Below are positions 1 through 64,000 of a stretch of DNA of 64,000 bases, one piece after another. The notes under the pieces are model-generated. The model had not been told where the DNA came from, made no database searches, and saw only the letters and a program-made list of their open reading frames with translations. Origin of the DNA: Candidatus Rokuibacteriota bacterium (GTDB taxonomy: Bacteria; Methylomirabilota; Methylomirabilia; Rokubacteriales; CSP1-6). The stretch lies in the NCBI GenBank assembly GCA_003221515.1, contig QHSI01000101.1, forward strand, positions 2,753 to 66,752, read 5' to 3'. The position numbers and the translations under genes were made by a program. The first letter of the stretch is position 1. Each line of letters opens with the position of its first letter.

Positions 1-1
1 C

Positions 2-1708
2 GTCTACGACGCGAGCGAAGACCGGTACACGCTCTACGCGGACGTCCAGTACCCGCATCGGGTCAGGAACGCGCTGGCGAGCAACATCTTCAAGGTCCCC
101 GAGCACAAGATCCGCGTCGTCGCCGGGGACGTCGGCGGCGCCTTCGGGACCAAGGGCTGGCAGTACCCCGAGCACAAGCTCGTCCTGTGGGCGGCGCGGA
201 AGCTTCGCCGGCCGGTCAAGTGGACGTGCGAGCGGCGCGAGGCGATCCTCGCCGACGAGCACGCGCGGGACAACGTCACCGACGCCGAGCTCGCGCTCGA
301 CGCCGACGGGCGGTTTCTGGGCATGCGCGTCCACACCCTCGCCAACGTCGGCGCGTACGTCTCCTCGGACCGAAATCTCTTGGCCACGTTCAGCAACGTG
401 GTCACGCTGGTCGGCGTCTACAAGTTCCAGGCGGCCTACGTGCACGTGACCAGCGTCATGACCAACACGAACTCGACGGCGCCGTACCGGGGCGCCGGGC
501 GGCCCGAGGCGACTTACGTGCTCGAGCGGTTGATCGACGACACGGCGCGCGAGCTCGGGCTCGATCCGGTGGAGCTACGGCGGAAGAACCTCATCCCGAC
601 CGCGGCGATGCCGTACCGGAACCCGCTCGGCGCCACCTACGACTGCGGCGACTTCGCGACCAGCATGGAGCGCGCCCTCAAGCTCGGCGAGGTCGCCGGC
701 TTCGCGCTCAGGCGCGACGAGGCGCGGCGGCGCGGCAAGCTGCGCGGCCTGGCCGTCGTCAACCCGATCGAGCAGGCGGCCGGCGCCCAGCCGGAGTTCG
801 CCGAGATCCGGTTCGCGCCGAGCGGCAGCGCGACCGTCCTCATGGGCTCGAAGAACCAGGGCCAGGGGCACGAGACCACGTTCAAGCAAATCCTCAACGA
901 GCGGCTCGGCCTCGACCCCAAGGACGTCCTCTACGTCGACGGTGACACGGACCGGGTCGCCTTCGGCATGGGGACGATGGGATCGCGATCGACGGTCATC
1001 GGCGGCACCGCGCTGTGGATGGCGGCCGACAAGGTGATCGCCAAGGGCAAGAAGATCGCGGCGCGCCTGCTGGAGGCGGCTGAGGCGGACGTCACGTTCG
1101 CCGACGGCAAATTCGGCGTGGTCGGCACCGATCGGACGGTCGTCCTCAAGGACGTGGCGCGCGCCGCGTTCCAGCCGGCGCAGCTCCCGCCGGGTGTCGA
1201 GCCCGGCCTCTACGAGACCGGGACGTTCTCGCCGAAGCAGGCGACGTGGCCGAACGGCTGCCACGTGTGCGAAGTGGAGGTCGACCCCGACACCGGCAAC
1301 GTCGCGCTCGCGAGCTACGTGATCGTCGACGACGTCGGCACCGTCATCAACCCGGTGACCCTCAAGGGCCAGATCCACGGCGGCGTGGCGCAGGGCGTGG
1401 GCCAGGCCCTGATGGAGCAGATCGTGTACGACCGGGAATCCGGTCAGCTCATGACCGCGTCGTTCATGGACTACGCGATCCCGCGCGGCGACACGTTCCC
1501 CGACATGCACATCGAGAGCAACCCCGTGCCCACCAAGCTCAACCCGCTCGGCGCCAAGGGCGCCGGCGAGGCCGGGACCGTGGGCGCCTTACCCGCCGTC
1601 ATGAACGCGGTCATCGACGCGCTCGCCCAGGTCGGCGTGCGCCAGCTCGACATGCCCGCGAGCGCCGAGCGGGTGTGGCAGGCCATCCAGGACGCGAGGA
1701 GACCATGA
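2..1708 (+). CDS. Xanthine dehydrogenase/CO dehydrogenase family molybdopterin-binding large subunit (CoxL/XdhA-like), 5'-partial; begins upstream of the window
   Basis: Frame 2 is open from base 2 ('[16 protein letters not shown]...[18 protein letters not shown]'). It continues through the 461-aa track ORF and carries the family signatures '[21 protein letters not shown]' and 'GGFGxK'. Stop is TGA at 1706-1708. Confidence 0.85.
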
Positions 1709-2292
1709 CGCTCGACGAAAAAGCGCTCGATCTGATCCTGCTCAAGGCCCGGACTCAGAACGGCTGGCTCCCGACGCCGGTCAGCGACGACCAGCTGCGG
1801 GCGATCTACGACATCATGAAATTCGGTCCCACCAGCGCCAACTCGTGTCCGGCGCGGTTGCTGTTCGTCCGAACGCCCGAGGCGAAGGCGCGGCTGCTGC
1901 CCGCGCTCAGCGCCGGCAACATGGAGAAGACCAAGCAGGCGCCGGTCACCGCGATCATCGGGTACGACCCGCGCTTCTACGAGTTGCTGCCGCGCCTGTT
2001 CCCGCACCGGCCCGAGATGAAGAACCCGTACGAGGCCAACGCCCAGCTCGCCGAGACGGTGGCATTCCGTAACGGCACGCTCCAGGGCGCGTACTTCATG
2101 ATCGCCGCGCGCGCGGTCGGGCTCGACGTGGGCGGGATGTCCGGGTTCGACAACGCGAAGGTGGACGCCGAGTTCTTCCCCGACGGGCGCGTGAAGTCCA
2201 ACTTCCTGTGCAACATCGGCCACGGCGACCCGAGCAAAGTTCTTCCGCGCCTTCCGCGCCTTCCGTTCGACGAGGTGTGCCGCATTCTGTAG
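1705..2292 (+). CDS. rutE: Nitroreductase-family malonic semialdehyde reductase RutE-like protein (195 aa)
   Basis: ATG at 1705 overlaps the upstream stop (ATGA). The product '[57 protein letters not shown]...[26 protein letters not shown]' aligns end to end with E. coli RutE from memory, including the C-terminal 'RLPRLsFEEaCgLL'. Confidence 0.75.
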
Positions 2293-2380
2293 CGCGCGCC
2301 CCCGCCGCTACAGCCTTCCGACGTCCTCCGGCCAGGCGAGCATCCGCGCCTGCAACGCGCGCAGCCCCCGCGTGAGCCCG

Positions 2381-2476
2381 GAGCGAGATCCGATCGAGCG
2401 CCGTCACCGAGCGCCCGTGGCTCTCGAAGGTCACGCTGACTTCGTTCACGACGACTTTGGGTGAGCGTCCCGGCAT
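2381..2476 (-). pseudogene. N-terminal remnant (about 30 codons) of an ABC-transporter ATP-binding protein
   Basis: 'MPGRSPKVVVNEVSVTFESHGRSVTALDRISL' matches the N-terminus of NitT/TauT-type ATPases (vsv.F...g..v.aLd.isL). The Walker A region that should follow is absent: the sequence continues '...RAHAGAARVAG'. Confidence 0.3.
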
Positions 2477-2539
2477 TGATCTCTAAAACGGCGAGCGGCG
2501 GGTCGAGGCAAGATCCCGACCCGTCGCCCGGTGAGGTGA

Positions 2540-3052
2540 CTACTTCAGCGAGTCGATTCCAGCGCGGCCGATCTGGGCGTCCTGCGCCGAGGTGACGCCC
2601 GACACGCCGACGCTGCCGATGAGCTTGCCGTCGACGACGATCGGGATCCCACCCTCGAGCGGGCTCGCGCCGGGCACCCGGAGGATCCTCAAATTGTTAC
2701 CGCCCTGGGCCAGCGCGTCGTCGAAAGCTTTGGTAGGCCGGCGGAACGCGACGGCCGAGTAAGCCTTCTCGCGCGCGACCTCGATGCTCCCGAACTGCGC
2801 GCCGTCCATCCGCTGCACCATCACGATGTTGCCGCCCGAGTCGAGCACGACGATGCAGACGTTCCAGCTGTTCTTCTTCGCCTCGGCCTCGGCGCCCGCC
2901 ATGACCTTCTTGGCCTGCTCGAGGCTGATCGCCATGCCGTACGGCGGCGGTGGGGGCGGTGCCGCGGCTGGCGGCTGCTGTGCGCTTGCCGTTGTGGCGG
3001 CCAGGACTAACGCCGCGCCGATGAGGGGGGACAGGAGCCGTTCCATCTTCAT
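2540..3052 (-). CDS. GlcG/HbpS-like heme-binding protein (DUF336), secreted
   Basis: 170 aa with an N-terminal signal peptide 'MKMERLLSPLIGAALVLAATTASA'. Conserved DUF336 core '...AKKNSWNVCIVVLDSGGNIVMVQRMDGAQFGSIEVAREKAYSAVAF...IPIVVDGKLIGSVGVSG'. Confidence 0.75.
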   Translation of the reverse strand: MKMERLLSPLIGAALVLAATTASAQQPPAAAPPPPPPYGMAISLEQAKKVMAGAEAEAKKNSWNVCIVVLDSGGNIVMVQRMDGAQFGSIEVAREKAYSAVAFRRPTKAFDDALAQGGNNLRILRVPGASPLEGGIPIVVDGKLIGSVGVSGVTSAQDAQIGRAGIDSLK

Positions 3053-3151
3053 GGGTGTCCTCCGGGGTGAGTGGATTGTGGGATGTCGCTTCGTTCACTC
3101 GGGGTCGCTGTCGAAGGTTCCCTATACCACACTTGCCTTCGACGGGGATCT

Positions 3152-3397
3152 GTGTGTAAAACGCGAACCATCAACATCGAGATCAGACGCTGCGCGATCT
3201 GAATGGACTTGCGGCGCGAGGCGGTCCGCCTCCGCGACGAGCTCCAGACGACCCTTCACGTGCCGGCGAAGATTCGCTGGGGCGGCCTTGGCGAGCTGAC
3301 GGTCATCGTCGACGGTCGCACCGTGTTCTCCAAGCGCGGGGCCGGCCGTATTCCCGAGCCCGGCGAGATCACGCGCCTCGTCGAGTCCCCACGCTGA
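3152..3397 (+). CDS. SelW/Rdx-family selenoprotein (about 81 aa); selenocysteine is encoded by in-frame TGA at 3200-3202 in a CAIU (CxxU) motif
   Basis: Reading frame 2 upstream of the 64-aa track ORF (3203-3397) gives 'VCKTRTINIEIRRCAI-TGA-MDLRREAVRLRDELQ...GGLGELTVIVDGRTVFSKRGAGRIPEPGEITRLVESPR'. This fits the Rdx/SelW pattern i.IxYC..U..RA..L..EL...GG.FEV.vdG..i.SK...G.FPe...i..lv. The proposed start is GTG at 3152, 5 nt downstream of a GGGGA ribosome-binding site. A SECIS-like hairpin starts 13 nt after the UGA. Confidence 0.7.
3215..3236 (+). promoter_or_regulatory. Bacterial SECIS-like hairpin immediately downstream of the UGA (Sec) codon
   Basis: 5' arm GCG-GAGGC (3215-3222), apical loop GGUCC (3223-3227), 3' arm GCCUC-C-GCG (3228-3236). 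That is 5+3 base pairs with one bulged C. The GGUC-containing apical loop and the 11-13-nt spacing from UGA match fdhF-type bacterial SECIS elements. Confidence 0.55.
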
Positions 3398-3726
3398 TCG
3401 TGCAGCGATCGAGGAGGCTTCCATGACCCGGATTTGGACGGTCACGATGCGGCTCGCCGCGGCGGACCGGCGCCAAGGCCGACGTGATCCGCCGCGCGGG
3501 CGCATGTGCCCGACCCGAATCTCGAGAGGGATCCCGCGGTGCTCGACTCGATGCAGCGGCTCAGCGGCGAGTACGGCTTCCTCAAGTACAAGGACCTGCT
3601 GCCGCCGGCCAGGCTGTGCAACTTCAGCTACCGCGATCGCGCGGTGGCCGAGCTCGGCAAGAAGTAGCCACGCTCGATCCACACGCGTTCCGGCGCGACG
3701 ACCAGTCGTCGGAACGCTCCCCTCAC

Positions 3727-4944
3727 CTACACGTCGAGCTCCAGAACATACAGGCCGCCGATCAGGCGGTCGACCGCGTAGACGATCCGGCGCTCGTCCA
3801 CGAACACGTCGTTGATCTGGATGGCGCCGGCCTTCGATCCGGCCGGCGCGTCCGGGACGCAGTACGCGACTTCCTCCGGCCGGAACGGGTTGGAGACGTC
3901 GAAGACGCGCACGCCGCCGTTGAAGAACGTGCCGAAGATGAGCGTCTCGGAGACGAACGATCCCGGTACCGGCCGGTTCTCGTGCAGGTTGTGGGCGCCG
4001 TACCGGCCGCCGCGTCCGGCGAATTCGCCGACCGGCGGGATCGGGCACGTCGCGATCGGCACCGGATTCGTCTCGTCCCTGACGTCGACCACCCACACGA
4101 GCTTAGGCCAGTCAGCGCCACCGACCGCGGTGGCCTCGTCGGAGACGATCATCAGCTGCGGGTCGAAGAGCGGCAGGACCGTGTGCGTGAAGCCCGGATA
4201 CGGCGGGTGATAGTCCCAGCGGCTCACCAGCTTGGGTCGGGCCATGTCCGAGATATCGAGGACGATCGCGCCGGCGTCGAGATAGCCGATCCACGCGCGG
4301 TCGGGTCGCCGCGGGTAGACGTTCGTGTTGTGGGCGCGGAAGCCCGCGTCGATCTTGGTGTGCCGCGTCGGCGCCGGCTCGGAATCTCCGTCGCGCGTGC
4401 CCGGGAGCCACCAGCGGCCGACCTCGACCGGGCGCGTGGGCTGGCGCACGTCGATGATCCGATAGAACTGATCGTCCTTGGGATTGCGCGGCTTGAAGTC
4501 GCCCGCACCGCTCGCCAGGTGCAGATACGCCCCGTCGACGAACCACATGTGATGCACGCCCCGCGAGTGGGGCCCGGAGGCGTCGAAGAACGCGACCGAC
4601 TTCGGATGGTTCGGGTCGGAGACGTCGAAGAATTCGACACCCGCCGGCTTCAAGCCGACCCGGCTCGTCTGGTACGGGACGATGAGCAGGTCGCCCAGCA
4701 GCTCCAGGTTGTTCGACCGCATGTCGCCGTGCGGCAGATCGGTCTGGAGGATGACCGAGGGCTTGCGGGGATCCGTCACGTCCACGGCGGTGAAGTTCTT
4801 GGGGGCCGACTCGTGGCCGAGCCACAGGATGCGCCGGCCGTCGCGGGCGAGCTGGATCGCCATGCCCTCGCCGACGTTGCCGAAGCCCCCGAGGTCGTTG
4901 TGGCTCAGGAGCCGCATATTCTTCATCGCGCCGTTCTGTGCCAT
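3727..4944 (-). CDS. LVIVD-repeat beta-propeller protein (hypothetical, 405 aa)
   Basis: Uninterrupted 405-aa ORF with repeated 'xGxYVadxxxGLxIVDvSdP'-like segments ('IGYLDAGAIVLDISDMARPKL', 'GGLYVLELDV'). Confidence 0.7.
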   Translation of the reverse strand: MAQNGAMKNMRLLSHNDLGGFGNVGEGMAIQLARDGRRILWLGHESAPKNFTAVDVTDPRKPSVILQTDLPHGDMRSNNLELLGDLLIVPYQTSRVGLKPAGVEFFDVSDPNHPKSVAFFDASGPHSRGVHHMWFVDGAYLHLASGAGDFKPRNPKDDQFYRIIDVRQPTRPVEVGRWWLPGTRDGDSEPAPTRHTKIDAGFRAHNTNVYPRRPDRAWIGYLDAGAIVLDISDMARPKLVSRWDYHPPYPGFTHTVLPLFDPQLMIVSDEATAVGGADWPKLVWVVDVRDETNPVPIATCPIPPVGEFAGRGGRYGAHNLHENRPVPGSFVSETLIFGTFFNGGVRVFDVSNPFRPEEVAYCVPDAPAGSKAGAIQINDVFVDERRIVYAVDRLIGGLYVLELDV

Positions 4945-4992
4945 GGCAGTTCTCCCCTTGTCGATTCGTGAGCGGCGGAAGCCGATGGTGCG

Positions 4993-6774
4993 TCAGCGCC
5001 GCGCCATGCGCTCCTGCATCGCGGCGCGCTCGCCGCTGATGTCGGCGTCGTAGCCGGGCCGTACACGCGCGTCGATGACGACGACGTCGCCGTCCTGCAC
5101 CGCGCGCACGCCCTGCGCGATCGCGCTCCGCAGCTTGTCGGGATCCGTCACCGGGCCGATGCCCTTGGCGCCCTGCGCGACCGCGAGCATGGCCAGGTCG
5201 ATGTCCGGCTCGTTGATCCGCTGGCCGATCCACTTGTTCTCGACCGGTCGCCCGCGCAGCCGCGCGACGCGCTCCTGGTGGGCTTCGTCGTTGTAGAACG
5301 ACCGGTTGTTACAGATCAGGAACAGCGCGGGGATCTTGTAGTGGGCCGCGGTCCACAGCGCGGTTACGCTCATCAGGTAGTCGCCGTCGCCGAGCATGCC
5401 GATCGTCACGCGGCCAGTGCCCTTGAGGGCCAGCGCGGCGCCGACCGTGAGGCCGGGCCCCGCCCCCACACCCGCGCCGCCGTCGCCGCCGAGATAGTCG
5501 AGCGGGTGATCGAAGTGGCGGCCCTCGCCCGGCCAGCCGAGCGGCAGGCGCGTCAGGCACACGTCGATGCCCTCCGTGGCTTCGTTGAGCGCGTCGGCGA
5601 CGGCCCGGAGGCTCAGGACCTCGTGCGGGCGCCGCGCCGGCTCCGGCGCGCGCGGCGGCGGCGTGTGCGCGCGGGCGCGGCAGGCCTCGAGCAGCAGGGG
5701 CACGGCGACGTCGGGCTCGGCGAGGAGCTGGACGTCCACCGGAGGCAGCCCGAAGTACTCCATGCCGAAGCCCCGATGCAGATGGACATCGACCGACGCC
5801 GAGACGATCTTGGCGCCGACGGGCTGATCCGCGTACACCTGCTTGAGCGTTCCGGCCAGATCGATCCAGTCGAGGGCGAGGACCACGTCGGCCTCGCGCA
5901 CGACGCGGACGGCGGCCTCGGAGAGATAGGTGCCGGGCGGCCCGACGTGCAAGGGATGGCGGGTCGGAAAGCTGGCCCCCGGCTTGAGGTCGGTGACCAC
6001 CCGCGCGCCGAGCTTCTCGGCGAGCGCGACGCGGGCCCGCCAGCTCTCGATCGTGCGCCGGCCGCGACCGACCATGATCACCGGCGCCGCGGCGCCGGAG
6101 AGCAGCGCGGCGGCGCGCGCCATCAGCTCGGGCGCCGGGCGCGGCGGCTCGGGCGCCTGGAAGCGCGACGCGTCGGGAAGCGGCGGCAGGCCGCCGAGCT
6201 TGGCTTCTTGTAATCCCGCGTCGAGGTTCACGTAGGTGGGGCCGCACGGAGCCGTCGTGGCCATCTGCGCCGCGCGCAGGAGGGCGTCGTAGGCCGCCGG
6301 CACCGACGCCGGCTGGTTGTCCCACTTGGTGAAGCCGCGGATCAGCGCGCCCTGATCGGACGCGGTGTGGATCCAGTCGATCCAGGGCCGGCGCTTGGCC
6401 GCGTCCCACGGCCCCGTGGCGCCGAGGATCAGCATCGGGACCCTGTCGCACCACGCGTTGAAGATCGCCATGCTGCCGTTCAGCAAACCGACGTTCGAGT
6501 GCAGGATGGCGCCCATCATCCGGCCGCTGGCCTTTGCGTAGCCGTGCGCCATCGCGATCGCGTGCTGCTCGTGCAGGCACAGCAGCATCTGCGGATGCTG
6601 GTTGCCGATGTGGTTGACCAGGCTATCGTGGAGCCCGCGGAAGCTCGCCCCGGGCACCAGGGCCACCCAGGGCACGTCGAGCGCCTGGAGCATGCGGGCG
6701 ATGGCGTCGCTCGACCACAGCTCGTCGCGGGAGGTCGAAGGCAGCGGCGTCTCGGGAACGATCGTCGGCTTCAT
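4993..6774 (-). CDS. Thiamine-pyrophosphate-dependent enzyme (acetolactate synthase / benzoylformate decarboxylase / glyoxylate carboligase superfamily), 593 aa
   Basis: Start ATG at 6774-6772 ('MKPTIVPETPL...') is preceded by GGAGGAAAACAGAG. N-terminal pyrimidine-binding domain and C-terminal TPP motif 'GMLGDGDYLMSVTALWTAAHYKIPALFLICNNRSF' (GDG...NN). The longer track ORF start at 6849 lacks a ribosome-binding site. Confidence 0.8.
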   Translation of the reverse strand: MKPTIVPETPLPSTSRDELWSSDAIARMLQALDVPWVALVPGASFRGLHDSLVNHIGNQHPQMLLCLHEQHAIAMAHGYAKASGRMMGAILHSNVGLLNGSMAIFNAWCDRVPMLILGATGPWDAAKRRPWIDWIHTASDQGALIRGFTKWDNQPASVPAAYDALLRAAQMATTAPCGPTYVNLDAGLQEAKLGGLPPLPDASRFQAPEPPRPAPELMARAAALLSGAAAPVIMVGRGRRTIESWRARVALAEKLGARVVTDLKPGASFPTRHPLHVGPPGTYLSEAAVRVVREADVVLALDWIDLAGTLKQVYADQPVGAKIVSASVDVHLHRGFGMEYFGLPPVDVQLLAEPDVAVPLLLEACRARAHTPPPRAPEPARRPHEVLSLRAVADALNEATEGIDVCLTRLPLGWPGEGRHFDHPLDYLGGDGGAGVGAGPGLTVGAALALKGTGRVTIGMLGDGDYLMSVTALWTAAHYKIPALFLICNNRSFYNDEAHQERVARLRGRPVENKWIGQRINEPDIDLAMLAVAQGAKGIGPVTDPDKLRSAIAQGVRAVQDGDVVVIDARVRPGYDADISGERAAMQERMARR

Positions 6775-7085
6775 CTCTGTTTTCCTCCCCGGGGCGCCGG
6801 TCGGCGCCGCGAGCGCAGCCAGCGTACTCGGCGGCGCGGCGCGCCGCAAGACCGGGGAGCTCGCCGACCGCCGACAGCTCTGCCTCGGCTTCCGTGAGCC
6901 AGAGCTCCATGGCCGCGTTGAACCGGAGCTCGACCCGGTTCAACCGCTCGCCGGCGAGCTGGACGACTCGCGCGGGGGTGATCGAGCGGCGCCGGGAGGA
7001 TCGGCCGACGCCGTGGACGACGAGCACCGCGCTCGGCCCGCGCGTTCCGTCGGCACGCCGAGCGTCGCCCGTCTGCGCCTCGCCG

Positions 7086-7445
7086 TCAGCTGCCTCGGTA
7101 GGTCGTGTAGCCGTACGGGGAAACGAGCAACGGCACATGATAGTGCGCCGCGGCGTCGGCGATTGCAAAGCGGATGGGGATCTGGTCGAGGAATGGCGGG
7201 TCCACCGAGGTCGCGCCGGAGGCGCGGAAGTAGGGGCCGACGTGGAAGAGGAGCTCGTAGCGCCCGAGCTCCATGTCGGCGGGACCGAGGAGTGGGGCAT
7301 CGCACCGGCCGTCAGCGTTGGTCGTGACGCTCTTGACCAGGCGCGTGCGCCCGTCGGCCTCGACGCGGGAGAGATCGATCCGGAGGCCGGCCGCCGGCCG
7401 GCCGCGAGACGTGTCGAGGACGTGGGTCGTGAGGCCGGGGCTCAT
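7086..7445 (-). CDS. uraH: 5-hydroxyisourate hydrolase (transthyretin-like), 119 aa
   Basis: '[25 protein letters not shown]...[18 protein letters not shown]' carries the HIUase C-terminal YRGS signature. Its ATG overlaps the uraD stop (ATGA at 7442-7445). Confidence 0.9.
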
Positions 7446-7966
7446 CGGGCACTCACGAGCCAATCGAGACGGAGACGCGCGATCTCGAAGACCTGGGCGA
7501 GCGCGGTTGCGATTTCCTGCTCGGACGTGTTGAGCAGTCGCGTCTCGAACGCGGCCAGGATCGCGTGCTTGTCGTGTCGGCGCACCGCGATGATGAACGG
7601 AAACCCGAACTTCTCGCGATACGCCGCGTTCAGCCGGCCGAACCGCGCGAACTCGGCGTCGTCGAGCCGATCCAGCCCGGCGCTCGATTGCTCGGCGACG
7701 GAGGCCGGGCTCAGCGCCCCGGCTCGCGCGGCCCGCCCGGCCAGGTCCGGGTGGGCGCGAAGCAGCGCGAGCCGCTCGTCGCGCGAGGCGCGACGCACGG
7801 CCGCCACCATCGCCGCGTGCAGATCCTCGACGGTGGCGAACGGGCGCGCCGGCGCCACGCGGCCCGCGACCCAGGGCGAACGCTCGAAGACTTCCCCCAG
7901 CGCCCGCTCGAACTCCGCGGCGCGCACCCGGTTCAGCGCCTCGAGCGTGAGCGTCACCGCCGCCAC
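7442..7966 (-). CDS. uraD: 2-oxo-4-hydroxy-4-carboxy-5-ureidoimidazoline (OHCU) decarboxylase, about 174 aa
   Basis: '...[31 protein letters not shown]...[48 protein letters not shown]' matches the OHCU decarboxylase family. Proposed GTG start at 7966, 2 nt after the puuD stop (7969-7971). The rest of the 441-aa track ORF is an upstream-frame artefact. Confidence 0.8.
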
Positions 7967-7968
7967 GC

Positions 7969-9183
7969 TCAGCGGCCCCGCGTGCGGACGTCGATCGCGG
8001 CCCCCTGATCGACCCAGCGGGCCAGCAGATCGCGCTCGGCGTCCGTCATGCCGGTCTTGTTGGCGAGCGGCATATTTTTCAGAATTGCCACGCGCATACG
8101 GATCGTTTCGGCGCGGGCGCGGATGCTCTCCGGCGTGTCGAACGTCACCCCGTTGGGCGCGATGCGAAAGATATCGTCGCTCGGCCGCTCGGAGTGGCAG
8201 GACACGCAGCGATGAGCGATGACCGTGTTGGCCGCGTCGAACGCGACGCGCTCCCCGCCCCTGGTCGCGGCGCCGAGCCACGCCGGCGACGTCAGGTAGA
8301 CGACCGCGGCGACGGCCGCGGCGACGGGCACGAGCCACCAGTCGGCGCGCCGGCCGTGCTCGCGCGCGATCATGACGTGACGGACCCCCGCGCCCACGAC
8401 GATGAGCAGCCAGAGGACCAGCCAGTTCAGCCGATGGCCGTACGTCAGCGGATAGTGGTGGCTCAGCATCATGAAGATCACGGGGAACGTCACGTAGCTG
8501 TTGTGGGTCGACCGCTGCTTGGCGCGCGTGGCCAGCGTGGCGTCCGGCGTGCGGCCCGCCGTGGCGGCGGCGATCTGGTCGCGCTGGGCCGGCACGATGC
8601 GCATCCACACGTTCGCCACCATGATCGTCCCGAGCATGGCGCCGGTGTGGATGTACGCGGCGCGGCCGCTCAGCACGCGCGTGAGCCCGTACACGACGGC
8701 CAGCAGCAGCGCCCACGAGAGCACGGTGGCGGCGCGGCCCCCGTCGCGGGCGAGCGGCGAGCTCCACACGAGGTCATACACCGCCCACGCGACGACGAGG
8801 AGGCCGATCCCCAGCGCGACCGCCTGGCCGGGACCGATCGCGGAGATGGCGGGATCCACGAGGTACACGCCGCGCGTGAGGTAGTAGACGATGACCAGCA
8901 GCGCGAAGCCGGTGAGCCAGGTCATCGCGGCTTCCCACTTGAACCAGTGGATCGGCGCCGGCAGCTGGCCCGGCGGGAGCTTGCGCCGCTCGACGAGGTA
9001 GAAGCCGCCGCTGTGGAGCAGCCAGGTGTGGCCCTCCACGTCGGGCCGCGACGGGTCGTTCCGGATCAGCGCGGCGTCGAGCCACATGAAGTAGAGCGAC
9101 GTGCCGATCCAGCCGATGCCGGCGATCAGGTGGACCCAGCGGAAGCCGACATTGAGCCAGTCGAGGATCCAGGCGTCGATCAT
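7969..9183 (-). CDS. puuD: Membrane-bound cytochrome-c urate hydroxylase PuuD (404 aa)
   Basis: Multi-transmembrane N-terminal region plus a C-terminal periplasmic c-type heme motif 'CVSCH' ('...[30 protein letters not shown]...[21 protein letters not shown]'). This is the architecture described for PuuD urate oxidases. Confidence 0.8.
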
Positions 9184-9200
9184 CAGGCCCCCACCCTACG

Positions 9201-11543
9201 TCAAGACCGGAGCATGAGCCGCAGCAGGCTCTCGGACCTGATCGGCGTGCTCGTGATCCGGGCACCGAAGCGGCTCAGCGCGTCCTCGACGGCGGCGGCG
9301 ATCGCCGCCGGAGGGGCCAGCGCGCCGCCCTCGCCGACGCCCTTCACGCCGAGCGGATTGAGCGGGCTCGGCGTGACGACGTTGGCGATCTTGAGCGGCG
9401 GGACCTGCTCGGCCGACGGCATCGTGTACTCCAGCAGCGTCTGGGTCCGCGGCTGGCCGCTCACGTCGTACGCGAGCTCCTCGTAGAGTGCGCCGCCGAG
9501 CCCCTGAGCGAAGCCGCCGTGGATCTGTCCCTCGACGATGAGCGGGTTGATCAGCCGGCCCGCGTCGCTCACCACGGCGTAGTCCGCGATCGAGACGACG
9601 CCGGTGTCGCGGTCGATCTCCACGACCGCGACGTGGAGTCCGCTCGCGAAGGTCGGTCGAGGCGCCAGGAAGTAGTGCGTGGCCTCGAGCCCCGGGGTCA
9701 TCCCGTCCGGCAGCGGCGAGCCGGGAGCGCACGCGGCCGCCAGCTCGGCGAGCGAGAGGTGACGGTGCGGAGCGCCGACGACGCGAACGACGCCGTCGGC
9801 GAGCTCGAGGTCGCGTTCGCCGACCTCGAGGCGATGGGCGGCCAGCCGTCGCGCCTTGGCGGCGACCATCTGGGCCGCGACCAGCGCGGCGCTGCCGGCC
9901 ACCACGGCGTTGCGGCTCGCGTAGGTGCCGACGCCAAAGGGGATCATCGCGGTGTCGCCGTGCCGCACCACCACGTCACCCGGTGTGAGCCCGAGCTCGT
10001 CCGCGACGATCTGGGCGAGGGCGGTGGCGGTCCCCTGCCCGTGCGGAGACGCGCCGGTGACGAGCAGCACCTGTCCCGTCGCGTCGACCCGAAGCACGGC
10101 GCCCTCGTGCGGCCCGAGGCCCGTCAGCAGCACGTAGGCGGCGACGCCGATGCCGAGCAGGCGGCCGCGCTCGCCCTTGGCGCGCTCCGCGGCCTGCTCG
10201 GCGCGCCGCTCTCGATAGCGGGAGAGCGTCAGCGCGCGATCGAGGGCGCCCACGTAATCGCCGCTGTCGTAGACGATGGGGACCTGGGCCGACTCGGTCC
10301 CGACCTCCCACGGGAACTCGTCGCGGCCGATGAAGTTCAGGCGGCGGAGCTCGGCCGGGTCCATGCCGAGCTCACGCGCCAGATGGTCGACCGCGCGCTC
10401 GGTGGCGAAGACCGCCTCGGGCTGGCCGGCCCCGCGATACGCAGCCGCGGGCGCCTTGCACGTCAGCGCCGCGCGCACGCGGCAGGTGTAGTGCTTGATC
10501 CGGTACGGGCCCGGCAGGCTCGCCGCGGTGATCGAGGGGCACAGCACGCCGAGGCTTCGCGTATAGGCGCCCATGTCGGCGAGCAACTCGGCGCGCATCG
10601 CGAGGATCGTCCCGTCGCGACGGGCGGCCAGCTCGATGTCGTGCCATTGCTCGCGCGCGTGAGCCGCCGTGGTCACGTGCTCGCGCCGGGTCTCGATCCA
10701 CTTCACGGGCGAGCCCAGGCGCATCGCCAGCAGGGGGACCAGGACCTCCTCGGCGTAGATCTCCTGCTTCACGCCGAAGCCGCCGCCCACGTCGGGAGCG
10801 ATCACGCGGATCCGGTGCTCGGCGAGCCCGAGCACGTCTCGCAGGACGTCGCGGACAGTATGCGGCCACTGCGTGGAGGTCCACACCGTGAGCCGCCCGG
10901 TACCGAGATCGTAGTCGGCAGCCACGCCGCGAGTCTCCAACGGCATCCCGGTGTACCGCTGAACGTAGTACCGCTCTCGCGTCACCACCTCGGCGGTTCT
11001 GAAGACCGCATCGGCGTCGCCGACCCGCACGGTGAAGTCCGCCGCGACGTTGCCCGCAACCTGGTCGTGGAGCAGCGTGGCGCCGGCGGCGACGGCCGCC
11101 TGAGCGTCGGGCACCGGATCGTACGGCTCGTACTCGATGGCCAGCGCGGCCGCGCCGTCCTCGGCCACGTAGCGGCTGGTGGCGACGACGGCGGCGATCG
11201 GCTCGCCGACGAAGCGCACCTTGCCGACCGCCAGCGGGGGCTGGCCGCACGCGCGCAGCGAGGGGTGCGCGATGATCGCGGGAATGTGGCGAAAGCCCCT
11301 GGCCGGCGGGAAGTCGGCCGCCGTGAAGACGCCCACGACGCCCTCGAGATCCGCCGCCGCTGGCGTGTCGACCCGGAAGCGCGCGTGTGGGTACATGCTG
11401 CGCGCGAGCGCCACGTGACGAACACCCGGAAGGCGCAGGTCGTCGAGGAACGCCGCCTGCCCGCGCAAGAGGCGCGGGTCCTCGAAGCGCGTCAGGGGCT
11501 GACCGGTGAATTGGGTTCGCACGTGGGCCGCCGAGGGAGTCAA
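9201..11543 (-). CDS. Xanthine dehydrogenase family molybdopterin-binding subunit (CoxL form-II-like), 780 aa
   Basis: '...IAPDVGGGFGVKQE...KAPAAAYRGAGQPEAVFATERAVDHLARELGMDPAELRRLNFI...' Ends 17 nt before puuD on the same strand. Confidence 0.9.
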   Translation of the reverse strand: MTPSAAHVRTQFTGQPLTRFEDPRLLRGQAAFLDDLRLPGVRHVALARSMYPHARFRVDTPAAADLEGVVGVFTAADFPPARGFRHIPAIIAHPSLRACGQPPLAVGKVRFVGEPIAAVVATSRYVAEDGAAALAIEYEPYDPVPDAQAAVAAGATLLHDQVAGNVAADFTVRVGDADAVFRTAEVVTRERYYVQRYTGMPLETRGVAADYDLGTGRLTVWTSTQWPHTVRDVLRDVLGLAEHRIRVIAPDVGGGFGVKQEIYAEEVLVPLLAMRLGSPVKWIETRREHVTTAAHAREQWHDIELAARRDGTILAMRAELLADMGAYTRSLGVLCPSITAASLPGPYRIKHYTCRVRAALTCKAPAAAYRGAGQPEAVFATERAVDHLARELGMDPAELRRLNFIGRDEFPWEVGTESAQVPIVYDSGDYVGALDRALTLSRYRERRAEQAAERAKGERGRLLGIGVAAYVLLTGLGPHEGAVLRVDATGQVLLVTGASPHGQGTATALAQIVADELGLTPGDVVVRHGDTAMIPFGVGTYASRNAVVAGSAALVAAQMVAAKARRLAAHRLEVGERDLELADGVVRVVGAPHRHLSLAELAAACAPGSPLPDGMTPGLEATHYFLAPRPTFASGLHVAVVEIDRDTGVVSIADYAVVSDAGRLINPLIVEGQIHGGFAQGLGGALYEELAYDVSGQPRTQTLLEYTMPSAEQVPPLKIANVVTPSPLNPLGVKGVGEGGALAPPAAIAAAVEDALSRFGARITSTPIRSESLLRLMLRS

Positions 11544-11560
11544 TTATATAATCCCGCGGC

Positions 11561-12775
11561 ATGAGGATCCTCCTCGGCCCCGGACCCACGATGGCCGATC
11601 CGCGCGTGCTGCGCGCGATGTCGACGCCGCTCCTCGGCCAGTTCGACCCGGAGTTCACGGCGATCATGGGCGAGGTCGTCGAGCTCTCGCGCTTCGCGTT
11701 CCAGACTGCGAACGAGCGCGCGTTCCCGGTGCCGGGCACGGGGCGCGCCGGCCTGGAGGCCGCGATCGTCTCGCTGGTCGAGCCCGGCGATCGGGTCGTC
11801 GTGGCCGAGTGCGGCCGCTTCGGGCTCCTGACGATCGAGATCGCCGAGCGGTGCGGCGCCGAGGTCGTCCCAGTGCGCGGCGAGTGGGGGCGGATCATCG
11901 AGCCAGACGCGATCGCCGCGGCGCTCGAGGGAGGGCGCACCAAGGTCGTTGCGCTCGTCCACGGGGAGACGTCGACCGGCGTGCTCCAGCCACTCGAGGA
12001 GATCGTGCGCCTGGCCCACCAGCACGGCGCGCTGGTCGTCGCCGACTGCGTCGTCACGCTCGGCGGGTGCGAGGTCCCGGTCGACCGGTGGGCCGTCGAC
12101 GTTGCGACCGCCGGCACCCAGAAGTGCCTGAGCTGCCCGTCGGGGCTGGCGCCGGTGACGTTCAGCGCGCGGGCCGAGAGCGTCATCAGAGAACGACGGA
12201 CCAAGATCCGCAGCAACTATCTCGACCTCGGCCAGCTCGCGGACTACTGGAGCCCGGCTCGCTTCAACCATCACACCGCCCCGACCTCGATGGTGTACGG
12301 CTTGCGCGAGGCGCTCTGCGCGGTGCGCGAAGAAGGGCTCGCGGCCCGCTTCGCCCGCCATCGTCTGCACGGCGACGCGCTGCGCGCCGGCATCGACGCG
12401 CTCGGCCTTTCGCTCTTCGGCAAGGAGCCGCCGGAGCGGCGGCTGCCGTTCATCACCCCCGTGGTCGTGCCGGAAGGCGTCGACGAGCTTCGCGTTCGGC
12501 GCCGACTCATCGAGGACTTCGACATCGAGATCGGCGCCGCGTTCGGGCCGCTCCAGGGGAAGATCTGGCGCATCGGCACCATGGGATACTCGGCGCAGCG
12601 ACAGAACATCCTGCTCTGCCTCGGCGCCCTCGAGCATGTGCTGCGCCACGAAGGCGTTCGCACCGCCGCCGGCGCAGGCGTCCACGCCGCGTTGGCCCAC
12701 TACACCGCCGCCGGCGTCACCGGCGTTCTGGACGTCGACGATAACCTCGGCGCAACCGGCATTGGTCGCATATGA
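11561..12775 (+). CDS. Class-V aminotransferase (alanine/serine-glyoxylate type; candidate (S)-ureidoglycine-glyoxylate aminotransferase PucG-like), 404 aa
   Basis: 'MRILLGPGPTMADPRVLRAM...' carries the AGXT-family N-terminus 'LLxPGPT'. 404 aa with no interruptions. Context: between xdh-puuD-uraDH and puuE. Confidence 0.8.
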   Translation: MRILLGPGPTMADPRVLRAMSTPLLGQFDPEFTAIMGEVVELSRFAFQTANERAFPVPGTGRAGLEAAIVSLVEPGDRVVVAECGRFGLLTIEIAERCGAEVVPVRGEWGRIIEPDAIAAALEGGRTKVVALVHGETSTGVLQPLEEIVRLAHQHGALVVADCVVTLGGCEVPVDRWAVDVATAGTQKCLSCPSGLAPVTFSARAESVIRERRTKIRSNYLDLGQLADYWSPARFNHHTAPTSMVYGLREALCAVREEGLAARFARHRLHGDALRAGIDALGLSLFGKEPPERRLPFITPVVVPEGVDELRVRRRLIEDFDIEIGAAFGPLQGKIWRIGTMGYSAQRQNILLCLGALEHVLRHEGVRTAAGAGVHAALAHYTAAGVTGVLDVDDNLGATGIGRI

Positions 12776-12843
12776 CCCCCACGCGCAAGACACCGACGCG
12801 TTCGAGCGCGGGCTTCGCCCGCGCAACTGATCCGGGGGGGAGG

Positions 12844-12876
12844 CCTCGGAGGGGGCCATCGAGGCCCCCTCCGAAG
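12844..12876 (+). promoter_or_regulatory. Strong GC hairpin (13/14-bp stem, 5-nt loop) between the aminotransferase and puuE. Its 3' arm abuts the puuE ribosome-binding site.
   Basis: CCTCGGAGGGGGCC (12844-12857), loop ATCGA, GGCCCCCTCCGAAG (12863-12876). A third copy of GCCCCCCTCCGAG lies at 12892-12905. Confidence 0.5.
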
Positions 12877-12879
12877 AGG

Positions 12880-13881
12880 ATGGGGGGCAAAGCCCCCCTC
12901 CGAGTTGCTTACCCGCGCGATCTCGTCGGCTACGGCAAGACGCCGCCGGATCCGAAGTGGCCGGGCGGAGCCCGGCTCGCGCTCCAGATCGTCATGAACT
13001 ACGAAGAAGGCGGCGAGCGATCGATCCTGCACGGCGACGGCGAGGCCGAGGCGTTCCTGCAGGAAGTCGTGGGCATGCCGGTCTTGAAGCGCGTGCGCAA
13101 CCTTCAGGTCGAGTCGATGTACGAGTACGGGACCCGCGCGGGGTTCTGGCGCCTCATGCGCATCTTCGCCCAGCACGGCGTCAAGATCAGCGTGTTCGCC
13201 GTGGCCATGGCGCTCGAGCGACACCCGGACGCTGCCGCCGCCATCGTCGAGGCCGGGCACGAAGTCGTGAGCCACGGCTGGCGCTGGATCGACTATCAGT
13301 TCGTGAGCGAGAAGGTCGAGCGCGCACACATGCGTCGCGCCGTCGAGAGCCTCACGCGCCTGACCGGCAGCCGCCCGCTCGGCTGGTACACGGGACGCCT
13401 CAGTCCCAATACGCGCCGCCTGGTCGTCGAGGAAGGCGGGTTCCTCTACGACGCCGACGCCTACGACGACGACCTGCCGTACTGGACCCAGGTCTCGGGC
13501 AAGCCGCATCTCGTCGTTCCATATACCCTGGACAACAACGACATGAAGTTCGCGCTGCCCGGCGGGTTCGCCACGGGCGACGAGTGGCTCGCCTACGTCC
13601 GAGACGCCTTCGACCACCTCTACGCCGAAGGTGTCGATCATCCGAAGATGATGTCGATCGGCCTACACATGCGGCTCATGGGACGGCCCGGGCGCGCCGC
13701 CGCGCTCGCGCACTTCCTCGATCACGTCGCGCGGCACGACCGGGTGTGGGTCTGCCGGCGCGTCGACATCGCCCGGCACTGGATGGAGCACCATCCCTAT
13801 CGAGTGGCAGTGCGCGCCGCAGGCCGTCGCGGGGCTGGGGTCCCGCCGGCCGAGGCGCGCGAAGACAGGGAGGCGACCTGA
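12880..13881 (+). CDS. puuE: Allantoinase, PuuE type (polysaccharide-deacetylase fold), 333 aa
   Basis: ATG at 12880 preceded by GAAGAGGA. 'MGGKAPLRVAYPRDLVGYGKTPPDPKWPGGARLALQIVMNYEEGGERSILHGDGEAEAF...' matches the PuuE N-terminus. The 5' portion of the track ORF (12772-12879) is a non-coding run-in. Confidence 0.85.
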   Translation: MGGKAPLRVAYPRDLVGYGKTPPDPKWPGGARLALQIVMNYEEGGERSILHGDGEAEAFLQEVVGMPVLKRVRNLQVESMYEYGTRAGFWRLMRIFAQHGVKISVFAVAMALERHPDAAAAIVEAGHEVVSHGWRWIDYQFVSEKVERAHMRRAVESLTRLTGSRPLGWYTGRLSPNTRRLVVEEGGFLYDADAYDDDLPYWTQVSGKPHLVVPYTLDNNDMKFALPGGFATGDEWLAYVRDAFDHLYAEGVDHPKMMSIGLHMRLMGRPGRAAALAHFLDHVARHDRVWVCRRVDIARHWMEHHPYRVAVRAAGRRGAGVPPAEAREDREAT

Positions 13882-13882
13882 C

Positions 13883-15295
13883 ATGGCCTACAAAGATCTC
13901 CGCGAGTACCTGGCCGCGCTCGAGACGCGAGGCAAGCTCCACCACGTGAAGAAAGAGGTCGACGGCGATTGGGAGGTCGCCGCGGTCATCCGCCGCGTCT
14001 TCCAGCGGCTGCCGCCGGCGCGCCGGCCGGCGGTGATGTTCGAGCGCGTCAAGGGCTTCAGCATCCCAGTGGTCGCGGGCATCCTCGGCGCCTCGCCCGA
14101 GGTGTACGCGCTGGCGCTCGAGACCACCGTGGACCAGATCGCCGACAAGTGGGCGCAGGCGCAGAGCCGGCCGATCCCGCCCGTGCGCGTTGCCACGGGC
14201 CCTGTGAAGGACGTGATCCTGACCGGCGATCGGATCGACGCGACGACGCTGCCGCTCTGCCGCTGGACGCGCGATCAGGACCCGGCGCCCTACGTCACCG
14301 GGCCGTGCGTGATCTCCCAGGACCCGGAGACCGGCGAGCGCAACATGGGCACGTACCGGCTCATGCTCAAGGGTCCGCGGAAGTTCGGCCTGTTCCTCAG
14401 CACCACGTGGCGCGACATGTACGCGCACCTCATGAAGAACGAGAAGAACGGCAAGCCCACGCCGTGCGCCGTCGTGATCGGCTGCGATCCGCCTGTGCCG
14501 CTGACGTCGGTGGCCCGGATCCGCGGTGACGAGCTCGGTGTCGCCGGCGCGCTCCGCGGCGCCCCGCTGGAAGTCGTGAAGTGCGAGACGCACGATCTCG
14601 AGGTGCCGGCGCACGCCGAGATCGTGATCGAGGGGTTCGTGCCCGCCGGCGTGCGCGAGCACGAGGGGCCGTTCGGCGAGTACACGGGCTACATGGGCTC
14701 CTCGGGTCCGAGCTTCGTGATCGAGGTGACCGCGATCACGCACCGCAGGGACCCCATCTACCAGGCTTTCTTCAGCCAGATGCCGCCGAGCGAGTCGAGC
14801 TGCATCCGCGGCACCGGACGCGACGTGGCGCTGCTCCAGTACATGCGGCGCGATCTGAGGCTCCCGGTGCGCGACGTGCACTTGCTCGAGGCCGGCGGTG
14901 GCGCCGCGTTCCTGGCGATCTCGCTCCGGCGCGATCATCCGGCCCTGCCCCAGCGGGCGATGTGGGCGGCGTGGGCGTACGACCCGTCGTTCTCCAAGTG
15001 GGTGGTGGTCGTCGACGAGGACATCGACGTGCGCGACTACTTCCAGGTGCTGTGGGCTATGTCCTGGCACGTGCAGCCCGAGCACGACCTCTACGTCAAC
15101 CGGGGCACGGCCGGGGTCGCGCTCGACCCGTCGGTCGCCGAGGAGGACGTGAACCAGCTCGAGCGCAAGACCGTGCTTTCGTCCAAGGTGGGTGTCGACG
15201 CCACGCGCAAGCACAAGTTCCCGGCCCGCTCGGTTCCGCCGAAAGAGGATCTGGACCGGGTGGACGCGCACTGGGCCGAATACGGCCTGGAGTGA
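13883..15295 (+). CDS. UbiD-family (prFMN-dependent) decarboxylase, 470 aa
   Basis: 'MAYKDLREYLAALETRGKLHHVKKEVDGDWEVAAVIRR...GPFGEYTGYMG...' is the typical UbiD N-terminus and core. It starts 2 nt after the puuE stop. Confidence 0.85.
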   Translation: MAYKDLREYLAALETRGKLHHVKKEVDGDWEVAAVIRRVFQRLPPARRPAVMFERVKGFSIPVVAGILGASPEVYALALETTVDQIADKWAQAQSRPIPPVRVATGPVKDVILTGDRIDATTLPLCRWTRDQDPAPYVTGPCVISQDPETGERNMGTYRLMLKGPRKFGLFLSTTWRDMYAHLMKNEKNGKPTPCAVVIGCDPPVPLTSVARIRGDELGVAGALRGAPLEVVKCETHDLEVPAHAEIVIEGFVPAGVREHEGPFGEYTGYMGSSGPSFVIEVTAITHRRDPIYQAFFSQMPPSESSCIRGTGRDVALLQYMRRDLRLPVRDVHLLEAGGGAAFLAISLRRDHPALPQRAMWAAWAYDPSFSKWVVVVDEDIDVRDYFQVLWAMSWHVQPEHDLYVNRGTAGVALDPSVAEEDVNQLERKTVLSSKVGVDATRKHKFPARSVPPKEDLDRVDAHWAEYGLE

Positions 15296-15375
15296 GGTAC
15301 GATAGCGGGACCTTTCTTCCCGTAGCACGTCCCTGACCCGACGATACCGTCCTGCCTCGGGCTAGGAGGAAGGCT

Positions 15376-17001
15376 ATGAGACCGCGGTCCTGGATTGTGT
15401 CGATGATCGTGATCCTGTCCCTCGGGGGTGCCGGCCAGGCACTGGGTCAGCCCAAGGCTCCCGGCCGGGCCGAGGCACCGACGGGCACCCTCACGGTCGC
15501 GGTGGCGACCTTCGGCAACGAGCGCTGGCTTCCGCACCTTTACGTCGGGGCCGAGGACGTGGTGCTCAAGCCCATGTACGAGAATCTCCTCTCCCGTGAC
15601 CCCAAGACCGGCGAGCTTTCCCCGATGCTGGCCGAGCGCTGGAAGGTGGCCGACGGCGGCCGCGCCTGGACGTTCTATCTTCGCAAGGGCGTGCAGTTCC
15701 ACGGCGGCAAGGGCGAGTTCACCGCGGAAGACGTCCGGTTCACGTTCGCCACGCTCGCCAAGGAAGGCTCCGCGAACTCGCTGGCGCCGGAGTTCCGGCT
15801 GATCAAGAGCATGGAGATCGAGGACCCGTACACGATCACCGTGCGCTTCGAGAAGCCGTTCGTCGCGTTCGGCAACAAGGTCAACCAGGGATTGTTCGCG
15901 TCGGTCGCGTTCATCCAGTCCAAGCGCCACGTCGAGAGCACCAAGGAAGACGGCGCCGAGCGGCAGCCGATTGCGACGGGTCCGTGGAAGTTCGTGGAGC
16001 ACATCCGCGGCGACAAGATCGTCTACGAGGCCGTCGAGAACCACTGGCGGGCGACCCCGAACTTCAAGCGGCTGGTGTTCCTCAAGGTGCCGGAGCCGTC
16101 GACGCGGATGGCGATGTTACGGGCCGGCAGCGTCGACGTGATCGAGATCGGCGGCGAGTACTCCGACGAGCTGAAGAAGGTGGGCGTGCGGACGCTCGTG
16201 ATGCCCAACGTCTCCTGGCTCTACGTCATCCTGGGCGGCCAGTGGCCCACGAAGGCGACGTACGACCCCAAGGTGCCGTGGGCCCAGCCCGACGCCGAGC
16301 GGGCCCGCAAGGTGCGGCTCGCGCTCAACCTGGCGGTCGACAAGAACGCTGTCATGCAGCGGGTGCTCGGGGGCCTGGGCACGGTGATGGGAAGCTGGCT
16401 CTCCTATCCGAGCGACCCGTGGGCGTCCGACGCGTTGAAGAAGCCGTACCCGTACGATCCGGCGAAGGCCAAGGCGTTGCTCGCGGAGGCGGGCTATCCG
16501 AACGGCTTCGAGACCACCATGAACCTCACGGCGTGGCCGGGCCGCGGGTTCTTGCCCGACGTCGGCGAAGCGGTCGCGACCTACTGGGAGAAGATCGGCG
16601 TCAAGGTGAAGCGCCGCCCGATCGACCGTGCCGTCTTCGCGTCCGACTTCAGGGCGCGCGCGTACTCCGGCGTGAGCGTCGCGTACGCGTCCCCGCTGGT
16701 GGCCCCGGAGCCGTGGGAGGTCGTCTATCGCGCCGGCTACACGAAGGCCGCGCTGTGCCTGTTCATGGAGCACCCGAAGCTCGACGAGTTCATCGATCGC
16801 CTCGCGGTCCAGCCGAGCTTCCAGGAGCGCGTGCGCATCATGCGCGATGAGATGGGCCCGTGGCTCCATGAGTACGTCCCCGGCGTCGCGATCGGCGCCG
16901 CCCACGCGATCGCAGGCGTGGGACCGAAGGTCGGCGAGTGGCCGCTGATCGCGGGGCACATGGGCTTCCACAACTGGGAATACGTCGGGCACAAGAAGTA
17001 G
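15376..17001 (+). CDS. ABC transporter substrate-binding protein, family 5 (peptide/nickel type), 541 aa, signal peptide
   Basis: 'MRPRSWIVSMIVILSLGGAGQALG' signal. 'LSPMLAERWKVADGGRAWTFYLRKGVQFHGG' SBP_bac_5 motif. Confidence 0.9.
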   Translation: MRPRSWIVSMIVILSLGGAGQALGQPKAPGRAEAPTGTLTVAVATFGNERWLPHLYVGAEDVVLKPMYENLLSRDPKTGELSPMLAERWKVADGGRAWTFYLRKGVQFHGGKGEFTAEDVRFTFATLAKEGSANSLAPEFRLIKSMEIEDPYTITVRFEKPFVAFGNKVNQGLFASVAFIQSKRHVESTKEDGAERQPIATGPWKFVEHIRGDKIVYEAVENHWRATPNFKRLVFLKVPEPSTRMAMLRAGSVDVIEIGGEYSDELKKVGVRTLVMPNVSWLYVILGGQWPTKATYDPKVPWAQPDAERARKVRLALNLAVDKNAVMQRVLGGLGTVMGSWLSYPSDPWASDALKKPYPYDPAKAKALLAEAGYPNGFETTMNLTAWPGRGFLPDVGEAVATYWEKIGVKVKRRPIDRAVFASDFRARAYSGVSVAYASPLVAPEPWEVVYRAGYTKAALCLFMEHPKLDEFIDRLAVQPSFQERVRIMRDEMGPWLHEYVPGVAIGAAHAIAGVGPKVGEWPLIAGHMGFHNWEYVGHKK

Positions 17002-17041
17002 TGCGTGCGCAACTGGGAATACGTCGGGCGCGCCCGGTAGC

Positions 17042-17965
17042 ATGTGGCGCTATCTCATCGGCCGCGCCCTGCAGACGCTGCTGAGCATGCTGGTGGTGAT
17101 CAGCATCGTGTTCTTCCTGACGCGGCTCTCCGGCAATCCCGTCCACCTGCTGCTGGACGTGAACGCCAGCGAGCGGGACCAGCAGATCCTCATGCATCAC
17201 CTGGGCCTCGACAAGCCCCTGCCCGTGCAGTACGGCATCTACGTCATGAACATCTTCGTGGGTGACTTCGGCAACTCCGTGCTGACCCGGCGCCCGGTCA
17301 CCGAGCACATCTGGGAGCGCCTGCCGGCGACGGTCGAGCTCGGGTTCGTCGCGATGTTCTTGAGCGTCCTCATCGGCGTGCCGCTCGGCATGTACTCGGC
17401 CGTGCACCGCGGCAGCATGCTGGACAGCGCGGCGCGCGTGTTCGCCGTGCTCGGCCAGTCCATGCCCGCGTTCTGGCTCGGGCTGATGCTGATCTTGATC
17501 TTCGCCGTCGTGCTCGGCTTGTTCCCGGCCGGCGGCCGGGGCGGGGTCGAGAACATCGTCCTGCCCGCCTTCACGCTCGGCTACTTCACGTCGGCGGCGA
17601 TCCTGCGCCTGACCCGTTCCGCGATGCTGGAGGTGCTCGGCTCCGACTACATCAAGTTCGCGCGGCTCAAGGGACTGCACGAGCAGATCGTGCTGTGGAA
17701 GCACGGCCTGAAGAACGCCCTGCTGCCCGTCGTCACCTTCGCGGTCATGCTGTTCGTGCAGTTCCTGGGCGGCGCGGTGGTCACCGAGACCGTGTTCGCG
17801 TGGCCGGGGCTCGGGCGGCTGATCCTCGAGTCGATCACCACGCGCGACTATCCGATCGTGCAGGCCGGCGTGCTCGTGCTGAGCGCGCTCTACCTCGTCG
17901 GCAACCTCTTCGTGGACGTCCTGTACAGCTATCTCAATCCGAGGATCCGCCATGCCCGCGCCTAG
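17042..17965 (+). CDS. ABC transporter permease (DppB/OppB-like), 307 aa
   Basis: 'MWRYLIGRALQTLLSMLVV...' with the BPD_transp_1 signature region. Confidence 0.9.
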   Translation: MWRYLIGRALQTLLSMLVVISIVFFLTRLSGNPVHLLLDVNASERDQQILMHHLGLDKPLPVQYGIYVMNIFVGDFGNSVLTRRPVTEHIWERLPATVELGFVAMFLSVLIGVPLGMYSAVHRGSMLDSAARVFAVLGQSMPAFWLGLMLILIFAVVLGLFPAGGRGGVENIVLPAFTLGYFTSAAILRLTRSAMLEVLGSDYIKFARLKGLHEQIVLWKHGLKNALLPVVTFAVMLFVQFLGGAVVTETVFAWPGLGRLILESITTRDYPIVQAGVLVLSALYLVGNLFVDVLYSYLNPRIRHARA

Positions 17966-18875
17966 CCGCGAGCTCCCCTGGTTCCCCGGCGCGATCCTGG
18001 CCGCGCTCGTGCTCACCGCGGTGTTCGCGCCGTACCTGGCGCCGCAGAGCCCGACCGAGGGCGACATCACCCAGAAGCTGATCCCGCCGGTCTGGATGGA
18101 GCGCGGCGAGGGCCGGCACCCGCTGGGGACCGATCGCTTCGGGCGCGACGTGCTGAGTCGGGTCATCTACGGCAGCCGGATCTCGCTCGTGGTCTCGCTG
18201 CTCGCCATCGGCCTCTCGGGCACGTTCGGGACGGCGCTGGGGCTGATCTCCGGCTACCGCGGCGGCTTCACCGATTCGCTGCTGATGCGCTTCACCGACA
18301 TCGGCCTGTCGCTGCCGACGATCTTGATCGCGGTCGTGCTGGTCGCGGTGTCGGAGCCGAGCTTCCGCAACGTCGTCCTGGTCATCTCGCTCCTGCTCTG
18401 GCCGCGCTTCGCCCGGCAGATTCGCGGCGAGACGCTCGGGATCAAGGAGCAGGACTTCGTCGCGCTCGCCGTGGTCGCCGGGCGCTCGAGCACCTGGATC
18501 ATTTCCCGCCACATCTTTCCCAACGTGGTGCCGACCCTCCTGGTGATCTCGACGCTGCAGGTCGGCTACGTGATTCTGCTGGAGGGCACCCTGAGCTTCC
18601 TCGGCGTGGGCGTGCCGCCGCCGAATCCGGCCTGGGGACTGATGATCGCCGACGGGCGCGGCTTCCTGGCCACGGCGTGGTGGATCACGCTCTTCCCCGG
18701 CGTGGCGATGCTGTTGACCGTCCTGGCCGTCAACCTCATGGGCGACTGGCTCCGCGATCATCTGGATCCCAAGCTGCGCCAGCTCGGGAGCCGCGCCGAG
18801 ACCGAGCCGGCGGCGATCGAGCCGGTCCCGGAGGCGCGCCCCCGGGGCGCCGCCGCCGGCGCGGACGGAGGATAG
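17952..18875 (+). CDS. ABC transporter permease (DppC/OppC-like), 307 aa
   Basis: '...PLGTDRFGRDVLSRVIYGSRISL...' Overlaps the upstream permease by 14 nt. Confidence 0.9.
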   Translation: MPAPSRELPWFPGAILAALVLTAVFAPYLAPQSPTEGDITQKLIPPVWMERGEGRHPLGTDRFGRDVLSRVIYGSRISLVVSLLAIGLSGTFGTALGLISGYRGGFTDSLLMRFTDIGLSLPTILIAVVLVAVSEPSFRNVVLVISLLLWPRFARQIRGETLGIKEQDFVALAVVAGRSSTWIISRHIFPNVVPTLLVISTLQVGYVILLEGTLSFLGVGVPPPNPAWGLMIADGRGFLATAWWITLFPGVAMLLTVLAVNLMGDWLRDHLDPKLRQLGSRAETEPAAIEPVPEARPRGAAAGADGG

Positions 18876-19865
18876 GTGGCCGCGGCCCCGCTGCTGGTCG
18901 TCGAGGATCTCAAGACCCACTTCTTCACCCGACGCGGCGTCACCAAGGCGGTGGACGGCGTCAGCTTCACGCTCCACGCCGGCGAGACCCTGGCGCTCGT
19001 GGGCGAGTCCGGGAGCGGCAAGTCGGTCACGTGCCTCTCGCTGGTGCGGCTGGTGCCCGAGCCGGCGGGCCGGATCGTCGGCGGTCGCGTGCTGCTCGAG
19101 GGCGAGGATCTGCTGACCAAGAGCCCGGGGGAGATGCGGCGCGTACGCGGCAAGAAGATCGCGATGGTGCTGCAGGACCCGATGACGTCGCTCAATCCCG
19201 CCCTGACGATCGGCACGCAGGTCAGCGAAGTGGTGCGGCTCCATCAGGGACTGCGCGGAGGGGCGTTGCGCGAGCGCGTGCTGAGCGCCCTGCGGCGCCT
19301 GCGCATCTCGGCCGCCGACACGCGGCTCGGCCAATACCCGCACCAGTTCAGCGGCGGCATGCGGCAGCGCGTCTCGAGCGCGATCGGGCTCTCGTGCGAG
19401 CCCCGCCTCTTGATCGCGGACGAGCCCACGACGTCGCTCGACGTGACGATCCAGGCGCAGTACCTGGAGCTGCTCAAGGAAGTCCAGGCGGCGGCCGGCG
19501 TGGCGATCATCCTGGTCACCCACGATTTCGGCATCGTCGCGGCGATCGCCGACCGCGTGGCCGTGATGTACGCCGGGCGCATCGTCGAGATGGGCACCAC
19601 GCTGGAGGTCTTCAACAACCCCAGCCACCCCTACACGCGAGCCCTCCTTCGTTGCCTCCCCGACGTCGGGCTCGGCCGCCAGCAGCTCGTCGAGATCGGC
19701 GGCCAGCCGCCCGATCTGTCGCGCCTTCCGGCGGGGTGTCCCTTCGCGCCGCGCTGTCCCGAACGGCAGTCGATCTGCGAGGAGCAATCGCCGCCCACGG
19801 TCTCGGTCGGCGACGGCCACCTGGCGGAGTGCTGGGCGACGAAGGCCGTCGGCAGTCAACAATGA
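18876..19865 (+). CDS. ABC transporter ATP-binding protein (DppD-like), 329 aa
   Basis: GTG start directly after the permease TAG. Walker A 'GESGSGKS', 'LSGGMRQR', C-terminal oligopeptide-transporter domain. Confidence 0.9.
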   Translation: MAAAPLLVVEDLKTHFFTRRGVTKAVDGVSFTLHAGETLALVGESGSGKSVTCLSLVRLVPEPAGRIVGGRVLLEGEDLLTKSPGEMRRVRGKKIAMVLQDPMTSLNPALTIGTQVSEVVRLHQGLRGGALRERVLSALRRLRISAADTRLGQYPHQFSGGMRQRVSSAIGLSCEPRLLIADEPTTSLDVTIQAQYLELLKEVQAAAGVAIILVTHDFGIVAAIADRVAVMYAGRIVEMGTTLEVFNNPSHPYTRALLRCLPDVGLGRQQLVEIGGQPPDLSRLPAGCPFAPRCPERQSICEEQSPPTVSVGDGHLAECWATKAVGSQQ

Positions 19866-20815
19866 TCGAGGCCATCGGCCTCAAGAAGTACTTCCCCGTG
19901 AGCAGCGGCTTCGCGATCGGCTCCCGCGGATCGGTGAAGGCGCTCGACGGCGTGAGCATGAAAGTCGGCGCCGGCGAGACGCTCGGCATCGTCGGCGAAT
20001 CCGGGTCCGGCAAGACGACGCTGGCGAAGATCATCCTGCTCCTGGAGCGTCCCACCGCCGGCTCGCTGCGCTTCGACGGCAAGGAGGTCGCCGCGTTCAC
20101 CCGCGACGACCTCGCGCGCTATCGCCGCTCGGTCCAGGCCGTGTTCCAGGATCCCTACAGCTCGCTCAATCCGCGCATGCGCGTCGAGCACATCGTCGCC
20201 GAGCCGCTCCCGCGCGACAACGGGATGAGCCGCGCCGAGAAGACGGAGCGCGTCCGCGAGGTCCTGCAGCTGGTGGGGCTGCGGCGCGACAGCGGCGGGC
20301 TCTACCCGCACGAGTTCAGCGGCGGGCAGCGCCAGCGCATCGCGATCGCCCGCGCGCTCGTGACCTATCCGAAGTTCATCGTGCTCGACGAGCCGGTGTC
20401 GGCGCTGGACGTCTCGATCCGCGCCCAGATCCTGAATCTGCTGAAGGGGTTACAAGAAAAGCTCGGCCTCGCGTACGTCATCATCTCCCACGATCTCGCG
20501 GCCGCCCGCTACCTGGCGACGCGCCTGGCGGTCATGTACGCGGGCAAGCTGGTCGAGACCGGCGAGTGCGACGCGGTCTACGGCGAGCCCCTGCATCCCT
20601 ACACCGAGGCGCTGCTGTCGGCGGCGCTGCCGCTGCATCCCTCGGCGCGACGACAGCGGATCGTCCTGCGGGGCGAGGTGCCGAATCCCGTGAAGCCGCC
20701 CGACGGCTGCCGCTTTCACCCGCGCTGTCCGAAGGCGATGGAGCGCTGCCGGAACGAAGAGCCGGAGGGGCGCGAGGTCAAGCCCGGCCGCTTCACGGCC
20801 TGCCACCTCTACTGA
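19862..20815 (+). CDS. ABC transporter ATP-binding protein (DppF-like), 317 aa
   Basis: ATG at 19862 overlaps the upstream stop (ATGA). 'MIEAIGLKKYFPV...GESGSGKTTLAK...FSGGQRQRIAIARAL'. The 712-aa track ORF is an artefact extended upstream. Confidence 0.9.
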   Translation: MIEAIGLKKYFPVSSGFAIGSRGSVKALDGVSMKVGAGETLGIVGESGSGKTTLAKIILLLERPTAGSLRFDGKEVAAFTRDDLARYRRSVQAVFQDPYSSLNPRMRVEHIVAEPLPRDNGMSRAEKTERVREVLQLVGLRRDSGGLYPHEFSGGQRQRIAIARALVTYPKFIVLDEPVSALDVSIRAQILNLLKGLQEKLGLAYVIISHDLAAARYLATRLAVMYAGKLVETGECDAVYGEPLHPYTEALLSAALPLHPSARRQRIVLRGEVPNPVKPPDGCRFHPRCPKAMERCRNEEPEGREVKPGRFTACHLY

Positions 20816-20818
20816 CGC

Positions 20819-21739
20819 TCAGGCATCCCAGAGGCTCCGGAAGCGGGTGGCGACCACGCTCTCGTAGCTCACCGGCCCGGTCAGCAGCCCGAGCGTCTGG
20901 GCGAAGCCGTTCATGACGGTGACGGCCCGCTCGTCGATCCGCGGATCGTAGAACGGCAGATCGCGCTCGACGACCGCGGCGATGATGTCGGCCGCCGCCG
21001 GCGGGAACCGTCGCCGCCCGACCTCGGTCGCGCGCGCCGGCTCCTTCTTCAAGATTTGCTGAGCGCGAACGATCGCGCGTACCACCGCGGCCACGCGCTC
21101 CGGCTCGCGCGCGATCAGCGCGTCGGTCGTCGAGAGCGCCGCGAACGTGTAGTGCCCGGCGTCGGGCGGGCCGTCGCCACGGCGGACGTCGACCACGATC
21201 GTGCCGACGCCGCGGCGCACCGCGGTCTCGCTGCCGAGCGCGTTGGCCCAGAACCCGTCGATGTCGCCCCGCTCGAGCGCCGCCGCGGCGAGGACGCCGA
21301 AGGAGGCGCCAGGCGCCGTGCCGCCGGGCACGGGCGCGACGCTGACGCCGTCACGGACGGGATCGATGCCGGCCTCGTGCAGGAGCCGCATGAACGCGCG
21401 GTCCGGGCCGGGTGCGGCGCCGATGCGCAATCCCTTCACCGCCCCGACGTCGCCGCGGCGCGCCGGAAGATCGGCGCGGAGCACCAGGAGCCAGGGCGTG
21501 CCCTGCGAGAGCGTGACCACGAGCTTGGCGCCCTTCCAGTTCGGGAACGCGAGCAGCATCGTGTGCGCCCCCCCGGCCACGAAGTCCACGGCGCCGTCGC
21601 GCAGCGCGTTCACCGCGTCGAGCGACGGGAGCAGCTCGACGTGGGCGTCGAGCCCCTCGTCACGATAGACGCCGAGCTCCTCGGCGGCGAGCGCGGGGAA
21701 GTAGGAGTTCGTGACCAGGTCGGGCGTCGCGATCTTCAT
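20819..21739 (-). CDS. NMT1/SsuA-like (NitT/TauT family) ABC substrate-binding protein, 306 aa
   Basis: 'MKIATPDLVTNSYFPALAAEELGVYRDEGLDAHVELLPS...' periplasmic-binding fold. No cognate permease or ATPase nearby. Confidence 0.7.
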   Translation of the reverse strand: MKIATPDLVTNSYFPALAAEELGVYRDEGLDAHVELLPSLDAVNALRDGAVDFVAGGAHTMLLAFPNWKGAKLVVTLSQGTPWLLVLRADLPARRGDVGAVKGLRIGAAPGPDRAFMRLLHEAGIDPVRDGVSVAPVPGGTAPGASFGVLAAAALERGDIDGFWANALGSETAVRRGVGTIVVDVRRGDGPPDAGHYTFAALSTTDALIAREPERVAAVVRAIVRAQQILKKEPARATEVGRRRFPPAAADIIAAVVERDLPFYDPRIDERAVTVMNGFAQTLGLLTGPVSYESVVATRFRSLWDA

Positions 21740-21757
21740 TGTTTGTCGCCAGTAGCC

Positions 21758-23344
21758 CTAGTGCTTCACCGAAGCGTACTTGTAGCCCAGCGCCTCTTCC
21801 CATCTCAGATAATTCTGCATGTCGGCGAAGTTGCGATCGGGCCCGGCGGGCACGACGTCGGTCGGCGGCGCCATCACGCCCGACAGCCCCTTCTCGAGCG
21901 GGAGCCCCGCCTTCTGCCACGCCGCCATGCCCCCGTCGAGCACCGACACGCGCTGGTAGCCGAGCTCCTTCAGCGTGACGGCCGCGAGCATCGAGCCCCG
22001 GTCGTTGAGGCAGGTCACCGCGACCGGCGTGCTCTTCGACGGCACGACGTCGCCGATCCAGAGCTCGAGCCATCCCCGCGGGACCCAACGGGCGCCGGGC
22101 ACGTGGCCGCGGGCGAAGTCCTGGCTGGTGTCGACGAAGATGATGGCCGGCGGCGGCGAGGCGTGCAGCTCGGCCGGCGACACGGCCTTCACGTGGCCGC
22201 GCGCTTCGCGGTAGCCGACCGGAGCCTCGTCCGGAACGCCGCGCTCGAGCGAGCGGCCGCTCGCGGTCCAGGCGGACGTGCCTCCACTGACGGCGTAGAC
22301 CTCGCGGTAGCCCATCTGGCGGTACCACGAGGCGATCAGCGTCGCGCGCGCCTTGCCGTCGCAGGCGAAGACGATCGGTGCATTCTTCACGACCGCCACG
22401 TCGTCGGAGCGCTGGACGGCCTGACCACCGGGGAACCAGCGGAAGCCAGGGATATGCCCCGCGGCGTACTCCTCGGCGGTGCGGACGTCGATCAGGTAGA
22501 CGACCTCCTGGCGGCCGCGTTCGATCACGGCGAGCAGCCCGGCGACGTCCAGGGAGCGCACGCCGTCTTCGGCGGCGAGCTTCGCGGCGTACGCTTCCGC
22601 CGCCGCCACGCCCTCGGCCGACGGCGGCGCCAGCCGCACGCGATCGGCGCCGGTCTCGAGCTTGTGGCCCGCCAGCACCCAGCCGGCGGTCCCGTTCTTC
22701 AGGCCGTAGACGTTGGGAATGCCCATGCGCTGCAGGACGCGCGTGCCGATGATGCTGCGCGTGCGGCCCGCGCAGTTGACGATGATCGTCGTGTCCCGGT
22801 CGAGGTTCTTGGCGATGTCGGTGATGCGCAGCGAAAGCTCGCCGCCCGGCACGCTCCGGCCGCCGGGGATGCAGAAGCGCTGGAATTCCTCCGGCGTGCG
22901 GCTGTCCAGGATGACGAACTTCTCGCCCTTCGCGATGCGCTCGGCCAGCTCCTTGGCCTCGATCTCCGGGACGTGGTTGACGACCTCGACCTTCTCGCCG
23001 AAGTCCTTGCTGGGCACGTTGCTGCCCCACTCGGTCTCGAAGCCGTCGGTCACCCAGCGGTTGATGCCGCCGTCGAGCACCGACACGCGACGGTACCCCA
23101 GCCGCTCCACGGAGGCCGCCGCGAGCTGCGCGCGCCGCCCGTCGTCGTCGCACAGCACGACGTGCGTGTCCGTCAGCGGGACGGCGTGCTTGATCGAGAG
23201 CTCGAGCTGGCGCCGGGCGATGAGGCTGGCACCGGGAATATGGCTGCTGTTGTACTCGCCCGCTTCCCTGACGTCGATCAGGGCGAACGGTGCGGCGCCT
23301 TCGAGGAGGCCTTTCAACGCTTGCGCGGCGATCTTGTCGGCCAT
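21758..23344 (-). CDS. Multi-domain rhodanese (four tandem rhodanese/sulfurtransferase domains), 528 aa
   Basis: Four repeats of the '...IDVR...EY..GHIPGA...' module. ATG at 23344 preceded by AGGAGAGAGAGA. Confidence 0.85.
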   Translation of the reverse strand: MADKIAAQALKGLLEGAAPFALIDVREAGEYNSSHIPGASLIARRQLELSIKHAVPLTDTHVVLCDDDGRRAQLAAASVERLGYRRVSVLDGGINRWVTDGFETEWGSNVPSKDFGEKVEVVNHVPEIEAKELAERIAKGEKFVILDSRTPEEFQRFCIPGGRSVPGGELSLRITDIAKNLDRDTTIIVNCAGRTRSIIGTRVLQRMGIPNVYGLKNGTAGWVLAGHKLETGADRVRLAPPSAEGVAAAEAYAAKLAAEDGVRSLDVAGLLAVIERGRQEVVYLIDVRTAEEYAAGHIPGFRWFPGGQAVQRSDDVAVVKNAPIVFACDGKARATLIASWYRQMGYREVYAVSGGTSAWTASGRSLERGVPDEAPVGYREARGHVKAVSPAELHASPPPAIIFVDTSQDFARGHVPGARWVPRGWLELWIGDVVPSKSTPVAVTCLNDRGSMLAAVTLKELGYQRVSVLDGGMAAWQKAGLPLEKGLSGVMAPPTDVVPAGPDRNFADMQNYLRWEEALGYKYASVKH

Positions 23345-23407
23345 GGTCGAGTCTCTCTCTCCTGCTTTATGAGGTGCTAGACAGCGTGCCGCCGAGGTTC
23401 GCGCTCA

Positions 23408-23497
23408 CAGGCCGAGGACCTTGATGTACCATTCCCGCGTCCGCTCCCGGCTGCTGATCGGGACGTTGACGTGATGAACGAGCTTGATCCGGGGCAT
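23408..23497 (-). pseudogene. VOC/glyoxalase-family N-terminal fragment (30 codons) terminated by TGA
   Basis: 'MPRIKLVHHVNVPISSRERTREWYIKVLGL*' is a typical VOC beta-alpha-beta start but stops after 30 aa. No continuation in other frames. Confidence 0.3.
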
Positions 23498-23670
23498 GGC
23501 ATGGCCTCCGTTACGTGGAGTGCACGAATCATCATCCCCGAGACGGGCGCGCGTCAAGCGGCCTCGTCTCTCCCGCGGCGCGGCTCTACACACGCAGTGC
23601 GCGCTGCAGGCCGTCGCGGGGCTGGGGCCCCGCCGGCCGCGGCGCGGCTACGACAGAGGAGGAATCGGCA

Positions 23671-24534
23671 ATGACGATCGTGGGCAGCGGCACCTACCAG
23701 TACGAGCTGAACGAGAAGTGGGCCCAGCTACCCAGCGGCTGGGCGTGGGGCCAGGTGAGCGCGGTGGCCACCGACTCCCAGGACCGGGTCTACGCCTTCC
23801 AGCGCAAGGATCCGCCGATCGTCGTGTTCGACCGTCACGGGCAATACCTCACGTCGTGGGGCAGCGGCCTCATCACCGACCCCCACGGCATCGCCATCAA
23901 GGACGACGTGATCTATGTGACCGACCGCAACGACCACCTGGCGATGAAGTTCACGCTCGACGGCAAGCCGCTGCTCACGCTCGGCGTCCGCGGCCAGGCC
24001 TCCGACACCGGCGCGACGAAGGACATCGAGCTCCCGCCGCGCGCCGCCGGGCCCTTCAACAAGCCGACGGAGATGTTCCCGGCGCCGTCCGGCGAGCTCT
24101 ACGTGTCCGACGGCTACCGGAACAGCCGCGTGCACCGCTTCGCGGCCGACGGCAAGCTGATCGACTCCTGGGGCAAGCCCGGCAAGCAGGAGCCCGGAGA
24201 GTTCCATCTCCCGCACAGCCTCTGGGTCGACCGGGCGGGCACGGTCTACGTGTGCGATCGCGAGAACAGCCGCATCCAGGTCTTCACGGGCGCGGGGAAG
24301 TTCGTCGCCCAGTGGCGCGACATCCACAAGCCCACCGACATCTACTTCGACGCGCAGGAGATCGCGTACGTCAGCGAGCAGCGGCCGTCGGTCAGCGTGC
24401 TGGAGAAGAACGGCAAGGTGCTGGCGCGCTTCGACTCGCCCTCGGGTCACGGCATCTGGGTCGACTCCCGCGGCGACATCTACCTGGCCGAAGCCGGCGG
24501 CAAGCGGCTGACGAAGTACGTGCGCAAGCGTTGA
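23671..24534 (+). CDS. NHL-repeat (6-bladed beta-propeller) protein, 287 aa
   Basis: ATG at 23671 preceded by AGAGGAGG. Repeated 'YVTDxxNxRIQ'/'YVSD..N.RV'/'VYVCDRENSRIQVF' NHL motifs. Confidence 0.8.
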   Translation: MTIVGSGTYQYELNEKWAQLPSGWAWGQVSAVATDSQDRVYAFQRKDPPIVVFDRHGQYLTSWGSGLITDPHGIAIKDDVIYVTDRNDHLAMKFTLDGKPLLTLGVRGQASDTGATKDIELPPRAAGPFNKPTEMFPAPSGELYVSDGYRNSRVHRFAADGKLIDSWGKPGKQEPGEFHLPHSLWVDRAGTVYVCDRENSRIQVFTGAGKFVAQWRDIHKPTDIYFDAQEIAYVSEQRPSVSVLEKNGKVLARFDSPSGHGIWVDSRGDIYLAEAGGKRLTKYVRKR

Positions 24535-24536
24535 GG

Positions 24537-24608
24537 GCGCGTCGCTCCCGCCCCCGCGCGGCGGGTCGCTCCCGCCGCCACGCGGCCGGTCGCTCCGGCC
24601 GCCGCGCC
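24537..24608 (+). repeat. Three imperfect tandem copies of a 24-bp GC-rich unit (GCGGGTCGCTCCCGCCGCCNCGCG), intergenic
   Basis: 24537-24560 GCGCGTCGCTCCCGCCCCCGCGCG; 24561-24584 GCGGGTCGCTCCCGCCGCCACGCG; 24585-24608 GCCGGTCGCTCCGGCCGCCGCGCC. Confidence 0.7.
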
Positions 24609-24689
24609 GCCGCGGCGGCGGCCACGGCGCTGCCCCCGGACGTCCACGCTGATTCGCTCTCGCGGCTGCCCCTCCCCACCCGCGAGGAG

Positions 24690-25223
24690 ATGGACGCACA
24701 GGGCCAGCGTCTCTACGACGCGGTCGTCGGCCCGCAGAGTCGGACGCTGGTCGGGCTGCAGGGCCCGAGCGGGATCTGGCTCCATAGCCCACGGCTGGGC
24801 GAGCTCCAGCGCGCCGTGAACCAGTACCTGCGTTTCGACACCGCGCTCGGCCGTCGCCTCACCGAGCTGGCGATCCTGGTCGCGGCGCGCGAGCTCGACA
24901 GCCAGTTCGAGTGGACGGCGCACGAGCCCGCGGCGCTCATCGAGGGGCTGGAGCAGACGATCATCGACGTCGTGAAGCGCCGCCGACCCCTGGCCGGCCT
25001 ACCCGCGAAGGAGGCGGCGATCGTGGGCTTCGGCCGCGAGCTCTTTCGCCGCAGGAAAGTCCAGTCGCAAACCTTCGCCCGGGCCGTGGAGCTGTTCGGG
25101 CGCCAGGGCGTGGTCGAGCTCGTGGCGCTGATGGGGAACTACGCCGCGACGGCGCTCGTGTTCAGGGCGGTCGATCAGCAGGTCCACCCGGGCCGGAAGC
25201 CTTTGTTGCCGATACCCCGATAG
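24690..25223 (+). CDS. Carboxymuconolactone decarboxylase (CMD/AhpD-like) family protein, 177 aa
   Basis: 'MDAQGQRLYDAVVGPQSRTLVGLQGPSGIWLHSPRLGELQ...LVALMGNYAATALV' matches the CMD fold. The 579-aa track ORF upstream of 24690 is an artefact. Confidence 0.7.
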   Translation: MDAQGQRLYDAVVGPQSRTLVGLQGPSGIWLHSPRLGELQRAVNQYLRFDTALGRRLTELAILVAARELDSQFEWTAHEPAALIEGLEQTIIDVVKRRRPLAGLPAKEAAIVGFGRELFRRRKVQSQTFARAVELFGRQGVVELVALMGNYAATALVFRAVDQQVHPGRKPLLPIPR

Positions 25224-25281
25224 GTGTGCTACGAGAAGCCTGTGCTGTCCCAGTGAGGGAGCTTTCCGGAGGAAGAGACTG

Positions 25282-26964
25282 ATGGCTCACGATCTCGTCA
25301 TCAAGAACGGCATGGTCGTCGACGGCTCAGGGTTTTCCCGCTATCGCGCCGACGTGGGGGTGAAGGACGGCAAGATCGTCGAGATCGGCAAGATCCGCGG
25401 CGCCTCCGCCGCGACGATCGACGCCGAAGGGCTCTTCGTCGCGCCGGGCATCATCGACACGCACACCCACTACGACGCCCAGCCCTTCTGGGACAAGCTC
25501 TGCACCTCGTCCATCTGGCACGGGGTGACCACGGTCCTGATGGGCAACTGCGGCCTGACCCTGGCCCCGCTGCGGCCGGAGCATCGCGACGCGATGCTCG
25601 CGACGTTCTGCTGCGTCGAGGACATCCCGGTGCGCTCGCTCGCGTCCGTCGTCCCGTGGACCTGGGAGAACTTCGACGAGTACCTGACCGCGATCGACAT
25701 CGGGCTCGGGCTCAACCTGATGCCGCTGGTCGGCCACAATCCCCTCCGGCTCTCGGCGATGGACCAGGCCGCCTGGGACCGCGCCGCGACGCCGGACGAG
25801 ATCGCCCACATGCAGCGGCTGCTGCACGAGTCGCTCGAGGCCGGCGCCTGGGGCTGGAGCACGACGGATTCGCCGACGCACGCGGGACCGCAAGGCCAGC
25901 CCGTGCCGAGCCGGCTCGCCGCCGACGAGGAGCGCGTGGCCTTTGGCCGGACGCTCGGCGAGTTCAACAGGGGGATCATCGAGATCCTGCCGAAGGGCGC
26001 CGGCAAGCCAAGCCCCGCCGACCTCGATCACCTGCGCGACGTGGCCGTGGCGAGCGGCCGCCCGGTGTTCTTCCTGAGCTTCGACACCAACGCCTGGCCG
26101 TACGTGCAGAAGGCCTCGCGCGAGGGCGCGCAGCTCTACAACCTGCTGCGGGCGATCCCGTTCAATCCGCGATTCACGCTGAAGAAGACGACCTTCTTCC
26201 ATAACCTCGACGTGTGGGACGTCGTCATGCACCTGCGCGTCCCCGAGCGGCTGGCCGCGCTCGCCGACCCCGAGCGGCGCGCGAAGATGCGCGACCAGGC
26301 CCTGAAGCCGCAGCGGCGGCGGCCCGGCGTGGCGGGCCGGCTCGTGCCCTGGAGCGCGATCTTCGTCCGCAAGGTGAAGCTCGCCAAGAACGGGGGACTC
26401 GTCGACCAGAGCCTGACCGTGCTCGCCCAGAAACACAACAAGCACGTCGCCGACATGATGCTGGACCTGGCGCTCGAGGAAGGGCTCGACACGGAGTTCC
26501 AGCTGATGACGCGCTCGGCCGAGGAAGAAGTGCTGATCGCCGACATGGTGAAGAGCGGCCACGCGCTGCCGACGCAGTCCGACGCGGGCGCGCACCTGAA
26601 CACGAACTTCTGCACCGCCGGCGAGTCGAGCTACGTGCTGGGTCAGTGGGTGCGTGACCGCGAGCTGCTCACGCTCGAGGACGCGATCCGCCGGTACACC
26701 TTCCAGCCCGCCCGCATCATGGGCCTGCGCGATCGCGGCATGATCCGCGAGGGGCTGGCGGCCGACCTGATGGTGTTCGACCTGGCGTCGATCGGCATCA
26801 GGGAGGACGAAGTCACCCACGACGGGCCGTCCGGCACTCCGCGGCGGGTGCAGGGCGCCGACGGTGTGCATCACGTGATCGTCGGCGGCCAGGTGGTGCT
26901 GGAGCACGGCAAGCACACCGGCGCGTTCCCCGGTCGCGTGTTGCGCGCCGGCCGGGAGCACTGA
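25282..26964 (+). CDS. N-acyl-D-amino-acid deacylase (D-aminoacylase) family amidohydrolase, 560 aa
   Basis: 'MAHDLVIKNGMVVDGSGFSRYRADVGVKDGKIVEIG...APGIIDTHTHYD' is the Amidohydro_3 metal-binding start. Confidence 0.85.
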   Translation: MAHDLVIKNGMVVDGSGFSRYRADVGVKDGKIVEIGKIRGASAATIDAEGLFVAPGIIDTHTHYDAQPFWDKLCTSSIWHGVTTVLMGNCGLTLAPLRPEHRDAMLATFCCVEDIPVRSLASVVPWTWENFDEYLTAIDIGLGLNLMPLVGHNPLRLSAMDQAAWDRAATPDEIAHMQRLLHESLEAGAWGWSTTDSPTHAGPQGQPVPSRLAADEERVAFGRTLGEFNRGIIEILPKGAGKPSPADLDHLRDVAVASGRPVFFLSFDTNAWPYVQKASREGAQLYNLLRAIPFNPRFTLKKTTFFHNLDVWDVVMHLRVPERLAALADPERRAKMRDQALKPQRRRPGVAGRLVPWSAIFVRKVKLAKNGGLVDQSLTVLAQKHNKHVADMMLDLALEEGLDTEFQLMTRSAEEEVLIADMVKSGHALPTQSDAGAHLNTNFCTAGESSYVLGQWVRDRELLTLEDAIRRYTFQPARIMGLRDRGMIREGLAADLMVFDLASIGIREDEVTHDGPSGTPRRVQGADGVHHVIVGGQVVLEHGKHTGAFPGRVLRAGREH

Positions 26965-27056
26965 GGGGCTCTCAGTTCCCTCGGTCTCTGGGACGCGGGA
27001 TACGCTCTCCGGACGTACGCCACCAGCTCCTCGACGAATTGCTCCGCGGAGGACCT

Positions 27057-28616
27057 ATGAGAACCACGCTGACGTCGATCGCACTTCTTCTCGCTCTCGT
27101 CGTGTTCGCGGTCCCAGGGCTCGCGCAGGAAAAGCTCGGCAAGCTCACGTTCCCGACGTCCTGCGACACCACGGTGCGGGCGCAGTTCGAGCGCGGCGTG
27201 GCGATGCTGCACTCGTACTGGTTCACGGAAGCGCGCAAGGTGTTCGACGGCGTCGTCCAGCAGGATCCGAAGTGCGCGATGGGGTACTGGGGGCTGGCCG
27301 TCAACTACCTCGGAAACTCGCTGGCGGCGCCGCCGCCACCCAAGGACGCCGTGGCGGCGGCCGAGGCGCTCGACAAGGCGCGGGCGATCGGGGCGAAGAC
27401 CCAGCGCGAGAAGGACTGGATCGAGGCGATCGGCGCCTACTTCAAGGACCACGACAAGGCGCCGCTGAACGCCCGGATGGCCGCCTACACGAAGGCGATG
27501 GAGCAGATGGCGCAGCGCTATCCGGACGACTTCGAAGCGTCCGTCTACTACGCGCTGACCCTGCAGGCCTCGGCGCCCAAGAACGACAAGACCTACGCCA
27601 ACCAGCTCAAATCTGCGGAGATCCTGGAACGCCTGTTCAAGCAGAACCCCGACCATCCCGGCGTGGCCCACTACCTGGTCCACGCCTACGACTACCCCCC
27701 GCTCGCCGACAAGGGCATCAAGATCGCAGCGCTCTATGGGCGGCTCGCGCCGGCAGCGCCGCACGCCCGGCACATGCCCTCGCACATCTACTCCATGGTC
27801 GGCATGTGGGAGGATTCGATCGCCTCGAACCGGTCGGCGCTCGAGATCCAGTCCGACTACCATCACGCGACCGACTTCGTCGTGTACGCCCACTTGCAGC
27901 TCGCTCAAGACGCGAAGGCGAAGACGCTGGTGGATCAGATCGCCGCGCTTCCCAAGCAGGATTATCCGAACATCGCGGTCTTCACGGCCGTCGCGGTGGT
28001 CCCGGCGCGCTATGCGCTCGAGCGCGGTGACTGGGCCGGCGCGGCGAAGTTGCCGGTCGTGTCGACCGGGCGCGCTCAAGCCGATTCCCTCGTGCGCTTC
28101 ACGCGCGGCCTCGGCATGGCGCGGAGCGGCGATCTGGCCGGAGCGAAGGGCGAGATCAAGGCGATGCAAGACCTGCGTACCGCGCTGGAGAAATCGAATC
28201 AATCCTACTGGGCCGACCGGACCGAAGAGCAGATGCTGGCCGTCTCCGCGTGGATCGCGTACGCCGAGGGCACGCGTGACCAGGCCCTGAAGCTCATGCG
28301 CGACGCCGCCGACAACGAGGATGCCAGCGTCAAGCACGTGGCGATGGAGAACCGGCTCTACCCGATGCGCGAGCTGCTCGGGGAGCTCTTGCTGCAGATG
28401 GGACAGGGCGCGGCCGCGGAGCGCGAGTTCGAGGCGTCGCTCAAGGAGAATCCGAACCGCTATCGCGGTCTCTACGGCGCCGCGCGAGCGGCGGAGGCGG
28501 CCGGCGATCGCCAGAAGGCGGCGGGATACTTCGAGAAGCTCGTGGCGCTGGCCAGCAAGGCCGACACGGCGCGACCGGAGACCGCGCGCGCGAAGGCGTT
28601 CCTCGGCCAGCGTTGA
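27057..28616 (+). CDS. Secreted TPR-like repeat protein of unknown function, 519 aa
   Basis: ATG at 27057 after GGAGGA. Signal peptide 'MRTTLTSIALLLALVVFAVPGLAQ'. Helical repeat content throughout. Confidence 0.7.
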   Translation: MRTTLTSIALLLALVVFAVPGLAQEKLGKLTFPTSCDTTVRAQFERGVAMLHSYWFTEARKVFDGVVQQDPKCAMGYWGLAVNYLGNSLAAPPPPKDAVAAAEALDKARAIGAKTQREKDWIEAIGAYFKDHDKAPLNARMAAYTKAMEQMAQRYPDDFEASVYYALTLQASAPKNDKTYANQLKSAEILERLFKQNPDHPGVAHYLVHAYDYPPLADKGIKIAALYGRLAPAAPHARHMPSHIYSMVGMWEDSIASNRSALEIQSDYHHATDFVVYAHLQLAQDAKAKTLVDQIAALPKQDYPNIAVFTAVAVVPARYALERGDWAGAAKLPVVSTGRAQADSLVRFTRGLGMARSGDLAGAKGEIKAMQDLRTALEKSNQSYWADRTEEQMLAVSAWIAYAEGTRDQALKLMRDAADNEDASVKHVAMENRLYPMRELLGELLLQMGQGAAAEREFEASLKENPNRYRGLYGAARAAEAAGDRQKAAGYFEKLVALASKADTARPETARAKAFLGQR

Positions 28617-29095
28617 GTTCGAGGATCGCGGCGGCCGCGGCGATGGCCGTGGCCGCCGTCGTCAGCATGCCGTCGGCGACCTTCGCGGACCCGACGGAGA
28701 CCAAGCCCGAGGCGACGGCCAGCGACCCCGACTACGCGGCCGGCAAGCTGGCGTACGAGCGCAAGGACTGGCCCGAAGCGGTCAAGCGATTCCGGCAGGC
28801 CGCGCTGCGCGACCCCGAGAACGCCGACCTCCAGAACTACCTCGGGTTCGCGTACCGGCATCTCGGCCAGCTCGACGTCGCGTTCGAACACTACAAGCGG
28901 GCGCTCGAGCTCAACCCTCGCCACCGCGGCGCTCACGAGTACGTCGGCGAGGCCTACCTGCTGGTGGGCGACCTGCCGAAGGCCGAGGAGCACCTGGCGG
29001 CGCTTCGCCGGATCTGCCTGCTCCCGTGCGAGGAGCTGGCCGACCTGGAGCGCGCGATCACCGCGTATCGAGCACGAGCGCAGCCCCGCCGATGA
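28613..29095 (+). CDS. Small secreted TPR-repeat protein (about 150-160 aa)
   Basis: Signal-like N-terminus '...AAAAMAVAAVVSMPSATFA'. TPR units 'AVKRFRQAALRDPENADLQNYLGFAYRHLGQLDVAFEHYKRALELNPRH'. Start is either TTG 28613 or ATG 28643. Confidence 0.6.
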   Translation: MSSRIAAAAAMAVAAVVSMPSATFADPTETKPEATASDPDYAAGKLAYERKDWPEAVKRFRQAALRDPENADLQNYLGFAYRHLGQLDVAFEHYKRALELNPRHRGAHEYVGEAYLLVGDLPKAEEHLAALRRICLLPCEELADLERAITAYRARAQPRR

Positions 29096-29108
29096 TAGGA
29101 TCTCGCGC

Positions 29109-31379
29109 GTGATCGGCGAAGCGCATCCACGACTCGGCGGCGATCGGTTCGTCAGCGGCTCCGGCCGGTTCGTCGAGGACGTGCGCGTACCCGGGATGCT
29201 GCACGCGGTGGTGCTCCGCTCGCCTCACGCTCACGCCCGCCTGGTGTCGATCGACGCGAAGGCCGCGCGCGACCTGCCCGGCGTCCACGCCGTTCTCACC
29301 GGCGCGGACGTGCCGCCGGCCGCCGTCATTCCCAATCGCGTGCCGGCTCCCAAGGGCACCGAGCGCTATCTGCAACCGGCGATCGCGCGAGAGGTCGTCC
29401 GCTACGTGGGCGAGCCGGTGGCGCTGGTCGTCGCCGACGATCCGTACATCGCTCGCGACGCTCTCGACCGCATCGACGTCGTCTACGAGCCGCTCCCGGC
29501 CTGCGCATCGACCGCCGACGCGCTCGCGCCCGGGGCACCGCGGCTCTTCCAGAGCACGGACACGAACAACGTCGCCACGATCACGATGCGCGTGGGCGAC
29601 GCCGACGCGGCGCTGGCCGGCGCCGCGCTCGTGCTTCGCGAGCGCTTCGCCTACCCGCGCCAGACGGCGGCGGCCCTCGAGACGCGCGGGCTCGTCGCGG
29701 TGCCGCCCGACCCGCGCGGCGGCGAGCTCCACCTGATTGGCTCCACCAAGTGCATCCACATCAACCGGACCATCCTGGCGCCGATCTTCGGCATCCCGCT
29801 GGGCGCGCTCCGCCTCACCGAGGTGGACGTGGGCGGCGGCTTCGGCGTGCGGGGCGAGCTCTATCCCGAGGACATCCTGGTGCCGCTCGCCGCCATGAAG
29901 CTCGGGCGGCCCGTGCGCTGGATCGAGAGCCGCCGCGAGAATCTAATGTCCGCTAACCACGCGCGCGAGGTCGCCTACGAGATCGAGGTCGGTTTCGACG
30001 GCGAAGGCCGCATCGCCGGGATGCGCGCGGTGATCCACGCCGACATCGGCGCCTACGTGCGCACGGCCGCGCTCGTGCCCGCCGAATTCGGTGCCGCGCT
30101 GTTGCCGGGGCCGTATCGCGTCCCCAACTACGCGTGCGATCTCTGGTCGGTCGTGACCAACAAGACGCCGGCTGGCACGCTCCGCTCGCCCGGCCGCCCG
30201 GAGTGCAACTTCGTCCGCGAGCGCCTCGTGGACCGCGCGGCCGCGCGCCTCGGTCTGGACCCTGCGGAGATTCGCCGCCGCAACCTGATCCGGCCTGACG
30301 AGATGCCGTACGACTGCGGCACCAGGTCCTTCGGTGGCAGCACGGTCTACGACTCCGGCGACTTCCCCGCGCTGTTCGAGGAGCTGCTGCGCCGGCTGGA
30401 CTATAAGCGTACCCGCGCTGAGCAGGCCGCGTTGAACGCGCGGGCCGGCGGGCTACGTCGAGGCATCGGCTTCGCGATCTACGTCGAAAAAACCGGCCTC
30501 GGCCCATTCGAGACCACCCAGGTAGAGGCGAGGCCCGACGGCACGCTGATCGTGGACACGGGCGCCTCGTCGATGGGGCCAGGGCTCGAGACCGTGCTCG
30601 CCCAGATCCTGGGCGAGGCTCTCGGTCTCCCGACCGGGAAGTTTACGGTGCGTCACGCCGACACCGCGATGGTCGAGAGCGGCGTCGGCACCTACGGCTC
30701 GCGCGGCACCATCACCGCCGGCAACGCGGCGCACCTCGCGGCGGCGAAGCTGATCGCCGAGGCTCGCCAGCGGGCTGCGGCTCGCTGGGGCGTTCCGGAG
30801 GCCGAGGTGAAGTACGCGCGTGGCGTCGTCGAGGCGGGCGGCCGGCGGGTGACGCTGACGGAGCTGGCGGCGGAGCGTCGTCTCGCGGCGGGCGCGTCGT
30901 TCGAGGTGCCGAAGATCACCTACGCGGGCGGCGCCGCCGCCGTGGTTGCCGACGTCGACCCCGAGACCGGCGCCATCAAGCTCGTCCGTGTGGTCGTGGG
31001 CGCCGACGTCGGCCGTGCGGTGAACCCGGCGCTGGTCGATGGTCAGCTCGTGGGCGGCGTCGCCTTCGGCATCGGCAACACGCTGCTCGAGAGCCTCGTG
31101 TACGGCGCCGACGGCCAGCTGCAGTCGGGCACGTTCATGGACTACGCGCTGCCGATGGCTCCCGATGTCCCACTGGTCGACGGCTTCTATCAGGAAGTGC
31201 GAGCGACGACGAACCCGCTGGGGCTGCGCGGTCTCGGTGAGGTGGGTAACCCTGGGCTCGGCGGCGCCATCGCCAACGCGGTGTGCGACGCCCTGCCGTC
31301 AGGAAACCTAGGGATCACGGCGCTGCCCCTGACGCCGGCGCGCGTCTTCTTGGCCGGGCGCCCGGCGCACGCGCCCTGA
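29109..31379 (+). CDS. Xanthine dehydrogenase family molybdopterin-binding subunit (CoxL-like), 756 aa
   Basis: GTG start. 'VDVGGGFGVRGE', '...LRSPGRPECNFVRERLVDRAAARLGLDPAEIRRRNLI'. No adjacent FAD or Fe-S subunit genes. Confidence 0.9.
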   Translation: MIGEAHPRLGGDRFVSGSGRFVEDVRVPGMLHAVVLRSPHAHARLVSIDAKAARDLPGVHAVLTGADVPPAAVIPNRVPAPKGTERYLQPAIAREVVRYVGEPVALVVADDPYIARDALDRIDVVYEPLPACASTADALAPGAPRLFQSTDTNNVATITMRVGDADAALAGAALVLRERFAYPRQTAAALETRGLVAVPPDPRGGELHLIGSTKCIHINRTILAPIFGIPLGALRLTEVDVGGGFGVRGELYPEDILVPLAAMKLGRPVRWIESRRENLMSANHAREVAYEIEVGFDGEGRIAGMRAVIHADIGAYVRTAALVPAEFGAALLPGPYRVPNYACDLWSVVTNKTPAGTLRSPGRPECNFVRERLVDRAAARLGLDPAEIRRRNLIRPDEMPYDCGTRSFGGSTVYDSGDFPALFEELLRRLDYKRTRAEQAALNARAGGLRRGIGFAIYVEKTGLGPFETTQVEARPDGTLIVDTGASSMGPGLETVLAQILGEALGLPTGKFTVRHADTAMVESGVGTYGSRGTITAGNAAHLAAAKLIAEARQRAAARWGVPEAEVKYARGVVEAGGRRVTLTELAAERRLAAGASFEVPKITYAGGAAAVVADVDPETGAIKLVRVVVGADVGRAVNPALVDGQLVGGVAFGIGNTLLESLVYGADGQLQSGTFMDYALPMAPDVPLVDGFYQEVRATTNPLGLRGLGEVGNPGLGGAIANAVCDALPSGNLGITALPLTPARVFLAGRPAHAP

Positions 31380-31411
31380 TCTACGCCGAGACAAGTTCCG
31401 GGGCCCAGGCG

Positions 31412-31993
31412 ATGTCACGCGGCATGTACTTCATCACGCATCCCGATGTCGTGATCGACCCCGCTGTCCCTGTCCCCCAGTGGCCGCTCTCTCCGCGTGG
31501 CCGGAGCCGGATGCAGCGCCTGCTGAGCCAGGACTGGCTCCGTCAAGTCGAGGCGATCTATTGCAGTACCGAGCAGAAGGCCGTTGATGGCGCACTCATT
31601 CTGTCTGAGGCGACGGGTATTCCGTTTCACCAGGTCTCAGCGCTCGGGGAGAACGACCGCGTGGCCACTGGCTACCTGGCCAAGGCAGAGTTCGAAGTGA
31701 CCGTCGATGCTTTCTTCGCTCGTCCAAGCGCGAGCATCCGCGGGTGGGAGCGCGCTGAAGCCGCCCAAGCCCGTATCGTCGAGGCACTTTCATGGATTGC
31801 AGAGACCACGCCTGGCGCTGGGTCAATCGCGGTGGTGTCACACGGCGGCGTAGGAGCGCTCCTGCTGTGTTCCCTCAAAGGGCGGCCCATCTCACGAGAG
31901 GAAGAGCAGCCGGGGACATCCGGCGGACACTACTTCCTGTTCCAGGAACCAGAAGGTACGCTCATCCATGGCTGGAAGCCGATTGATGGATAG
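31412..31993 (+). CDS. Histidine phosphatase (phosphoglycerate-mutase-like) family protein, 193 aa
   Basis: 'MSRGMYFITHPDVVIDP' carries the RHG-type motif variant (ITHPD), with 'VVSHGGV' near the C-terminus. Confidence 0.65.
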   Translation: MSRGMYFITHPDVVIDPAVPVPQWPLSPRGRSRMQRLLSQDWLRQVEAIYCSTEQKAVDGALILSEATGIPFHQVSALGENDRVATGYLAKAEFEVTVDAFFARPSASIRGWERAEAAQARIVEALSWIAETTPGAGSIAVVSHGGVGALLLCSLKGRPISREEEQPGTSGGHYFLFQEPEGTLIHGWKPIDG

Positions 31994-32013
31994 TCGTCGA
32001 GGACATGGGCTGA

Positions 32014-34032
32014 TCAGGAACCGTAGAGGTGACACGCGACGTGATGTCCCGGCGCGTGCTCCTGCAGCACTGGCTCCGCCTCCGAGCACACCGGCAGCGC
32101 CTGCGGACACCGGGGATGAAATCGACACCCCGCCGGCGGATTGAACGCGCTCGGCACCTCACCCCTCAGAATGACCTCCTCGCGCACGTCGTCCGGATGC
32201 GACGGCAGCGCGTTGTTCAGGAGCACCTGCGTGTACGGATGGAGCGGGTTCGCGTAGAGCTCGTTCGCCGGCGCCGTCTCGACGAGCTTGCCCAGGTACA
32301 TCACGCCGATCCGCGTGCTCACGTACTTCACGACCGCCAGGTCGTGGGCGATGAAGAGATAGCTGACGCCGAGACGGTCCTGGATCTCTCGCAGCAGGTT
32401 CATCACCTGGGCGCGGATCGACACGTCGAGCGCCGAGACCGCCTCGTCGAGCAGGATGCACTCAGGATCCGTCGTCGGGGCCCGGGCGATCGCGACGCGC
32501 TGGCGTTGGCCTCCGGAGAGCTCGTGAGGGTAGTCGTCGGCGATCCGCGGCCGTAATCCCACCCGCGTGAGCGAGCCGGCGATGCGCTCGTCGATCTCCG
32601 CGCGCGTGAGGCCTGGCTGGTTCTGGGTGAGGGGCTCGCCCACCGTCGTGCGGATCGTCAGGCGTGGGTTCAACGAGCCGTACGGATCCTGGAACACGGC
32701 CTGCACCGCTCGTCGGTACTCGTTCGTCTCGTCACGGTCAAGCGAGTGAATGTCGCGGCCGCGGAACAGGACACCGCCGGCGGTCGGGCGCTCGAGGGAC
32801 AGAACGAGCCGCGCGGCGGTGGTCTTCCCGCATCCGCTCTCGCCGACGAGCCCGAGCGTCTCCCCGTGACGCAGGACGAAGTCGACGCCGTCGACCGCCT
32901 TCACGGTGCCCGCGGCGCGGGCGAAGATCGTCCCCCGCGCCAACGGGAAGTGCTTCGTCAGCGCACGCGCCTCGAGTACGACGTCGCCTCCGCCGTCCAG
33001 GTCGTCGCGAGCCGGATTCGCCATACTCGATAGCGACACCACGCGTCCATTCGGCTTCGAGGTGTCCTCTGCACGCAGGCATGCGACGAGATGCCCCTGC
33101 GCGATCGGCTCCAGCGCCGGCCGGGCCTCGACGCAGCGCGGCTCGGCTATCGGACATCGCGGCGCGAAGCTACAGCCCGGAGGCACCGCGGCCAGATCGG
33201 GCGGCTGGCCATCGATCGCCGTCAGCGGCTCGCGGCCGCGGCGCAGGGTGGGCAGACAGTTCAGCAGCCCGATCGTGTACGGGTGACGCGGCTCATTGAA
33301 GATGTCGCGCGTCTTGCCCATCTCGACGACGCCCCCGGCATACATGACGGCGACCCGGTCGCAGAGCTTGGCCACGATCGCCAGATCGTGCGTGACGAAG
33401 ACCAGCGCCAGGTTGGTCTCGCGCTGGATCTCCTTCAGGAGCCGCAGGTACTGCGCCTGGATCGTCACGTCCAGCGACGTCGTCGGCTCGTCGGCGATCA
33501 GGAGACTCGGCTGGCACGAGATCGCGATCGCGCCGGCGACGCGCTGGCGGATGCCGCCACTCATCTGATGGGGATAGGCGTGCACGCGCCGCTCGGGATC
33601 GCTGATCCTCACCTGCCGTAGGAGTTCGAGCACGCGCTGGTCGAGGGCGCGGCCGCGGAGGCCGCGGTGGAGCCAGAGCGTCTCCGCGATCTGCTCGCCG
33701 ACCGTCATGGCCGGATTCAGCGAGGCCATCGGGTCCTGCAGGATCATCGCGATCCGCGAGCCGCGGAGCTGGCGCATCTCCTCGGGGCTCTTGGCGAGCA
33801 GGCTCTGGCCGTCGAAGACGATGTCGCCCCCGACGATCTTGCCGCCGGGCTCGGGCACCAATCGCAAGATCGAGAGGCACGTCATCGACTTGCCGGAGCC
33901 GGACTCGCCGACGATCCCGAGGGTCTCGCCGCGCTGGACCGAAAACGTCGCGCCGTCGACCGCCTTCACGACCCCGCGGCGCGTATAGATGTAGGTCCGG
34001 AGATCCCGGACCTCGAGCAGATCCTCACCCAC
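32014..34032 (-). CDS. Fused tandem ABC ATP-binding protein (two DppD/DppF-type cassettes in one polypeptide, GsiA-like), 672 aa
   Basis: Two Walker A sites ('[11 protein letters not shown]', 'GESGCGKTT') and two signature/oligopeptide C-terminal domains in a single 672-aa ORF. Confidence 0.85.
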
Positions 34033-34098
34033 GATTCGCTGTCGTCTCCGACGGGCCGGATTATACTCGGCGCAATCCGCGATCGTTGGAGACAGGGC

Positions 34099-36204
34099 AT
34101 GGCCTACATCATCGGCATCGACACCGGCGGCACCTTCACGGACTGCATCGTGATGGACGCCGACGGAAAGCTCACGGCCGCCAAGGCGCCGTCCACCCCG
34201 GACGATTTTTCGGAAGGCGTCATGGAGTCGCTACGGGTGGCCGCCGAGCGGCTCGGGATCACGATCGAGGCGCTGCTGGGCGAGACCGCGCGGCTGGCGC
34301 TCGGCACCACGGTCGGCACGAACGCCATGCTCCAGCGGCGGGGCGCGCGTGTGGGGCTCATCACCACCAAGGGGCACCGCGACGTCATCCACATCATGCG
34401 GGGCGCCCGCGGCGTGCCCGGGCTCAACAACGTCCAGGTCCTGCACTTCCCCGAGAGCGGCAAGCCGGACCCGATCGTGCCCAAACCCTTCATCGCGGAG
34501 GTCAGCGAGCGTGTCGACTGCAAGGGCCAGGTGGTCGTCGAGCTGAACGAGGGCGAGGCCGAGCAGGCCATCAGGCGGCTCGTCGCCAAGGGCGTCGAGG
34601 CGATCGCGATCTGCTTTCTCTGGTCGTTCAAGGCGCCCGAGCACGAGCGGCGCGTGAAGCAGATGGTCGAGCGCCTGGCGCCCGGCGTGTTCGTCTGCTG
34701 CTCGGCCGATTTGATCCCGCGCTGGGGCGAGTACGAGCGCACGGTGGCGACGGTGCTCAACGCCTATCTGGGCCCGGTGATGTCGCGCTATCTCGACCGG
34801 CTCGAGTCGCGCGCCCAGGCCGCGGGCCTGCGATACCCGCTGCAGGTCATGCAGTGCGGCGGTGGTGTGATCCCGGCCGCCGAGTCGGCGCGGCGCGCGT
34901 TCCTCACGCTCGACTCCGGGCCGGTCGCCGGCGTGCTCGCCTCGCAGTACCTGGGCGGGATCATCGGCGCCAAGCACATCATCGCCACCGACATGGGCGG
35001 CACCTCGTTCGACGTCGGCCTGGTGTGGGACGGTGAGCCGATCGCCAGCTACCAGAGCGTCGTCCACCAGTACGAGTATTTCGTCCCGCGCATCGACATC
35101 CGCTCGGTCGGCAGCGGCGGGGGCTCGATCATCTGGATCGACGAGGTGAGCGCCACGATGCGGGTGGGTCCGATCTCGGCGGGCGCCAAGCCCGGCCCCG
35201 CGTGCTACGGGCGCGGCGGTACGCAGCCGACGGTGACCGACGCCGATCTGGTGCTCGGCTACATCGACCCCGACTACTTCCTGGGCGGCCGGCTGCGCCT
35301 CGATCTCGAGAAGGCCCGTGAGAGCCTGGGGCCGATCGCCACGCGACTCGGGATGGGCCTGGTCGAAACCGCCAGCGGCGCCGTGCGCGTGGTCGAGCAC
35401 CAGATGGCCGATCTGATCCGCAAGGTCACCGTGCAGAAGGGGTACGACCCGCGCGACTGCGTGGTGTTCGCCTACGGCGGCGCCGGGCCCGTGCACGCGG
35501 GTGTCTACGCGCGCGAGCTCGGCGCTCAAGGCGTCGTGGTGCCGCTGGGCGAGATCTGCTCGCTCTGGTCGGCGCTCGGGGCCGCCTCGGCGGACCTGCT
35601 CCACATCTACGAGGCCGTCGACATCCAGTCGAGCCCGTTCGACCCGGCGCGGGTCATGAGCCACTTCGTGGAGCTCGAGGCGCAGGGCCTGCGTCAGCTT
35701 GCCGCCGACGGCGTCGACATGAAGCTGGCGCGCCTGGCCCGCTCGGCGGACATCCGCTACAAGGGCCAGATCAACGAGGTCGAGGTGCCGGTGGCGCCCG
35801 GGCCGCTCGACGCCGCGGCGCTGGCGTCGCTGATCGGCGACTTCCACCGGCGCTACGAGACGGTCTACGGCAAGGGCGCCGGGTTTCACGAGGCGCGTCT
35901 GGAGATCGTCACCTACCGCGTGCGTGCCTCGGCGGTCAGCGCCAAGCCGCGCATCGTCGCCGCGCGCGAGGCCGACCGCGAGCCCGCGCGGGAGGCTCGC
36001 GCGGGCACGCGGCCCGTCTACTGGGCCGAGCTCGGCGACTTCGACGCGACGCCCGTGTTCTGGGGCCACCGGCTGGCGCCGAGCAACGTGATCCCGGGTC
36101 CCGCCATCATTCAGGTACCCGACACGACGATCGTCGTCCACCCGTGGGAGACTGCGCGCATGGACGCCTACGGCAACGTGCTGATCGATCTGGGAGGCCG
36201 CTGA
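34099..36204 (+). CDS. Hydantoinase A / N-methylhydantoinase A / acetone-carboxylase-beta-type ATPase subunit (HyuA family), 701 aa
   Basis: 'MAYIIGIDTGGTFTDCIVMDADGKLTAAKAPSTP' is the HyuA N-terminus. 701 aa. The upstream part of the 845-aa track ORF is an artefact. Confidence 0.9.
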   Translation: MAYIIGIDTGGTFTDCIVMDADGKLTAAKAPSTPDDFSEGVMESLRVAAERLGITIEALLGETARLALGTTVGTNAMLQRRGARVGLITTKGHRDVIHIMRGARGVPGLNNVQVLHFPESGKPDPIVPKPFIAEVSERVDCKGQVVVELNEGEAEQAIRRLVAKGVEAIAICFLWSFKAPEHERRVKQMVERLAPGVFVCCSADLIPRWGEYERTVATVLNAYLGPVMSRYLDRLESRAQAAGLRYPLQVMQCGGGVIPAAESARRAFLTLDSGPVAGVLASQYLGGIIGAKHIIATDMGGTSFDVGLVWDGEPIASYQSVVHQYEYFVPRIDIRSVGSGGGSIIWIDEVSATMRVGPISAGAKPGPACYGRGGTQPTVTDADLVLGYIDPDYFLGGRLRLDLEKARESLGPIATRLGMGLVETASGAVRVVEHQMADLIRKVTVQKGYDPRDCVVFAYGGAGPVHAGVYARELGAQGVVVPLGEICSLWSALGAASADLLHIYEAVDIQSSPFDPARVMSHFVELEAQGLRQLAADGVDMKLARLARSADIRYKGQINEVEVPVAPGPLDAAALASLIGDFHRRYETVYGKGAGFHEARLEIVTYRVRASAVSAKPRIVAAREADREPAREARAGTRPVYWAELGDFDATPVFWGHRLAPSNVIPGPAIIQVPDTTIVVHPWETARMDAYGNVLIDLGGR

Positions 36205-36205
36205 G

Positions 36206-38509
36206 ATGGCGGATCGCCCGCATCCGAGCTCGACGACCTCCGGCCCGCACGACGGGACGACCTTCTCCTACATTCCCGGCGACACGCTCGCGATCCATCC
36301 GAGCCTCACGCTGCACCGGGAATGGACCGACAAGATCGACCCGATCACCTACGAGGTCATCCGCCACAACCTCTGGAACATCAACGAAGAGCTGGGGATG
36401 ACGATCCAGCGCATCTCGGGCTCGCCGGTGGCGATGTACGCCTTCGACCTCAACTCCTCGATCTTCACCGAGGACGGCGAGTTCATCTATTACGGCCCAT
36501 ATCAGCTATACATGTCGGGCGTTTCGGACGTGCAGGTTAAGTGGACGCTCGAGTACCGCTCGCAGAACCCGGGCATCTTCGAGGACGACATGTTCCTCTC
36601 GAACGATCCCTGGGTTGGCGCCGCCCATCAGATGGACGTCACGCTGCTCACCCCGGTGTTCTGGGACGGCAAGCTCTTCTGCTGGATCACCAACGTCCTG
36701 CACCAGTACGATGTCGGTGGGATCACGCCCGGCAGCTTCTGCCCGAACGCGCGAGACTCCTTCGACGAGGGCATCCTGATCCCGCCGGTGAAGATCGTCG
36801 AGCGCGGGGAGCTCAGGCGCGACATCGAGGGCGTCTACCTGCGTGCCTCGCGCAAGCCCTACCTGGTGGCGCTCGACCTGCGAGCCCAGATCGCCGGCAA
36901 CAACACCGCCAAGCGCCGCATCCTCGGCCTGATCCGCCGCTACGGCCCGGAAGTCGTCAAGGGCGTGATGCGGAAGATCATCGACAACGCCGAGCAGGCG
37001 TTCCTCCAGAAGCTCGCGAAGCTGCCCGACGGGGTGTGGCGCGAGCGGAGCTACGTCGAGGTCGCGTACGTCGGCGACCGCAAGACCTACCAGGTCATGC
37101 TCAACATGCAGAAGAAGGGCGACCGGCTCGTCTTCGACAACGCCGGCACCGCGCCCCAGGTGGGCGCGATCAACACGACCTATTCGGGCTGGCGCGGCTC
37201 GATCATGACCGCGATCAACGAGCTGCTCTGCTGGGACCAGCTCTACGCGATCGGGGGCGCCCTGCGCCACATCGAGTTCCAGCCCTCGCTCGGCGCGTTC
37301 ACGTCGGCGGCTCATCCGGCCTCGGTGTCGACGGCGCCCGTGCAGGCCATGGAGATCTCGCTCTATCCCGCGTACAACACGATCTCGAAGCTGCTGTCGG
37401 GCGATCCCGAGCTCAAGCGCGACGCGATGTGCATCGGCGGCACCAGCCAGTTCCCGCTGACGGTGTTCCGCGGCATCGACCAGTGGGGCGAGAAGTTCGG
37501 CTATCTCCTGCTCGACCCCATGGTGGGCGCGATCGGCGCGTTTTCGTTCCGCGACGGCATCGCCACTGGCGGCCAGGTGCGCAGCCCGATCTGCCGCATC
37601 GGCAACGTCGAGCACAACGAGCAGAGCTTCCCGCTGCTCGTGCTCTACCGGCGCGAGAACACCGACTCCGGCGGCGCCGGCAAGTTCCGGGGCGGCAACT
37701 CGGCGGCCGTGAGCTTCATCCCCCACGGCACCGACGGGATCGTCCAGGACACCGAGTCGTCGGGCGCCGCGATCCCGACGGCGCCCGGCCTCATGGGCGG
37801 CTATCCCGCGAACACCAACTACTACCGGTTCAAGCGCGGGACCGACATCCAGCAGTGGCTGGCCCGCCGCGAGATCCCCGGCGACGTCGGCGAGGTCAGT
37901 GGCGAGGACGTGCTCCTGCAACTCCGCCAGATCGACATCCAGCAGGGGCCTGATGACGTCTATGAAGTCGCGTTCGCCGCCGGCGCCGGCTACGGCGACC
38001 CGATCGAGCGCGATCCGGAGGCGGTCCGCAAGGATGTCTACCTCGGCGACGTCTCGGCGCACGCGGCGCGCGAGCTCTTTCGCGTGGTGCTCGCGGGCGA
38101 GGAGGAAGATCTGCGCGTCGACGTGACGGCGACGGCGGCGCTGCGCCGCCAGGCGGTGGTCGAGCGGCTCGGCCGCGAGCCCAAGCCCTACGCGGGCCCG
38201 CGGCTTCCGCTGCTCCGGCATCTGACCGACTGCCTGGATCTGGTGAAGAGCGACGGGCGCCCCTGGCTCGGCTGCGCGCGCTGCGGCCAGCCACTCTGCG
38301 ACGCGCACGAGAACTACAAGCTCCACTGCCATCGCATCGACCGGCCGATCCAGGCGGCCAACACGCTCATCGGTGATCCGCGCCGGTTCATCGACGACGA
38401 CGTGCAGTTCCGCCAGTTCTGCTGCCCGGCGTGCGGGGGTCTGGTGGAAAATGAAGTGTGCCGGACGGCGGACCCGGTGCTCCGCGACATCGAGCTGGAC
38501 GTCGAGTAG
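36206..38509 (+). CDS. Hydantoinase B / acetone-carboxylase-alpha-like subunit with C-terminal Cys-rich zinc ribbon (HyuB family), 767 aa
   Basis: HyuB core. The C-terminus 'CARCGQPLCDAHENYKLHCHR...FCCPACGG' resembles the Zn-binding tail of acetone/acetophenone carboxylase alpha subunits. Starts 2 nt after hyuA. Confidence 0.85.
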   Translation: MADRPHPSSTTSGPHDGTTFSYIPGDTLAIHPSLTLHREWTDKIDPITYEVIRHNLWNINEELGMTIQRISGSPVAMYAFDLNSSIFTEDGEFIYYGPYQLYMSGVSDVQVKWTLEYRSQNPGIFEDDMFLSNDPWVGAAHQMDVTLLTPVFWDGKLFCWITNVLHQYDVGGITPGSFCPNARDSFDEGILIPPVKIVERGELRRDIEGVYLRASRKPYLVALDLRAQIAGNNTAKRRILGLIRRYGPEVVKGVMRKIIDNAEQAFLQKLAKLPDGVWRERSYVEVAYVGDRKTYQVMLNMQKKGDRLVFDNAGTAPQVGAINTTYSGWRGSIMTAINELLCWDQLYAIGGALRHIEFQPSLGAFTSAAHPASVSTAPVQAMEISLYPAYNTISKLLSGDPELKRDAMCIGGTSQFPLTVFRGIDQWGEKFGYLLLDPMVGAIGAFSFRDGIATGGQVRSPICRIGNVEHNEQSFPLLVLYRRENTDSGGAGKFRGGNSAAVSFIPHGTDGIVQDTESSGAAIPTAPGLMGGYPANTNYYRFKRGTDIQQWLARREIPGDVGEVSGEDVLLQLRQIDIQQGPDDVYEVAFAAGAGYGDPIERDPEAVRKDVYLGDVSAHAARELFRVVLAGEEEDLRVDVTATAALRRQAVVERLGREPKPYAGPRLPLLRHLTDCLDLVKSDGRPWLGCARCGQPLCDAHENYKLHCHRIDRPIQAANTLIGDPRRFIDDDVQFRQFCCPACGGLVENEVCRTADPVLRDIELDVE

Positions 38510-38530
38510 GGTAGGTTAAAGGAGAGACCG

Positions 38531-39991
38531 ATGCCAGCGCGCACAGGCAGCGAATATCTCAAGGGGTTGCAGGCGCAAGAGCGCGAGGTCTGGCTGCGGG
38601 GCGAGCGGGTCAAGGACGTGACCACGCACCCCGGGCTGCGCAACGGCGCGCTCGCGATCGCCTCGCTCTACGACATGCAGCACGACCCGCAGCTTCGCGA
38701 CGAGATGACCTACGTCTCGCCCACCAGCGGCGATCGCGTGGGGCTGTCGTTCATCAACCCGCACACCCGCGAAGACGTCGAGCGGCGCGGCCAGATGATG
38801 CTCAACTGGGCGCGCACGACGTGCGGGATGATGGGACGCTCACCCGACTTCATGAACGTCACGTTCGCGGCGTGGGGCGCGGCGGCCGACTACTTTGCCC
38901 GCGGCCGGCCCCAGTTCGGCCAGAACATCAAGCGCTACTACGAGTACATCCGCGAGAACGACCTGACGCTGACCCACTCGTTGATCAACCTGCAGCGGAG
39001 CCGCGACGTCTCCGGCATGTTCAACCTGAAGGAAGGCACGGCGCTGCGGATCGTCCGCGAGACCGACGCCGGCGTCGTGGTGAGCGGCGCCCGGGTCCTC
39101 GCCACGCTCGGACCGCTGTCGGACGAGATCGCCGTGTACTCCCCGCGCCTGGCCCGGCACACGGATCCCCACAGCCCCTTCGCGCTCAACTTCGCGATCC
39201 CCTGCGGCACGCCCGGGCTCAAGTTCCTCTGCCGCGAGAGCTTCGACCTCGGGCGCTCACACTTCGACCATCCGCTGGCCTCGCGCTTCGAGGAGATGGA
39301 CTGCGTCGTGTTCTTCGACGACGTGCTGGTGCCCTGGGAGCGCGTGTTCGTGCTGGGCGACGTCGAGATCCTCAACGACACCGCGTTCGCCACCAACTCG
39401 ATGACCCACACCGCGCACCAGGGCGCCGCCAAGAACCTGGCCAAGTGCGAGTTCGTGCTCGGCGTGGCGCTCCTGATCACCGAGACGCTCGGCAACGCCC
39501 ACCTGCCCCACGCCGAGGAGCGCATCGGCGAGCTGATCATGTACACCGAGCTCATGAAGGCCTGCATGCGCGCCTCCGAGGCCGACGCCAAGCTCAACCA
39601 GTGGGGCGTGATGTGCCCCGCGGCGATGCCGGCCGAGGTCACGCGCAACCTGTTCATGACCGCCTATCCGCGGATGGTCGAGATCCTCCAGCTCCTCGGG
39701 TCGAGCAGCTTCATGATCGTTCCGAGCGAGGCCGACTTCGCGGGGCCGCTGCAGCCGGAGATCGAGCAGTACCTGGCGACCGACAGCGCCAGCGCGCGCG
39801 ATCGGGTGAAGCTCTTCCGCCTGGCGTGGGACATCGCCGGGAGCTCCTTCGGCAGCCGCCAGGTGCTCTACGAGCGCTTCTTCGCCAGCGACCCGCTGAC
39901 GCGCGCGCGCGTCCTGAAAACGATCTTCCCCACGAAGGAAGTGACGGACCGGGTGCGCCAGTTCCTGGCGCGGAGCGACGACACGGCCTGA
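38531..39991 (+). CDS. 4-hydroxyphenylacetate 3-monooxygenase oxygenase-component family (HpaB-like, group-D flavin monooxygenase), 486 aa
   Basis: 'MPARTGSEYLKGLQAQEREVWLRGERVKDVTTHPGLRNGALAIASLYDMQHDP' is the HpaB N-terminus. Ribosome-binding site AAAGGAGAGACCG. Confidence 0.85.
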   Translation: MPARTGSEYLKGLQAQEREVWLRGERVKDVTTHPGLRNGALAIASLYDMQHDPQLRDEMTYVSPTSGDRVGLSFINPHTREDVERRGQMMLNWARTTCGMMGRSPDFMNVTFAAWGAAADYFARGRPQFGQNIKRYYEYIRENDLTLTHSLINLQRSRDVSGMFNLKEGTALRIVRETDAGVVVSGARVLATLGPLSDEIAVYSPRLARHTDPHSPFALNFAIPCGTPGLKFLCRESFDLGRSHFDHPLASRFEEMDCVVFFDDVLVPWERVFVLGDVEILNDTAFATNSMTHTAHQGAAKNLAKCEFVLGVALLITETLGNAHLPHAEERIGELIMYTELMKACMRASEADAKLNQWGVMCPAAMPAEVTRNLFMTAYPRMVEILQLLGSSSFMIVPSEADFAGPLQPEIEQYLATDSASARDRVKLFRLAWDIAGSSFGSRQVLYERFFASDPLTRARVLKTIFPTKEVTDRVRQFLARSDDTA

Positions 39992-40018
39992 TCGCCGACT
40001 CTGCGGCGGCGGGCTCTC

Positions 40019-40420
40019 TTGATCTCTCAATCGGTGGATAACCTGGTGGCAACGGTCAGATATCTGGTCGCCGACGTTGAGCGTTCCTTGGCCTTCTACA
40101 CCACGGCGCTCGGATTCAAGCTGGATCAGAGCATGGCTCCGGCTTTCGCGCGTGTCTCCAAGAATGATCTGACTCTTTGGCTCGCCGGTCCACAGAGCTC
40201 CGCGGCTCGGCCGATGCCTGACGGGCGACGTCCCGAGCCCGGCGGATGGAATCGCTTCGTCGTCGAGATGGAGGATCTTCCGTCACGCGTGGCTGAAATG
40301 AAGCGCGCCGGCCTGCGTTTCCGTAATGATGTGGTCGTCGGCCCCGGCGGCAAGCAGGTCTTGCTCGAGGATCCGGATGGTAATCTTGTCGAACTCTTCG
40401 AGGCTGCGCGATCACACTGA
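40019..40420 (+). CDS. VOC-family (glyoxalase/bleomycin-resistance/dioxygenase) single-domain protein, about 125-133 aa
   Basis: 'VATVRYLVADVERSLAFYTTALGFKLDQ...WNRFVVEMEDL...LLEDPDGNLVELFE'. Start is either TTG 40019 or GTG around 40046. Confidence 0.75.
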   Translation: MISQSVDNLVATVRYLVADVERSLAFYTTALGFKLDQSMAPAFARVSKNDLTLWLAGPQSSAARPMPDGRRPEPGGWNRFVVEMEDLPSRVAEMKRAGLRFRNDVVVGPGGKQVLLEDPDGNLVELFEAARSH

Positions 40421-40438
40421 TCCGGCGGCCGGGGATGT

Positions 40439-41172
40439 CTAGACCTGCCGCAGCTTCGGGTCGAGGCGGTCGCGGACCCAGTCGCCGAGGATGTTCAGCG
40501 AGAGCACGGTGACGAGGATCGCGATGCCCGGGAGGATCGAGACCCACCACGCCTGCTCGATCAGCCCGCGCCCGTCGGCCACCATCACACCCCACGACGG
40601 CGTGGGCGGTGGGATGCCCACGCCGAGGAAGCTCAGCGCCGCCTCGAGCACGATCACGTAGCCGACGTGTAGCGTCGCCAGCACCAGGATCGAGGGCGCC
40701 AGGTTGGGGACGATGTGGCGGAACATGATCGTCCAGCTCGAGCACCCAGCGAGATGTCGGCCAGCCGCATCAGGAGCGTCTCGGTCCAGCCGCCGAGGAA
40801 GCCGGCCAGGAGGCCGATGAGGCTGCCCGCCGCGCCGGTCAGCGTGATGCCGACCACCGACACCGCCAGCGAGATGCGGGCGCCGTAGAGCAGCCGGCTC
40901 AGGGTGTCGCGCCCGTGGCGGTCGGTGCCGAGCACGTGGCCGGGCTTGGCGCCTTCGAGGCCGATCGGCGGCGCCAGCCGCTCACCGAGGGAACCCTCGA
41001 CCGGCGAGTGTGGCGCCAGCAGCGGCGCCAGCACGGCGCACAGCACGAGCAAGACGACGATGGCCAGCGGGACGGCCGGCGGCCACCGTCGGTCGTGACG
41101 ACGCGCGACGGCCGCGTCGTCAGCGGCGAGTGGGGCGCCTGGCGTCGCGTGCGTAGCGGAAGGCACGCTCAT
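40439..41172 (-). pseudogene. DppC/OppC-type ABC permease gene disrupted by an internal out-of-frame deletion of about 165 bp
   Basis: The N-terminal 145 codons are in one frame ('...[15 protein letters not shown]', ending near 40737). The C-terminal 95 codons are in another frame ('[31 protein letters not shown]...DPKLRQV', 40439-40726). The intact paralog (17952-18875) has about 55 extra residues between the equivalent points ('SLPTILIAVVLVAV...FVALAVVAGRSSTW'). Confidence 0.7.
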
Positions 41173-42089
41173 CGCGAGTACCTGATCCTGGGATTCAGAT
41201 ACGCGTAGAGCACATCGACCAGCAGGTTCACGCCGATGTACATCGCCGAGAGGAAGAGCACGACGGTCTGGACGATCGGATAGTCACGCGAGTCGACGGC
41301 CTCGATCACCAGCAGGCCGAGGCCCGGCCAGCCGAACACGGTCTCCACGATGATCGAGCCGTTCAGGAGCGCCACGAACAGGAGCGCGGCGAACGTCACC
41401 ACCGGCAGCGCGGCGTTCTTGAACGCGTGCTTCCAGATCACCCGCCGCTCCGACAGCCCCTTGATGCGCGCGAGCTTGACGTACTCGCTGCCGAGGACGT
41501 CGAGCATCGACGAGCGCGTCAACCGCATGAGGCCGGCGACCGCGAACCAGCCGAGCGTGATGCCCGGCAAGAGGACGTGCATCGGCGTGCCGCGGCCGGA
41601 AGTCGGCAGGAGTCGCAGCAGCACGCCGAAGATGAGCACCAGCACGAGCCCGAGCCAGAACGGCGGCACCGCCTGGCCGAGCGCGGCGAAGGCCCGAGCG
41701 CCGTAGTCGAGCGCGCTGCCGCGTCGGACCGCCGAGTAGACGCCGACCGGGAGCGCGACGACGATCACGACGAGCACGGCGAGGCCGCCGAGCTCGAGCG
41801 TGGCCCCGTAGCGCTCGGCGATCAGGTCGAGGGCCGGGCGTCGGAACCGCACGGACCGGCCGAAGTCTCCCTGGAGCGCCTGGGTCGCGAACTTCCAGTA
41901 CTGGACGTGCCACGGGCGGTCGAGGCCGAGGTGCGCGCGCATCAGCTCGATGTCGGCCTTCGACGCCTCGGCGGGCATCATGATCTGGATGGGATCGCCG
42001 GAGAGGCGCACGAGCGCGAAGACCACGACGGACACCACGACCATGGAGACGACGGACTGGATCAGGCGTCCGACGATGTAGCGTTGCAC
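41169..42089 (-). CDS. ABC transporter permease (DppB/OppB-like), 306 aa
   Basis: 'MQRYIVGRLIQSVVSMVVV...' permease-B architecture. Overlaps the downstream permease-C remnant by 4 nt. Confidence 0.85.
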   Translation of the reverse strand: MQRYIVGRLIQSVVSMVVVSVVVFALVRLSGDPIQIMMPAEASKADIELMRAHLGLDRPWHVQYWKFATQALQGDFGRSVRFRRPALDLIAERYGATLELGGLAVLVVIVVALPVGVYSAVRRGSALDYGARAFAALGQAVPPFWLGLVLVLIFGVLLRLLPTSGRGTPMHVLLPGITLGWFAVAGLMRLTRSSMLDVLGSEYVKLARIKGLSERRVIWKHAFKNAALPVVTFAALLFVALLNGSIIVETVFGWPGLGLLVIEAVDSRDYPIVQTVVLFLSAMYIGVNLLVDVLYAYLNPRIRYSR

Positions 42090-42103
42090 GCCGCCCTACC
42101 GCC

Positions 42104-43267
42104 TCAGGCGCGTCCCCAGAGCTGCTTCGTCGCGATCCGCGCGCCGTCGCTCAGCGCCTTCAGCTTCGCCCAGACCACGCTCGGATGGATCTCGGTCGAT
42201 CCGGCGAACGTCGCGAAGCCGCAGTCGGACCCGGCGATGACGTTCTCGCGCCCGACGACCTTGGCGAACTTCACGATCCGCTCGGCCACCAGCTCTGGAT
42301 GCTCGACCAGATTGGTCGACTGGGTGATCGCGCCCGGGACGAGCAGCGCGCCTTCCGGGAGCTTGACGCCCTCCCACACGCGCCACTCGTGCTCGTGGCG
42401 CGGATTGGCGGCCTCGAACGAGTAGGCGCCGGCGCGGACCTTCAGCATGATGTCCACGACGTGCTTCAGCTCCATGTCGTGGACGCGCGGCCCCATGTTG
42501 ATCCCGTAGCAGGTGTGGAACCGGACCCGCTCGCGCGGCAGCCCGCGGAGCGCGTGGTTCAGCGCCTCCACGCGCACCTCGGCCCACCGGCGGCACTCGT
42601 CCACGGTCGAGCGCGGGTCCATGATGTAGTAGGTCATCAGGCGCGGATCGTCGATCTGCACCAGGAACCCGGCGTCGACGATCGCCTTGTACTCCTCCCG
42701 CATGGCGTCGGCGATCGCGAACAGGTATTCCTCGTCCGTCTTGTAGTAGGTGTTCTCCTGGCGACCCTCGACGTTCGAGGGCGAGATGGCGGGGATGAAC
42801 GCCTCCTCGACCCCGACACCGGCGAGCGCGGCCTTGAGGTTCTCGATGTCCGTCTTCACCTGCGCGTGGCCGTGGTAGGCGATCGGCCCGGTGCACGCGA
42901 ACGTCCGGGCTCGGGTGTTGGCGCTCTGGGGCACGGTGGCCGCGTAGAACTCGGGGAACGAGATGTACTCCTTCGATCCCGACCACGGCAGCCCGGCGGC
43001 CTTGGCGCTCGGCTCGAACCCGCTCAGGCGGTCGGTCACGTAGGTCACGAAGCTCGGCTTGCCCATCTCACCGTCGTCGATCACGTCCACGCCGAGCTCG
43101 ACCTGCCGACGCACGATCTCGCCGACCGCGCTCTTCACCCGGCGCGCGTACGCGTCGCGGTCGTAGGGACGCCCGTCGGCCAGGGCGCGCACCATCTCCA
43201 GCAGGTCGGCCGGCCGCGGCAGGCTGCCCGCGTGCGTCGTGAGGATCCGCTCGCGGCTGCGCTTCAT
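42104..43267 (-). CDS. Cobalamin-independent methionine synthase (MetE C-terminal domain)-like / methionine synthase II family protein, about 388 aa
   Basis: 'MKRSRERILTTHAGSLPRPADLLEMVRALADGR...' typical of the stand-alone MetE-like family. The upstream 108 codons of the track ORF lack homology and overlap the binding-protein fragment. Confidence 0.7.
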   Translation of the reverse strand: MKRSRERILTTHAGSLPRPADLLEMVRALADGRPYDRDAYARRVKSAVGEIVRRQVELGVDVIDDGEMGKPSFVTYVTDRLSGFEPSAKAAGLPWSGSKEYISFPEFYAATVPQSANTRARTFACTGPIAYHGHAQVKTDIENLKAALAGVGVEEAFIPAISPSNVEGRQENTYYKTDEEYLFAIADAMREEYKAIVDAGFLVQIDDPRLMTYYIMDPRSTVDECRRWAEVRVEALNHALRGLPRERVRFHTCYGINMGPRVHDMELKHVVDIMLKVRAGAYSFEAANPRHEHEWRVWEGVKLPEGALLVPGAITQSTNLVEHPELVAERIVKFAKVVGRENVIAGSDCGFATFAGSTEIHPSVVWAKLKALSDGARIATKQLWGRA

Positions 43268-43275
43268 GGCCTGGA

Positions 43276-43728
43276 TCAGCCCGCCGGGCTCACGTACTCG
43301 TAGTTGGTCTCGAGCGGCACGTACGCGAGCGATTGCCAGCCGCCCACCTTCTTGCTCAGCGCCCACGTGACGGACTTCACGCCGAGCATCACGCCGTAGT
43401 AGCACTTCACGCCCGAGCGGAGCTTGAACGTCCACGTCTTGAGCTCGTTCGACGGCTTCCATTCCGTGGCCAGCCCCGGGCGGTACTCGAAGGTCTTCGG
43501 GTCGCGCGTGATCAGCGAATCGTAGACGCAGTCCCACAGGGGCTTCTCGCCCTGCACGCCGCGCCAGGCGAACGGCGTCTCGGTGCCCCACTGACCGACC
43601 GCGACGACGAGGCGCTCGTTGGGGCCGGCGGTGGCGCGAGCGGGGCGAACGACCGGCGCGCCCATGGCGGCGACGGCCGCGGTGCCCGCCCGCCGCAAGA
43701 AACTTCGGCGATCGATCGAACGAGCCAT
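43276..43728 (-). pseudogene. Truncated family-5 ABC substrate-binding protein gene: Tat signal plus the first about 120 mature residues only
   Basis: 'MARSIDRRSFLRRAGTAAVAAMGAP' is a twin-arginine signal (ribosome-binding site GGAGGA). 'PGLATEWKPSNELKTWTFKLRSGVK' SBP_bac_5 motif. The ORF then ends (about 150 aa against about 530 expected), 9 nt before the next gene. Confidence 0.65.
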
Positions 43729-43858
43729 CGTGATGTCCTCCGAGATCTGCCTCAGCTCACGTACTCGAGCGAGACCGCCTCCACCATGTCCGGTCCGTCG
43801 AGCGCGCAGGTCATCACGAGGCGCCCGAGACGTGCATGGGCAGCTCACATCGTGCGCT

Positions 43859-44422
43859 TCAGTCGTGGCCAGCAGGACCGGTCGGCTGCCCCGAGAGTGG
43901 CTTCAGGCGAAGCAGAAACTGTTGGAGCGGCGTGTCGTGGGTCAACGGAATTTCGCAGTGAGCAATTGGCCGGGCGGGGTTCCCCTGGACCATGGTCATG
44001 GGAGGGACGGAACGGGTGACAATACTCCCCGCGGCGACCACCGCGCCACGGCCGAGCGTCACGTTCGGCAAAATGATGCAGCCCGGGCCGACAAACACTT
44101 CATCTTCGATCCGGACTGAGATGCGATCCTTCATTTGGTCCGGAGATGGCGGATCCCCTTCGAAGTGGGCAATGATCGTTGTGCGCATCCCAATGGCCAC
44201 GTTGTTTCCCAGCTGTACCCATTCAGGGTAGGCAGTCTCAATGAGCACGTCGGTCCCGATATACACGGGAGTCCCCATTTTTACGCCCCGCCATCGGTGC
44301 AGCCTGACCCGCAGAGTGGCCTGCCCTGGCGCGTACAGGGCCAGCACCTGCAGCAAACGGTTCTTGACGCCCCGTAGCCGGGGCTCGGGGGGAAATCGGG
44401 GCCTCTTGTCTCTGGATACCAC
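43859..44422 (-). CDS. Hexapeptide-repeat (left-handed beta-helix) acyl/acetyltransferase, 187 aa
   Basis: '...IGTDVLIETAYPEWVQLGNNVAIGMRTTIIAHFEG...VFVGPGCIILPNVTLGRGAVVAAGSIVTRSVPPMTMVQGNPARPI' shows LbH repeats of the WcaF/MAT type. Confidence 0.8.
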   Translation of the reverse strand: MVSRDKRPRFPPEPRLRGVKNRLLQVLALYAPGQATLRVRLHRWRGVKMGTPVYIGTDVLIETAYPEWVQLGNNVAIGMRTTIIAHFEGDPPSPDQMKDRISVRIEDEVFVGPGCIILPNVTLGRGAVVAAGSIVTRSVPPMTMVQGNPARPIAHCEIPLTHDTPLQQFLLRLKPLSGQPTGPAGHD

Positions 44423-44499
44423 CCGGCCTGCCTCCGAAGGGGTGAAAACCCACGTGGATTTTACCAGTGCCTCACTGGCACCGGCGTGAATTCTCGGAA

Positions 44500-44588
44500 A
44501 TCACCGGCCGGAGGTTCTGGAACCAGTAGGCTAGCTTGGGCTACACTTTTCGATACACGGATGATAGTCACACACACTGTGGACATTT
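44500..44588. promoter_or_regulatory. AT-enriched divergent intergenic region between the acyltransferase (-) and LLM (+) genes; candidate divergent promoters/operator
   Basis: Locally low GC ('ACTTTTCGATACACGGATGATAGTCACACACACTGTGGACATTTGTGAAC') in an otherwise about 68% GC sequence. Contains the 12-bp palindrome GGTTCTGGAACC (about 44513-44524). Confidence 0.4.
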
Positions 44589-45608
44589 GTGAACGTGAAA
44601 GCGAAACACGCTGACGCGGTTGTCGAAATCTTCTCTACCTGTCCCGCCTCGAGTACTACGGATCGGGGGGTCTACGCGCGGGCCGTCGCCGAGGTGGCCC
44701 AGTGGAGCGAGCGCTATGGCCACAAAGGAATCCTCGTCTACACCGACAACTCGCTGATCGATCCGTGGCTCGTCAGCCAGATCATCGTGCAGGCCACGAC
44801 AGCCCTGTGTCCCCTGGTCGCCGTGCAGCCCGCTTATATGCACCCGTACGCGGTCGCGAAGATGGTTGCCACCTTTGGCTATTTGTACGGACGGCGCCTC
44901 TACCTGAACATGGTCGCCGGAGGGTTCAGGAACGATCTCCTCGCCCTGAACGACACGACACCGCACGACAGGCGCTATGACCGCTTGCGCGAGTACACGC
45001 TCATCATCACGCGTCTTCTCACCGGCGCTCCGGTCAGTCTCGAGGGTGAGTTCTACACGGTGAACAGACTCCGCCTGACCCCGGCGCTTCATCCCGAATT
45101 GATGCCCGGGATTTTCGTCTCGGCGTCGTCGGACGCCGGCGTCGCCACCGCCCGAGCACTTGGCGCCACGGCCGTGCACTATCCGAAACCGGCCCACGAA
45201 TACGACAACGCACCCTTGACTGTCGAAGGCGCTGGCATTCGAGTGGGCGTCATCGCGCGCCCGAGTGAGGCGGAAGCGTGGGCGACTGCCCGGCAACGCT
45301 TTCCCGAGGACCGGACGGGCCAGATCACGCACCAACTGGCCATGAAGACGTCCGATTCCGTCTGGCACAAGCAACTCTCCGAGCTAGCTGGCGAGAGTGA
45401 GAACCACCCATACTGGCTGGTGCCCTTCCAGAACTACAAGACGTTCTGCCCTTACCTGGTCGGCAGCTACACGCGCGTTGCCGATGAACTGGCCCGGTAC
45501 ATTATCGCGGGATACCACACGTTCATCCTGGACATTCCGCCCGAAGAGGGGGAACTACATCACACCAATATCGCGTTCTCCCGCGCACGCGAGCAGATGG
45601 CGTCATGA
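44589..45608 (+). CDS. LLM-class (luciferase-like) flavin-dependent oxidoreductase, 339 aa
   Basis: TIM-barrel LLM features ('...GILVYTDNSLIDPWLVSQIIVQATTALCPLVAVQPAYMHPYAVAKMVATF...'). GTG start. The stop overlaps the next gene (ATGA). Confidence 0.75.
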   Translation: MNVKAKHADAVVEIFSTCPASSTTDRGVYARAVAEVAQWSERYGHKGILVYTDNSLIDPWLVSQIIVQATTALCPLVAVQPAYMHPYAVAKMVATFGYLYGRRLYLNMVAGGFRNDLLALNDTTPHDRRYDRLREYTLIITRLLTGAPVSLEGEFYTVNRLRLTPALHPELMPGIFVSASSDAGVATARALGATAVHYPKPAHEYDNAPLTVEGAGIRVGVIARPSEAEAWATARQRFPEDRTGQITHQLAMKTSDSVWHKQLSELAGESENHPYWLVPFQNYKTFCPYLVGSYTRVADELARYIIAGYHTFILDIPPEEGELHHTNIAFSRAREQMAS

Positions 45609-47200
45609 CTCGGTTGCTGCAGGGATGGATCACTGAGCACGCGGAACGCCGACCGAGCTCCACGGCGCTGGTCATGCACGACGAGCACCTCAGCTATGAA
45701 CAGATCGAAGCGCGGACGAACCAGCTGGCGAGGATGCTCAAGGCCATCGGCTGCCTGCGAGGAGACCGGGTCGCGCTGCTCATGGGCAAGTCGCCGACGG
45801 CGATCGTCGCGATCCTGGGGATCCTCAAGGCTGATTGTATCTACGTACCCCTCGATCCGGCGAGTCCCGTTCCCCGGCTTGCCCACATGGTCGCCAGCGC
45901 AGAGCCTCGATGCATCCTGGCAGCGGGCCCGACGGCCGCCCTGCTGGACGCTCTGCGGGCGGCCCAACAATCCTCTCGCTCGATCGCCATCGGGTGGATG
46001 GAGCGCGAAACGGTCGCCGGGACACAGGTCACCGCAGCGTTCTCGAGGAACGATGTCGACAGCTGCGCCGCGACACCCTTGGCATACCGCAATGGTCCAC
46101 AGGACACGGCGTATATTCTCTTCACCTCCGGTTCCACCGGCGTCCCCAAGGGAGTGCCGATCACGCACTCTAACGTGGCGCACTTCATCGCATGGGCGAC
46201 TCGGTACTTCGGCATCAGCCCCTCGGACCGGATCTCTGGCCATCCGCCCCTGCACTTCGATCTGTCCGTCTTCGACATCTTCGGGACCTTTGCCGCTGGA
46301 GCCCAGCTTCATCTGGTACCCCACGACCTGACGCTTCTGCCCATTCGACTGGCTCACTTCATTACCACCTCGGAGTTGACCCAGTGGTTCTCGGTCCCAT
46401 CCCTTCTCACGTACATCGCGAAATTCGACGCCATTCCGGCAAATGGCTTCCCAGCGTTGAAGCGCCTCCTCTGGTGCGGAGAGGTGCTGCCGACACCCGT
46501 CCTGATGTACTGGATGAAGCGCCTCCCGTCCGTGAGCTTCACGAACCTCTACGGTCCCACGGAGGCGACGATCGCGAGCAGCTACTACACGGTCCCGACC
46601 TGCCCGGACGATCCGACGGCGCCGATTCCGATCGGGACCGCGTGCGATGGTGAAGAACTGCTCGTTCTCGATGAACGCCTGCAGCCGGTCAGGCCCGGGC
46701 AGACGGGCGATCTGTATATCCGCGGGGTGGGACTCAGTCCGGGCTACTGGCGAGACCCAGAAAAAACACGGACCGCTTTTCTCGCCAACCCGAACAGCCG
46801 CGATCCGTCGGATCGCGTCTACAAAACCGGCGACCTCGCCCGCCTCGGAGGCGACGGCGCCGTCTATTTCCTCGGTCGTGCGGACTCGCAGATCAAGACC
46901 CGCGGCTACCGGATCGAGTTGGGTGAGATCGAGACACATCTGCATGCTCTCCCGCAGCTCAAAGAATCGGCCGTGGTCGCGATCAACACCGATGGATTCG
47001 AGGGCGCCACGATCTGCTGCGCGTACGTGCCCGCTCCCGGCGCCGCGGTGACACCGGCGGCGCTCCGCCAGGAGCTGGCGAAGACCCTGCCGTCCTATAT
47101 GTTGCCGGCCGGCTGGCGGATGTTCGACGCACTCCCCAAGAACGAGAACGGAAAGGTCGATCGACGCCAATTGATGGACGACTTCGGTAGAGATCGCTGA
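45605..47200 (+). CDS. Stand-alone adenylation (AMP-binding) enzyme, DltA-like/NRPS A-domain-like, 531 aa
   Basis: Core motifs 'LFTSGSTGVPKGV', 'NLYGPTEATI', 'YKTGDLAR', 'GRADSQIKTRGYRIELGEIE'. No condensation or thioesterase domain. Confidence 0.85.
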   Translation: MTRLLQGWITEHAERRPSSTALVMHDEHLSYEQIEARTNQLARMLKAIGCLRGDRVALLMGKSPTAIVAILGILKADCIYVPLDPASPVPRLAHMVASAEPRCILAAGPTAALLDALRAAQQSSRSIAIGWMERETVAGTQVTAAFSRNDVDSCAATPLAYRNGPQDTAYILFTSGSTGVPKGVPITHSNVAHFIAWATRYFGISPSDRISGHPPLHFDLSVFDIFGTFAAGAQLHLVPHDLTLLPIRLAHFITTSELTQWFSVPSLLTYIAKFDAIPANGFPALKRLLWCGEVLPTPVLMYWMKRLPSVSFTNLYGPTEATIASSYYTVPTCPDDPTAPIPIGTACDGEELLVLDERLQPVRPGQTGDLYIRGVGLSPGYWRDPEKTRTAFLANPNSRDPSDRVYKTGDLARLGGDGAVYFLGRADSQIKTRGYRIELGEIETHLHALPQLKESAVVAINTDGFEGATICCAYVPAPGAAVTPAALRQELAKTLPSYMLPAGWRMFDALPKNENGKVDRRQLMDDFGRDR

Positions 47201-47203
47201 GAG

Positions 47204-47455
47204 ATGGCCAGGAATATGCGGTTGTGCAACCGACTCACCCAGTTCTTTCGCGACAAGCTCTACCTTGAGGTTCCGTCACCCGACACGGACCTGATCGAGG
47301 CGGGCCTGCTCGATTCTCTGAATTTCGCTCAGTTGATGGTCCACATCGAACAGGAATTCGCCATGCACATCTCTCCGGAGGACCTCGAGTTCGATCACTT
47401 TCGCACCATTGCGAAGATCGCAGCCTTTGTCGCAACCAGGTGGCTGGGCTCTTGA
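47204..47455 (+). CDS. Acyl/peptidyl carrier protein (DltC-like), 83 aa
   Basis: Phosphopantetheine attachment motif 'GLLDSLNFAQL'. Immediately follows the adenylation gene. Confidence 0.8.
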   Translation: MARNMRLCNRLTQFFRDKLYLEVPSPDTDLIEAGLLDSLNFAQLMVHIEQEFAMHISPEDLEFDHFRTIAKIAAFVATRWLGS

Positions 47456-48384
47456 ACATCCTTTTAGTCGCGGAAGAGTCGGCCGGCATCCGCCTGCTCC
47501 GCGCATTGCTCCGTACGGAACATCGGATCGTCGCCGTCATGACGAGCACCACCGGGCCCAGCAAGACGTCGAGCATGGCCTCGGTCGCCACCAGGGCGGG
47601 GCTGGACATCTGGCCACCCTCCCGCGTCCGGGATCCGGCGCTTGCGCGAGAGCTGCGGGCCGCAGGCGTGGATCTGATCCTGAACGCTCATTCTCTCTAT
47701 CTCATCCACGAGGAGGTTCTCCGCGCACCGTCGATCGCGGCCTTCAATCTTCATCCCGGGCCGCTGCCCCGATACAGTGGCCTGAACTGCCCGAGCTGGG
47801 CCATCTATCGGGCCGAGCGCACGTACGGCGTCACGGTCCACCGCATGTCGCCACGCATCGACGCCGGGCCGATCGCCTATCAGACGACCTTCGATATCGA
47901 CGAGGCGGCAACTGGGTTCACCTTGACGGCCAAGTGCGTCAGCGTTGGCGTGCCGCTGATGCGGCAACTGGTTGAGGTCGCGGCCCGGGATCCCGCAGCG
48001 ATTCCTGCAATCGAGCAGGACGTCGGGCAGCGGAAGTACTTCGGTCGTGAGGTTCCGCGCAACGGCGCACTCATCTGGTCGGAGTCCGCGAGTCAGATCG
48101 CCAGATTCGTCCGAGCCTTCGATTACTATCCGTTCGCCTCGCCATGGGGGCATCCGCAAGCTCTGTACGAAGGGCAGCACATCGGTGTCGTGAAGGCCGT
48201 CCAAACCCGGGCCAAGACCGGGACGCCTCCGGGGACACTGCGGCGAGGACCGTCAGGGATCATGGAAGTTGCCGCCGCCGACGAATGGCTGGCGTTGCAC
48301 CTGGTCCATGCCGGCGGCAGACACATCAGGCCCGATCAGCTCCTACGTGATGGAACGCGCTTGGAGGATGGGACAAAAACGTGA
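47440..48384 (+). CDS. Formyltransferase (Fmt/ArnA-N-terminal-like: N-terminal Formyl_trans_N plus C-terminal domain), 314 aa
   Basis: GTG start overlapping the carrier-protein stop. 'ILNAHSLYLIHEEVLRAPSIAAFNLHPGPLPRYSG' corresponds to the formyltransferase catalytic HxSLLPxxRG region. Confidence 0.8.
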   Translation: MAGLLNILLVAEESAGIRLLRALLRTEHRIVAVMTSTTGPSKTSSMASVATRAGLDIWPPSRVRDPALARELRAAGVDLILNAHSLYLIHEEVLRAPSIAAFNLHPGPLPRYSGLNCPSWAIYRAERTYGVTVHRMSPRIDAGPIAYQTTFDIDEAATGFTLTAKCVSVGVPLMRQLVEVAARDPAAIPAIEQDVGQRKYFGREVPRNGALIWSESASQIARFVRAFDYYPFASPWGHPQALYEGQHIGVVKAVQTRAKTGTPPGTLRRGPSGIMEVAAADEWLALHLVHAGGRHIRPDQLLRDGTRLEDGTKT

Positions 48385-48467
48385 ACTGTCGATACGGCCG
48401 AGTCCTACGGTACCGAAGAGATCGTCGGCAAAGCAAGGCGTGCGGATCTGTGCGCTTGACGAGACCA

Positions 48468-48535
48468 TGAACGTCCACGTCTTGAGCTCGTTCGAGGGCT
48501 TCCACTCGGTCGCCAGGCCCGGGCGGTCTTCTCGG
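48468..48535 (-). pseudogene. About 22-codon relic of a family-5 substrate-binding-protein gene, paralogous to 43425-43487
   Basis: Minus-strand translation 'EDRPGLATEWKPSNELKTWTF' is identical at protein level to the truncated binding protein at 43.4 kb. The DNA differs at 6 positions, all synonymous third positions. No further homology on either side. Confidence 0.55.
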
Positions 48536-48683
48536 ACTGGCTCGAGCGCCATGCGAAGAGGCGACGAGCGGGGACCCATTACGCCGCGGCCGAAGCTCGC
48601 TCGAGGAACGTGCGTCGGTTGATCGCCATCGCGTAGCCTCCCCCGTTGAGGCGTCGGGCCTCGGCGGCTATTCGATCTGTCGC

Positions 48684-49538
48684 TCAGCTGCTGTGGGCGG
48701 GGACGCGCCCCCCGGTCGGGCGCGAGCGGGGCGCGGCGGGGCCCGACCTGAACAGCATCGCGCCCGCGACGATCAAGTATACGAGGTAGCCGCCGACCTC
48801 GAGGAGCGACGGTCGCGCCCGGTAACCGATCAGCCCGCCGAGGAATCCGCCGATGAAGCCGTGGTCGTCCAGCGCGAACGAGGTGTCCCACACCGTCGGC
48901 GACTGCGGGAGCACTCCCATCGCCTCCAGCCTGCCGAGCCCCGTGCTCAACATGCCGGCGGCCAGAAGAAGCAGCAAGATCGAGGTGATCGCGAAGAACC
49001 GCTGCAAGCTGATGCGCCGGCCGCCCCGGAAGATCGTCCAGCCGAGCGCGGCCGCCGTCGCGAGGCCGAGGAACGCGCCCAGCGCGCTCGCCCAGCCCGA
49101 CGGCGAGGTCGCCTGGGTGAGGAGTCCCCAGAGGAAGAGTACGGTCTCGGCGCCCTCGCGAAACACGCCGGTGAACGCGATCAGGCCGATGATCCAGAGT
49201 CGGTGGGTGACCTGCGCCGCGTCGATCCGGCTCTGGACTTCGCCCCTCACGGCGCGCGCGTGCTGGCGCATCCAGTACCCGTGCCAAGTGAGGACGATGA
49301 CCGCGACGAAGATCACGCAGAGCGCGATCACATCAGGCCCCAGATCGAGCAGCGGCCCCGAGAACGCTGTCACCAGCACGCCGAGCCAGACGCTGGCGAG
49401 CACCCCGAGCGCGCCGCCCCAGGTGGCGTAGCTGTAGTGCCGCTCGGCGCCGATCTTCTGGAGGTACGTATAGACGATGCCCAGGATGAGCGCGGCCTCG
49501 AACCCCTCGCGCAACGTGACGACGAAGGCACCGCCCAT
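48684..49538 (-). CDS. FTR1-family high-affinity iron permease (EfeU/FtrC-like), 284 aa
   Basis: Two 'REGxE' motifs ('REGFEAALILG', 'REGAETVLFLW') in transmembrane helices. Confidence 0.85.
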   Translation of the reverse strand: MGGAFVVTLREGFEAALILGIVYTYLQKIGAERHYSYATWGGALGVLASVWLGVLVTAFSGPLLDLGPDVIALCVIFVAVIVLTWHGYWMRQHARAVRGEVQSRIDAAQVTHRLWIIGLIAFTGVFREGAETVLFLWGLLTQATSPSGWASALGAFLGLATAAALGWTIFRGGRRISLQRFFAITSILLLLLAAGMLSTGLGRLEAMGVLPQSPTVWDTSFALDDHGFIGGFLGGLIGYRARPSLLEVGGYLVYLIVAGAMLFRSGPAAPRSRPTGGRVPAHSS

Positions 49539-49550
49539 GGGCTTCGGACG

Positions 49551-49895
49551 CTACTCGGCGACGATGCGGCCGGTCGCCTGCTTGTTGAAGTCGTCGAAGA
49601 AGGCGTAGGTGCCGGGCTTGAGCGCGCGGATCCTGACGTTGACGGTCTTGCCGGCCGGCACGACCTTCTCGACCCGCAAGTCCTTGCTCTCGAACTCGGC
49701 GGCTTTGGCCCCCTTGTTCGTGACGACGAGCACGAACGGGGTGTTGGCCTTGACTTTGACCTCGCTGGGCTGGAACTGGTTCTTGTCCAGGGTCAGCGGG
49801 ATTTCCGGAGGCGTGTCGGCCGCCGCCGCGATTGCGGCGATCGAGAGAAGGCCGAGGGCGAGACCGACGGCCAGGAGCGCGAGACGCCTGTGCAT
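49551..49895 (-). CDS. Periplasmic cupredoxin-like protein (FtrB-like partner of FTR1 permeases), about 114 aa
   Basis: ATG at 49895 preceded by GGAGG. Signal peptide 'MHRRLALLAVGLALGLLSIAAIAAAA'. 'FVLVVTNKGAKAAEFES...LKPGTYAFFDDFNKQATGRIVAE' cupredoxin-like fold. Directly upstream of the permease. Confidence 0.65.
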   Translation of the reverse strand: MHRRLALLAVGLALGLLSIAAIAAAADTPPEIPLTLDKNQFQPSEVKVKANTPFVLVVTNKGAKAAEFESKDLRVEKVVPAGKTVNVRIRALKPGTYAFFDDFNKQATGRIVAE

Positions 49896-49935
49896 GCAAG
49901 CCTCCAACCCTGTGCAATTAAGTTCACAGTCCGAA

Positions 49936-49956
49936 GATCATTAGGATGACCTAATC
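49936..49956. promoter_or_regulatory. Palindromic candidate operator upstream of the cupredoxin-FTR1 operon
   Basis: GATCA-TTAGG-ATGA-CCTAA-TC (inner perfect inverted repeat TTAGG/CCTAA, 49941-49954) in a locally AT-rich promoter region 40-60 nt upstream of the start codon. A second partial palindrome TGTGCAATTAAGTTCACA lies at 49911-49928. Confidence 0.4.
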
Positions 49957-50055
49957 CACGGCGCCTGTCAAACTCGATCCACTGCCATCCCGGAGCCGAC
50001 GAGGTCTATCACGTGATCTCGGGAAGCGGCGCTGACCGCCGGGGCGCCGGCCCGC

Positions 50056-50895
50056 CTACCTCTTCGCGTGGATCCCGGCGCCCGTCACGAAGTCGTAGAG
50101 GTTGGCGACGTTCATCTTCATCACGTTCGGCGCCATGCCGTCCTGGCCCACGTCCATCGGGTACCGCTCGGTCATCGCCGTCAGCGTGGCCACGCTCTGG
50201 TCCTTGGTGAGCCCGCGTTTGACCCCGCCGCGCACGTAGTCCACCCACTCCTGGATGAACGCGCCCTGCTCGTTCAGATAGCGCTTGTCGCAGATCGGGC
50301 CGTGGCCGGGAACGAAGGTATCCTCCCGGAGGCCGCGCAGCGACTCGAGCGCCTGGAGCCATCGATCCGGGTCGGCTTCCTGCAGCCACGTGTGGACCTT
50401 GCAGAAGATGTTGTCGCTGGTGAAGACGACGCCCTCTTCCTCGACGATCACGGCGGCCTGATACGCGGTGTGGCCGGGCATGTGGACCAGGCGGAAGGTG
50501 TGGTTACCGACGTGGATCTTCATCTCGCGCGTGAACGTGATGATGGGGGCGTTCGCGCGGTAGCCTTCCAGGAGCTTCGGCTCTTCCGGCCCGAACGTCC
50601 CGACGCGCGCGACCATCGCCGGCATGTCGGTCTCGAGGATCCGGGTCCTCACGCCCTCGTGGGCCACGACCGGTGCGTCGAAGAACGCGTTGCCGGTCCA
50701 GTGATCGCCGTGGGGCTCGGTGTTGAGGATGTACCTGAGCCGCCCGCGCCGTTCGAGCTCGGCGCGCAGGCGCAGGGCGTCGCTCGGCTTGTGCGGCGTG
50801 TCGATCAGCACGATTCCGTCGGACGTCGTGACGAACCCGTGATTGGATCCGCGGAGCTCGTTCTCGACGAAGACGTTGGCGGTCAGCTGCTTCAT
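50056..50895 (-). CDS. MBL-fold metallo-hydrolase, about 279 aa
   Basis: 'MKQLTANVFVENELRGSNHGFVTTSDGIVLIDTPHKPSDA...NTEPHGDHWTGN' shows the HxHxDH-type motif (EPHGDH). Confidence 0.75.
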   Translation of the reverse strand: MKQLTANVFVENELRGSNHGFVTTSDGIVLIDTPHKPSDALRLRAELERRGRLRYILNTEPHGDHWTGNAFFDAPVVAHEGVRTRILETDMPAMVARVGTFGPEEPKLLEGYRANAPIITFTREMKIHVGNHTFRLVHMPGHTAYQAAVIVEEEGVVFTSDNIFCKVHTWLQEADPDRWLQALESLRGLREDTFVPGHGPICDKRYLNEQGAFIQEWVDYVRGGVKRGLTKDQSVATLTAMTERYPMDVGQDGMAPNVMKMNVANLYDFVTGAGIHAKR

Positions 50896-51008
50896 GGCGT
50901 TCCTCCACGTAGGAGCCGCGCGTCGGCCGGCGGGGCCCAGCCAAATCGTGACCGACAGGCTATGGTATCGTCTGGCCTTCGGCAAGCCCTCAAGGAGGGA
51001 CCCAGGCG

Positions 51009-51944
51009 ATGCCCTACAAGCTACTGAGCTATCAGGCCGGCCGAGCCGCGCGCGCGGGCATGCTGGTCGGCGACATCGTCTACGATGCGGCGAAGGTCAC
51101 CGGCGTCGCCGCGCACGCGAGCGTGCTCGGCATCCTCGAAGATTGGGGACGCGCGCGGCGGCTCCTCGCTCAGGCGGCGAAGCGCATCGCGCCCGGCAAG
51201 GGGCGCGCCAAAGGCGTGCCGCTCGCGCGCACCCGGCTCCTGGCGCCCGTGCTCTATCCCGGGAACATCTACTGCGCCGGCGCCAACTACACCGACCATA
51301 TGGCCGAGATGGCGCGCGTCCAGGGCCAGCCGCCCGGACCGACCATGAAGGAGCTCGGCGAGAAGCCCTGGCACTTCGTGAAGTCGTCGCGGAGCTCCAT
51401 CGTGGGACCGGGCGCGCGGGTCAAGCTGCCGGTCTACTCGCAGATGGTCGACTGGGAGGTCGAGCTCGCCGCGGTCATCGGCAAGGTCGCGCGCGACGTG
51501 CCGGTGGAGAAGGCGCTCGACTACGTCGCCGGCTACACGATCGCCGACGACCTGTCGGCGCGCGACGTGATGAAGCGCGACAAGAACCCGGCGACGTCCC
51601 CGTTCCACTACGACTGGCTCAGCCAGAAGTGCTTCGACGGCTCCTGCCCGCTCGGGCCGTGGATCGTGCCCGCCGGTGACATCGCCGATCCCCAGAACCT
51701 CGCGCTGAAGCTCTGGGTGAACGACACGCTCATGCAGAACTCGAGCACGAGCAAGATGATCTTCGATACCGCCGAGCAGATCGCCATGCTCTCGTCGCGG
51801 GTGACCCTCCAGCCCGGCGATCTCGTCCTGACGGGAACGCCGGCCGGCGTGGGCATGCCACGGCGGCTGTTCCTGAAGCCCGGCGACCGCGTGAAGCTCT
51901 GGATCGAGTCCATCGGGGAGCTGAGCCACACGATGGTCGGATGA
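51009..51944 (+). CDS. Fumarylacetoacetate hydrolase (FAH) family protein, 311 aa
   Basis: '...LLAPVLYPGNIYCAGANYTDHMAEM...GEKPWHFVKSSRSSIVGPGARVKLP...DWEVELAAVIGK' is the FAH-fold signature. Confidence 0.85.
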   Translation: MPYKLLSYQAGRAARAGMLVGDIVYDAAKVTGVAAHASVLGILEDWGRARRLLAQAAKRIAPGKGRAKGVPLARTRLLAPVLYPGNIYCAGANYTDHMAEMARVQGQPPGPTMKELGEKPWHFVKSSRSSIVGPGARVKLPVYSQMVDWEVELAAVIGKVARDVPVEKALDYVAGYTIADDLSARDVMKRDKNPATSPFHYDWLSQKCFDGSCPLGPWIVPAGDIADPQNLALKLWVNDTLMQNSSTSKMIFDTAEQIAMLSSRVTLQPGDLVLTGTPAGVGMPRRLFLKPGDRVKLWIESIGELSHTMVG

Positions 51945-51948
51945 GCCG

Positions 51949-54258
51949 ATGAGCGGCGAGGCGAGCCCTTCGATGACCTACGTCGGCCGGCCACAGAAGC
52001 GATCGGAAGACCCGAAGCTCATCACCGGTCGCGGTCAGTACGTCGAAGACATCAAGCTACCCGAGCTGGCCCACCTGGCGTTTCTGCGGAGCCCGCACGC
52101 CCATGCGCGCGTGACCGCGATCCGCGCCGACGCGGCGAGAAGCGCGCCGGGCGTGCTGGCCGTCGTGACCGCGAAGGACCTGGGCTCTTTGCGTCCCCTG
52201 CCCTTCATGGCGACGCTGCCTGGCCTGAAGCAGGTGCCGTGCGCCTACCTGGCCGGAACCGTCGTCAACGCGACGGGCGTGCCCGTCGCCGCGGTCGTGG
52301 CCGAGAGCGCCTCGCAAGCTCGCGACGCCGCCGACCTGATCGAGGTCGAGTACGAGCCGCTTCCCCCGATCGCCGACCCCGAGCGCGGGCTGGCGCCCGG
52401 CGCTCCGCTCGCCAACGCCGATCTCGGGACGAACCAGGCGTTCAGCTGGCCGCTCAAGGGTGGGGACGTCGATGGCGCGTTCGCGAAGGCCGCGCACGTC
52501 GTGAAGGTGCGTCTCGATCACAACCGCCTGGCCGGCGCGCCGATGGAGCCGCGCGGCGTGCTCGCGCGCTACGACGCGGCCAGCGAAGAGCTGACGCTCT
52601 GGCTCACGACCCAGAACCCGTTTCTCTCGCGCGCCGATCTCGCAGCGGTCCTGGGCTTTCCCGAGCACAAGCTTCGCGTGATCGCTCCGGACGTCGGCGG
52701 CGGCTTCGGCGTGAAGGGCCCGCTCTACCGCGAGGAGATCGTCGCGGCGCTACTCGCGCGCCGGCTCGGGCGGCCTATCCGCTGGATGTCGACCCGTACC
52801 GAAGATCTATTGACCACGATCCAGGCGCGGGCGGCCGTCACGGAGGCGGAGGGCGCGGTGACCGCTGACGGAGAGATCATCGGGCTCCGAGGAAAGTTCG
52901 TCTTCGATCTCGGCGCACATCTCCTCTCGCTGTCGCTGGTGCCGCCGATGTCGGCCTCAACCCACATCTTCGGCCCGTATCGGATCCAGAATGCCGAGCT
53001 CCTCAGCGTCGGTGTCTACACGAACACCGCGCCCACGGGGCCCTATCGAGGCTCGGGGCGTCCGGTCGGCGTCTATCTGATCGAGCGCGTCATGGACGAG
53101 GCGGCGCGGGCGACCGGCCTCGATCCCGTCGAGATCCGCCGGCGCAACTTCATCGCCGCCGACGCCTTCCCCCACCGGACGCCGTTCGGCGTCGCCTACG
53201 ACTCCGGCAACTACGCGCGGGCGCTGGATCGCGTGCTGGAGCTGGCGGACTACGGCGCCCTCCGCCGCGAGCAGGCCGCGGCGCGCGGGCGGGGCGAGCT
53301 CATGGGGATCGGCGTCGCCACCTACGTCGAGTCGACCAACGTGCTCGGGTGGGAGAGCGGAGTCGTCCGGGTGGAGCGGAGCGGCAAGGTCACGGCCATC
53401 ACCGGCTCGAGCCCGCATGGCCAGGGCCACGAGACGACCTTCGCCCAGATCATCGCCGACCACCTCGGCGTCCCCTTCGAGGACGTGGTCGTCCGCCACG
53501 GCGACACGCTGGGCGCGCCGCAGTCGATCGGAACGTTCGGCAGCCGCAGCGCCGGTCTCGGCGGCAGCGCGCTGGCTCAGGCCTCCGGCGAAGTTCGGGA
53601 GAAGGGCCGCCGGCTCGCCGCGCGCCTTCTCGAAGCGAGCCCGGAGGATCTTCAGCTCGTGCGCGGCGGTTTTCAGGTGAAGGGCGTGCCCGAGAAGACC
53701 ATCGGCTGGGATCGGATCGGTGAGTTTGCCCATCGCGGGATGGGCCTGCCGCCCCTGGAAACACCGGGCCTTGAGGCGACCGTGTTCTTTCGCCAGGATC
53801 ACCCGTCCTGGTCCTTCGGCGCGGGCATGGCCGTCGTCCGCGTGGCGCGCGAGACCGGGCAGATCAGGCTCGAGCGGTTCATCGCCGTCGACGACTGTGG
53901 CAACGCGATCAACCCGCTGCTGATCGACGGTCAGATCGTGGGCGGCTTCGCTCAGGGACTGGGCCAAACGCTGCTCGAGCGCATCGCGTACGGCGAGGAC
54001 GGCCAGCTCCTCACCGGCACCTTCATGGAGTACGCGATCCCGCGCGCCGACGACATGCCCGAGCTGATCGTCGATCGCACGGTGACGCCGTCGCCGCTCA
54101 ACCCGCTGGGCGTGAAGGGTGTCGGCGAAGGCAGCGCGTGCGTGGCGCCGCCCGCGATCGTCAACGCGGTGATCGACGCGCTGTCGCCGCTCGGCGTCCG
54201 CCACGTCGACATGCCGCTGACCGCCGAGAAGATCTGGCGGCTGATCGACCGGAGCTGA
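51949..54258 (+). CDS. Xanthine dehydrogenase family molybdopterin-binding subunit (CoxL-like), 769 aa
   Basis: 'IAPDVGGGFGVKGP', 'APTGPYRGSGRPVGVYLIERVMDEAARATGLDPVEIRRRNFI'. No adjacent FAD or Fe-S subunit genes. Confidence 0.9.
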   Translation: MSGEASPSMTYVGRPQKRSEDPKLITGRGQYVEDIKLPELAHLAFLRSPHAHARVTAIRADAARSAPGVLAVVTAKDLGSLRPLPFMATLPGLKQVPCAYLAGTVVNATGVPVAAVVAESASQARDAADLIEVEYEPLPPIADPERGLAPGAPLANADLGTNQAFSWPLKGGDVDGAFAKAAHVVKVRLDHNRLAGAPMEPRGVLARYDAASEELTLWLTTQNPFLSRADLAAVLGFPEHKLRVIAPDVGGGFGVKGPLYREEIVAALLARRLGRPIRWMSTRTEDLLTTIQARAAVTEAEGAVTADGEIIGLRGKFVFDLGAHLLSLSLVPPMSASTHIFGPYRIQNAELLSVGVYTNTAPTGPYRGSGRPVGVYLIERVMDEAARATGLDPVEIRRRNFIAADAFPHRTPFGVAYDSGNYARALDRVLELADYGALRREQAAARGRGELMGIGVATYVESTNVLGWESGVVRVERSGKVTAITGSSPHGQGHETTFAQIIADHLGVPFEDVVVRHGDTLGAPQSIGTFGSRSAGLGGSALAQASGEVREKGRRLAARLLEASPEDLQLVRGGFQVKGVPEKTIGWDRIGEFAHRGMGLPPLETPGLEATVFFRQDHPSWSFGAGMAVVRVARETGQIRLERFIAVDDCGNAINPLLIDGQIVGGFAQGLGQTLLERIAYGEDGQLLTGTFMEYAIPRADDMPELIVDRTVTPSPLNPLGVKGVGEGSACVAPPAIVNAVIDALSPLGVRHVDMPLTAEKIWRLIDRS

Positions 54259-55929
54259 TCAGTCGCGCGGGATGATCGGGAGCAGGACGTGCGAAGGCCG
54301 ACCCGGGCCGCAGTGGATCGTGACCTTCTTGCCGAAGATCTCGGCGGGTCGATCGCGCGGGTCGTTGTGCTGGAAGGGACCGACACCGGTGAAGACCGCA
54401 CCTAGCGTTCCGAGACCCGTCGACGGACCACCCGGATACTCGTAGTCGCGCCCGCGCACGGTGAGCCCGATCCGGTGGCCCGCCGGCACCACGATCGAGG
54501 TCGGCCAGACCTCGATGTCGAGCTCGTACACCTTCCCCGGAGCCAGCGGCTGCCGCTCGTCGTGGGTGTGGTACGGCCGATACGGCAGCGTCAGCTTCGG
54601 ATCGAGCTTGCGGTGCGAGGCGCGGAGCCATCCCTGGCCGATCGGCGTGTGCGGATCGAGCGCGCCCTGGAACACCACCTCCTGGAAGTTCGGCGTGAAC
54701 ACGCGGACGATCAGGAACAGATCGGCGTCCCTGGTCTGCGAGGCGACGAAGAGCTTGGCCGCGATGGGCCCGGTGATCTCGGTCTCGCGCGGCAGGGGCG
54801 GTGTGAGGAAGGTGACGCCTTCGCCGAGGCCCTCGTAGGTGACGGCGCCGCGCCGGCCGACCGGCGCGCGGACCAGACTCTGATCGGCCGGGTTCAGGTA
54901 GAGCTTCGTCCACCGCGTGCGCGCGAGCGGCCACTCCTTCTCGTGGCGCTCGACGAACTTCTCACCGGGATGACGCACCTGGAGCTGGACCCGCGGCTGC
55001 CGCTTCCACCCGGTGTCCTCGCCCATGAGAAAATGGCCGAAGAACTTCTTCTGCAGGGTGACTCCGTAGTCCGTGTAAAAGTGGGTCCAGTGCTCGATGC
55101 CGTGGACCTCGAGCCACTTCTGCTTCGACGCCGAGCGCACGAATCCCTCGAAGTTTCCCCGCGGATGCAGACCCTGCCCGCCCCAGTTCCCCGACGAGAA
55201 GAGCGGGACGGTGACCTTCGACCAGTCGGGCATGCGCGAGCGCCAGTACTCGTCGCTGGCCAGCGGGTTCTTCCAGCAGTCGTCGTAGAAGTCGCGGCGG
55301 TTGCCGCCGAGCTCTTCTTCGGTCAGCGTCGGGGGGCCCGAGACCCAGTCGCCGTTCATCCGGCTCCGGTAGCCCCGCGTCCCGCGGCCGTGCTGGACCC
55401 GGATCACCTGCGAGGGGAACCAGGCCCTGCCGAACGTGCAGAGGATGCCGCCGTGATGGCTGAGATCGCGATAGTAGTCGGCGGCGCCCTCCCAGACGCA
55501 GATCGCGCTCAGGTGCGGCGGCTGGAGCGCCGCGGCCTGCCACTGGTTCATCGCGTAGTACGAGATGCCGTTCAGCCCGACCTTGCCGTTGCTCCACGGT
55601 TGCCGCGCCGCCCACTCGATGCACGCGTAGAGGTCTTTCGCTTCGCGCGCGGACCAGATGTCGAGGTGGCCGGGCGAGCGGCCGGCACCGCGTGAATCCA
55701 CCCGGACGCAGGCGTAGCCGTCCGGCACCCACTTCTCCGGATCGACCACTTCCCAGTTCTGGTACTTGTTCGTGGAGCCGGCGGTGACGTCGGGATGATG
55801 CTCGGCCATCCGGCGCCACTGATCGGTGTAGAGGTCCTCGAAGTGGAGCCACTTGCCGTAGGGACCGTACGTGAGGATGACCGGGTGCTTGTCCGTTCCG
55901 GGGGGCCGGAAGACGTCGGCCCGCAGCAC
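54259..55929 (-). CDS. CocE/NonD-family (S15 X-Pro dipeptidyl-peptidase-like) alpha/beta hydrolase; annotated from GTG 55929, but the true 5' end is probably further upstream
   Basis: 'MLRADVFRPPGTDKHPVILTYGPYGK...' matches the CocE family. Conserved residues 'DWDVPIKVDDG' continue in frame upstream of the GTG without an in-frame start. Confidence 0.75.
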   Translation of the reverse strand: MLRADVFRPPGTDKHPVILTYGPYGKWLHFEDLYTDQWRRMAEHHPDVTAGSTNKYQNWEVVDPEKWVPDGYACVRVDSRGAGRSPGHLDIWSAREAKDLYACIEWAARQPWSNGKVGLNGISYYAMNQWQAAALQPPHLSAICVWEGAADYYRDLSHHGGILCTFGRAWFPSQVIRVQHGRGTRGYRSRMNGDWVSGPPTLTEEELGGNRRDFYDDCWKNPLASDEYWRSRMPDWSKVTVPLFSSGNWGGQGLHPRGNFEGFVRSASKQKWLEVHGIEHWTHFYTDYGVTLQKKFFGHFLMGEDTGWKRQPRVQLQVRHPGEKFVERHEKEWPLARTRWTKLYLNPADQSLVRAPVGRRGAVTYEGLGEGVTFLTPPLPRETEITGPIAAKLFVASQTRDADLFLIVRVFTPNFQEVVFQGALDPHTPIGQGWLRASHRKLDPKLTLPYRPYHTHDERQPLAPGKVYELDIEVWPTSIVVPAGHRIGLTVRGRDYEYPGGPSTGLGTLGAVFTGVGPFQHNDPRDRPAEIFGKKVTIHCGPGRPSHVLLPIIPRD

Positions 55930-56260
55930 GAGGCCGTCATCGACCTTGATGGGGACGTCCCAGTCGATCTTCAGAATTAGCCCGCCGCGACCAACCGGTC
56001 CCGAGCGCCCCGGTCATCGTGACGCCTCCCGGGCGAATGAGCCCGCCTTCAGAACCGAAGTCAACCCTCTAGCTTAGATTGTTCTCCCAGCTGGCCTCCC
56101 AGCGCTCGGGGAGCGTGGCATAGGTTCTCCCGCTGGAGCAACCCTCCCCTGCTGTGCGGTCAAAATCCGCGGCCAATTCCGTGATTTCCTGGATTGCCGG
56201 CTTCGCCTGCGCTCGTAAGATCGCGGCGAGCGACACACCTCGCGGATAAAGGAGAGGCCT

Positions 56261-56773
56261 ATGATGCCACGCTGGATGAACCCGATGCTCGTTGTGCTCG
56301 TCCTGGCCCTCGTCCCCGTCTCCGCCAGAGCCTGGGCCTTCTCGGACTTCCAGATCAACGGCGCCGGGACGGCGGGGGGGACCTGCCAGATAGGGACTCT
56401 CACGCCGGTTTGCGTAAGCAACTCGGGCGGACAGGTGGCCGGGACGGCCATCGCTTCCGGTACGTATACTTTGAGCCTCACGGCCGGGCCGGCGGGTCTG
56501 GTCCAAGCGACCGGGGGGACCTGTTTCCCCGCCAACAGCACCGGTCAGATCGTCGACGCGGCCACCGGAGACGTCATTAACTTCAAGACCGTGGGCATGC
56601 TCTGCGAGGCCGGCATTCCTGGATCGCAGTACTACTACAACGGAGCCTACGGCATCGATTCCGGGACCGGCCAATTCGCTACTGCGGCCGGCGGAGGGAG
56701 CCTGACGGCCACCTTCCAGAAGGGATTCGACGCGCCAACCTTTATCAAGCTCGACGGCACGATCGCGTTCTGA
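56261..56773 (+). CDS. Secreted Gly/Thr/Ala-rich hypothetical protein, 170 aa, no recognisable family
   Basis: Ribosome-binding site AAAGGAGAGG. Signal peptide 'MMPRWMNPMLVVLVLALVPVSARA'. Four Cys residues. Low-complexity G/T/A-rich mature region. Confidence 0.55.
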   Translation: MMPRWMNPMLVVLVLALVPVSARAWAFSDFQINGAGTAGGTCQIGTLTPVCVSNSGGQVAGTAIASGTYTLSLTAGPAGLVQATGGTCFPANSTGQIVDAATGDVINFKTVGMLCEAGIPGSQYYYNGAYGIDSGTGQFATAAGGGSLTATFQKGFDAPTFIKLDGTIAF

Positions 56774-56845
56774 CCGGCCCGGGCACGGTCGCGCCCTCGA
56801 GAAGCCCCAAGGGCCTCGCTAACCCCTGCGCGATTTGCTTGTGCG

Positions 56846-57454
56846 CTAAGAGCGTCCGCGCCCCCTGAGATCGAGGACGAAATCGAACGTCCCCGCCTTG
56901 CCGTCCGCCGCGTCCCGGACCTGCATCACCAGGTCGCGGCTGAAGATGGGATCGCGCTGGTTCCCGGCCTCTCCGGGAAAGTAGAGCTGGGTGGTGAGCA
57001 CCGGACCGTTGGGCGCCTGGACCTTGACGTGGAAGTGGCGCGTGCGCCCGGGGTAGACGCCCGGCACGATCGTCTCCAAGCGATAGCGCCCCTGATCGTC
57101 CGCGAACTGATGGCCGCGCAGCCGAAAGCCGGCGTTGTCGTACGCCCCGCTGTCATCGGCCTGCCAGAAGTCGACCAACGCGCGCGGCACGGGCTGGCAG
57201 CCAGTCGAGAGGATCGTGCCCGCCACGGCGATGCGTGTTCCCGGGAGTCCGGGCTCGAGAAGCGACGTCCGCGCGGGCGACTCCGGCTTGAAGTACGGTC
57301 CCTCGGTCCGACGTGGCGTCGGTGAGCCGTCGGCGCAGCTCGGCGTCGGCGTCAGCGCTTGCGCCCCGGCCGGGCCAGTGTCGAGCGCGCCCAGTGCGGC
57401 CGCCGCCGGGGTGGCGGCCGCCAGTCTCAGGAAATCGCGGCGTGACGCGTTCAT
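56846..57454 (-). CDS. Tat-secreted intradiol ring-cleavage dioxygenase-like protein, 202 aa
   Basis: Twin-arginine signal 'MNASRRDFLRLAAATPAAAALGA'. 'EGPYFKPESP...GTILSTGCQPVPRALVDFWQADDSGAYD...GRTRHFHVKV' matches the dioxygenase core (the Tat-signal dioxygenase family). Confidence 0.7.
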   Translation of the reverse strand: MNASRRDFLRLAAATPAAAALGALDTGPAGAQALTPTPSCADGSPTPRRTEGPYFKPESPARTSLLEPGLPGTRIAVAGTILSTGCQPVPRALVDFWQADDSGAYDNAGFRLRGHQFADDQGRYRLETIVPGVYPGRTRHFHVKVQAPNGPVLTTQLYFPGEAGNQRDPIFSRDLVMQVRDAADGKAGTFDFVLDLRGRGRS

Positions 57455-57500
57455 TCAAAACATCCTCCCGGGACGGCGATCGGTCGCCGCGTCCCCAGGC

Positions 57501-58178
57501 CTATCGTACCCGAGCTGTCTTCTCGAGCAGCGCGGGCAGCTCCGTGAGATCGGCGATCTCGAAATCGGGCGGCGGCACGTCGGCGCGTCGCGGGCGACGG
57601 TCGCGATTCACCCACACGACCCTCATCCCCGCGGCCTTCGCGCCGCTGACGTCGTCGACCTCGCTGTCGCCGACGTGCAGGACATCGTGCGGCTCCAGTC
57701 CCAGGCGCTCGAGCGCCCGCCTGAACATCATCGGGTGCGGCTTGTAGGCGCGCACGGCTTCGGAGATCAGGATGAACTCGACGGGGAGCGTGAAGGGCCA
57801 GGACGCGACGTGTTCCTGGTCGGCGTTGGAGACGACCGCCGACCGCAGGCCGCCGAGCGCGCCCAGGACCTCGAGCGTTTCCGGATAGAGCTCCACCCGG
57901 GTGGTCACGTCGAAGAAGAGGTCGACGTAGCGGGACGCGTCGGCGCCGATACCGAGCTGGGTCAGCAGCTTCCCCAAGTTCTGGGCCTCGAGCTCTCGGA
58001 GGGTGCGGAACGGGAGGATCTGGCTCTCGCGATAGTAGGCCTCGGCCCAGAGGCGATACACCTCGTCGACGGAGACCGACAATCCGTGATCGGCCACGAT
58101 GCGGCTCGGGACGAGTCTCAGGTCCTCGTTGCGCAGCAGCGTGCCATATGCGTCGAACGTTACGGCTTTGATGGACAT
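57501..58178 (-). CDS. HAD-superfamily hydrolase (haloacid dehalogenase-like), 225 aa
   Basis: 'MSIKAVTFDAYGTLL' is HAD motif I (DxYGT). 'VGDSEVDDVSGAKAAGMRVVWVNR' is motif III/IV. ATG at 58178 after GGAGG. The remainder of the 753-aa track ORF is an artefact. Confidence 0.8.
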   Translation of the reverse strand: MSIKAVTFDAYGTLLRNEDLRLVPSRIVADHGLSVSVDEVYRLWAEAYYRESQILPFRTLRELEAQNLGKLLTQLGIGADASRYVDLFFDVTTRVELYPETLEVLGALGGLRSAVVSNADQEHVASWPFTLPVEFILISEAVRAYKPHPMMFRRALERLGLEPHDVLHVGDSEVDDVSGAKAAGMRVVWVNRDRRPRRADVPPPDFEIADLTELPALLEKTARVR

Positions 58179-58256
58179 CCGCCAATAGCCTCCGCGCGGA
58201 GGATACAGGAACTTCTGGTAGGATCTCCAGAGCGGTCGAAGAATGGGGGCTCGACG

Positions 58257-59288
58257 ATGAACATCTTCAAGGCGCTGGCGGTGAAGGACGTCGACGAGGC
58301 CACGAAATCGATCCCGCTGATCGACGTCGGGCCGGCGTTCCGGGACGAGCCGGGGGCGCGTGACCGCGTGGCGGCCGAGGTCCGGCGCGCGTGCGAGAGC
58401 GTCGGCTTCTTCTACCTGGCCGGCCACGGCGTGCCGCAGGGGCTGGTCGACGGCGCGTTCGCGGCCTCGCGCGAATTTCACGCGATCCCCCTCCCCAACA
58501 AGCTCGCGCTCAAGATCAACGAGAACAACGTCGGCTACCTGCCGGTGAATCAGAGCATGCAGCGGGCCTCGACGGTCCACAAGGCGACCCGGCCCAACTA
58601 CAACGAGAGCTTCTTCATCAGCCACGACCGGAGCGCGGACCATCCGGACGTCGTGGCCGGACGCCCGCTCAGAGGCCGAAACCAGTGGCCCGCTGGCCAC
58701 GACGCGATGAGGGCGGCGATGGTCCGCTACTTCAAGACCATGGAAGGCCTGGGCGAGCGAGTATTGCCTCTGCTCGCGCGGGCGCTCGACATGCCGGCGG
58801 GACACTTCGGGCCGTTCTTCACCAACGAGGCGCACATCAATCTGCGCTTCCTGCACTACCCGCCGCAGGAGACCGACGACGAGGAGCAGTTCGGTCAGGG
58901 GCCCCACACCGACAACTCGTTCATCACGATGCTCGCGCGAGAGGACGTGCCCGGGCTCGCGGTCCGCCTCCCCAGCGGCGAGTGGCTCGCCCCGCCGGTG
59001 ATCCCGGGCACCTTCCTGGTCAACCTCGGCAACATCATGAAGCGCTGGTCGAACGACCGCTTTCTGTCGACGCCGCACGGGGTGCTGAACGACTCCGGCA
59101 CGGACCGCTACTCGATCGCGTTCTTCTACAGCCCGAACATCGAGGCGGCCATCGAATGCCTGCCGACGTGCGTGAGCGCGAGCGAGCCGGCGCGCTATCC
59201 GCGCGCGGTGTACGGGGACCTGGTGCTGGACTTCTACAACGCCAACTACTTCCATCGGAAGGACTACACCGCCGCCGCCGGAGATTGA
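58257..59288 (+). CDS. 2-oxoglutarate/Fe(II)-dependent oxygenase (isopenicillin-N-synthase-like family), 343 aa
   Basis: 'MNIFKALAVKDVDEATKSIPLIDVGPAF' is the DIOX_N start. HxD...H facial triad 'GPHTDNSF...STPHGV'. 'RYSIAFFYSP' 2OG-binding motif. Confidence 0.85.
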   Translation: MNIFKALAVKDVDEATKSIPLIDVGPAFRDEPGARDRVAAEVRRACESVGFFYLAGHGVPQGLVDGAFAASREFHAIPLPNKLALKINENNVGYLPVNQSMQRASTVHKATRPNYNESFFISHDRSADHPDVVAGRPLRGRNQWPAGHDAMRAAMVRYFKTMEGLGERVLPLLARALDMPAGHFGPFFTNEAHINLRFLHYPPQETDDEEQFGQGPHTDNSFITMLAREDVPGLAVRLPSGEWLAPPVIPGTFLVNLGNIMKRWSNDRFLSTPHGVLNDSGTDRYSIAFFYSPNIEAAIECLPTCVSASEPARYPRAVYGDLVLDFYNANYFHRKDYTAAAGD

Positions 59289-59330
59289 CGCGAGAACCGG
59301 CGCCGCCATCTGCTTCACCAGAGCGATCCG

Positions 59331-60134
59331 GTGCTGGCCAGCGTGGCTGCCGAGCCAAGTAAGTGGATCTATGGAGGGTTCGCGCTGGAGTATCGTGGGT
59401 GGGTGACCGGTGTTCCCCGCCCCCCCGACGGGTGTGCCCAAGACGTCGAGCTCGTGCGGCTGGCGCTGACCGGCGAGGGGGTCGACGTCGCGCTGCTCGA
59501 CGTGGAGCACCTGGCCGACATCGAGTCGACAGCAGCGCGCTACCTGACGCCGTTGGAGCGCGAGGAATACGCCGGGCTCAGGCTCGAGACCCGCCGACGG
59601 GAGTGGCTTGCAGCGCGTGTCTGCCTCAAGACGATGCTGCTGGAGCGGCGCTGCGTCAGCGACCCGACCCGGTGCGCGATCGTGAAGGACGCGGCCGGAC
59701 GACCGCGGCTCGTCTTTGCCGAGCCGCCCGCAGAATCCGTGCACGACTGCTCGCTCTCGCACAAGGGGCGGTTCGCGTGCGCCGGCGCCTCACGCCTGGC
59801 CGCCACCCGCCTCGGGGTCGACATCGAGGAGATTTCCCCTCGCCTGCTGCGGATCGAGCGCGCCTTCGCGCGTGACCGCGACCGCCCGTTTCGAGCCCGG
59901 CCGACGCAGGAGCGGCTGGCGCTGCTCTGGGCGCTGAAGGAAGCGTGCGCCAAGGCGGTCGGCAGCGGGCTCGGGTTCGCGATGGGCGCCGTGAGCTGCG
60001 AGGAGGCGGAGGAGGGTCGGCATCACGTGAGGACCGAGGACGGCCGGCAGTTCCGCGGACGCCACGTCGTCCACGATGGCTACGTCGTCGCACTGTGCCT
60101 GACCGAGGACGAACCCTGCGCCGGGGTCGAGTAA
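59331..60134 (+). CDS. 4'-phosphopantetheinyl transferase, Sfp/EntD type, 267 aa
   Basis: 'SLSHKG' and 'LWALKEACAKAVGSG' (W/FxxKEAxxK) PPTase motifs. Confidence 0.8.
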   Translation: MLASVAAEPSKWIYGGFALEYRGWVTGVPRPPDGCAQDVELVRLALTGEGVDVALLDVEHLADIESTAARYLTPLEREEYAGLRLETRRREWLAARVCLKTMLLERRCVSDPTRCAIVKDAAGRPRLVFAEPPAESVHDCSLSHKGRFACAGASRLAATRLGVDIEEISPRLLRIERAFARDRDRPFRARPTQERLALLWALKEACAKAVGSGLGFAMGAVSCEEAEEGRHHVRTEDGRQFRGRHVVHDGYVVALCLTEDEPCAGVE

Positions 60135-61849
60135 GCCGGGCGGCGCGTCGCTCGCCGTCGGACTCGCTCCAGCGTCGCCTGTACGCGCAGCGTGAGCGCG
60201 ACGCCAACGCGCGCGCGATCGCGTTCGTCGACGCCGGCGGCGAGATCCGCTGGCGGACCTGGCGGGAGCTCTTCGAGGGGGCGACCGGCTACGCGCACTG
60301 GCTAGCCGAGGCGGGCTTGCGCCCCGGAGACGTCGCGGTGCTCGCGGTCCCGAGCGACGAGGCGTGCGCCCGAGCGCTCATGGGCGCTCTCCTCGTCGGC
60401 GCCGTTCCGCTGCTCGTCGCGCCGCCGGCGTTCCAGGACGCGAGCTCACACTTGCTTCAAGTCCTGGTCCGCACGTCGCGGCGCGCGAGGGCCCGGATCG
60501 CCCTCGTGCCCGCGGGCACCGCGGGGCTCGTTGCGCCGCACCGCAGACCCCGGACGCGGTTGCTGACCCTGCCCGAGCACGGGGTGGCGCCGTCGGCGGA
60601 CCCACTCCCGGTCGTGCAGCCGCCGACCGAACGGATAGGCGCCATGCAACTGACGTCGGGGACGACGGGGTTCCCGCGCATCTGCGTGTGGAAGCACCGG
60701 GGGATCCTGGCGGCGCTCGACGGCATGCGCGGGGCGATGAAGCTCTCGTCGCGCGACGTGTGCTTCAACTGGACGCCGCTCCATCACGACATGGGACTCG
60801 TCAATAACTTCTTCCTGTGTCTGGCCAGCGGCGTGCCCGTCGTCATGGCGCGGCCGCAAGATTTCATCCGCCGGCCCGCGCTCTGGCTGCGAGGACTCTC
60901 GGAGACGCACTCGACGGTCACGTGGTCGCCGAACTTCGGCTTCGTGGTGGCGACTAAGCGGATCCGCGACGACGAGCTCGAGGGCGTGCGCCTCGACGAG
61001 GTGCGCGGCTTCTACAATGCCGCCGAGCGCATCCACCTCGATAGCCTACAGAACTTCTACAAGCGCTTCGCGCCGCTCGGCGTTCGCCAGGAAGCGCTCA
61101 AGACCAACTTCGGGTGCGCCGAGAACGCCGGTGGCGCCACCTTCAGCGCGCCCGACGGCATGTACGTCCACGAGCTCGTGGATCGCGCGTTGCTCCACGA
61201 GAAGGGCGTCGCCCGGCCGGTGACGGGCGGCGAGGAGTCGGGCGCCGTGCCGGTCGTCGGCGTGGGACGTCCGGCTCCGGGGATCCGCGTCGCGGTGTTC
61301 TCGTCCGCGGGACGACGGCTACGCGATGGTCACGTCGGCGAGCTCGCGCTCGACACGCCGTCTCGGATGGTCGGCTACCTCCGCCAGCGCCGCGAGACTC
61401 GGCGCGCGCTCTCCCGCAAGTGGCTGCGGACCGGGGATCTGGCCTACGTCCGAGGCCGCGAGGTGTTCTGGGTCGGCCGCCGGCGCGAGCGTATCACCGT
61501 GCGCGGGCGCAAGTTCGATCCGAGCGATTTCGAGCAGATCCTCTTCGGCATTCCCGGGCTTCGGACCGGCTGCTTCGCGGCGTTCGGCATCGACGACGAG
61601 ACCTGTGGGACCCAGCGACTGGTGATCGTCGCCGAAGTGCAGGAAGCGGCGGCGGATGGCGCCCGCGGCCTGCTGGAGCAGATCAGGGAGCGCGTGTCAC
61701 TCCAGCTCGGCGTCGGTGCCGACGAGGTCGTGCTGGTGAAATCCGGAACGCTGACCAAGACGTCCAGCGGCAAGCGGCGGCACCGGTTCTTCCACCAGGC
61801 TTACCTGGACGGCAGCCTGCGCGCGCACACGCTGCCGCTCGGCTCCTGA
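60134..61849 (+). CDS. Fatty-acyl-AMP ligase-like AMP-dependent synthetase (FAAL/FadD family); start codon unresolved
   Basis: 'MQLTSGTTGFPRICV', 'WTPLHHDMGLVNNFFLCLASG', 'FGCAENAGGATF', 'WLRTGDLAYV', 'GRRRERITVRGRKFDP'. There is no canonical in-frame start between the PPTase stop (60132-60134) and the conserved core. The only in-frame ATG (59945) would overlap the PPTase gene by 190 nt. Confidence 0.7.
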   Translation, partial: SRAARRSPSDSLQRRLYAQRERDANARAIAFVDAGGEIRWRTWRELFEGATGYAHWLAEAGLRPGDVAVLAVPSDEACARALMGALLVGAVPLLVAPPAFQDASSHLLQVLVRTSRRARARIALVPAGTAGLVAPHRRPRTRLLTLPEHGVAPSADPLPVVQPPTERIGAMQLTSGTTGFPRICVWKHRGILAALDGMRGAMKLSSRDVCFNWTPLHHDMGLVNNFFLCLASGVPVVMARPQDFIRRPALWLRGLSETHSTVTWSPNFGFVVATKRIRDDELEGVRLDEVRGFYNAAERIHLDSLQNFYKRFAPLGVRQEALKTNFGCAENAGGATFSAPDGMYVHELVDRALLHEKGVARPVTGGEESGAVPVVGVGRPAPGIRVAVFSSAGRRLRDGHVGELALDTPSRMVGYLRQRRETRRALSRKWLRTGDLAYVRGREVFWVGRRRERITVRGRKFDPSDFEQILFGIPGLRTGCFAAFGIDDETCGTQRLVIVAEVQEAAADGARGLLEQIRERVSLQLGVGADEVVLVKSGTLTKTSSGKRRHRFFHQAYLDGSLRAHTLPLGS

Positions 61850-61896
61850 GTCGCGTGGCCTCGGGCTGCCGGCTCGATCGAGCTGACAGGAGACCC

Positions 61897-62148
61897 TCAG
61901 GGCTGGAGCTTCCGGCCGACGAAGTCGGCGATGCACTGGATGCTCTCGAAGTTCCGCTTGAGGATCTCTTCGTCGCGGATCTGCACCCCGAACCGGTCTT
62001 CCAGGAAGGTTGCGAGCTCGAAGATCCCCATCGAGTCGATGATGCCGGAGGCGAAGAGGGAATCGTCGTCGGCGACCTTCGGCTCGCCGTGGCGCCCCGC
62101 CGACTTCGCCTCGATGAACTGCCGCACTCCCGCCACCACGTCGCTCAT
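61897..62148 (-). CDS. Acyl carrier protein, 83 aa
   Basis: 'DDDSLFASGIIDSMGIFELATFLEDRFGV' is the ACP Ser-containing motif (IDSMG). Confidence 0.8.
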   Translation of the reverse strand: MSDVVAGVRQFIEAKSAGRHGEPKVADDDSLFASGIIDSMGIFELATFLEDRFGVQIRDEEILKRNFESIQCIADFVGRKLQP

Positions 62149-62261
62149 GCGATTCCTCGTCGTCCGCGCGCAGCCTCGAGAGCGGGCGCGATCGCATCCA
62201 GACTGTTGCGTACACTATAGCCGACGCGATGGCTCGGCGGCGAAGGCGTGGTCGTCGGGGC

Positions 62262-63182
62262 TCAGGCGCGCCGCCCTCCGGTCAGCATGCGGAGGAACGC
62301 CGGCGCCAGCCGCGGGTCGAGCGTGTCGCGCACGCCGTCGCCGAAGAGGTTGAAGGCCAGCACGGTGACGGTGATGGCGAGCCCGGGGAAGAACACCAGC
62401 CACCAGCGCGGCACCAGCGAGGTCAGCGAGTCGGCGAGCATGTTGCCCCACGTCGGGGTCGGGGGTGGGATGCCGACTCCGAGGAAGCCGAGCGCCGCCT
62501 CGATGATGATCGCCACGCCGAGGTGCGCCGTGGCCAGCACGAGGTAGGGCGCCACGCACTGGGGAAGGACGTGGTGGAACATCACGCGAGGCTCCGAGCT
62601 ACCGGCGGCGCGTGCCGCCTCGACGTACGAGAGCTCGCGCACGGTCAGGGCGACCGAGCGGATCACGCGATTGCCAAAGGGGATCCGGGTGACCGCGATC
62701 GCGATGATCACGGCCGGCATGCCCGTGCCGATGGCCATCGAGATGGCCATGGCGAGGATCAGGTCGGGAAACGACTGGAGGACCTCCGTGATCCGCTGGC
62801 TCACCAGGTCGAAGCGCCCGCCGAGGTAGCCGCTGGCCACGCCCCAGAGCGAGCCGACCGTGGTGCCGAGCAGCACGGACGCGAACGCGACGACCAGCGA
62901 CGAGCGCGAGCCGTAGATCACCCGGCTCAACGTGTCGCGACCGACCTGGTCGGTGCCGAAGAAGCTGTGGGCGTCGGGCGGCTTGGCCATTCGGCGGAAA
63001 TCGGCCTTCAGCGGATCGGACGGCGCGATGAGCGGCGCGGTGAGGGCCATCACGACGATGAGGAAGCCGACCAGGCCGCCGGCCGCCGCCAGCGGGTTGC
63101 GGCGGGTGAAGGCCGCGAGCTCCCGCGCGACTGGCGGGGCCCCAGCCCCTCGACGTGCTGCGGCTCGCACGACCAGTCCCAC
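62262..63182 (-). CDS. ABC transporter permease (DppC/OppC-like), 306 aa
   Basis: '...FGTDQVGRDTLSRVIYGSRSSL...[18 protein letters not shown]...'. Confidence 0.85.
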   Translation of the reverse strand: MGLVVRAAARRGAGAPPVARELAAFTRRNPLAAAGGLVGFLIVVMALTAPLIAPSDPLKADFRRMAKPPDAHSFFGTDQVGRDTLSRVIYGSRSSLVVAFASVLLGTTVGSLWGVASGYLGGRFDLVSQRITEVLQSFPDLILAMAISMAIGTGMPAVIIAIAVTRIPFGNRVIRSVALTVRELSYVEAARAAGSSEPRVMFHHVLPQCVAPYLVLATAHLGVAIIIEAALGFLGVGIPPPTPTWGNMLADSLTSLVPRWWLVFFPGLAITVTVLAFNLFGDGVRDTLDPRLAPAFLRMLTGGRRA

Positions 63183-63183
63183 G

Positions 63184-64000
63184 CTAGCGGTAGTGAATCC
63201 GCGGGTCGAGCCACGCGTAGCTCAGGTCGACGGCGACGTTGACGAACACGAAGATCACCGAGTAGAGCAGGACGAGGTTCTGCACCACGATCGTGTCCCG
63301 CTCGATCACCGCGACGACCAGCGAGCGGCCGAGCCCGGGCACGCCGAACGCCTGCTCCACCGCCACCGAGCCGCCCAGCACGAAGCCCATGAGGATTCCC
63401 GACAGCGTCACCACCGGCAGCAGCGCGTTCGGGAGCGCGTGCCGCATGACCACCAGCGCCTCCTGCAGCCCCTTGGCCCGCGCGGTGCGCACGTAGTCCT
63501 CGCGGATGACCTCGAGCAGACACGAGCGCGACATCCGCGCGATGTACGCCCCCTGACCCAGACCGAGCACGAGCGCAGGACCGATGACGAGCTGCAGGTT
63601 GGTCCACGGGTCCTGCCAGAGCTGCACGACGACCAGGGGCGCCTTGTAGTTGAACCAGAACAGCGCGGCGAGCACGATCAGCATCCCGAGCCAAAATCCA
63701 GGAATCGCGAGGAACAGCACCGACATCGTGCGGGCGACGTTGTCGGACAGGCTGTTGGGCCGGAAGGCGCTCACGATGCCGATCGGCAGCCCGATCAGCC
63801 ACGAGATCAGCACCGACATCAGGCCGATCTCCGCGCTGATCGGCCCGCGATGGAGGATCAGCTCCGACACCTTGTCGCCGCGGAAGAACGATCGGCCGAG
63901 GCTGCCGCTGGCGATGTCCCGCATCCAGCGCACGTACTGCAGCGGCAACGGGTCGCTGAGCCCGAGGTCCTCCATGATGTGCGCCCGATCGGCCGGCGCG
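63184..64000 (-). CDS. ABC transporter permease (DppB/OppB-like), 5'-partial: the N-terminus lies beyond the window end
   Basis: C-terminal 263 residues '...ARAKGLQEALVVMRHALPNALLPVVTLSGILMGF...AWLDPRIHYR'. Stop lies 1 nt before the dppC-like start. Confidence 0.85.
   Translation of the reverse strand, partial: APADRAHIMEDLGLSDPLPLQYVRWMRDIASGSLGRSFFRGDKVSELILHRGPISAEIGLMSVLISWLIGLPIGIVSAFRPNSLSDNVARTMSVLFLAIPGFWLGMLIVLAALFWFNYKAPLVVVQLWQDPWTNLQLVIGPALVLGLGQGAYIARMSRSCLLEVIREDYVRTARAKGLQEALVVMRHALPNALLPVVTLSGILMGFVLGGSVAVEQAFGVPGLGRSLVVAVIERDTIVVQNLVLLYSVIFVFVNVAVDLSYAWLDPRIHYR

Follow-up and report, generated by a model that had tools for sequence, protein, structure and literature searches.

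A candidate SelW-like selenoprotein gene with an in-frame UGA and a SECIS-like hairpin in Candidatus Rokuibacteriota and related bacteria

The analysed DNA (the window, a 64,000-nucleotide stretch of a Candidatus Rokuibacteriota contig) carries, between an HbpS-like gene and the remnant of an ABC substrate-binding protein gene, a 64-aa ORF (3203-3397) whose ATG is directly preceded by an in-frame TGA (Table 1). This TGA and an open frame upstream of it had been reported by an earlier examination of the letters alone (the sequence-only reading), and both were recovered: the TGA lies at 3200-3202 and the frame is open back to the GTG at 3152. Translation from the GTG yielded M-CKTRTINIEIRRCAI-U-MDLRRE..., continuing as [TGA]-MDLRREAVRLRDELQ...GEITRLVESPR up to a second TGA (3395-3397), which serves as the stop codon of the gene. 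A SECIS-like hairpin follows the first TGA, and no such hairpin was found after the second. The fused 81-residue product reads ...IEIRRC-A-I-U-MDLRRE... around the putative Sec, and its predicted active-site motif is Cys14-x-x-Sec17. The 64-aa product is identical in sequence to the GenBank entry PYN01968.1/PYN53824.1 ('hypothetical protein DME07_11690', Candidatus Rokuibacteriota). The gene had been called unannotated, which is right for the full selenoprotein, missing from the databases, and wrong for its last 64 residues, which are listed under these accessions; the expectation that gene callers would miss or truncate the gene was borne out, as the databases give these last 64 residues only.

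Table 1. Features of the SelW-like locus in the window, and wobble positions in the hairpin region among its relatives (offsets counted with the U of UGA as 0)
Feature	Position	Strand	Remarks
HbpS-like/GlcG (PF03928) gene	2540..3052	-	Pfam 125 bits; signal-peptide-like N-terminus
Divergent intergenic region, ~100 nt	3053..3151	.	presumed promoter region
Full CDS, putative SelW-like (Rdx family) selenoprotein	3152..3397	+	81 codons including the Sec codon
CxxU redox motif	3191..3202	+	TGC (Cys) 3191-3193, GCG, ATC, TGA (Sec) 3200-3202
Predicted extended lower stem	3204-3211 with 3238-3246	+	around the core; partly conserved
SECIS-like hairpin in CDS	3215..3234	+	lower pairs 3215-3216 with 3233-3234 (C15-G34, G16-C33); bulge 3217
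Hairpin upper stem	3218-3223 with 3227-3232	+	six pairs, GAGGCG/CGCCUC
Hairpin apical loop G-U-C	3224-3226	+	GGUCC when the closing G-C pair is taken as open
Remnant, NMT1-type ABC substrate-binding protein gene	3423..3667	+	ATG 3423 after GAGGAGG ribosome-binding site
Arg wobble at bulge	+17		C19, G16, T10, A7 in 52 sequences
Val wobble in loop	+26		A24, G21, C6, T1 in 52 sequences
Wobble facing stem G	+29		C48, T4 in 52 sequences
Wobble facing stem G	+32		C47, T4, G1 in 52 sequences

For profile searches of the fused translation, U was replaced by C. The fused product matched Rdx (PF10262) over positions 2-73 of the 74 in the profile with 27.4 bits, the gathering score being 22.6. The 64-aa ORF alone scored 23.9 bits over positions 14-73 only; profile positions 2-13 come from the upstream codons, and neither the first strand nor the redox motif is present in the ORF. 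The proposal of the sequence-only reading, an Rdx/SelW-family protein with CxxU near its N-terminus, was thereby supported, and the motif aligns with the CxxC of the family. The best NCBIfam matches were SelT/SelW/SelH models, both under their curated cut-offs: 19.3 against 34.2 for TIGR02174 (CXXU_selWTH) and 39.5 against 88 for NF041051 (SelTWH_Campy), and on account of these scores annotation pipelines name the protein 'hypothetical'. Judged by its sequence, the protein is a divergent relative rather than a member of the narrower TIGR02174 and NF041051 models.

A sequence search of the PDB aligned NIEIRRCAIC with RIAIRYCTQC of Atu0228 (2fa8), a weak match (E = 0.16-0.45) that, at E = 0.16, sets the second Cys of CxxC against the Sec position. 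An AlphaFold2 model was made of a relative of 75 residues with a database entry that reads across the TGA (P0017), not of the window protein, and was of low confidence (pLDDT 65, N-terminus below 50, N-terminal strand not modelled). The top 19 PDB fold matches of this low-confidence model were all SelW-related/Rdx structures (TM 0.53-0.62), with MIEN1 and mouse SelW lower down the list. The order of secondary-structure elements appears to be shared with the Cys-type Rdx structures (Atu0228 2fa8, VcR75 2p0g, 2obk and 3dex) and mouse SelW (2npb), Rdx structures being the top fold matches of the low-confidence P0017 model, and CAIU takes the place of CTQC in 2fa8. The differences are an identity of only 14-25% and the presence of Cys, not Sec, in those bacterial proteins. 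The best explanation of the sequence and of the model is that the gene would encode an 81-residue cytoplasmic Rdx/SelW-like protein with a thioredoxin-like fold.

Bacterial SelW-like CxxU proteins whose SECIS lies inside the gene have been on record since 2005 (Zhang and Gladyshev; PMC1088965). In the Sargasso Sea data no other selenoprotein family was as abundant (PMC1088965), and a 2026 review lists the SelW-like family (PF10262) as 'predicted with high confidence' (PMC13188914). The gene described here resembles these bacterial SelW-like selenoproteins in length (~75-85 residues), in an N-terminal beta-strand followed by CxxU, in a SECIS hairpin placed inside the CDS just after the UGA, and in being of a kind that annotation pipelines routinely truncate. 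It differs from them in having WGG[LF]GELTV instead of the usual GGxFEV, in its scores below the TIGR02174 and NF041051 cut-offs, and in a conserved neighbourhood of HbpS-like and NMT1-type binding-protein genes. On these sequence comparisons, the gene and its relatives are a divergent Rokuibacteriota/Methylomirabilota subfamily of known SelW-like selenoproteins; the finding is real, and not novel in kind.

In a large protein collection 79 relatives were found, almost all with 57-64 residues and cut at the same place. Loci were fetched from reference genomes (12) and from metagenomes (80); the genome loci came from Rokuibacteriota, Methylomirabilota and Binatia MAGs, two being labelled Methylomirabilota, and the others from soil metagenomes. 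The placed loci numbered 88, namely 87 fetched loci and the window itself. All 88 had TGA at the identical codon after C-x-x, and across the 52 distinct nucleotide versions both the TGC and the TGA of the CxxU motif were invariant. The TGA was common to every relative down to ~55-67% identity and was also kept in three more distant relatives (L098-L100). The peptide upstream of it was conserved as M-[QNK]-[VI]-E-I-[KR]-R-C-[AVLG]-[VIL] with conservative replacements (V/I, K/R through several codons, A/V/L/G), and the majority-base frequency rose from ~0.55 in the upstream DNA to 0.92-1.0 ten codons ahead of the TGA and stayed high through the TGA. Orthologous loci were examined for a sense codon at this place or another upstream frame, as the sequence-only reading had advised, and neither occurred in any of them. 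Two scans for further in-frame TGA candidates, with coding-potential and redox-motif filters, covered the window and all loci and gave none that was convincing besides the one at 3200.

A profile search of the full library returned 294 relatives. Full-length homologs with CxxC at the aligned position were found (P0169 CSAC, P0198 CLMC, P0214 CKSC, P0136 CTEC and P0160 CMTC), and the alignment places the gene and these distant homologs in a Sec/Cys pairing. One close database relative (P0017) has 'W' at the Sec position; its DNA has TGA there as well as at the last codon, and the 'W' is a translation artefact. CxxW was also seen at the redox motif of the database Rdx entries P0103, P0123, P0126, P0129, P0145, P0172 (CGAWGYK), P0202 and P0207, which are probably selenoprotein genes with TGA translated as Trp. 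In a more distant locus (L097 530-778, protein P0082) the TGA site holds CGA (Arg) in the same frame, one step from TGA, which may reflect a change from Sec to Arg or else an error in sequencing; this locus retains a weakened hairpin and is directly followed by a Bac_luciferase-family gene. Both Cys and Sec are missing from the motif region (IEIQTPLFPGDLRK) of P0100, a family member of equal length, and non-redox members of the subfamily seem, from this sequence, to exist.

The usual translation start in the relatives is the codon 10 positions before the TGA, which is ATG (32 versions) or TTG (13 versions). In the window clade (10 loci, 85-100% identical) this codon is ATC (3170-3172 in the window), and the GTG at 3152 is the only canonical in-frame start upstream of the TGA in the window; the translation start was therefore assigned to this GTG by elimination, and we regard it as the predicted start. 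In L015-L021 of the same clade the frame is closed by a stop two codons upstream of the GTG, which leaves the GTG as the only canonical start there too. The GTG is overlapped by a conserved A-rich TGTGTAAAAC stretch (3153-3162), which is a candidate for a promoter -10 element or for a translation signal; a match to the sigma-70 consensus was not found in the divergent intergenic region or the A-rich stretch. In the window and in L001-L012 the sequence TGT(G/T)TAAAAC is conserved ~8-20 nt upstream of the usual ATG position, and the surrounding upstream DNA is poorly conserved.

The hairpin begins at the 13th nucleotide after the UGA, with a spacing of 21 nt from UGA to loop, and its folding energy, taken alone, is -15.2 kcal/mol (z = -2.7). 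Folding agreed in coordinates and description with the sequence-only reading, which had pointed to a hairpin with a GGUCC loop 13 nt after the UGA and had taken its position and loop type to be those of bacterial SECIS elements. According to the published consensus, bacterial SECIS elements have a loop of 3-9 nt, an upper stem of 4-16 bp, an MFE of -7.5 kcal/mol or lower, a G in the first two loop positions that is usually followed by G or U, and a UGA-loop distance of 16-37 nt (PMC13188914). The hairpin studied here lies within every one of these limits: its loop is 3 nt (GUC) with G then U, its stem is 6 bp with 2 more below the bulge, and its spacing and folding energy are those given above. 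The base rate of such structures is high, as 12.5% of the 1,424 TGA triplets in the window precede a qualifying hairpin under simplified ungapped limits, and the ungapped core found here, at -8.2 kcal/mol, ranks no higher than among the best 10% of the TGA triplets of the window. The E. coli fdhF SECIS (NC_000913.3), run as a control, scored z = +0.1 in the same shuffle test. Given this base rate and the score of a genuine SECIS, single-sequence folding statistics cannot decide SECIS identity, and the hairpin alone is weak evidence; the significance of the finding rests on the comparison with relatives.

Among the relatives, 86% of the cells were paired, compared with 29-51% after sliding the partners. 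As the element hardly varies and lies over the conserved peptide REAVRLR, covariation in the hairpin did not exceed that of the shuffles; in the RNAalifold consensus only a 5-bp core was kept, and several pairs of the extended lower stem were broken in 13-40 of 49 sequences. The wobble positions separated more clearly (Table 1). At +29 and +32 only C or U preserves pairing, the loop and bulge wobbles are free to vary, and nearby Leu codons outside the stem use CTG freely. This pattern, read from the aligned sequences, is what RNA-level constraint predicts. Furthermore, L098, L099 and L100 have a hairpin whose loop carries G-U, with the offset unchanged, and in L100 the stem codons encode other amino acids (GCG GCA GUU GCC UUG) and the stem still forms.

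Comparison with the fdhF SECIS revealed both likeness and difference. The E. coli hairpin also begins 11-12 nt after the UGA and has a bulge on the 5' side at ~+17, GGUC occurs in both apical loops, and the offsets agree within 1-2 nt (bulged U at +16/17 and loop G-U at +22/23 in fdhF; bulge at +17 and G-U at +24/25 here). In contrast, the upper stem in the window is longer and richer in G+C, with 6 bp above the bulge where fdhF has 2-3 bp, the loop measures 3-5 nt, and the bulge is not conserved in the relatives, in which a G at the bulge position pairs instead. No Rfam family matched the whole window at gathering thresholds, and a search of 3100-3420 with E up to 10 gave only a 10-bit chance match and no bacterial SECIS family.

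Taking the comparative evidence together, we consider it highly probable that the UGA at 3200-3202 is genuinely decoded as Sec. A ribosome arriving at this codon would meet the hairpin at 3215-3234, 12 nt downstream, which would recruit SelB-GTP-Sec-tRNA(Sec); by analogy with E. coli fdhF, the apical G-U would stand at the same distance from the UGA as in the fdhF SECIS. Sec would be inserted rather than translation terminated, and translation would end at the second TGA. The source genome would be expected to encode selABCD. The product presumably cycles between the selenol/thiol and selenenylsulfide states as a small oxidoreductase.

The same arrangement might be read as a UGA that ends a 16-codon leader, with the 64-residue ORF translated separately by termination-reinitiation at UGA-AUG and the annotated protein being the real product. 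An ATG does follow the TGA directly in the window and in 49 of the 88 loci, and the 64-aa ORF just passes PF10262 by itself; however, the next codon is TCC, AGG, TTC or GTT in 15 of the 88 loci, none of them a possible start, and an unusual start (ATT, ATC or CTG) in 12 more, so that a restart at this codon is not a general mechanism. The 10 upstream codons are moreover conserved as a peptide with conservative replacements, and they supply strand beta-1 and the Cys of CxxC/U, leaving fold and active site otherwise incomplete. We therefore judge reinitiation to be very unlikely. Recoding of the UGA to something other than Sec, that is to Cys through a tRNA(ReC)-type tRNA using SelB and the same hairpin, or through near-cognate read-through, has a precedent in tRNA(ReC)-like genes, which are present in ~17% of Sec-type genomes and recode UGA with a downstream SECIS (PMC13582414). 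For a Cys residue TGC or TGT would serve equally, yet neither occurs at this site in any of the 88 loci, and CxxU is the standard state of SelW-like selenoproteins (PMC1088965, PMC13188914); such recoding is, in our estimate, just as unlikely as reinitiation.

A decaying pseudogene, in which the TGA would be a nonsense mutation in a former CxxC protein, is the least probable of these explanations and in our view extremely unlikely. The two deletions in the flanking genes of the window locus and the ATC in place of the usual ATG would agree with decay, but the TGA is found in every relative down to the identity range given above, both halves of the gene are under protein-level constraint, and the window clade keeps frame, motif and hairpin intact.

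For Sec decoding itself, searches for the machinery covered the window and related loci. ARAGORN identified no tRNA genes in the window and no tRNA-Sec in the window or 47 loci, and tblastn with E. coli SelA, SelB, SelD and FdhF gave no match in the window and 720 kb of related loci, a result that is uninformative as the genomes measure several Mb. Use of Sec in the source lineage is supported at the phylum level by the literature: a Methylomirabilota MAG is predicted to hold 63 selenoprotein genes (PMC13188914), and Sec-type group 4 hydrogenases occur in Methylomirabilota (PMC13582414). Overall, selABCD is detected in ~90% of Sec-type genomes (PMC13582414).

The analysis corrects a systematic annotation error, in which GenBank and IMG entries present the gene as a 64-residue hypothetical or Rdx protein without its active site and a Trp that is probably spurious occupies the Sec position in several database relatives. 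The soil Rokuibacteriota, a lineage without cultured members, thereby gain a well-conserved putative selenoprotein subfamily, and the hairpin provides a clean example of a SECIS-like element in which RNA-level and protein-level constraint can be separated at wobble sites. To selenoprotein specialists this case holds no surprise; its conserved neighbourhood is a modest lead to the function of bacterial SelW-like proteins.

With regard to that neighbourhood, the sequence-only reading had described the gene as convergent with the GlcG-like gene and unrelated to its neighbours, and neither description held. The two genes are divergent, and the HbpS-like gene stood head-to-head with the SelW-like gene in 41 of the 49 loci that had enough upstream sequence. 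Downstream, an NMT1-type substrate-binding protein gene followed on the same strand in 54 of the 65 loci with enough downstream sequence, and in L005 genes for an ABC ATPase and a permease are found past the HbpS-like gene. The C-terminal part of the binding-protein remnant in the window is the ORF 3506-3667. Compared with L016, a metagenome contig (98% identical), the window has lost, in two clean deletions, 761 bp inside the binding-protein gene (junction between 3465 and 3466; L016 4028-4788) and 2,137 bp that held the permease gene together with the greater part of the ATPase gene (junction near 2366-2380; L016 790-2926). Short remnants (3423-3667 and ~2366-2476) flank the HbpS-like/SelW-like pair, which is itself intact.

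The conserved layout of HbpS-like, SelW-like and NMT1-type binding-protein genes suggests, on gene order, a shared role. A more specific proposal, that in Rokubacteria the SelW-like protein might act in the cytoplasm as the dedicated redox partner of the conserved locus formed by an NMT1/SsuA-type ABC importer and an HbpS-like protein that handles haem, is speculative and we think it unlikely; if true, it would give the first physiological context for a bacterial SelW-like protein. In the clade of L001, L022-L030 and L049 the head-to-head pairing is interrupted by a gene of ~1.8 kb between the HbpS-like and SelW-like genes, ~34% identical to the thiamine-pyrophosphate enzyme of the window (4993-6849). 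Purine/urate catabolism genes surround the locus in the window (323-1708, 7086-7463 and 7969-9183), comprising a xanthine-dehydrogenase-type molybdopterin-binding subunit, a HIUase/transthyretin-family gene and a Urate_ox_N-family membrane protein.

Follow-up and report, generated by a model that had tools for sequence, protein, structure and literature searches.

[quoted passage not shown] What reaction, then, might such an enzyme catalyse when its genes are followed directly by that of a putative phenol hydroxylase, and do the two belong together at all? The question is raised by a 64,000-nucleotide stretch of DNA (here called the window) from a soil Rokubacteria (Methylomirabilota) population, in which a first-pass annotation had joined hyuA, hyuB, hpaB and a VOC gene into an operon for an undescribed ATP-dependent ring-opening or carboxylation step coupled to hydroxylation of an aromatic or heterocyclic substrate.

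Results

Four genes on one strand

All four open reading frames are genuine and lie on the plus strand. [quoted passage not shown] The ATG of hpaB (38531..39991) stands 21 nt past the hyuB stop, with a Shine-Dalgarno sequence, AGGAGA, inside this spacer and 6 nt ahead of the start; the VOC gene (40019..40420) follows after a further 27 nt. An identical HyuB is encoded on three independent soil-metagenome contigs, two of which also have the hpaB and VOC genes. A scan of 31-43.8 kb, uninformative for this host, gave no promoter-like sites and terminator-like sites at chance level, with none between hyuB and hpaB. No tRNA or Rfam family was found in 28-50 kb. A complete urate-to-allantoin module lies 20 kb upstream of the cassette.

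A beta subunit with a fused gamma domain

Members of the superfamily, as defined by Weidenweber et al. (2017), combine an ASKHA alpha subunit with a Hydantoinase_B fold carrying an Asp/Glu-His-Asp-His site, and HyuA and HyuB have both. The ASKHA motifs of HyuA are GIDTGGT at residue 6, TDMGGTS at 297 and GAKPGP at 362, and its interface motif, SERVDCKG at residue 136, is of the alpha type. Its best NCBIfam match is CapA (559 bits, under the cut-off of 1000), and its PDB matches are N-methylhydantoinase (416 bits), the Apc alpha subunit ApcC (388), CapA (387) and Acx (330). The metal-binding beta core of HyuB (36206..38221, residues 1-672) contains Hydantoinase_B (PF02538, residues 45-599) and a metal tetrad, D81, H141, D144 and H166, that is invariant across the family. 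At about 660-672 residues it is some 80 longer than hydrolase beta subunits. Its best PDB match is ApcD (5l9w_A; 184 bits, 27.3% identity over 600 positions), and its predicted structure gave Foldseek TMt values of 0.73 against Apc beta and 0.76 against CapB, with a further match to 5m45_A. Both proteins score far below every NCBIfam equivalog cut-off.

The Cys-rich end of HyuB had been taken for an alpha-type tail, and the locus had been said to encode no carboxylase gamma subunit; neither view survives closer inspection. Residues 673-767 (38222..38509) match PF08882, Acetone_carb_G (E 3e-13), and NCBIfam ApcB, and all of 41 homologues keep the four cysteines of their zinc ribbon (C690, C693, C740 and C743). 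The predicted structure of this domain (pLDDT about 87-95) resembles the gamma subunits of Acx (5m45_C) and of Apc (5l9w_C, at 33% identity and with an rmsd of 3.5 A over 96 columns). Because the family matches, the invariant cysteines and the fold all agree, the tail is a complete acetone-carboxylase gamma subunit fused to beta. In haloarchaeal relatives (43-46% identity) the same part stands on its own as a gene, annotated "acetone carboxylase subunit gamma". Within the family, Acx and Apc, both carboxylases, are the only enzymes known to have such a subunit, and no hydrolase is known to (PMC5214803); the window enzyme departs from the two-subunit, gamma-free organisation of CapAB, OplAB and NMHase. 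Gamma is considered a structural subunit, however, placed at a distance from the active sites, so that its presence is weak evidence for carboxylation.

A separate clade and its cultured relatives

The HyuA/HyuB::gamma clade is large: 422 genome loci were found, of which the best 80 were read, all from MAGs, related MAGs not being independent observations. It is spread widely through uncultured soil Rokubacteria and Burkholderiales and extends to Rhodococcus, Mycobacterium and haloarchaea, so taking in split (haloarchaeal) as well as fused (Rhodococcus, Mycobacterium) forms; the window and nearly all related loci have a single HyuA homologue. In a HyuB tree the clade separates from ApcD, CapB and NMHase with bootstraps of 100/100 and 24-26% identity, and CapB and NMHase group together, apart from it. 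This tree used references rebuilt from pairwise PDB alignments and three outgroups, and it cannot resolve the sister group. The phylogeny proposed in the first-pass annotation thus sets HyuB apart from the acetophenone and caprolactam enzymes, the acetone carboxylase Acx having been left out as a partial sequence. By their sequences, HyuA/HyuB::gamma form a separate, uncharacterised clade.

The surroundings of the genes in cultured relatives (36-46% identity) agree, suggestively, with a putative role in ketone carboxylation. On Rhodococcus opacus pCP105 the order is TetR - SDR - hyuA - hyuB::gamma - SDR - acyl-CoA ligase, a context that we take to parallel Ped-Apc-Bal. N. halobius has three separate genes, hyuA-hyuB-gamma, beside those for a thiolase, an ACAD and a MaoC protein, and in M. 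branderi the pair lies among P450 genes and a gene of the 2,4'-dihydroxyacetophenone dioxygenase family. Two further resemblances were rejected: the N. halobius ACAD is an ordinary acyl-CoA dehydrogenase and not an HsaA-like oxygenase, and a small cupin encoded upstream of hyuA in some Burkholderiales loci has no significant similarity to the M. branderi dioxygenase.

A distinct HpaB and a probable passenger VOC protein

The hpaB product (486 aa; HpaB_N and HpaB domains) belongs to a distinct subfamily of the oxygenases of two-component flavin-dependent phenol hydroxylases. Would an ordinary annotation suffice? JGI names the homologues of the two proteins "N-methylhydantoinase B" and "4-hydroxyphenylacetate 3-monooxygenase", and HpaB scores above the equivalog cut-off of TIGR02309 (545.5 against 480.2 bits), as expected if an N-methylhydantoinase or 5-oxoprolinase were simply accompanied by a genuine 4-hydroxyphenylacetate 3-hydroxylase, both with known housekeeping or catabolic activities. 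We consider this highly improbable. HyuA and HyuB fall far under the equivalog cut-offs, are 24-27% identical to characterised enzymes and carry a gamma domain foreign to hydantoinases and oxoprolinases. HpaB itself is homologous over its full length to TtHpaB (2yyg, 450 bits) and keeps R103 and H149 where the latter has Arg100 and His142, but it has F107 in place of Tyr104 and P205/R206 in place of the carboxylate-binding Ser197/Thr198, so that neither the Arg100-Tyr104-His142 triad nor the Ser/Thr pair is retained; the substitutions are invariant in all 121 sequences of the subfamily. The earlier remark that HpaB lacks a flavin reductase partner also holds, as no Flavin_Reduct gene was present among the window ORFs scanned, nor were hpaC or, at family cut-offs, hpaD-I. 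Among those ORFs, the only candidates for a reductase or a homoprotocatechuate meta-cleavage gene are a distant nitroreductase-family gene at 1705-2292 and a weak HpaG-like FAA hydrolase gene at 51009-51944.

The VOC protein (133 aa, TTG start) is a single domain matching Glyoxalase, PF00903 (E 8e-12), and Ble-like_N. The third-position GC content of its gene is 0.67, against 0.93-0.95 in the neighbours. In an alignment of four sequences at 20-25% identity, it has T13/R14 and N78/R79 where VOC proteins of related loci (VOC168, VOC141 and that of L095) have His, and only E125 is conserved; two of the three ligands of the His-His-Glu metal site of extradiol dioxygenases and glyoxalase I are therefore missing. 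The slot behind hpaB is also variable, being filled by the VOC gene in the window, by a weak PNPOx-like gene in the related Rokubacteria locus L089 and by nothing in another, AR31. Given the foreign base composition, the lost ligands and the variable slot, the VOC protein is probably a recently acquired passenger outside the pathway. We considered whether it might be the equivalent of the VOC proteins encoded beside hyuAB::gamma in Burkholderiales and rejected this, since the similarity is at the level of the superfamily and two metal ligands are absent.

Replacement of a gene in a transporter operon

The block had been described as lying on the opposite strand within a degraded peptide-transporter locus, consistent with insertion, and comparison with relatives confirms both points. 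Upstream, on the minus strand, is a gene for a fused DppD/F-type ABC ATPase (32014..34032, 672 aa; ABC_tran and oligo_HPY domains, two of each), whose product shares 95.5% identity with its L089 counterpart and which the cassette parts from the rest of its operon. Downstream, also on the minus strand, are an oppC pseudogene (40439..41172), an intact oppB permease gene (41169..42089, 306 aa; BPD_transp_1; 98.7% identical to L089 OppB), a MetE-like gene of the transporter operon (42104..43267, 387 aa; Meth_synt_2, PF01717) and the remnant of a gene for an SBP_bac_5 substrate-binding protein (43279..43728), which aligns in part with the 544-aa L089 protein (residues 1-112 and 504-544). In oppC, about 55 internal residues are deleted and there is a frameshift near 40750: residues 1-142 and 198-301 align in two different frames when a paralogue and L089 OppC are used as tblastn queries. 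The block did not cut oppC, whose natural stop is retained at about 40439.

In three relatives (L101-L103) the operon is uninterrupted and reads SBP - MetE-like - OppB - OppC - Amidohydro_2 - DppDF, with the DppDF orthologue (85-86%) directly after Amidohydro_2 and OppC, and the MetE-like gene in the same position as in L089 and the window. The cassette occupies the place of Amidohydro_2. Sequence comparison thus shows that a 6.4-kb cassette, hyuA - hyuB::gamma - hpaB plus a variable gene, replaced Amidohydro_2 between oppC and dppDF in inverted orientation, and that the decay of the transporter followed its arrival in the window lineage. The locus offers a clear replacement series, from the empty site to the cassette with an intact, a decaying and a vanished transporter. 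Repeats at the cassette ends were chance-level matches or reflected the internal duplication of DppDF, with no mobile-element signature, and the region has several indels relative to close relatives. The conserved outer neighbour, a molybdenum hydroxylase large-subunit gene of the XDH/CODH family (29109..31379, plus strand; Ald_Xan_dh_C, MoCoBD_1 and MoCoBD_2), immediately precedes hyuA in AR31; since it and dppDF already converge in relatives with the empty site, it is part of the host locus.

Pairing with phenol hydroxylases

The window lineage, L089 and AR31, a narrow Rokubacteria sublineage, are the only ones among the best 80 of the 422 loci in which hpaB adjoins hyuAB, and the Rokubacteria members of the clade mostly lack an hpaB in the vicinity. 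With the last slot variable too, the four-gene block did not emerge from the neighbourhood search as a conserved unit. The other Rokubacteria hyuAB::gamma loci lie in varying contexts, toxin-antitoxin or other genes often separating hyuA from hyuB, and HpaB homologues of 82-84% identity are encoded in unrelated ones, beside luciferase-like monooxygenases, Opp-type or TRAP transporters or DUF5996. (An ancestral partnership of hpaB with a peptide-type transporter was considered and rejected, because the Opp-type transporter proteins beside these homologues are just 25-47% identical to those of the window.) All this, like the regional indels, would suit a chance juxtaposition in a plastic region, in which hyuAB::gamma is self-contained, hpaB serves an unrelated pathway and no substrate is shared.

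We think such an accident somewhat unlikely. The hpaB gene is on the same strand, behind a short spacer with a Shine-Dalgarno sequence, and the three-gene unit is kept in three sublineages as the flanks change, even in AR31, where flanking genes have been lost. Moreover, 19 of the 69 related loci, Burkholderiales MAGs with few exceptions, encode an HsaA-like phenol ortho-hydroxylase that is not orthologous to HpaB, often together with a VOC protein. In L063 and L077 its start codon overlaps the hyuB stop (ATGA), and in L062 a VOC gene stands between hyuB and the HsaA-like gene, with an ATGATG overlap. Since the pairing recurs at this frequency, and in three loci stop and start codons overlap at hyuB or immediately behind it, it is plausible that the ATP-dependent enzyme is functionally linked to a phenol hydroxylase. 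The coupling of an ATP-dependent step to hydroxylation, as originally suggested, thus gains independent support from the Burkholderiales overlaps, although the four genes are no conserved operon. A true MaiA is encoded in six related loci.

Discussion

How might the two activities work together? HyuA would use ATP to phosphorylate the carbonyl or enol oxygen of the substrate, and the activated intermediate would move to the Asp-His-Asp-His metal site of the beta core and be carboxylated there; the substrate class favoured is a phenolic or aromatic methyl ketone, which would yield a beta-keto acid. HpaB, presumably translated from the same transcript and supplied with reduced flavin by a reductase encoded elsewhere, would ortho-hydroxylate the phenolic ring of substrate or product, giving a catechol for later ring cleavage. 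As a whole this scheme is tentative, and we would put it a little short of an even chance. No gene for a beta-keto-acid CoA ligase or a thiolase adjoins the window cassette.

Weakly, we prefer ATP-dependent carboxylation of a phenolic ketone to lactam hydrolysis. Carboxylation would be in keeping with the confinement of gamma subunits to carboxylases and with a beta core that is Apc-like in length and in its best score. Two features may argue the other way: the alpha subunit has its best scores against lactamases (CapA in NCBIfam, NMHase in the PDB), and at the first metal position it is Asp, shared with Apc and the lactamases, that takes the place of the gating Glu of Acx. HyuA/HyuB::gamma could then be an ATP-dependent lactamase of the caprolactamase, oxoprolinase or N-methylhydantoinase kind, the hydroxylase, HpaB in the window and an HsaA-like or molybdenum enzyme in other loci, oxidising a heteroaromatic ring beside its nitrogen to give a lactam tautomer, whose carbonyl HyuAB would phosphorylate before hydrolysing the ring. 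Genes associated with amide chemistry do occur in related loci: about ten of them have molybdenum hydroxylase subunit genes no more than 10 kb from hyuB::gamma, some adjoining hyuA, a PuuE-like hydrolase gene is directly downstream of hyuB in eight, and amidase, AtzH-like and urease genes adjoin in the Rokubacteria locus L095. There is also a precedent in the skt cluster of Rhodococcus ruber R1, which pairs a two-component flavin monooxygenase with the caprolactamase-like SktIJ (bioRxiv 10.1101/2024.12.29.630347). We nevertheless judge lactam hydrolysis unlikely. Gamma is absent from every characterised hydrolase of the family, the beta core exceeds the hydrolase beta subunits in length and has its top score with Apc beta, CapB and NMHase group away from the clade, HpaB- and HsaA-type enzymes typically require a phenolic hydroxyl, and the molybdenum hydroxylase of the window lineage is part of the host locus, not of the cassette. 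A purine link to the upstream urate-to-allantoin module was also considered; none is claimed, because the Burkholderiales PuuE-like protein is only distantly paralogous, scoring 111 bits where the cut-off is 425.

If ketone carboxylation is generalised, the entire clade might consist of biotin-independent, ATP-dependent carboxylases whose substrates are phenolic aryl ketones, for example 4-hydroxyacetophenone or acetovanillone from lignin, served by interchangeable HpaB- or HsaA-type two-component phenol hydroxylases. This is speculative and rather improbable, but if true it would add a third way of activating aryl ketones aerobically to Baeyer-Villiger oxidation and the kinase/biotin-carboxylase routes. 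A carboxylase would give abundant soil bacteria a step of aerobic aromatic catabolism that fixes CO2 at the expense of ATP; a lactamase would mean that gamma is not a carboxylase marker and would correct an annotation rule now in use. The fused-gamma clade, large and well conserved, found beside phenol hydroxylases in two bacterial phyla and with culturable members in Rhodococcus opacus S8 and Mycobacterium branderi, is a defined target for biochemistry.

Comparison with known systems

The view that this combination matches no characterised system stands for the hydantoin, oxoproline, acetone, acetophenone and caprolactam enzymes, the best relatives being 24-27% identical and no such cluster having turned up in literature searches that combined hydantoinases with HpaB, Rokubacteria or a fused gamma. 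Homology of HpaB to the Thermus thermophilus enzyme (2YYG) is full-length and the equivalents of Arg100 and His142 are conserved, whereas those of Tyr104, Ser197 and Thr198 are replaced and, unlike in HpaB systems, neither an HpaC reductase nor homoprotocatechuate pathway genes lie beside hpaB. The skatole-induced skt cluster resembles the cassette in setting a two-component flavin monooxygenase and an alpha/beta enzyme of the family in aromatic catabolism, and the anaerobic indoleacetate (iaa) genes of Aromatoleum encode a molybdenum hydroxylase with such an enzyme; but SktIJ, with inferred functions, and IaaCE are caprolactamase-like and without gamma, and SktG is a StyA-type oxygenase, not HpaB.

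The lactamases (CapAB, 6YRA; N-methylhydantoinase, 7HK5; 5-oxoprolinase) are the most similar to the window alpha subunit, but they have no gamma and a beta subunit of about 580 residues, to which the window beta is about 24% identical. Acx of Xanthobacter autotrophicus (5M45, 5SVB) has the same set of alpha, beta and gamma and the same gene order, alpha-beta-gamma (PMC5214803); its H150, D153 and H175 correspond to H141, D144 and H166 of HyuB, and its gamma fold matches. It differs in that beta and gamma are one polypeptide in the window, that the gating Glu89 is replaced by Asp81, that its beta-type subunit is about 100 residues longer and that the beta match (138 bits, in two stretches only) is lower than that to Apc. 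Apc of Aromatoleum aromaticum EbN1 (5L9W) requires an alpha' paralogue and epsilon, in the order alpha'-gamma-alpha-beta-(epsilon), whereas the window has a single alpha, no alpha', gamma at the C-terminus of beta and no epsilon recognisable with the libraries used; and although ApcD is the best characterised match, at 26-27% identity, the window clade separates from it in the tree. Apc is nonetheless the closest counterpart of the window beta core in sequence and fold, with the same Cys4 zinc ribbon in its gamma subunit and Asp at the first metal position, and its ATP-dependent, biotin-independent activation of a carbonyl is the chemistry that the window enzyme would share.

A hydantoinase-like enzyme with a fused gamma subunit

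The four plus-strand open reading frames described in the first-pass annotation lie exactly where it had placed them, and their products carry the corresponding Pfam domains: hyuA (34099-36204, 701 aa; Hydant_A_N, Hydantoinase_A and Hydant_A_C), hyuB (36206-38509, 767 aa; Hydantoinase_B and Acetone_carb_G), hpaB (38531-39991, 486 aa; HpaB_N and HpaB) and a VOC gene (40019-40420, 133 aa, TTG start; Glyoxalase). Coding frames are readily recognised in the window (G+C about 69%) because GC3 exceeds 0.9. The hyuA/hyuB junction reads TGA-G-ATG, the 21-nt spacer between hyuB and hpaB contains AGGAGA, and 27 nt separate hpaB from the VOC gene. Since an identical HyuB is encoded on three independent soil-metagenome contigs from JGI, and hpaB and the VOC gene accompany it on two of these, the block is no assembly artefact. 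The nearest genome is the Candidatus Rokuibacteriota MAG AR31 (HyuB identity 97%), and the codon composition of hyuA, hyuB and hpaB is host-like.

A carboxylase gamma subunit, thought at first to be missing from this locus, is in fact fused to HyuB. Residues 673-767 match both the NCBIfam ApcB model and PF08882, the gamma-subunit family of acetone carboxylase (E 3e-13), and the CxxC pairs C690/C693 and C740/C743, invariant in 41 homologues, correspond to the Cys4 zinc site described for the gamma subunits of acetophenone carboxylase (Apc) and acetone carboxylase (Acx) by Weidenweber et al. (PMC5214803). In the AlphaFold model of HyuB (pLDDT 71.6, pTM 0.78; gamma part pLDDT ~87-95), the core matches Apc beta, Acx alpha, N-methylhydantoinase (NMHase) and the caprolactamase subunit CapB, and the C-terminal domain by itself matches the gamma subunits of Acx (5m45_C) and Apc (5l9w_C; 33% identity, rmsd 3.5 A). 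A relative at 43% identity, from the haloarchaeon Natronosalvus halobius, has these three parts on separate genes: hyuA, hyuB and an "acetone carboxylase subunit gamma". Domain match, zinc site, model and split haloarchaeal genes therefore indicate an enzyme made of alpha plus a beta::gamma fusion, encoded in the same alpha-beta-gamma order as Acx.

By sequence, all characterised relatives of this enzyme are distant. HyuB scores 184 bits against the Apc beta subunit ApcD (27.3% identity over 600 positions), 138 against Acx, 133 against NMHase and 131 against CapB; HyuA scores 416 bits against NMHase, 388 against Apc alpha (ApcC), 387 against CapA and 330 against Acx, and every NCBIfam equivalog cut-off is missed widely by both proteins. 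The HyuB metal tetrad Asp81-His141-Asp144-His166 is intact, with Asp at the first position as in Apc and the lactamases, whereas Acx has Glu. Among 8000 candidates scored, 2151 matched HyuB at E <= 1e-20, and the fused architecture is shared by almost all of the best 120. In a neighbour-joining tree (605 columns), the window protein, other proteins from Rokubacteria and Burkholderiales, the haloarchaeal split form and the fused proteins of Rhodococcus opacus and Mycobacterium branderi group in one clade (bootstraps 100/100). ApcD (26% identity), NMHase (24.5%) and CapB (24.3%) fall outside it, and the hydrolases NMHase and CapB pair with each other. This clade is large by these hit counts, and a literature search found no published account of it.

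A conserved pair with variable neighbours

The four genes had been proposed to form an operon, and as a unit this is not conserved. When the window proteins were searched over 83 loci by tblastn, the hyuA-hyuB pair appeared in almost every one, and hpaB adjoined it only in the window-identical contigs and AR31 and, additionally, in the close relative L089 (HpaB 97%). The VOC gene is restricted to the window's own population; the same slot holds a weakly PNPOx-like gene in L089 and is empty in AR31. Its GC3 is 0.67, against 0.93-0.95 for the other three genes, and of the three metal ligands present in VOC proteins of related loci its product keeps one. Judged on these features, the VOC gene is probably a recent passenger, irrelevant to the pathway.

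The window's hyuA and hyuB are 1 nt apart, whereas in Rokubacteria relatives this junction is repeatedly filled with inserted genes (L004 9278-9983; L094 8087-8679; L096 7015-8984; L095 2650-8670). The AR31 insert is 727 bp with two ORFs, other inserts include VapBC (PIN), BrnTA, AbiEii and Fic modules, and the roughly 6.5 kb in L095 includes MM_CoA_mutase, amidase and AtzH-like genes. In L094 and L096, hyuA is absent within 9 kb upstream of hyuB.

Insertion into a transporter operon

The suggestion that the block had been inserted into a peptide-transporter locus is confirmed and can be sharpened. Three related loci with DppDF 85-86% identical (L101, L102 and L103) carry an uninterrupted, co-directional SBP_bac_5 - SBP_bac_5 - Meth_synt_2 - (TctC) - OppB - OppC - Amidohydro_2 - DppDF array, after which come the outer neighbours also seen in the window: a convergent Mo-hydroxylase large-subunit gene and Peptidase_S15, Amidohydro_3 and CMD-family genes. 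By blastn, OppC ends at window position 40440 and DppDF starts at 34032, and the 1.1-kb Amidohydro_2 gene of these empty sites has no counterpart in the window; this gene was therefore replaced by a 6.4-kb cassette, which lies in inverted orientation. The Mo-hydroxylase gene that precedes hyuA lies outside the cassette and is part of the host locus. No repeats, tRNA or integrase were found at the cassette ends. The surrounding transporter forms a series of states, from L089 (cassette present, transporter intact) through the window (OppC short of about 55 residues and frameshifted, the substrate-binding protein (SBP) short of about 390) to AR31, where DppDF, OppB, OppC and SBP are all lost.

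The operon has its own embedded enzymes. A MetE-like (Meth_synt_2) gene is kept between the SBP and permease genes (L101 2776-3945; L103 3864-5033; window 42104-43267), and Amidohydro_2 sits between oppC, the second permease gene, and dppDF, the ATPase gene. A second variable slot flanks the cassette between the Mo-hydroxylase gene and dppDF: it holds a histidine-phosphatase-family ORF of atypical GC3 (0.70) in the window (31283-31993), an FMN_dh gene and a 156-aa ORF in L089, and about 125 bp in the empty-site relatives; in AR31, dppDF being lost, the Mo-hydroxylase gene abuts hyuA directly. Beside the decayed SBP gene lies a segment of low GC (62-63%) that AR31 lacks (43859-48384). It encodes a hexapeptide acyltransferase (minus strand), a luciferase-like monooxygenase, an AMP-binding enzyme and a formyltransferase, and looks like a small, separately acquired island (GC3 0.79 in both genes measured, those for the monooxygenase and the AMP-binding enzyme). 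Since further peptide-type ABC transporter loci occur at 15397-20815 (intact: SBP, OppB, OppC, DppD, DppF) and 62262-63999, such transporters are abundant in this genome, and adjacency to one is weak evidence alone.

Elsewhere in the window, a complete urate-to-allantoate set comprises genes for HIU hydrolase (7086-7445), OHCU decarboxylase (7442-7966), PuuD-type urate oxidase (7969-9183), a Mo-hydroxylase large subunit (9201-11522), a class-V aminotransferase (11561-12775) and an allantoinase (12880-13881) that is a genuine PuuE (481 bits, cut-off 425), followed by a UbiD-family decarboxylase gene (13883-15295) in the 7086-15295 region. The 64 kb contain four paralogous large-subunit genes for XDH/CODH-family molybdenum hydroxylases (2-1708, 9201-11522, 29109-31379 and 51973-54258), and no adjacent FAD or 2Fe-2S subunit genes were identified for them. 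Genes for an FTR1-family iron permease and a cupredoxin-like protein stand side by side at 48684-49895, a pair kept in AR31.

Recurrent pairing with phenol hydroxylases

An ATP-dependent step coupled to hydroxylation had also been proposed. A shared pathway is plausible from analogous pairings elsewhere, even though the four-gene unit is not conserved and the VOC protein is probably irrelevant. HyuB matches 422 genome loci; we called and clustered genes in the best 80 of these, all from MAGs, and 69 carried hyuB::gamma, nearly all in Burkholderiales-type MAGs. In 19 of the 69 there is an ACAD-fold oxygenase similar to HsaA, at 306 bits, and to the C2-type p-hydroxyphenylacetate hydroxylase, at 247 bits. 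These enzymes are phenol ortho-hydroxylases of a family different from HpaB. The hyuB stop overlaps the HsaA-like start (ATGA) in L063 and L077, and L062 has the order hyuA - hyuB::gamma - VOC - HsaA-like, with an 11-nt spacer and an ATGATG overlap; its 141-aa VOC protein retains the His-His-Glu triad. A 168-aa VOC protein occurs in 12 of the related loci and a true maleylacetoacetate isomerase in six. On this evidence the combination of alpha/beta::gamma with a two-component phenol hydroxylase, with or without VOC, arose at least three times from components that are not orthologous. This recurrence is the strongest support for the proposed coupling, with the caveats that related MAGs do not count as independent and that the counts cover 80 of the 422 loci.

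The window HpaB falls in a subfamily of close conservation, its 120 homologues being 81-97% identical. Although it scores above the TIGR02309 cut-off, its residues suggest that it is probably no 4-hydroxyphenylacetate (4-HPA) enzyme: of the Arg100-Tyr104-His142 triad of Thermus thermophilus HpaB, Arg and His are kept and Tyr is replaced by Phe, and Ser197/Thr198, which binds the 4-HPA carboxylate, is replaced by Pro-Arg. Homologues of 82-84% identity occur in other contexts (luciferase-like monooxygenases, Opp-type or TRAP transporters, DUF5996). Three of them, L084, L090 and L092 (the F107/S204-P205-R206 subfamily), share a conserved, uncharacterised cluster distinct from that of the window, with luciferase-like monooxygenases on both sides, alpha/beta hydrolase, dienelactone hydrolase and NDH2-like flavoprotein genes nearby and an Opp-type transporter adjoining.

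Carboxylation or lactam hydrolysis

Complete ASKHA ATP-binding motifs are present in alpha, a complete metal site in beta and a zinc ribbon in the fused gamma. In the family scheme, an activated species is carboxylated or hydrolysed at the beta metal site (PMC5214803, PMC8453981). By extension, alpha would phosphorylate a carbonyl or enol oxygen of the substrate, and the activated species would move to the beta metal site for either fate; a reductase encoded elsewhere would have to supply HpaB with reduced flavin. Nothing in the window indicates chemistry outside the family's known range.

An ATP-dependent lactamase would explain several observations: the best scores of alpha are to lactamases, eight loci have a PuuE-like hydrolase gene directly 3' of hyuB, about ten have Mo-hydroxylase subunit genes no more than 10 kb from hyuB::gamma, and L095 carries amidase, AtzH-like and urease genes. 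Precedents that join hydroxylases with family members are the skt cluster, induced by skatole, and the iaa lactamases. We regard this reading as the less likely one, though it keeps real weight. Carboxylation, to which we would give roughly an even chance, is favoured because only carboxylases are known to have gamma subunits (PMC5214803), because the length of the beta core resembles Apc's and its best score is also to Apc, and because of gene contexts within the clade: the haloarchaeal split form adjoins thiolase, ACAD and MaoC genes, the M. branderi pair lies among P450 genes and a gene of the 2,4'-dihydroxyacetophenone dioxygenase family, and R. opacus pCP105 has the order SDR - hyuA - hyuB::gamma - SDR - acyl-CoA ligase. 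The clade is a good, tractable target for biochemistry. The Aromatoleum Ped-Apc-Bal route consists of an alcohol dehydrogenase, a ketone carboxylase and a beta-keto-acid CoA ligase, a logic that the pCP105 gene order mirrors.

What the first reader, a model, noticed from the sequence alone, without database searches (positions are those of the whole stretch)
43859..48384. Condensation-domain-free carrier-protein cluster: hexapeptide acyltransferase / LLM oxidoreductase / stand-alone adenylation enzyme / carrier protein / formyltransferase
A DltA-like adenylation enzyme (A10-type motifs intact), an 83-aa carrier protein (GLLDSL) and an Fmt/ArnA-like formyltransferase are translationally coupled (overlapping stops and starts). 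They are preceded by an LLM-class flavin oxidoreductase and a divergent left-handed-beta-helix acyltransferase. There is no C, TE or KS domain. The combination resembles aminoacyl-carrier-protein systems used for cell-envelope modification (Dlt, AlmEFG). Here it has an added N-formylation capacity and a luciferase-like oxidoreductase. I do not recognise this arrangement from any characterised pathway. It lies between transporter gene remnants, so it is probably accessory.
Basis: inference. Interest (0 to 1): 0.7.

Follow-up and report, generated by a model that had tools for sequence, protein, structure and literature searches.

The report
Acquired aminoacyl-carrier-protein tailoring gene island
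A soil Rokubacteria genome has acquired a five-gene block that loads a small amino acid onto a carrier protein and probably formylates it, oxidises it and passes it to a sugar polymer; the core cassette is common but unstudied in soil bacteria, and this copy is stranded and partly decayed.

Summary
All five genes are present at the stated coordinates, with strong family matches and overlapping or abutting stops and starts.

The arrangement is not a one-off. An LLM / adenylation enzyme / carrier protein / Fmt-like formyltransferase cassette recurs in at least 54 of 80 species-level genomes, across about ten phyla. It almost always lies inside polysaccharide biosynthesis loci. The hexapeptide acyltransferase recurs directly after the carrier-protein gene in several of them.

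The adenylation pocket code is DLFFLCLIAK. It is invariant across orthologues and across a paralogue lineage only 31-35% identical. It is closest to AlmE (glycine), then DltA and PltF, so the enzyme activates an amino acid, not a fatty acid.

I found no paper that characterises this cassette. The best model is a carrier-protein route that builds a formylated, oxygenated glycyl or alanyl group for a glycan. The closest mechanistic precedent is butirosin BtrI/BtrO/BtrH.

In this window the block is a low-GC island of about 4.6 kb. A sibling genome has intact transporter genes at the same site. The island's sixth gene, an aldo-keto reductase, is reduced to shreds, and no glycan genes lie nearby. 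This copy may therefore be an orphan.

The parts
43859..44422 (-). Left-handed beta-helix (hexapeptide) acyltransferase, transcribed divergently from the operon. Proposed to pass the carrier-bound group to its acceptor.
   Evidence: Pfam and NCBIfam matches. Solved relatives include the sugar N-acetyltransferases QdtC, WlbB and PerB, and O-acetyltransferases. Homologues 57-62% identical lie directly after the carrier-protein gene in L009, L054, L089/L090 and L091.
44589..45608 (+). Luciferase-like (LLM) flavin monooxygenase, most similar to SsuD.
   Evidence: PF00296, E 3.9e-33. Best solved relatives are FMNH2-dependent alkanesulfonate monooxygenases. Orthologues are 54-68% identical in more than 50 loci. 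A flavin reductase or nitroreductase gene is adjacent in several of those loci.
45605..47200 (+). Stand-alone amino-acid adenylation enzyme. Pocket code D219 L220 F223 F262 L289 C291 L315 I323 A324 K517, i.e. DLFFLCLIAK.
   Evidence: TIGR01733 at 394 bits, above the cut-off of 317. Pocket alignments to PltF and AlmE. The code is conserved in orthologues and in the A2 paralogues.
47204..47455 (+). 83-aa carrier protein; phosphopantetheine attachment site Ser38 in GLLDSL.
   Evidence: PF00550, E 4e-12. It scores below the cut-offs for DltC and for ordinary ACP.
47440..48384 (+). Two-domain Fmt/ArnA-type formyltransferase. An alternative TTG start at 47452 gives 310 aa.
   Evidence: Family matches. 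Catalytic N103/H105/D141 are invariant. The AlphaFold2 model has pLDDT 94.5 and TM 0.79-0.84 to the ArnA formyltransferase domain and to Met-tRNA formyltransferase.
48379..48467 (+). Shredded remnant of an aldo-keto reductase gene that is translationally coupled to Fmt in a 100% identical contig.
   Evidence: L087 matches window 46050-48388 at 100% and then continues into an intact AKR N-terminus. Only a 49-nt piece (48388-48436) and shorter scraps remain in the window.
43821..48467 (.). Extent of the inserted low-GC island relative to the empty-site sibling genome.
   Evidence: Flanks are about 97% identical to L093. The island replaces L093 11198-12063, inside the first SBP gene. GC profile. 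The related contigs L092 and L087 diverge from the window at 43836 and 48388.
43276..43848 (-). Remnant of the second SBP_bac_5 substrate-binding-protein gene; it lacks 1182 nt internally.
48468..48640 (-). Remnant of the first SBP_bac_5 gene: a TAT signal plus one 60-nt piece.
59331..60134 (+). Sfp/HetI-type 4'-phosphopantetheinyl transferase in the core genome, outside the island. A candidate activator of the carrier protein.
   Evidence: PF01648, 59 bits. NCBIfam match. Also present in the sibling genome that lacks the island.

Best explanation
The block is a horizontally acquired and partly truncated copy of a widespread, uncharacterised aminoacyl-carrier-protein tailoring cassette. In other bacteria this cassette belongs to polysaccharide biosynthesis loci.

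Proposed mechanism:
1. The stand-alone adenylation enzyme activates a small neutral amino acid, glycine or alanine being the most likely, and loads it on the 83-aa carrier protein. The carrier is first primed by a PPTase such as the one at 59.3 kb.
2. The Fmt/ArnA-type enzyme N-formylates the alpha-amino group with 10-formyl-tetrahydrofolate. This happens either on the carrier, as in the LgrA F domain, or just after transfer.
3. The LLM is a two-component FMNH2-dependent monooxygenase. It oxygenates the tethered group, as BtrO does in butirosin biosynthesis.
4. The hexapeptide acyltransferase moves the finished group from the carrier to an amine or hydroxyl of a sugar acceptor. In most other genomes a GNAT-like protein of about 373 aa appears to take this role.

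Status of the steps:
- Shown: the gene content, the conservation, the conserved amino-acid-type pocket, the usual genomic context, and the insertion and decay history.
- Inferred: the order of steps, the identity of the amino acid, the LLM reaction and the acceptor.

In this genome the cassette sits inside a destroyed ABC-transporter operon. It has no glycan genes nearby and has lost its coupled reductase gene, so it may be only partly functional.
For: Cassette conservation:
- Of 80 genome loci retrieved through the Fmt family, 44 carry A (53-67% identical), LLM and CP within 5 kb.
- Ten more carry partial sets, often cut by contig ends.
- Seven carry a second arrangement built around a paralogous A2.
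- The hosts include Acidobacteriota, Nitrospira, Actinomycetota, Gemmatimonadota, Latescibacterota, Calditrichales, Verrucomicrobiota, Chloroflexia and Proteobacteria, including Bradyrhizobium.

Context in other genomes:
- Neighbours are Bac_transf, GT2, GT4, DegT, epimerases/dehydratases, RmlC, polysaccharide deacetylase, carbamoyltransferase with SxtJ, sulfotransferase and AsnB-like genes.

Substrate pocket:
- The code DLFFLCLIAK keeps D235 and K517.
- It is identical or nearly identical in all listed orthologues.
- It is also kept in the A2 paralogues, which are only 31-35% identical overall.
- It shares 7 of 10 residues with AlmE (PDB 4OXI) and resembles DltA and PltF.

Formyltransferase:
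- The catalytic triad is invariant and the model confidently adopts the Fmt/ArnA fold.
- Fmt-CP pairs occur even without A and LLM nearby, in L004 and L083.
- In Gemmatimonadales loci, Fmt follows a FemAB-like aminoacyl transferase and sits near DegT and a PglF-like dehydratase. This points to formylation of an aminoacyl group attached to an amino sugar.
- N-formyl-L-alanyl groups are known on O antigens (PMC10059132).

LLM:
- It is SsuD-like.
- A flavin reductase or nitroreductase gene is adjacent in L022, L025, L026, L028, L033, L034, L059, L060, L063, L083 and L091.
- BtrO, a member of the same superfamily, hydroxylates an ACP-bound N-protected aminoacyl group (PMC2922099 and PMC11354265).

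LbH:
- It lies directly after the CP gene in L009, L054, L089/L090 and L091.

Island history.
Against: - No biochemical or genetic study of any member was found. Every catalytic step is inferred.
- The window contains no homologue of the glycan genes seen in the other loci, so the acceptor here is unknown.
- LbH enzymes of this subclass normally use acetyl-CoA. This one could be an ordinary acetyltransferase.
- By sequence and fold the Fmt protein is as close to ArnA, which formylates a nucleotide sugar, as to Met-tRNA formyltransferase. The LgrA F domain is not among its top matches.
- Fmt genes without the cassette are interleaved with cassette-linked ones. Fmt therefore does not strictly need A and LLM next to it.
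- The LLM reaction has no direct support.
- Comparison with a 98.8% identical copy gives 13 synonymous against 21 non-synonymous codon changes. Together with the lost AKR gene, this is compatible with relaxed selection.
Confidence: 0.5

Rival explanations
1. The genes are a relic. They were brought in as part of a larger element, are no longer part of a working pathway in this genome, and are drifting towards loss.
For: - The Fmt-coupled aldo-keto reductase gene is reduced to scraps.
- Around the island, both SBP genes and dppC carry multiple internal deletions.
- No partner glycan genes occur in the window.
- The codon comparison with L092 gives 13 synonymous and 21 non-synonymous differences.
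- Sibling genomes do without the island.
Against: - All five ORFs are full length and align end to end with their orthologues.
- The catalytic and pocket residues are intact.
- An identical copy occurs in an independent soil metagenome.
- At about 1% divergence, a ratio of non-synonymous to synonymous changes near 0.5 is not evidence of neutrality.
- This reading concerns the status of this copy. It is compatible with the best explanation for what the cassette does.
Confidence: 0.3
2. The formyltransferase is an ordinary sugar N-formyltransferase that acts on a nucleotide-linked amino sugar, as ArnA, WbkC or QdtF do. The A-CP-LLM unit independently supplies a different acyl group. Formylation never happens on the carrier-bound amino acid. 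The formyl may be a transient protecting group that a polysaccharide-deacetylase-type enzyme later removes, as ArnD does.
For: - The best sequence and fold matches include the ArnA formyltransferase domain and sugar N-formyltransferases.
- Fmt genes without the cassette sit next to DegT and dehydratase genes.
- Polysaccharide deacetylase genes are present in 17 of the loci.
- L089/L090 have LLM-A2-CP-LbH without Fmt.
Against: - Fmt is wedged between A and CP, or overlaps the CP stop, in dozens of loci from many phyla.
- Fmt-CP pairs persist where A and LLM are absent.
- Fmt follows a FemAB-like aminoacyl transferase in other loci.
Confidence: 0.2
3. This is a type II (stand-alone) non-ribosomal peptide initiation unit. 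Like the F-A-PCP start of linear gramicidin synthetase, it makes an N-formyl-aminoacyl-S-carrier starter. The starter feeds an NRPS or PKS encoded elsewhere, giving a diffusible secondary metabolite.
For: - The A enzyme belongs to the NRPS adenylation family, and LgrA is its top solved match overall.
- Many acidobacterial loci carry a second A domain (code DS[AV]C[IM]AEVWK) with a P450 gene upstream of the cassette. The ORFs holding these A domains are long, but they were not checked for further NRPS domains.
- L088 has a 2089-aa protein with an A domain near LbH-AKR.
Against: - There is no condensation, thioesterase or ketosynthase domain in the island, and none was annotated among the sibling's flanking genes.
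- The dominant context is glycan assembly genes.
- The LgrA F domain is not among the close matches of this Fmt protein.
Confidence: 0.1
4. This is a Dlt/AlmEFG-type envelope lipid or teichoic acid aminoacylation system that lowers surface charge.
For: - The pocket shares 7 of 10 residues with AlmE, and DltA is among the best pocket-region matches.
- The DltA models align over the full length of the protein.
Against: - Scores fall below the DltA and DltC cut-offs: 291 against 560 bits, and 27 against 52 bits.
- No DltB (MBOAT), DltD or AlmG-type acyltransferase occurs in the island or among the annotated flanks.
- N-formylation would abolish the positive charge on which those systems depend.
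- Orthologous cassettes lie in polysaccharide loci.
Confidence: 0.07

Closest known systems
Butirosin AHBA side-chain pathway (BtrI ACP, BtrJ ligase, BtrK, BtrO/BtrV monooxygenase, BtrH transferase, BtrG) of Niallia (Bacillus) circulans
   Same: An amino acid is tethered to a small free-standing carrier protein and its amine is masked. A two-component monooxygenase of the LLM superfamily oxygenates it while it is on the carrier. The product is then transferred to an amine of an amino sugar (PMC2922099 and PMC11354265; the remaining pathway details are from my own knowledge of Li et al. 2005 and Llewellyn et al. 2007).
   Different: Loading here is by an NRPS-type adenylation enzyme, not an ATP-grasp ligase. 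The masking group would be formyl, not gamma-glutamyl. There is no decarboxylase. The transferase is an LbH or GNAT-like protein, not BtrH. I could not compare the BtrO sequence with this LLM.
Vibrio cholerae AlmEFG (glycine modification of lipid A)
   Same: A stand-alone A enzyme works with a small carrier and no C domain. The pocket code read from the 4OXI alignment is DLHLFCLIA(K), against DLFFLCLIAK here.
   Different: There is no AlmG-type acyltransferase. LLM, Fmt and LbH are additional. Orthologous cassettes sit in polysaccharide loci, not lipid A loci. The glycine specificity of AlmE is recalled from Henderson et al. 2014 and was not re-read.
DltABCD D-alanylation of teichoic acids
   Same: An A enzyme of DltA-like length and architecture is paired with a carrier of about 80 aa. 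Cys is kept at pocket position 301.
   Different: The scores fall below the curated DltA and DltC cut-offs. There is no DltB or DltD. The proposed product is formylated and therefore uncharged.
Linear gramicidin synthetase LgrA initiation module (F-A-PCP)
   Same: A formyltransferase-fold unit, an A unit and a carrier together make an N-formyl-aminoacyl thioester. LgrA is the top solved match of the A enzyme.
   Different: Here the three units are separate proteins and there is no downstream C domain. This Fmt protein is closer to ArnA and Fmt than to the LgrA F domain.
Vibrio cholerae O1 RfbK/L/M/N/O (WbeK-O) tetronate branch of O-antigen synthesis
   Same: In a polysaccharide locus, a dedicated carrier protein and an AMP-forming ligase prepare an unusual N-acyl group for an amino sugar (PMC12208996 and PMC3441752). 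That RfbO is a hexapeptide acyltransferase is from my memory of Morona et al. 1995.
   Different: RfbL groups with acyl-ACP synthetases and activates a hydroxy acid, not an amino acid. I could not check whether RfbN or RfbM correspond to the LLM or Fmt families. That pathway is itself largely putative.
ArnA formyltransferase domain with ArnD deformylase (lipid A aminoarabinose pathway)
   Same: This is the best sequence and fold match for the Fmt protein. Polysaccharide-deacetylase-family genes, the family of ArnD, recur near the cassette.
   Different: There is no fused dehydrogenase domain, no ArnB/C/T genes, and the Fmt gene is tightly linked to a carrier protein.

Membership tests
NRPS-type amino acid adenylation enzymes (TIGR01733) | Score above the curated cut-off, core motifs A1-A10, Asp235 and Lys517 for an alpha-amino acid substrate | tested here: met
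   394 bits against a cut-off of 317. D219 and K517 are in the pocket. The motifs can be read in the translation.
Modular NRPS assembly line | A condensation domain, and a thioesterase or reductase for release | tested here: not met
   The five island proteins carry only the Hexapep, Bac_luciferase, AMP-binding, PP-binding and Formyl_trans domains. None was annotated in the sibling's flanks.
Dlt system | DltA equivalog | tested here: not met
   TIGR01734 scores 290.6 bits against a cut-off of 559.85. PRK04813 scores 306.7 against 476.
Dlt system | DltC equivalog | tested here: not met
   TIGR01688 scores 27.4 bits against a cut-off of 52.35.
Dlt system | DltB (MBOAT) and DltD encoded alongside | tested here: not met
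   Neither is among the island ORFs or the annotated flanks. The whole window was not scanned with the DltB or DltD models.
AlmEFG | AlmE-like glycine pocket | tested here: inconclusive
   7 of 10 code residues are identical to the 4OXI sequence. Positions 239, 278 and 299 differ. No specificity assay has been done.
AlmEFG | AlmG lipid A acyltransferase partner | tested here: not met
   No such gene is in the island. The only transferase is an LbH protein.
Fmt/ArnA-type formyltransferases | N- and C-terminal formyltransferase domains with the catalytic Asn-His-Asp triad | tested here: met
   PF00551 plus PF02911. N103/H105/D141 align to the ArnA residues and are invariant in 24 homologues. TM is 0.79-0.84 to ArnA and Fmt.
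Fmt/ArnA-type formyltransferases | Membership of a named equivalog (Fmt, ArnA, PRK06988) | tested here: not met
   84.7 against 201.5 bits, 116 against 777 bits, and 104.6 against 316 bits respectively.
Two-component FMNH2-dependent LLM monooxygenases (SsuD-like) | Bac_luciferase fold with a partner flavin reductase | tested here: inconclusive
   The fold family is met. A reductase gene is adjacent in many orthologous loci. None was identified in the island itself. The flavin against F420 preference was not tested.
Alkanesulfonate monooxygenase SsuD | Equivalog score | tested here: not met
   106 bits against a cut-off of 518.
Butirosin-type ACP-tethered side-chain pathway | LLM oxygenation of the carrier-bound aminoacyl group, followed by transfer to an amino sugar | not testable with these tools
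   Only gene content and synteny are available. BtrJ, BtrK, BtrH and BtrG counterparts were not seen.
Genomic island / accessory DNA | Absent from the same site in a close relative, with deviant composition | tested here: met
   L093 has flanks about 97% identical and two intact SBP genes at the site. GC is 57-66% against about 70%.
Genomic island / accessory DNA | Mobility genes or a tRNA insertion site | tested here: not met
   The window has no tRNA genes. The only long direct repeat is the pair of paralogous SBP 5' ends. No integrase or transposase is among the ORFs examined.

The most novel reading that the evidence does not exclude
The conserved LLM-A-CP-Fmt cassette is a widespread and so far undescribed route that decorates bacterial polysaccharides with an oxygenated N-formyl-glycyl or N-formyl-alanyl group.

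In the boldest version the LLM N-hydroxylates carrier-bound glycine and Fmt formylates the hydroxylamine. The product would be a tethered N-formyl-N-hydroxyglycine, a hadacidin-like hydroxamate. It would turn an exopolysaccharide into a metal-binding polymer.

An alternative bold version treats formyl as a protecting group that permits BtrO-style alpha-hydroxylation on the carrier.
Probability: 0.12. Interest if true: 0.75.

Novelty: new variant of a known kind. Interest (0 to 1): 0.5.

Why it matters
Carrier-protein-dependent decoration of cell-surface polymers is known from only a few systems: Dlt, AlmEFG, the butirosin side chain and the V. cholerae tetronate branch. This work shows a different four-gene core, with interchangeable LbH or GNAT-like transferases. 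It is conserved from Acidobacteriota to Actinomycetota and Bradyrhizobium and has an essentially invariant substrate pocket.

That points to one specific, still unknown chemical group on the polysaccharides of many abundant soil bacteria. Identifying it would add a glycan modification, a use for a trans-acting formyltransferase with a carrier protein, and a new LLM reaction.

The particular copy in this window matters less. It is an accessory island that destroyed a transporter operon and is itself eroding.

Tried and rejected
- Generic fatty-acid CoA ligase: rejected. TIGR01733 is passed and D235 and K517 are present. By contrast, the separate AMP-binding gene at 59945-61849 is a fatty acyl-AMP ligase.
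- Target-site duplication: rejected. The 65-nt direct repeat flanking the block is just the paralogous 5' ends of two tandem SBP genes.
- Riboswitch or other RNA element that might reveal the substrate: none in 43000-49000.
- tRNA insertion site: none in the window.
- Sigma-70 promoters and terminators: nothing above chance.
- Literature: five searches found no paper on the cassette.
- V. cholerae Rfb papers confirm a carrier-plus-ligase branch, but they did not let me check RfbN or RfbM.
- Fold search of the Fmt model could not separate a carrier-directed from a sugar-directed enzyme.
- The closest Fmt homologues (59-62% identical) turned out to be solo genes in Rokubacteria-like metabolic contexts, which gives no functional clue.
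MAFFT placed position 278 one residue off. I re-derived the code against tool-printed PltF and AlmE alignments.
- Not used: viral and metagenome locus scans, PADLOC, PHROGs and the representative-library search.

Full report
**1. The observation**

Their family assignments are firm.
- A hexapeptide/LbH acyltransferase lies at 43859-44422 on the minus strand.
- On the plus strand follow a luciferase-like monooxygenase (44589-45608), a stand-alone adenylation enzyme (45605-47200), an 83-aa carrier protein (47204-47455) and a two-domain Fmt/ArnA-type formyltransferase (47440 or 47452 to 48384).
- The adenylation enzyme scores 394 bits on TIGR01733, above the curated cut-off of 317.
- The carrier protein has the motif GLLDSL with Ser38.

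The LLM and A genes overlap by ATGA. A and CP are 3 nt apart. The CP stop overlaps either possible Fmt start. None of the five proteins contains a condensation, thioesterase or ketosynthase domain. The formyltransferase keeps the catalytic Asn-His-Asp residues N103, H105 and D141, and these are invariant in 24 homologues. An AlphaFold2 model (pLDDT 94.5) superposes on the ArnA formyltransferase domain and on Met-tRNA formyltransferases with TM 0.79-0.84.

**2. The host and the history of the block**

The flanking proteins are identical to proteins of a Candidatus Rokubacteria MAG (PYN01992 to PYN02006, on a 131-kb contig).

A sibling MAG, GCA_003220525.1 (locus L093), has flanks about 97% identical but no island. 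Its gene order there is EfeU, SBP (536 aa), SBP (544 aa), MetE-like, dppB, dppC, HpaB. Base-level mapping shows the following.
- The block (window about 43821-48467) replaces 866 nt inside the first SBP gene.
- Only three short pieces of that gene remain.
- The second SBP gene has lost 1182 nt.
- dppC has lost 170 nt.

The 65-nt direct repeat on either side of the block is only the paralogous 5' ends of the two SBP genes. The block has 57-66% GC against about 70% in the flanks. It is therefore an acquired island that inactivated a peptide/opine-type ABC importer operon, and that operon has since decayed.

Two related metagenome contigs diverge from the window exactly at the island's edges.
- L092 is 98.8% identical over window 43836-47587 and has a different left flank.
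- L087 is 100% identical over window 46050-48388. It continues into an intact aldo-keto reductase gene whose GTG start overlaps the Fmt stop.
- In the window only a 49-nt piece and a few scraps of that reductase gene survive.

The window copy is therefore truncated. Against L092 the five genes differ by 13 synonymous and 21 non-synonymous codon changes. That indicates weak constraint at best, although the counts are small.

**3. The cassette elsewhere**

The Fmt protein belongs to a large family: 867 proteins scored E <= 1e-10 among the 8000 candidates examined. A scan of one genome per species with a profile of that family returned 80 loci. I then ran tblastn with the five window proteins against these loci.
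- 44 loci have A (53-67% identical), LLM (54-68%) and CP within 5 kb of Fmt.
- 10 loci have partial sets, several of them cut by contig ends.
- 7 loci have a second arrangement built on a paralogous adenylation enzyme, A2, which is 31-35% identical and has its own carrier protein.
- 15 loci show none of the other genes near Fmt.

The usual order is LLM-A-Fmt-CP. The window's order, LLM-A-CP-Fmt, recurs in Actinomycetota and in a few others. The hosts include Acidobacteriota, Nitrospira, Actinomycetota, Gemmatimonadota, Latescibacterota, Calditrichales, Verrucomicrobiota, Chloroflexia, Betaproteobacteria and Bradyrhizobium.

I clustered all ORFs of these loci and annotated the recurrent neighbours. 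The cassette sits in polysaccharide loci. The recurrent neighbours are:
- priming sugar transferases (Bac_transf), GT2 and GT4;
- DegT aminotransferases, PglF/CapD-like dehydratases, RmlC and epimerases;
- AsnB-like amidotransferases and polysaccharide deacetylases;
- carbamoyltransferases with SxtJ-like proteins, sulfotransferases and methyltransferases.

In 20 loci a protein of about 373 aa with weak GNAT similarity (Acetyltransf_9) lies close to the cassette, in several cases directly after it. In actinomycete loci it sits between CP and Fmt. A flavin reductase or nitroreductase gene is adjacent in at least eleven loci. This fits a two-component FMNH2-dependent LLM. The nearest solved relatives of the LLM are SsuD enzymes.

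**4. The hexapeptide acyltransferase belongs to the system**

Its family is also large. Homologues 57-62% identical lie directly downstream of the carrier gene in several arrangements:
- L009 and L054: Fmt-LLM-A2-CP2-LbH;
- L089/L090: LLM-A2-CP-LbH-carbamoyltransferase;
- L091: A2-CP-LbH-Fmt-LLM-nitroreductase-FemAB-like, with an AKR further on.

In L088 the LbH gene is followed by a homologue of the lost AKR, 65% identical to it. The window therefore combines the type-1 core with the LbH and AKR partners typical of type-2 loci.

**5. What the adenylation enzyme activates**

When only the pocket region is searched against solved structures, the best matches are PltF (L-Pro), AlmE (PDB 4OXI) and DltA. 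I read the ten specificity positions from those printed alignments and from a local alignment.
- Window: DLFFLCLIAK (D219, L220, F223, F262, L289, C291, L315, I323, A324, K517).
- AlmE: DLHLFCLIA(K).
- PltF: DLLYLALVC(K).

In one search the nine unambiguous positions are identical in 36 of the 52 orthologues listed. The other 16 differ only by conservative changes at positions 239 (F to Y or W) or 299 (L to I, M or V). MAFFT read position 278 one residue off there.

The code is also kept in the A2 paralogues, despite only 31-35% overall identity. It is identical in L008, L009, L021, L029 and L054 and in L089 and L091. L019 has one change.

The conserved Asp235 and Lys517, together with a tight hydrophobic pocket carrying the DltA/AlmE cysteine, point to a small alpha-amino acid. 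Glycine or alanine is most likely and proline is less likely. A generic fatty-acid ligase is excluded.

**6. The mechanism I consider most likely**

Step 1, loading of the amino acid onto the carrier protein, follows from the family memberships and the pocket.

Step 2, N-formylation, rests on several points.
- The catalytic triad is intact.
- Fmt and CP are very tightly linked. The genes overlap, and Fmt-CP pairs occur even where A and LLM are absent.
- In Gemmatimonadales, Fmt lies directly after a FemAB-like aminoacyl transferase in an amino-sugar locus.
- The LgrA F-A-PCP module is a precedent.
- N-formyl-L-alanyl groups are known on an O antigen (PMC10059132).

Step 3, oxygenation by the LLM, is an analogy with BtrO. 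BtrO is a member of the same superfamily and hydroxylates an N-protected aminoacyl group on the carrier BtrI in butirosin biosynthesis (PMC2922099 and PMC11354265).

Step 4, transfer by LbH or by the GNAT-like protein, rests on synteny. From my own knowledge, LpxA and LpxD are LbH enzymes that use acyl-ACP donors, and RfbO is the proposed transferase in the V. cholerae tetronate branch.

Only the gene content, the conservation, the context and the pocket are shown. The rest is inference. I could not decide whether formyl ends up in the product or serves as a transient protecting group, to be removed later by the recurrent deacetylase-family enzymes as in ArnA/ArnD.

**7. Status in this genome**

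A PPTase (PF01648) lies at 59331-60134, next to a fatty acyl-AMP ligase and another small ACP. The PPTase and the ligase are also present in the sibling without the island, so they are core genome, but the PPTase could prime the island's carrier protein.

None of the glycan genes seen in the other loci has a homologue anywhere in the window. Together with the lost AKR gene and the weak constraint, this leaves open that the island is an orphan.

**8. Comparison with known systems, and novelty**

It is not a Dlt system. The scores fall below the DltA and DltC cut-offs, and there is no DltB or DltD. It is not AlmEFG, because there is no AlmG. It is not a modular NRPS, because there is no C or TE domain. 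It works most like the butirosin side-chain pathway and the LgrA initiation module recast as separate proteins, placed in the setting of the V. cholerae RfbK-O type of O-antigen acyl branch.

My literature searches found no study of this gene combination. I therefore rate it a new variant of a known kind. Interest is moderate for the cassette as a family and low for this particular decaying copy.

Noticed in passing
window 59331-62148: A second carrier-protein system lies about 11 kb from the island. It has an Sfp/HetI-type PPTase (59331-60134, +), a fatty acyl-AMP ligase (within 59945-61849, +; PRK09192 at 270 bits) and an 83-aa ACP on the opposite strand (61897-62148, -; AmcB- and OlsHI-ACP-like). 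The PPTase and the ligase are also present in the sibling MAG that lacks the island. They are next to 2OG-oxygenase and HAD genes there.
   Followed up: partly
window 40439-43848 and 48468-48640: The ABC importer operon around the island is riddled with internal deletions relative to the sibling L093. dppC lacks 170 nt, SBP2 lacks 1182 nt, and SBP1 survives as three short pieces. The island's own AKR gene is shredded in the same manner, which suggests a strong deletional bias after inactivation.
   Followed up: yes
window 39992-40438: The segment carrying the glyoxalase-family gene (40019-40420) has no counterpart in the sibling L093. L093 instead has an unrelated stretch of about 530 nt (L093 17187-17720) at that position. 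This is a second small replacement next to the island region.
   Followed up: no
window 18888-20809 and 32026-34020: Four paralogous genes of about 320 aa occur as two tandem pairs. They share 40-51% identity with ORFs in L038, L042 and L066. Their family was not identified.
   Followed up: no
L017, L024, L031, L034, L036, L052, L053, L055, L059, L060, L063, L064, L067, L072: In these Acidobacteriota and Terriglobales loci a second A domain lies upstream of the cassette, with pocket code DS[AV]C[IM]AEVWK. Most of these loci also carry a sulfotransferase gene. Many carry a P450 gene and a 390-aa protein with no Pfam match. The ORFs holding the A domain are long, but some clearly run through neighbouring genes. 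I did not check them for further NRPS domains.
   Followed up: no
L061, L066, L076, L077, L081: In these Gemmatimonadales loci the Fmt homologue lacks A, LLM and CP nearby and directly follows a FemAB/Acetyltransf_6-like protein. A PglF-like dehydratase accompanies it in L061, L066, L077 and L081. DegT, Bac_transf and a deacetylase also accompany it in L077 and L081. This may be a tRNA-dependent counterpart of the carrier-protein route.
   Followed up: partly
L006, L007, L065 (MAG CAVUPU01): One Acidobacteriota MAG carries three near-identical copies of the cassette with AsnB-like and GT2 neighbours. Each lies at or within about 1 kb of the end of a contig of about 1 Mb, so the repeated cassette region probably breaks the assembly.
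   Followed up: no
L089, L090, L091: In these type-2 loci the cassette is accompanied by a conserved pair: a Pyr_redox_2 flavoprotein (with a Lys/Orn N-oxygenase-like match in L091) and an ATP-grasp protein (ATPgrasp_Ter). This hints at further amino-acid chemistry in the full pathway.
   Followed up: no
L086 and the contig of P0007: The closest homologues of the window's Fmt protein (59-62% identical) are solo genes in metabolic neighbourhoods with hydantoinase B, HpaB, glyoxalase and MFS fragments. These neighbourhoods resemble the window's own surroundings. Solo Fmt copies may therefore be common in this lineage.
   Followed up: partly
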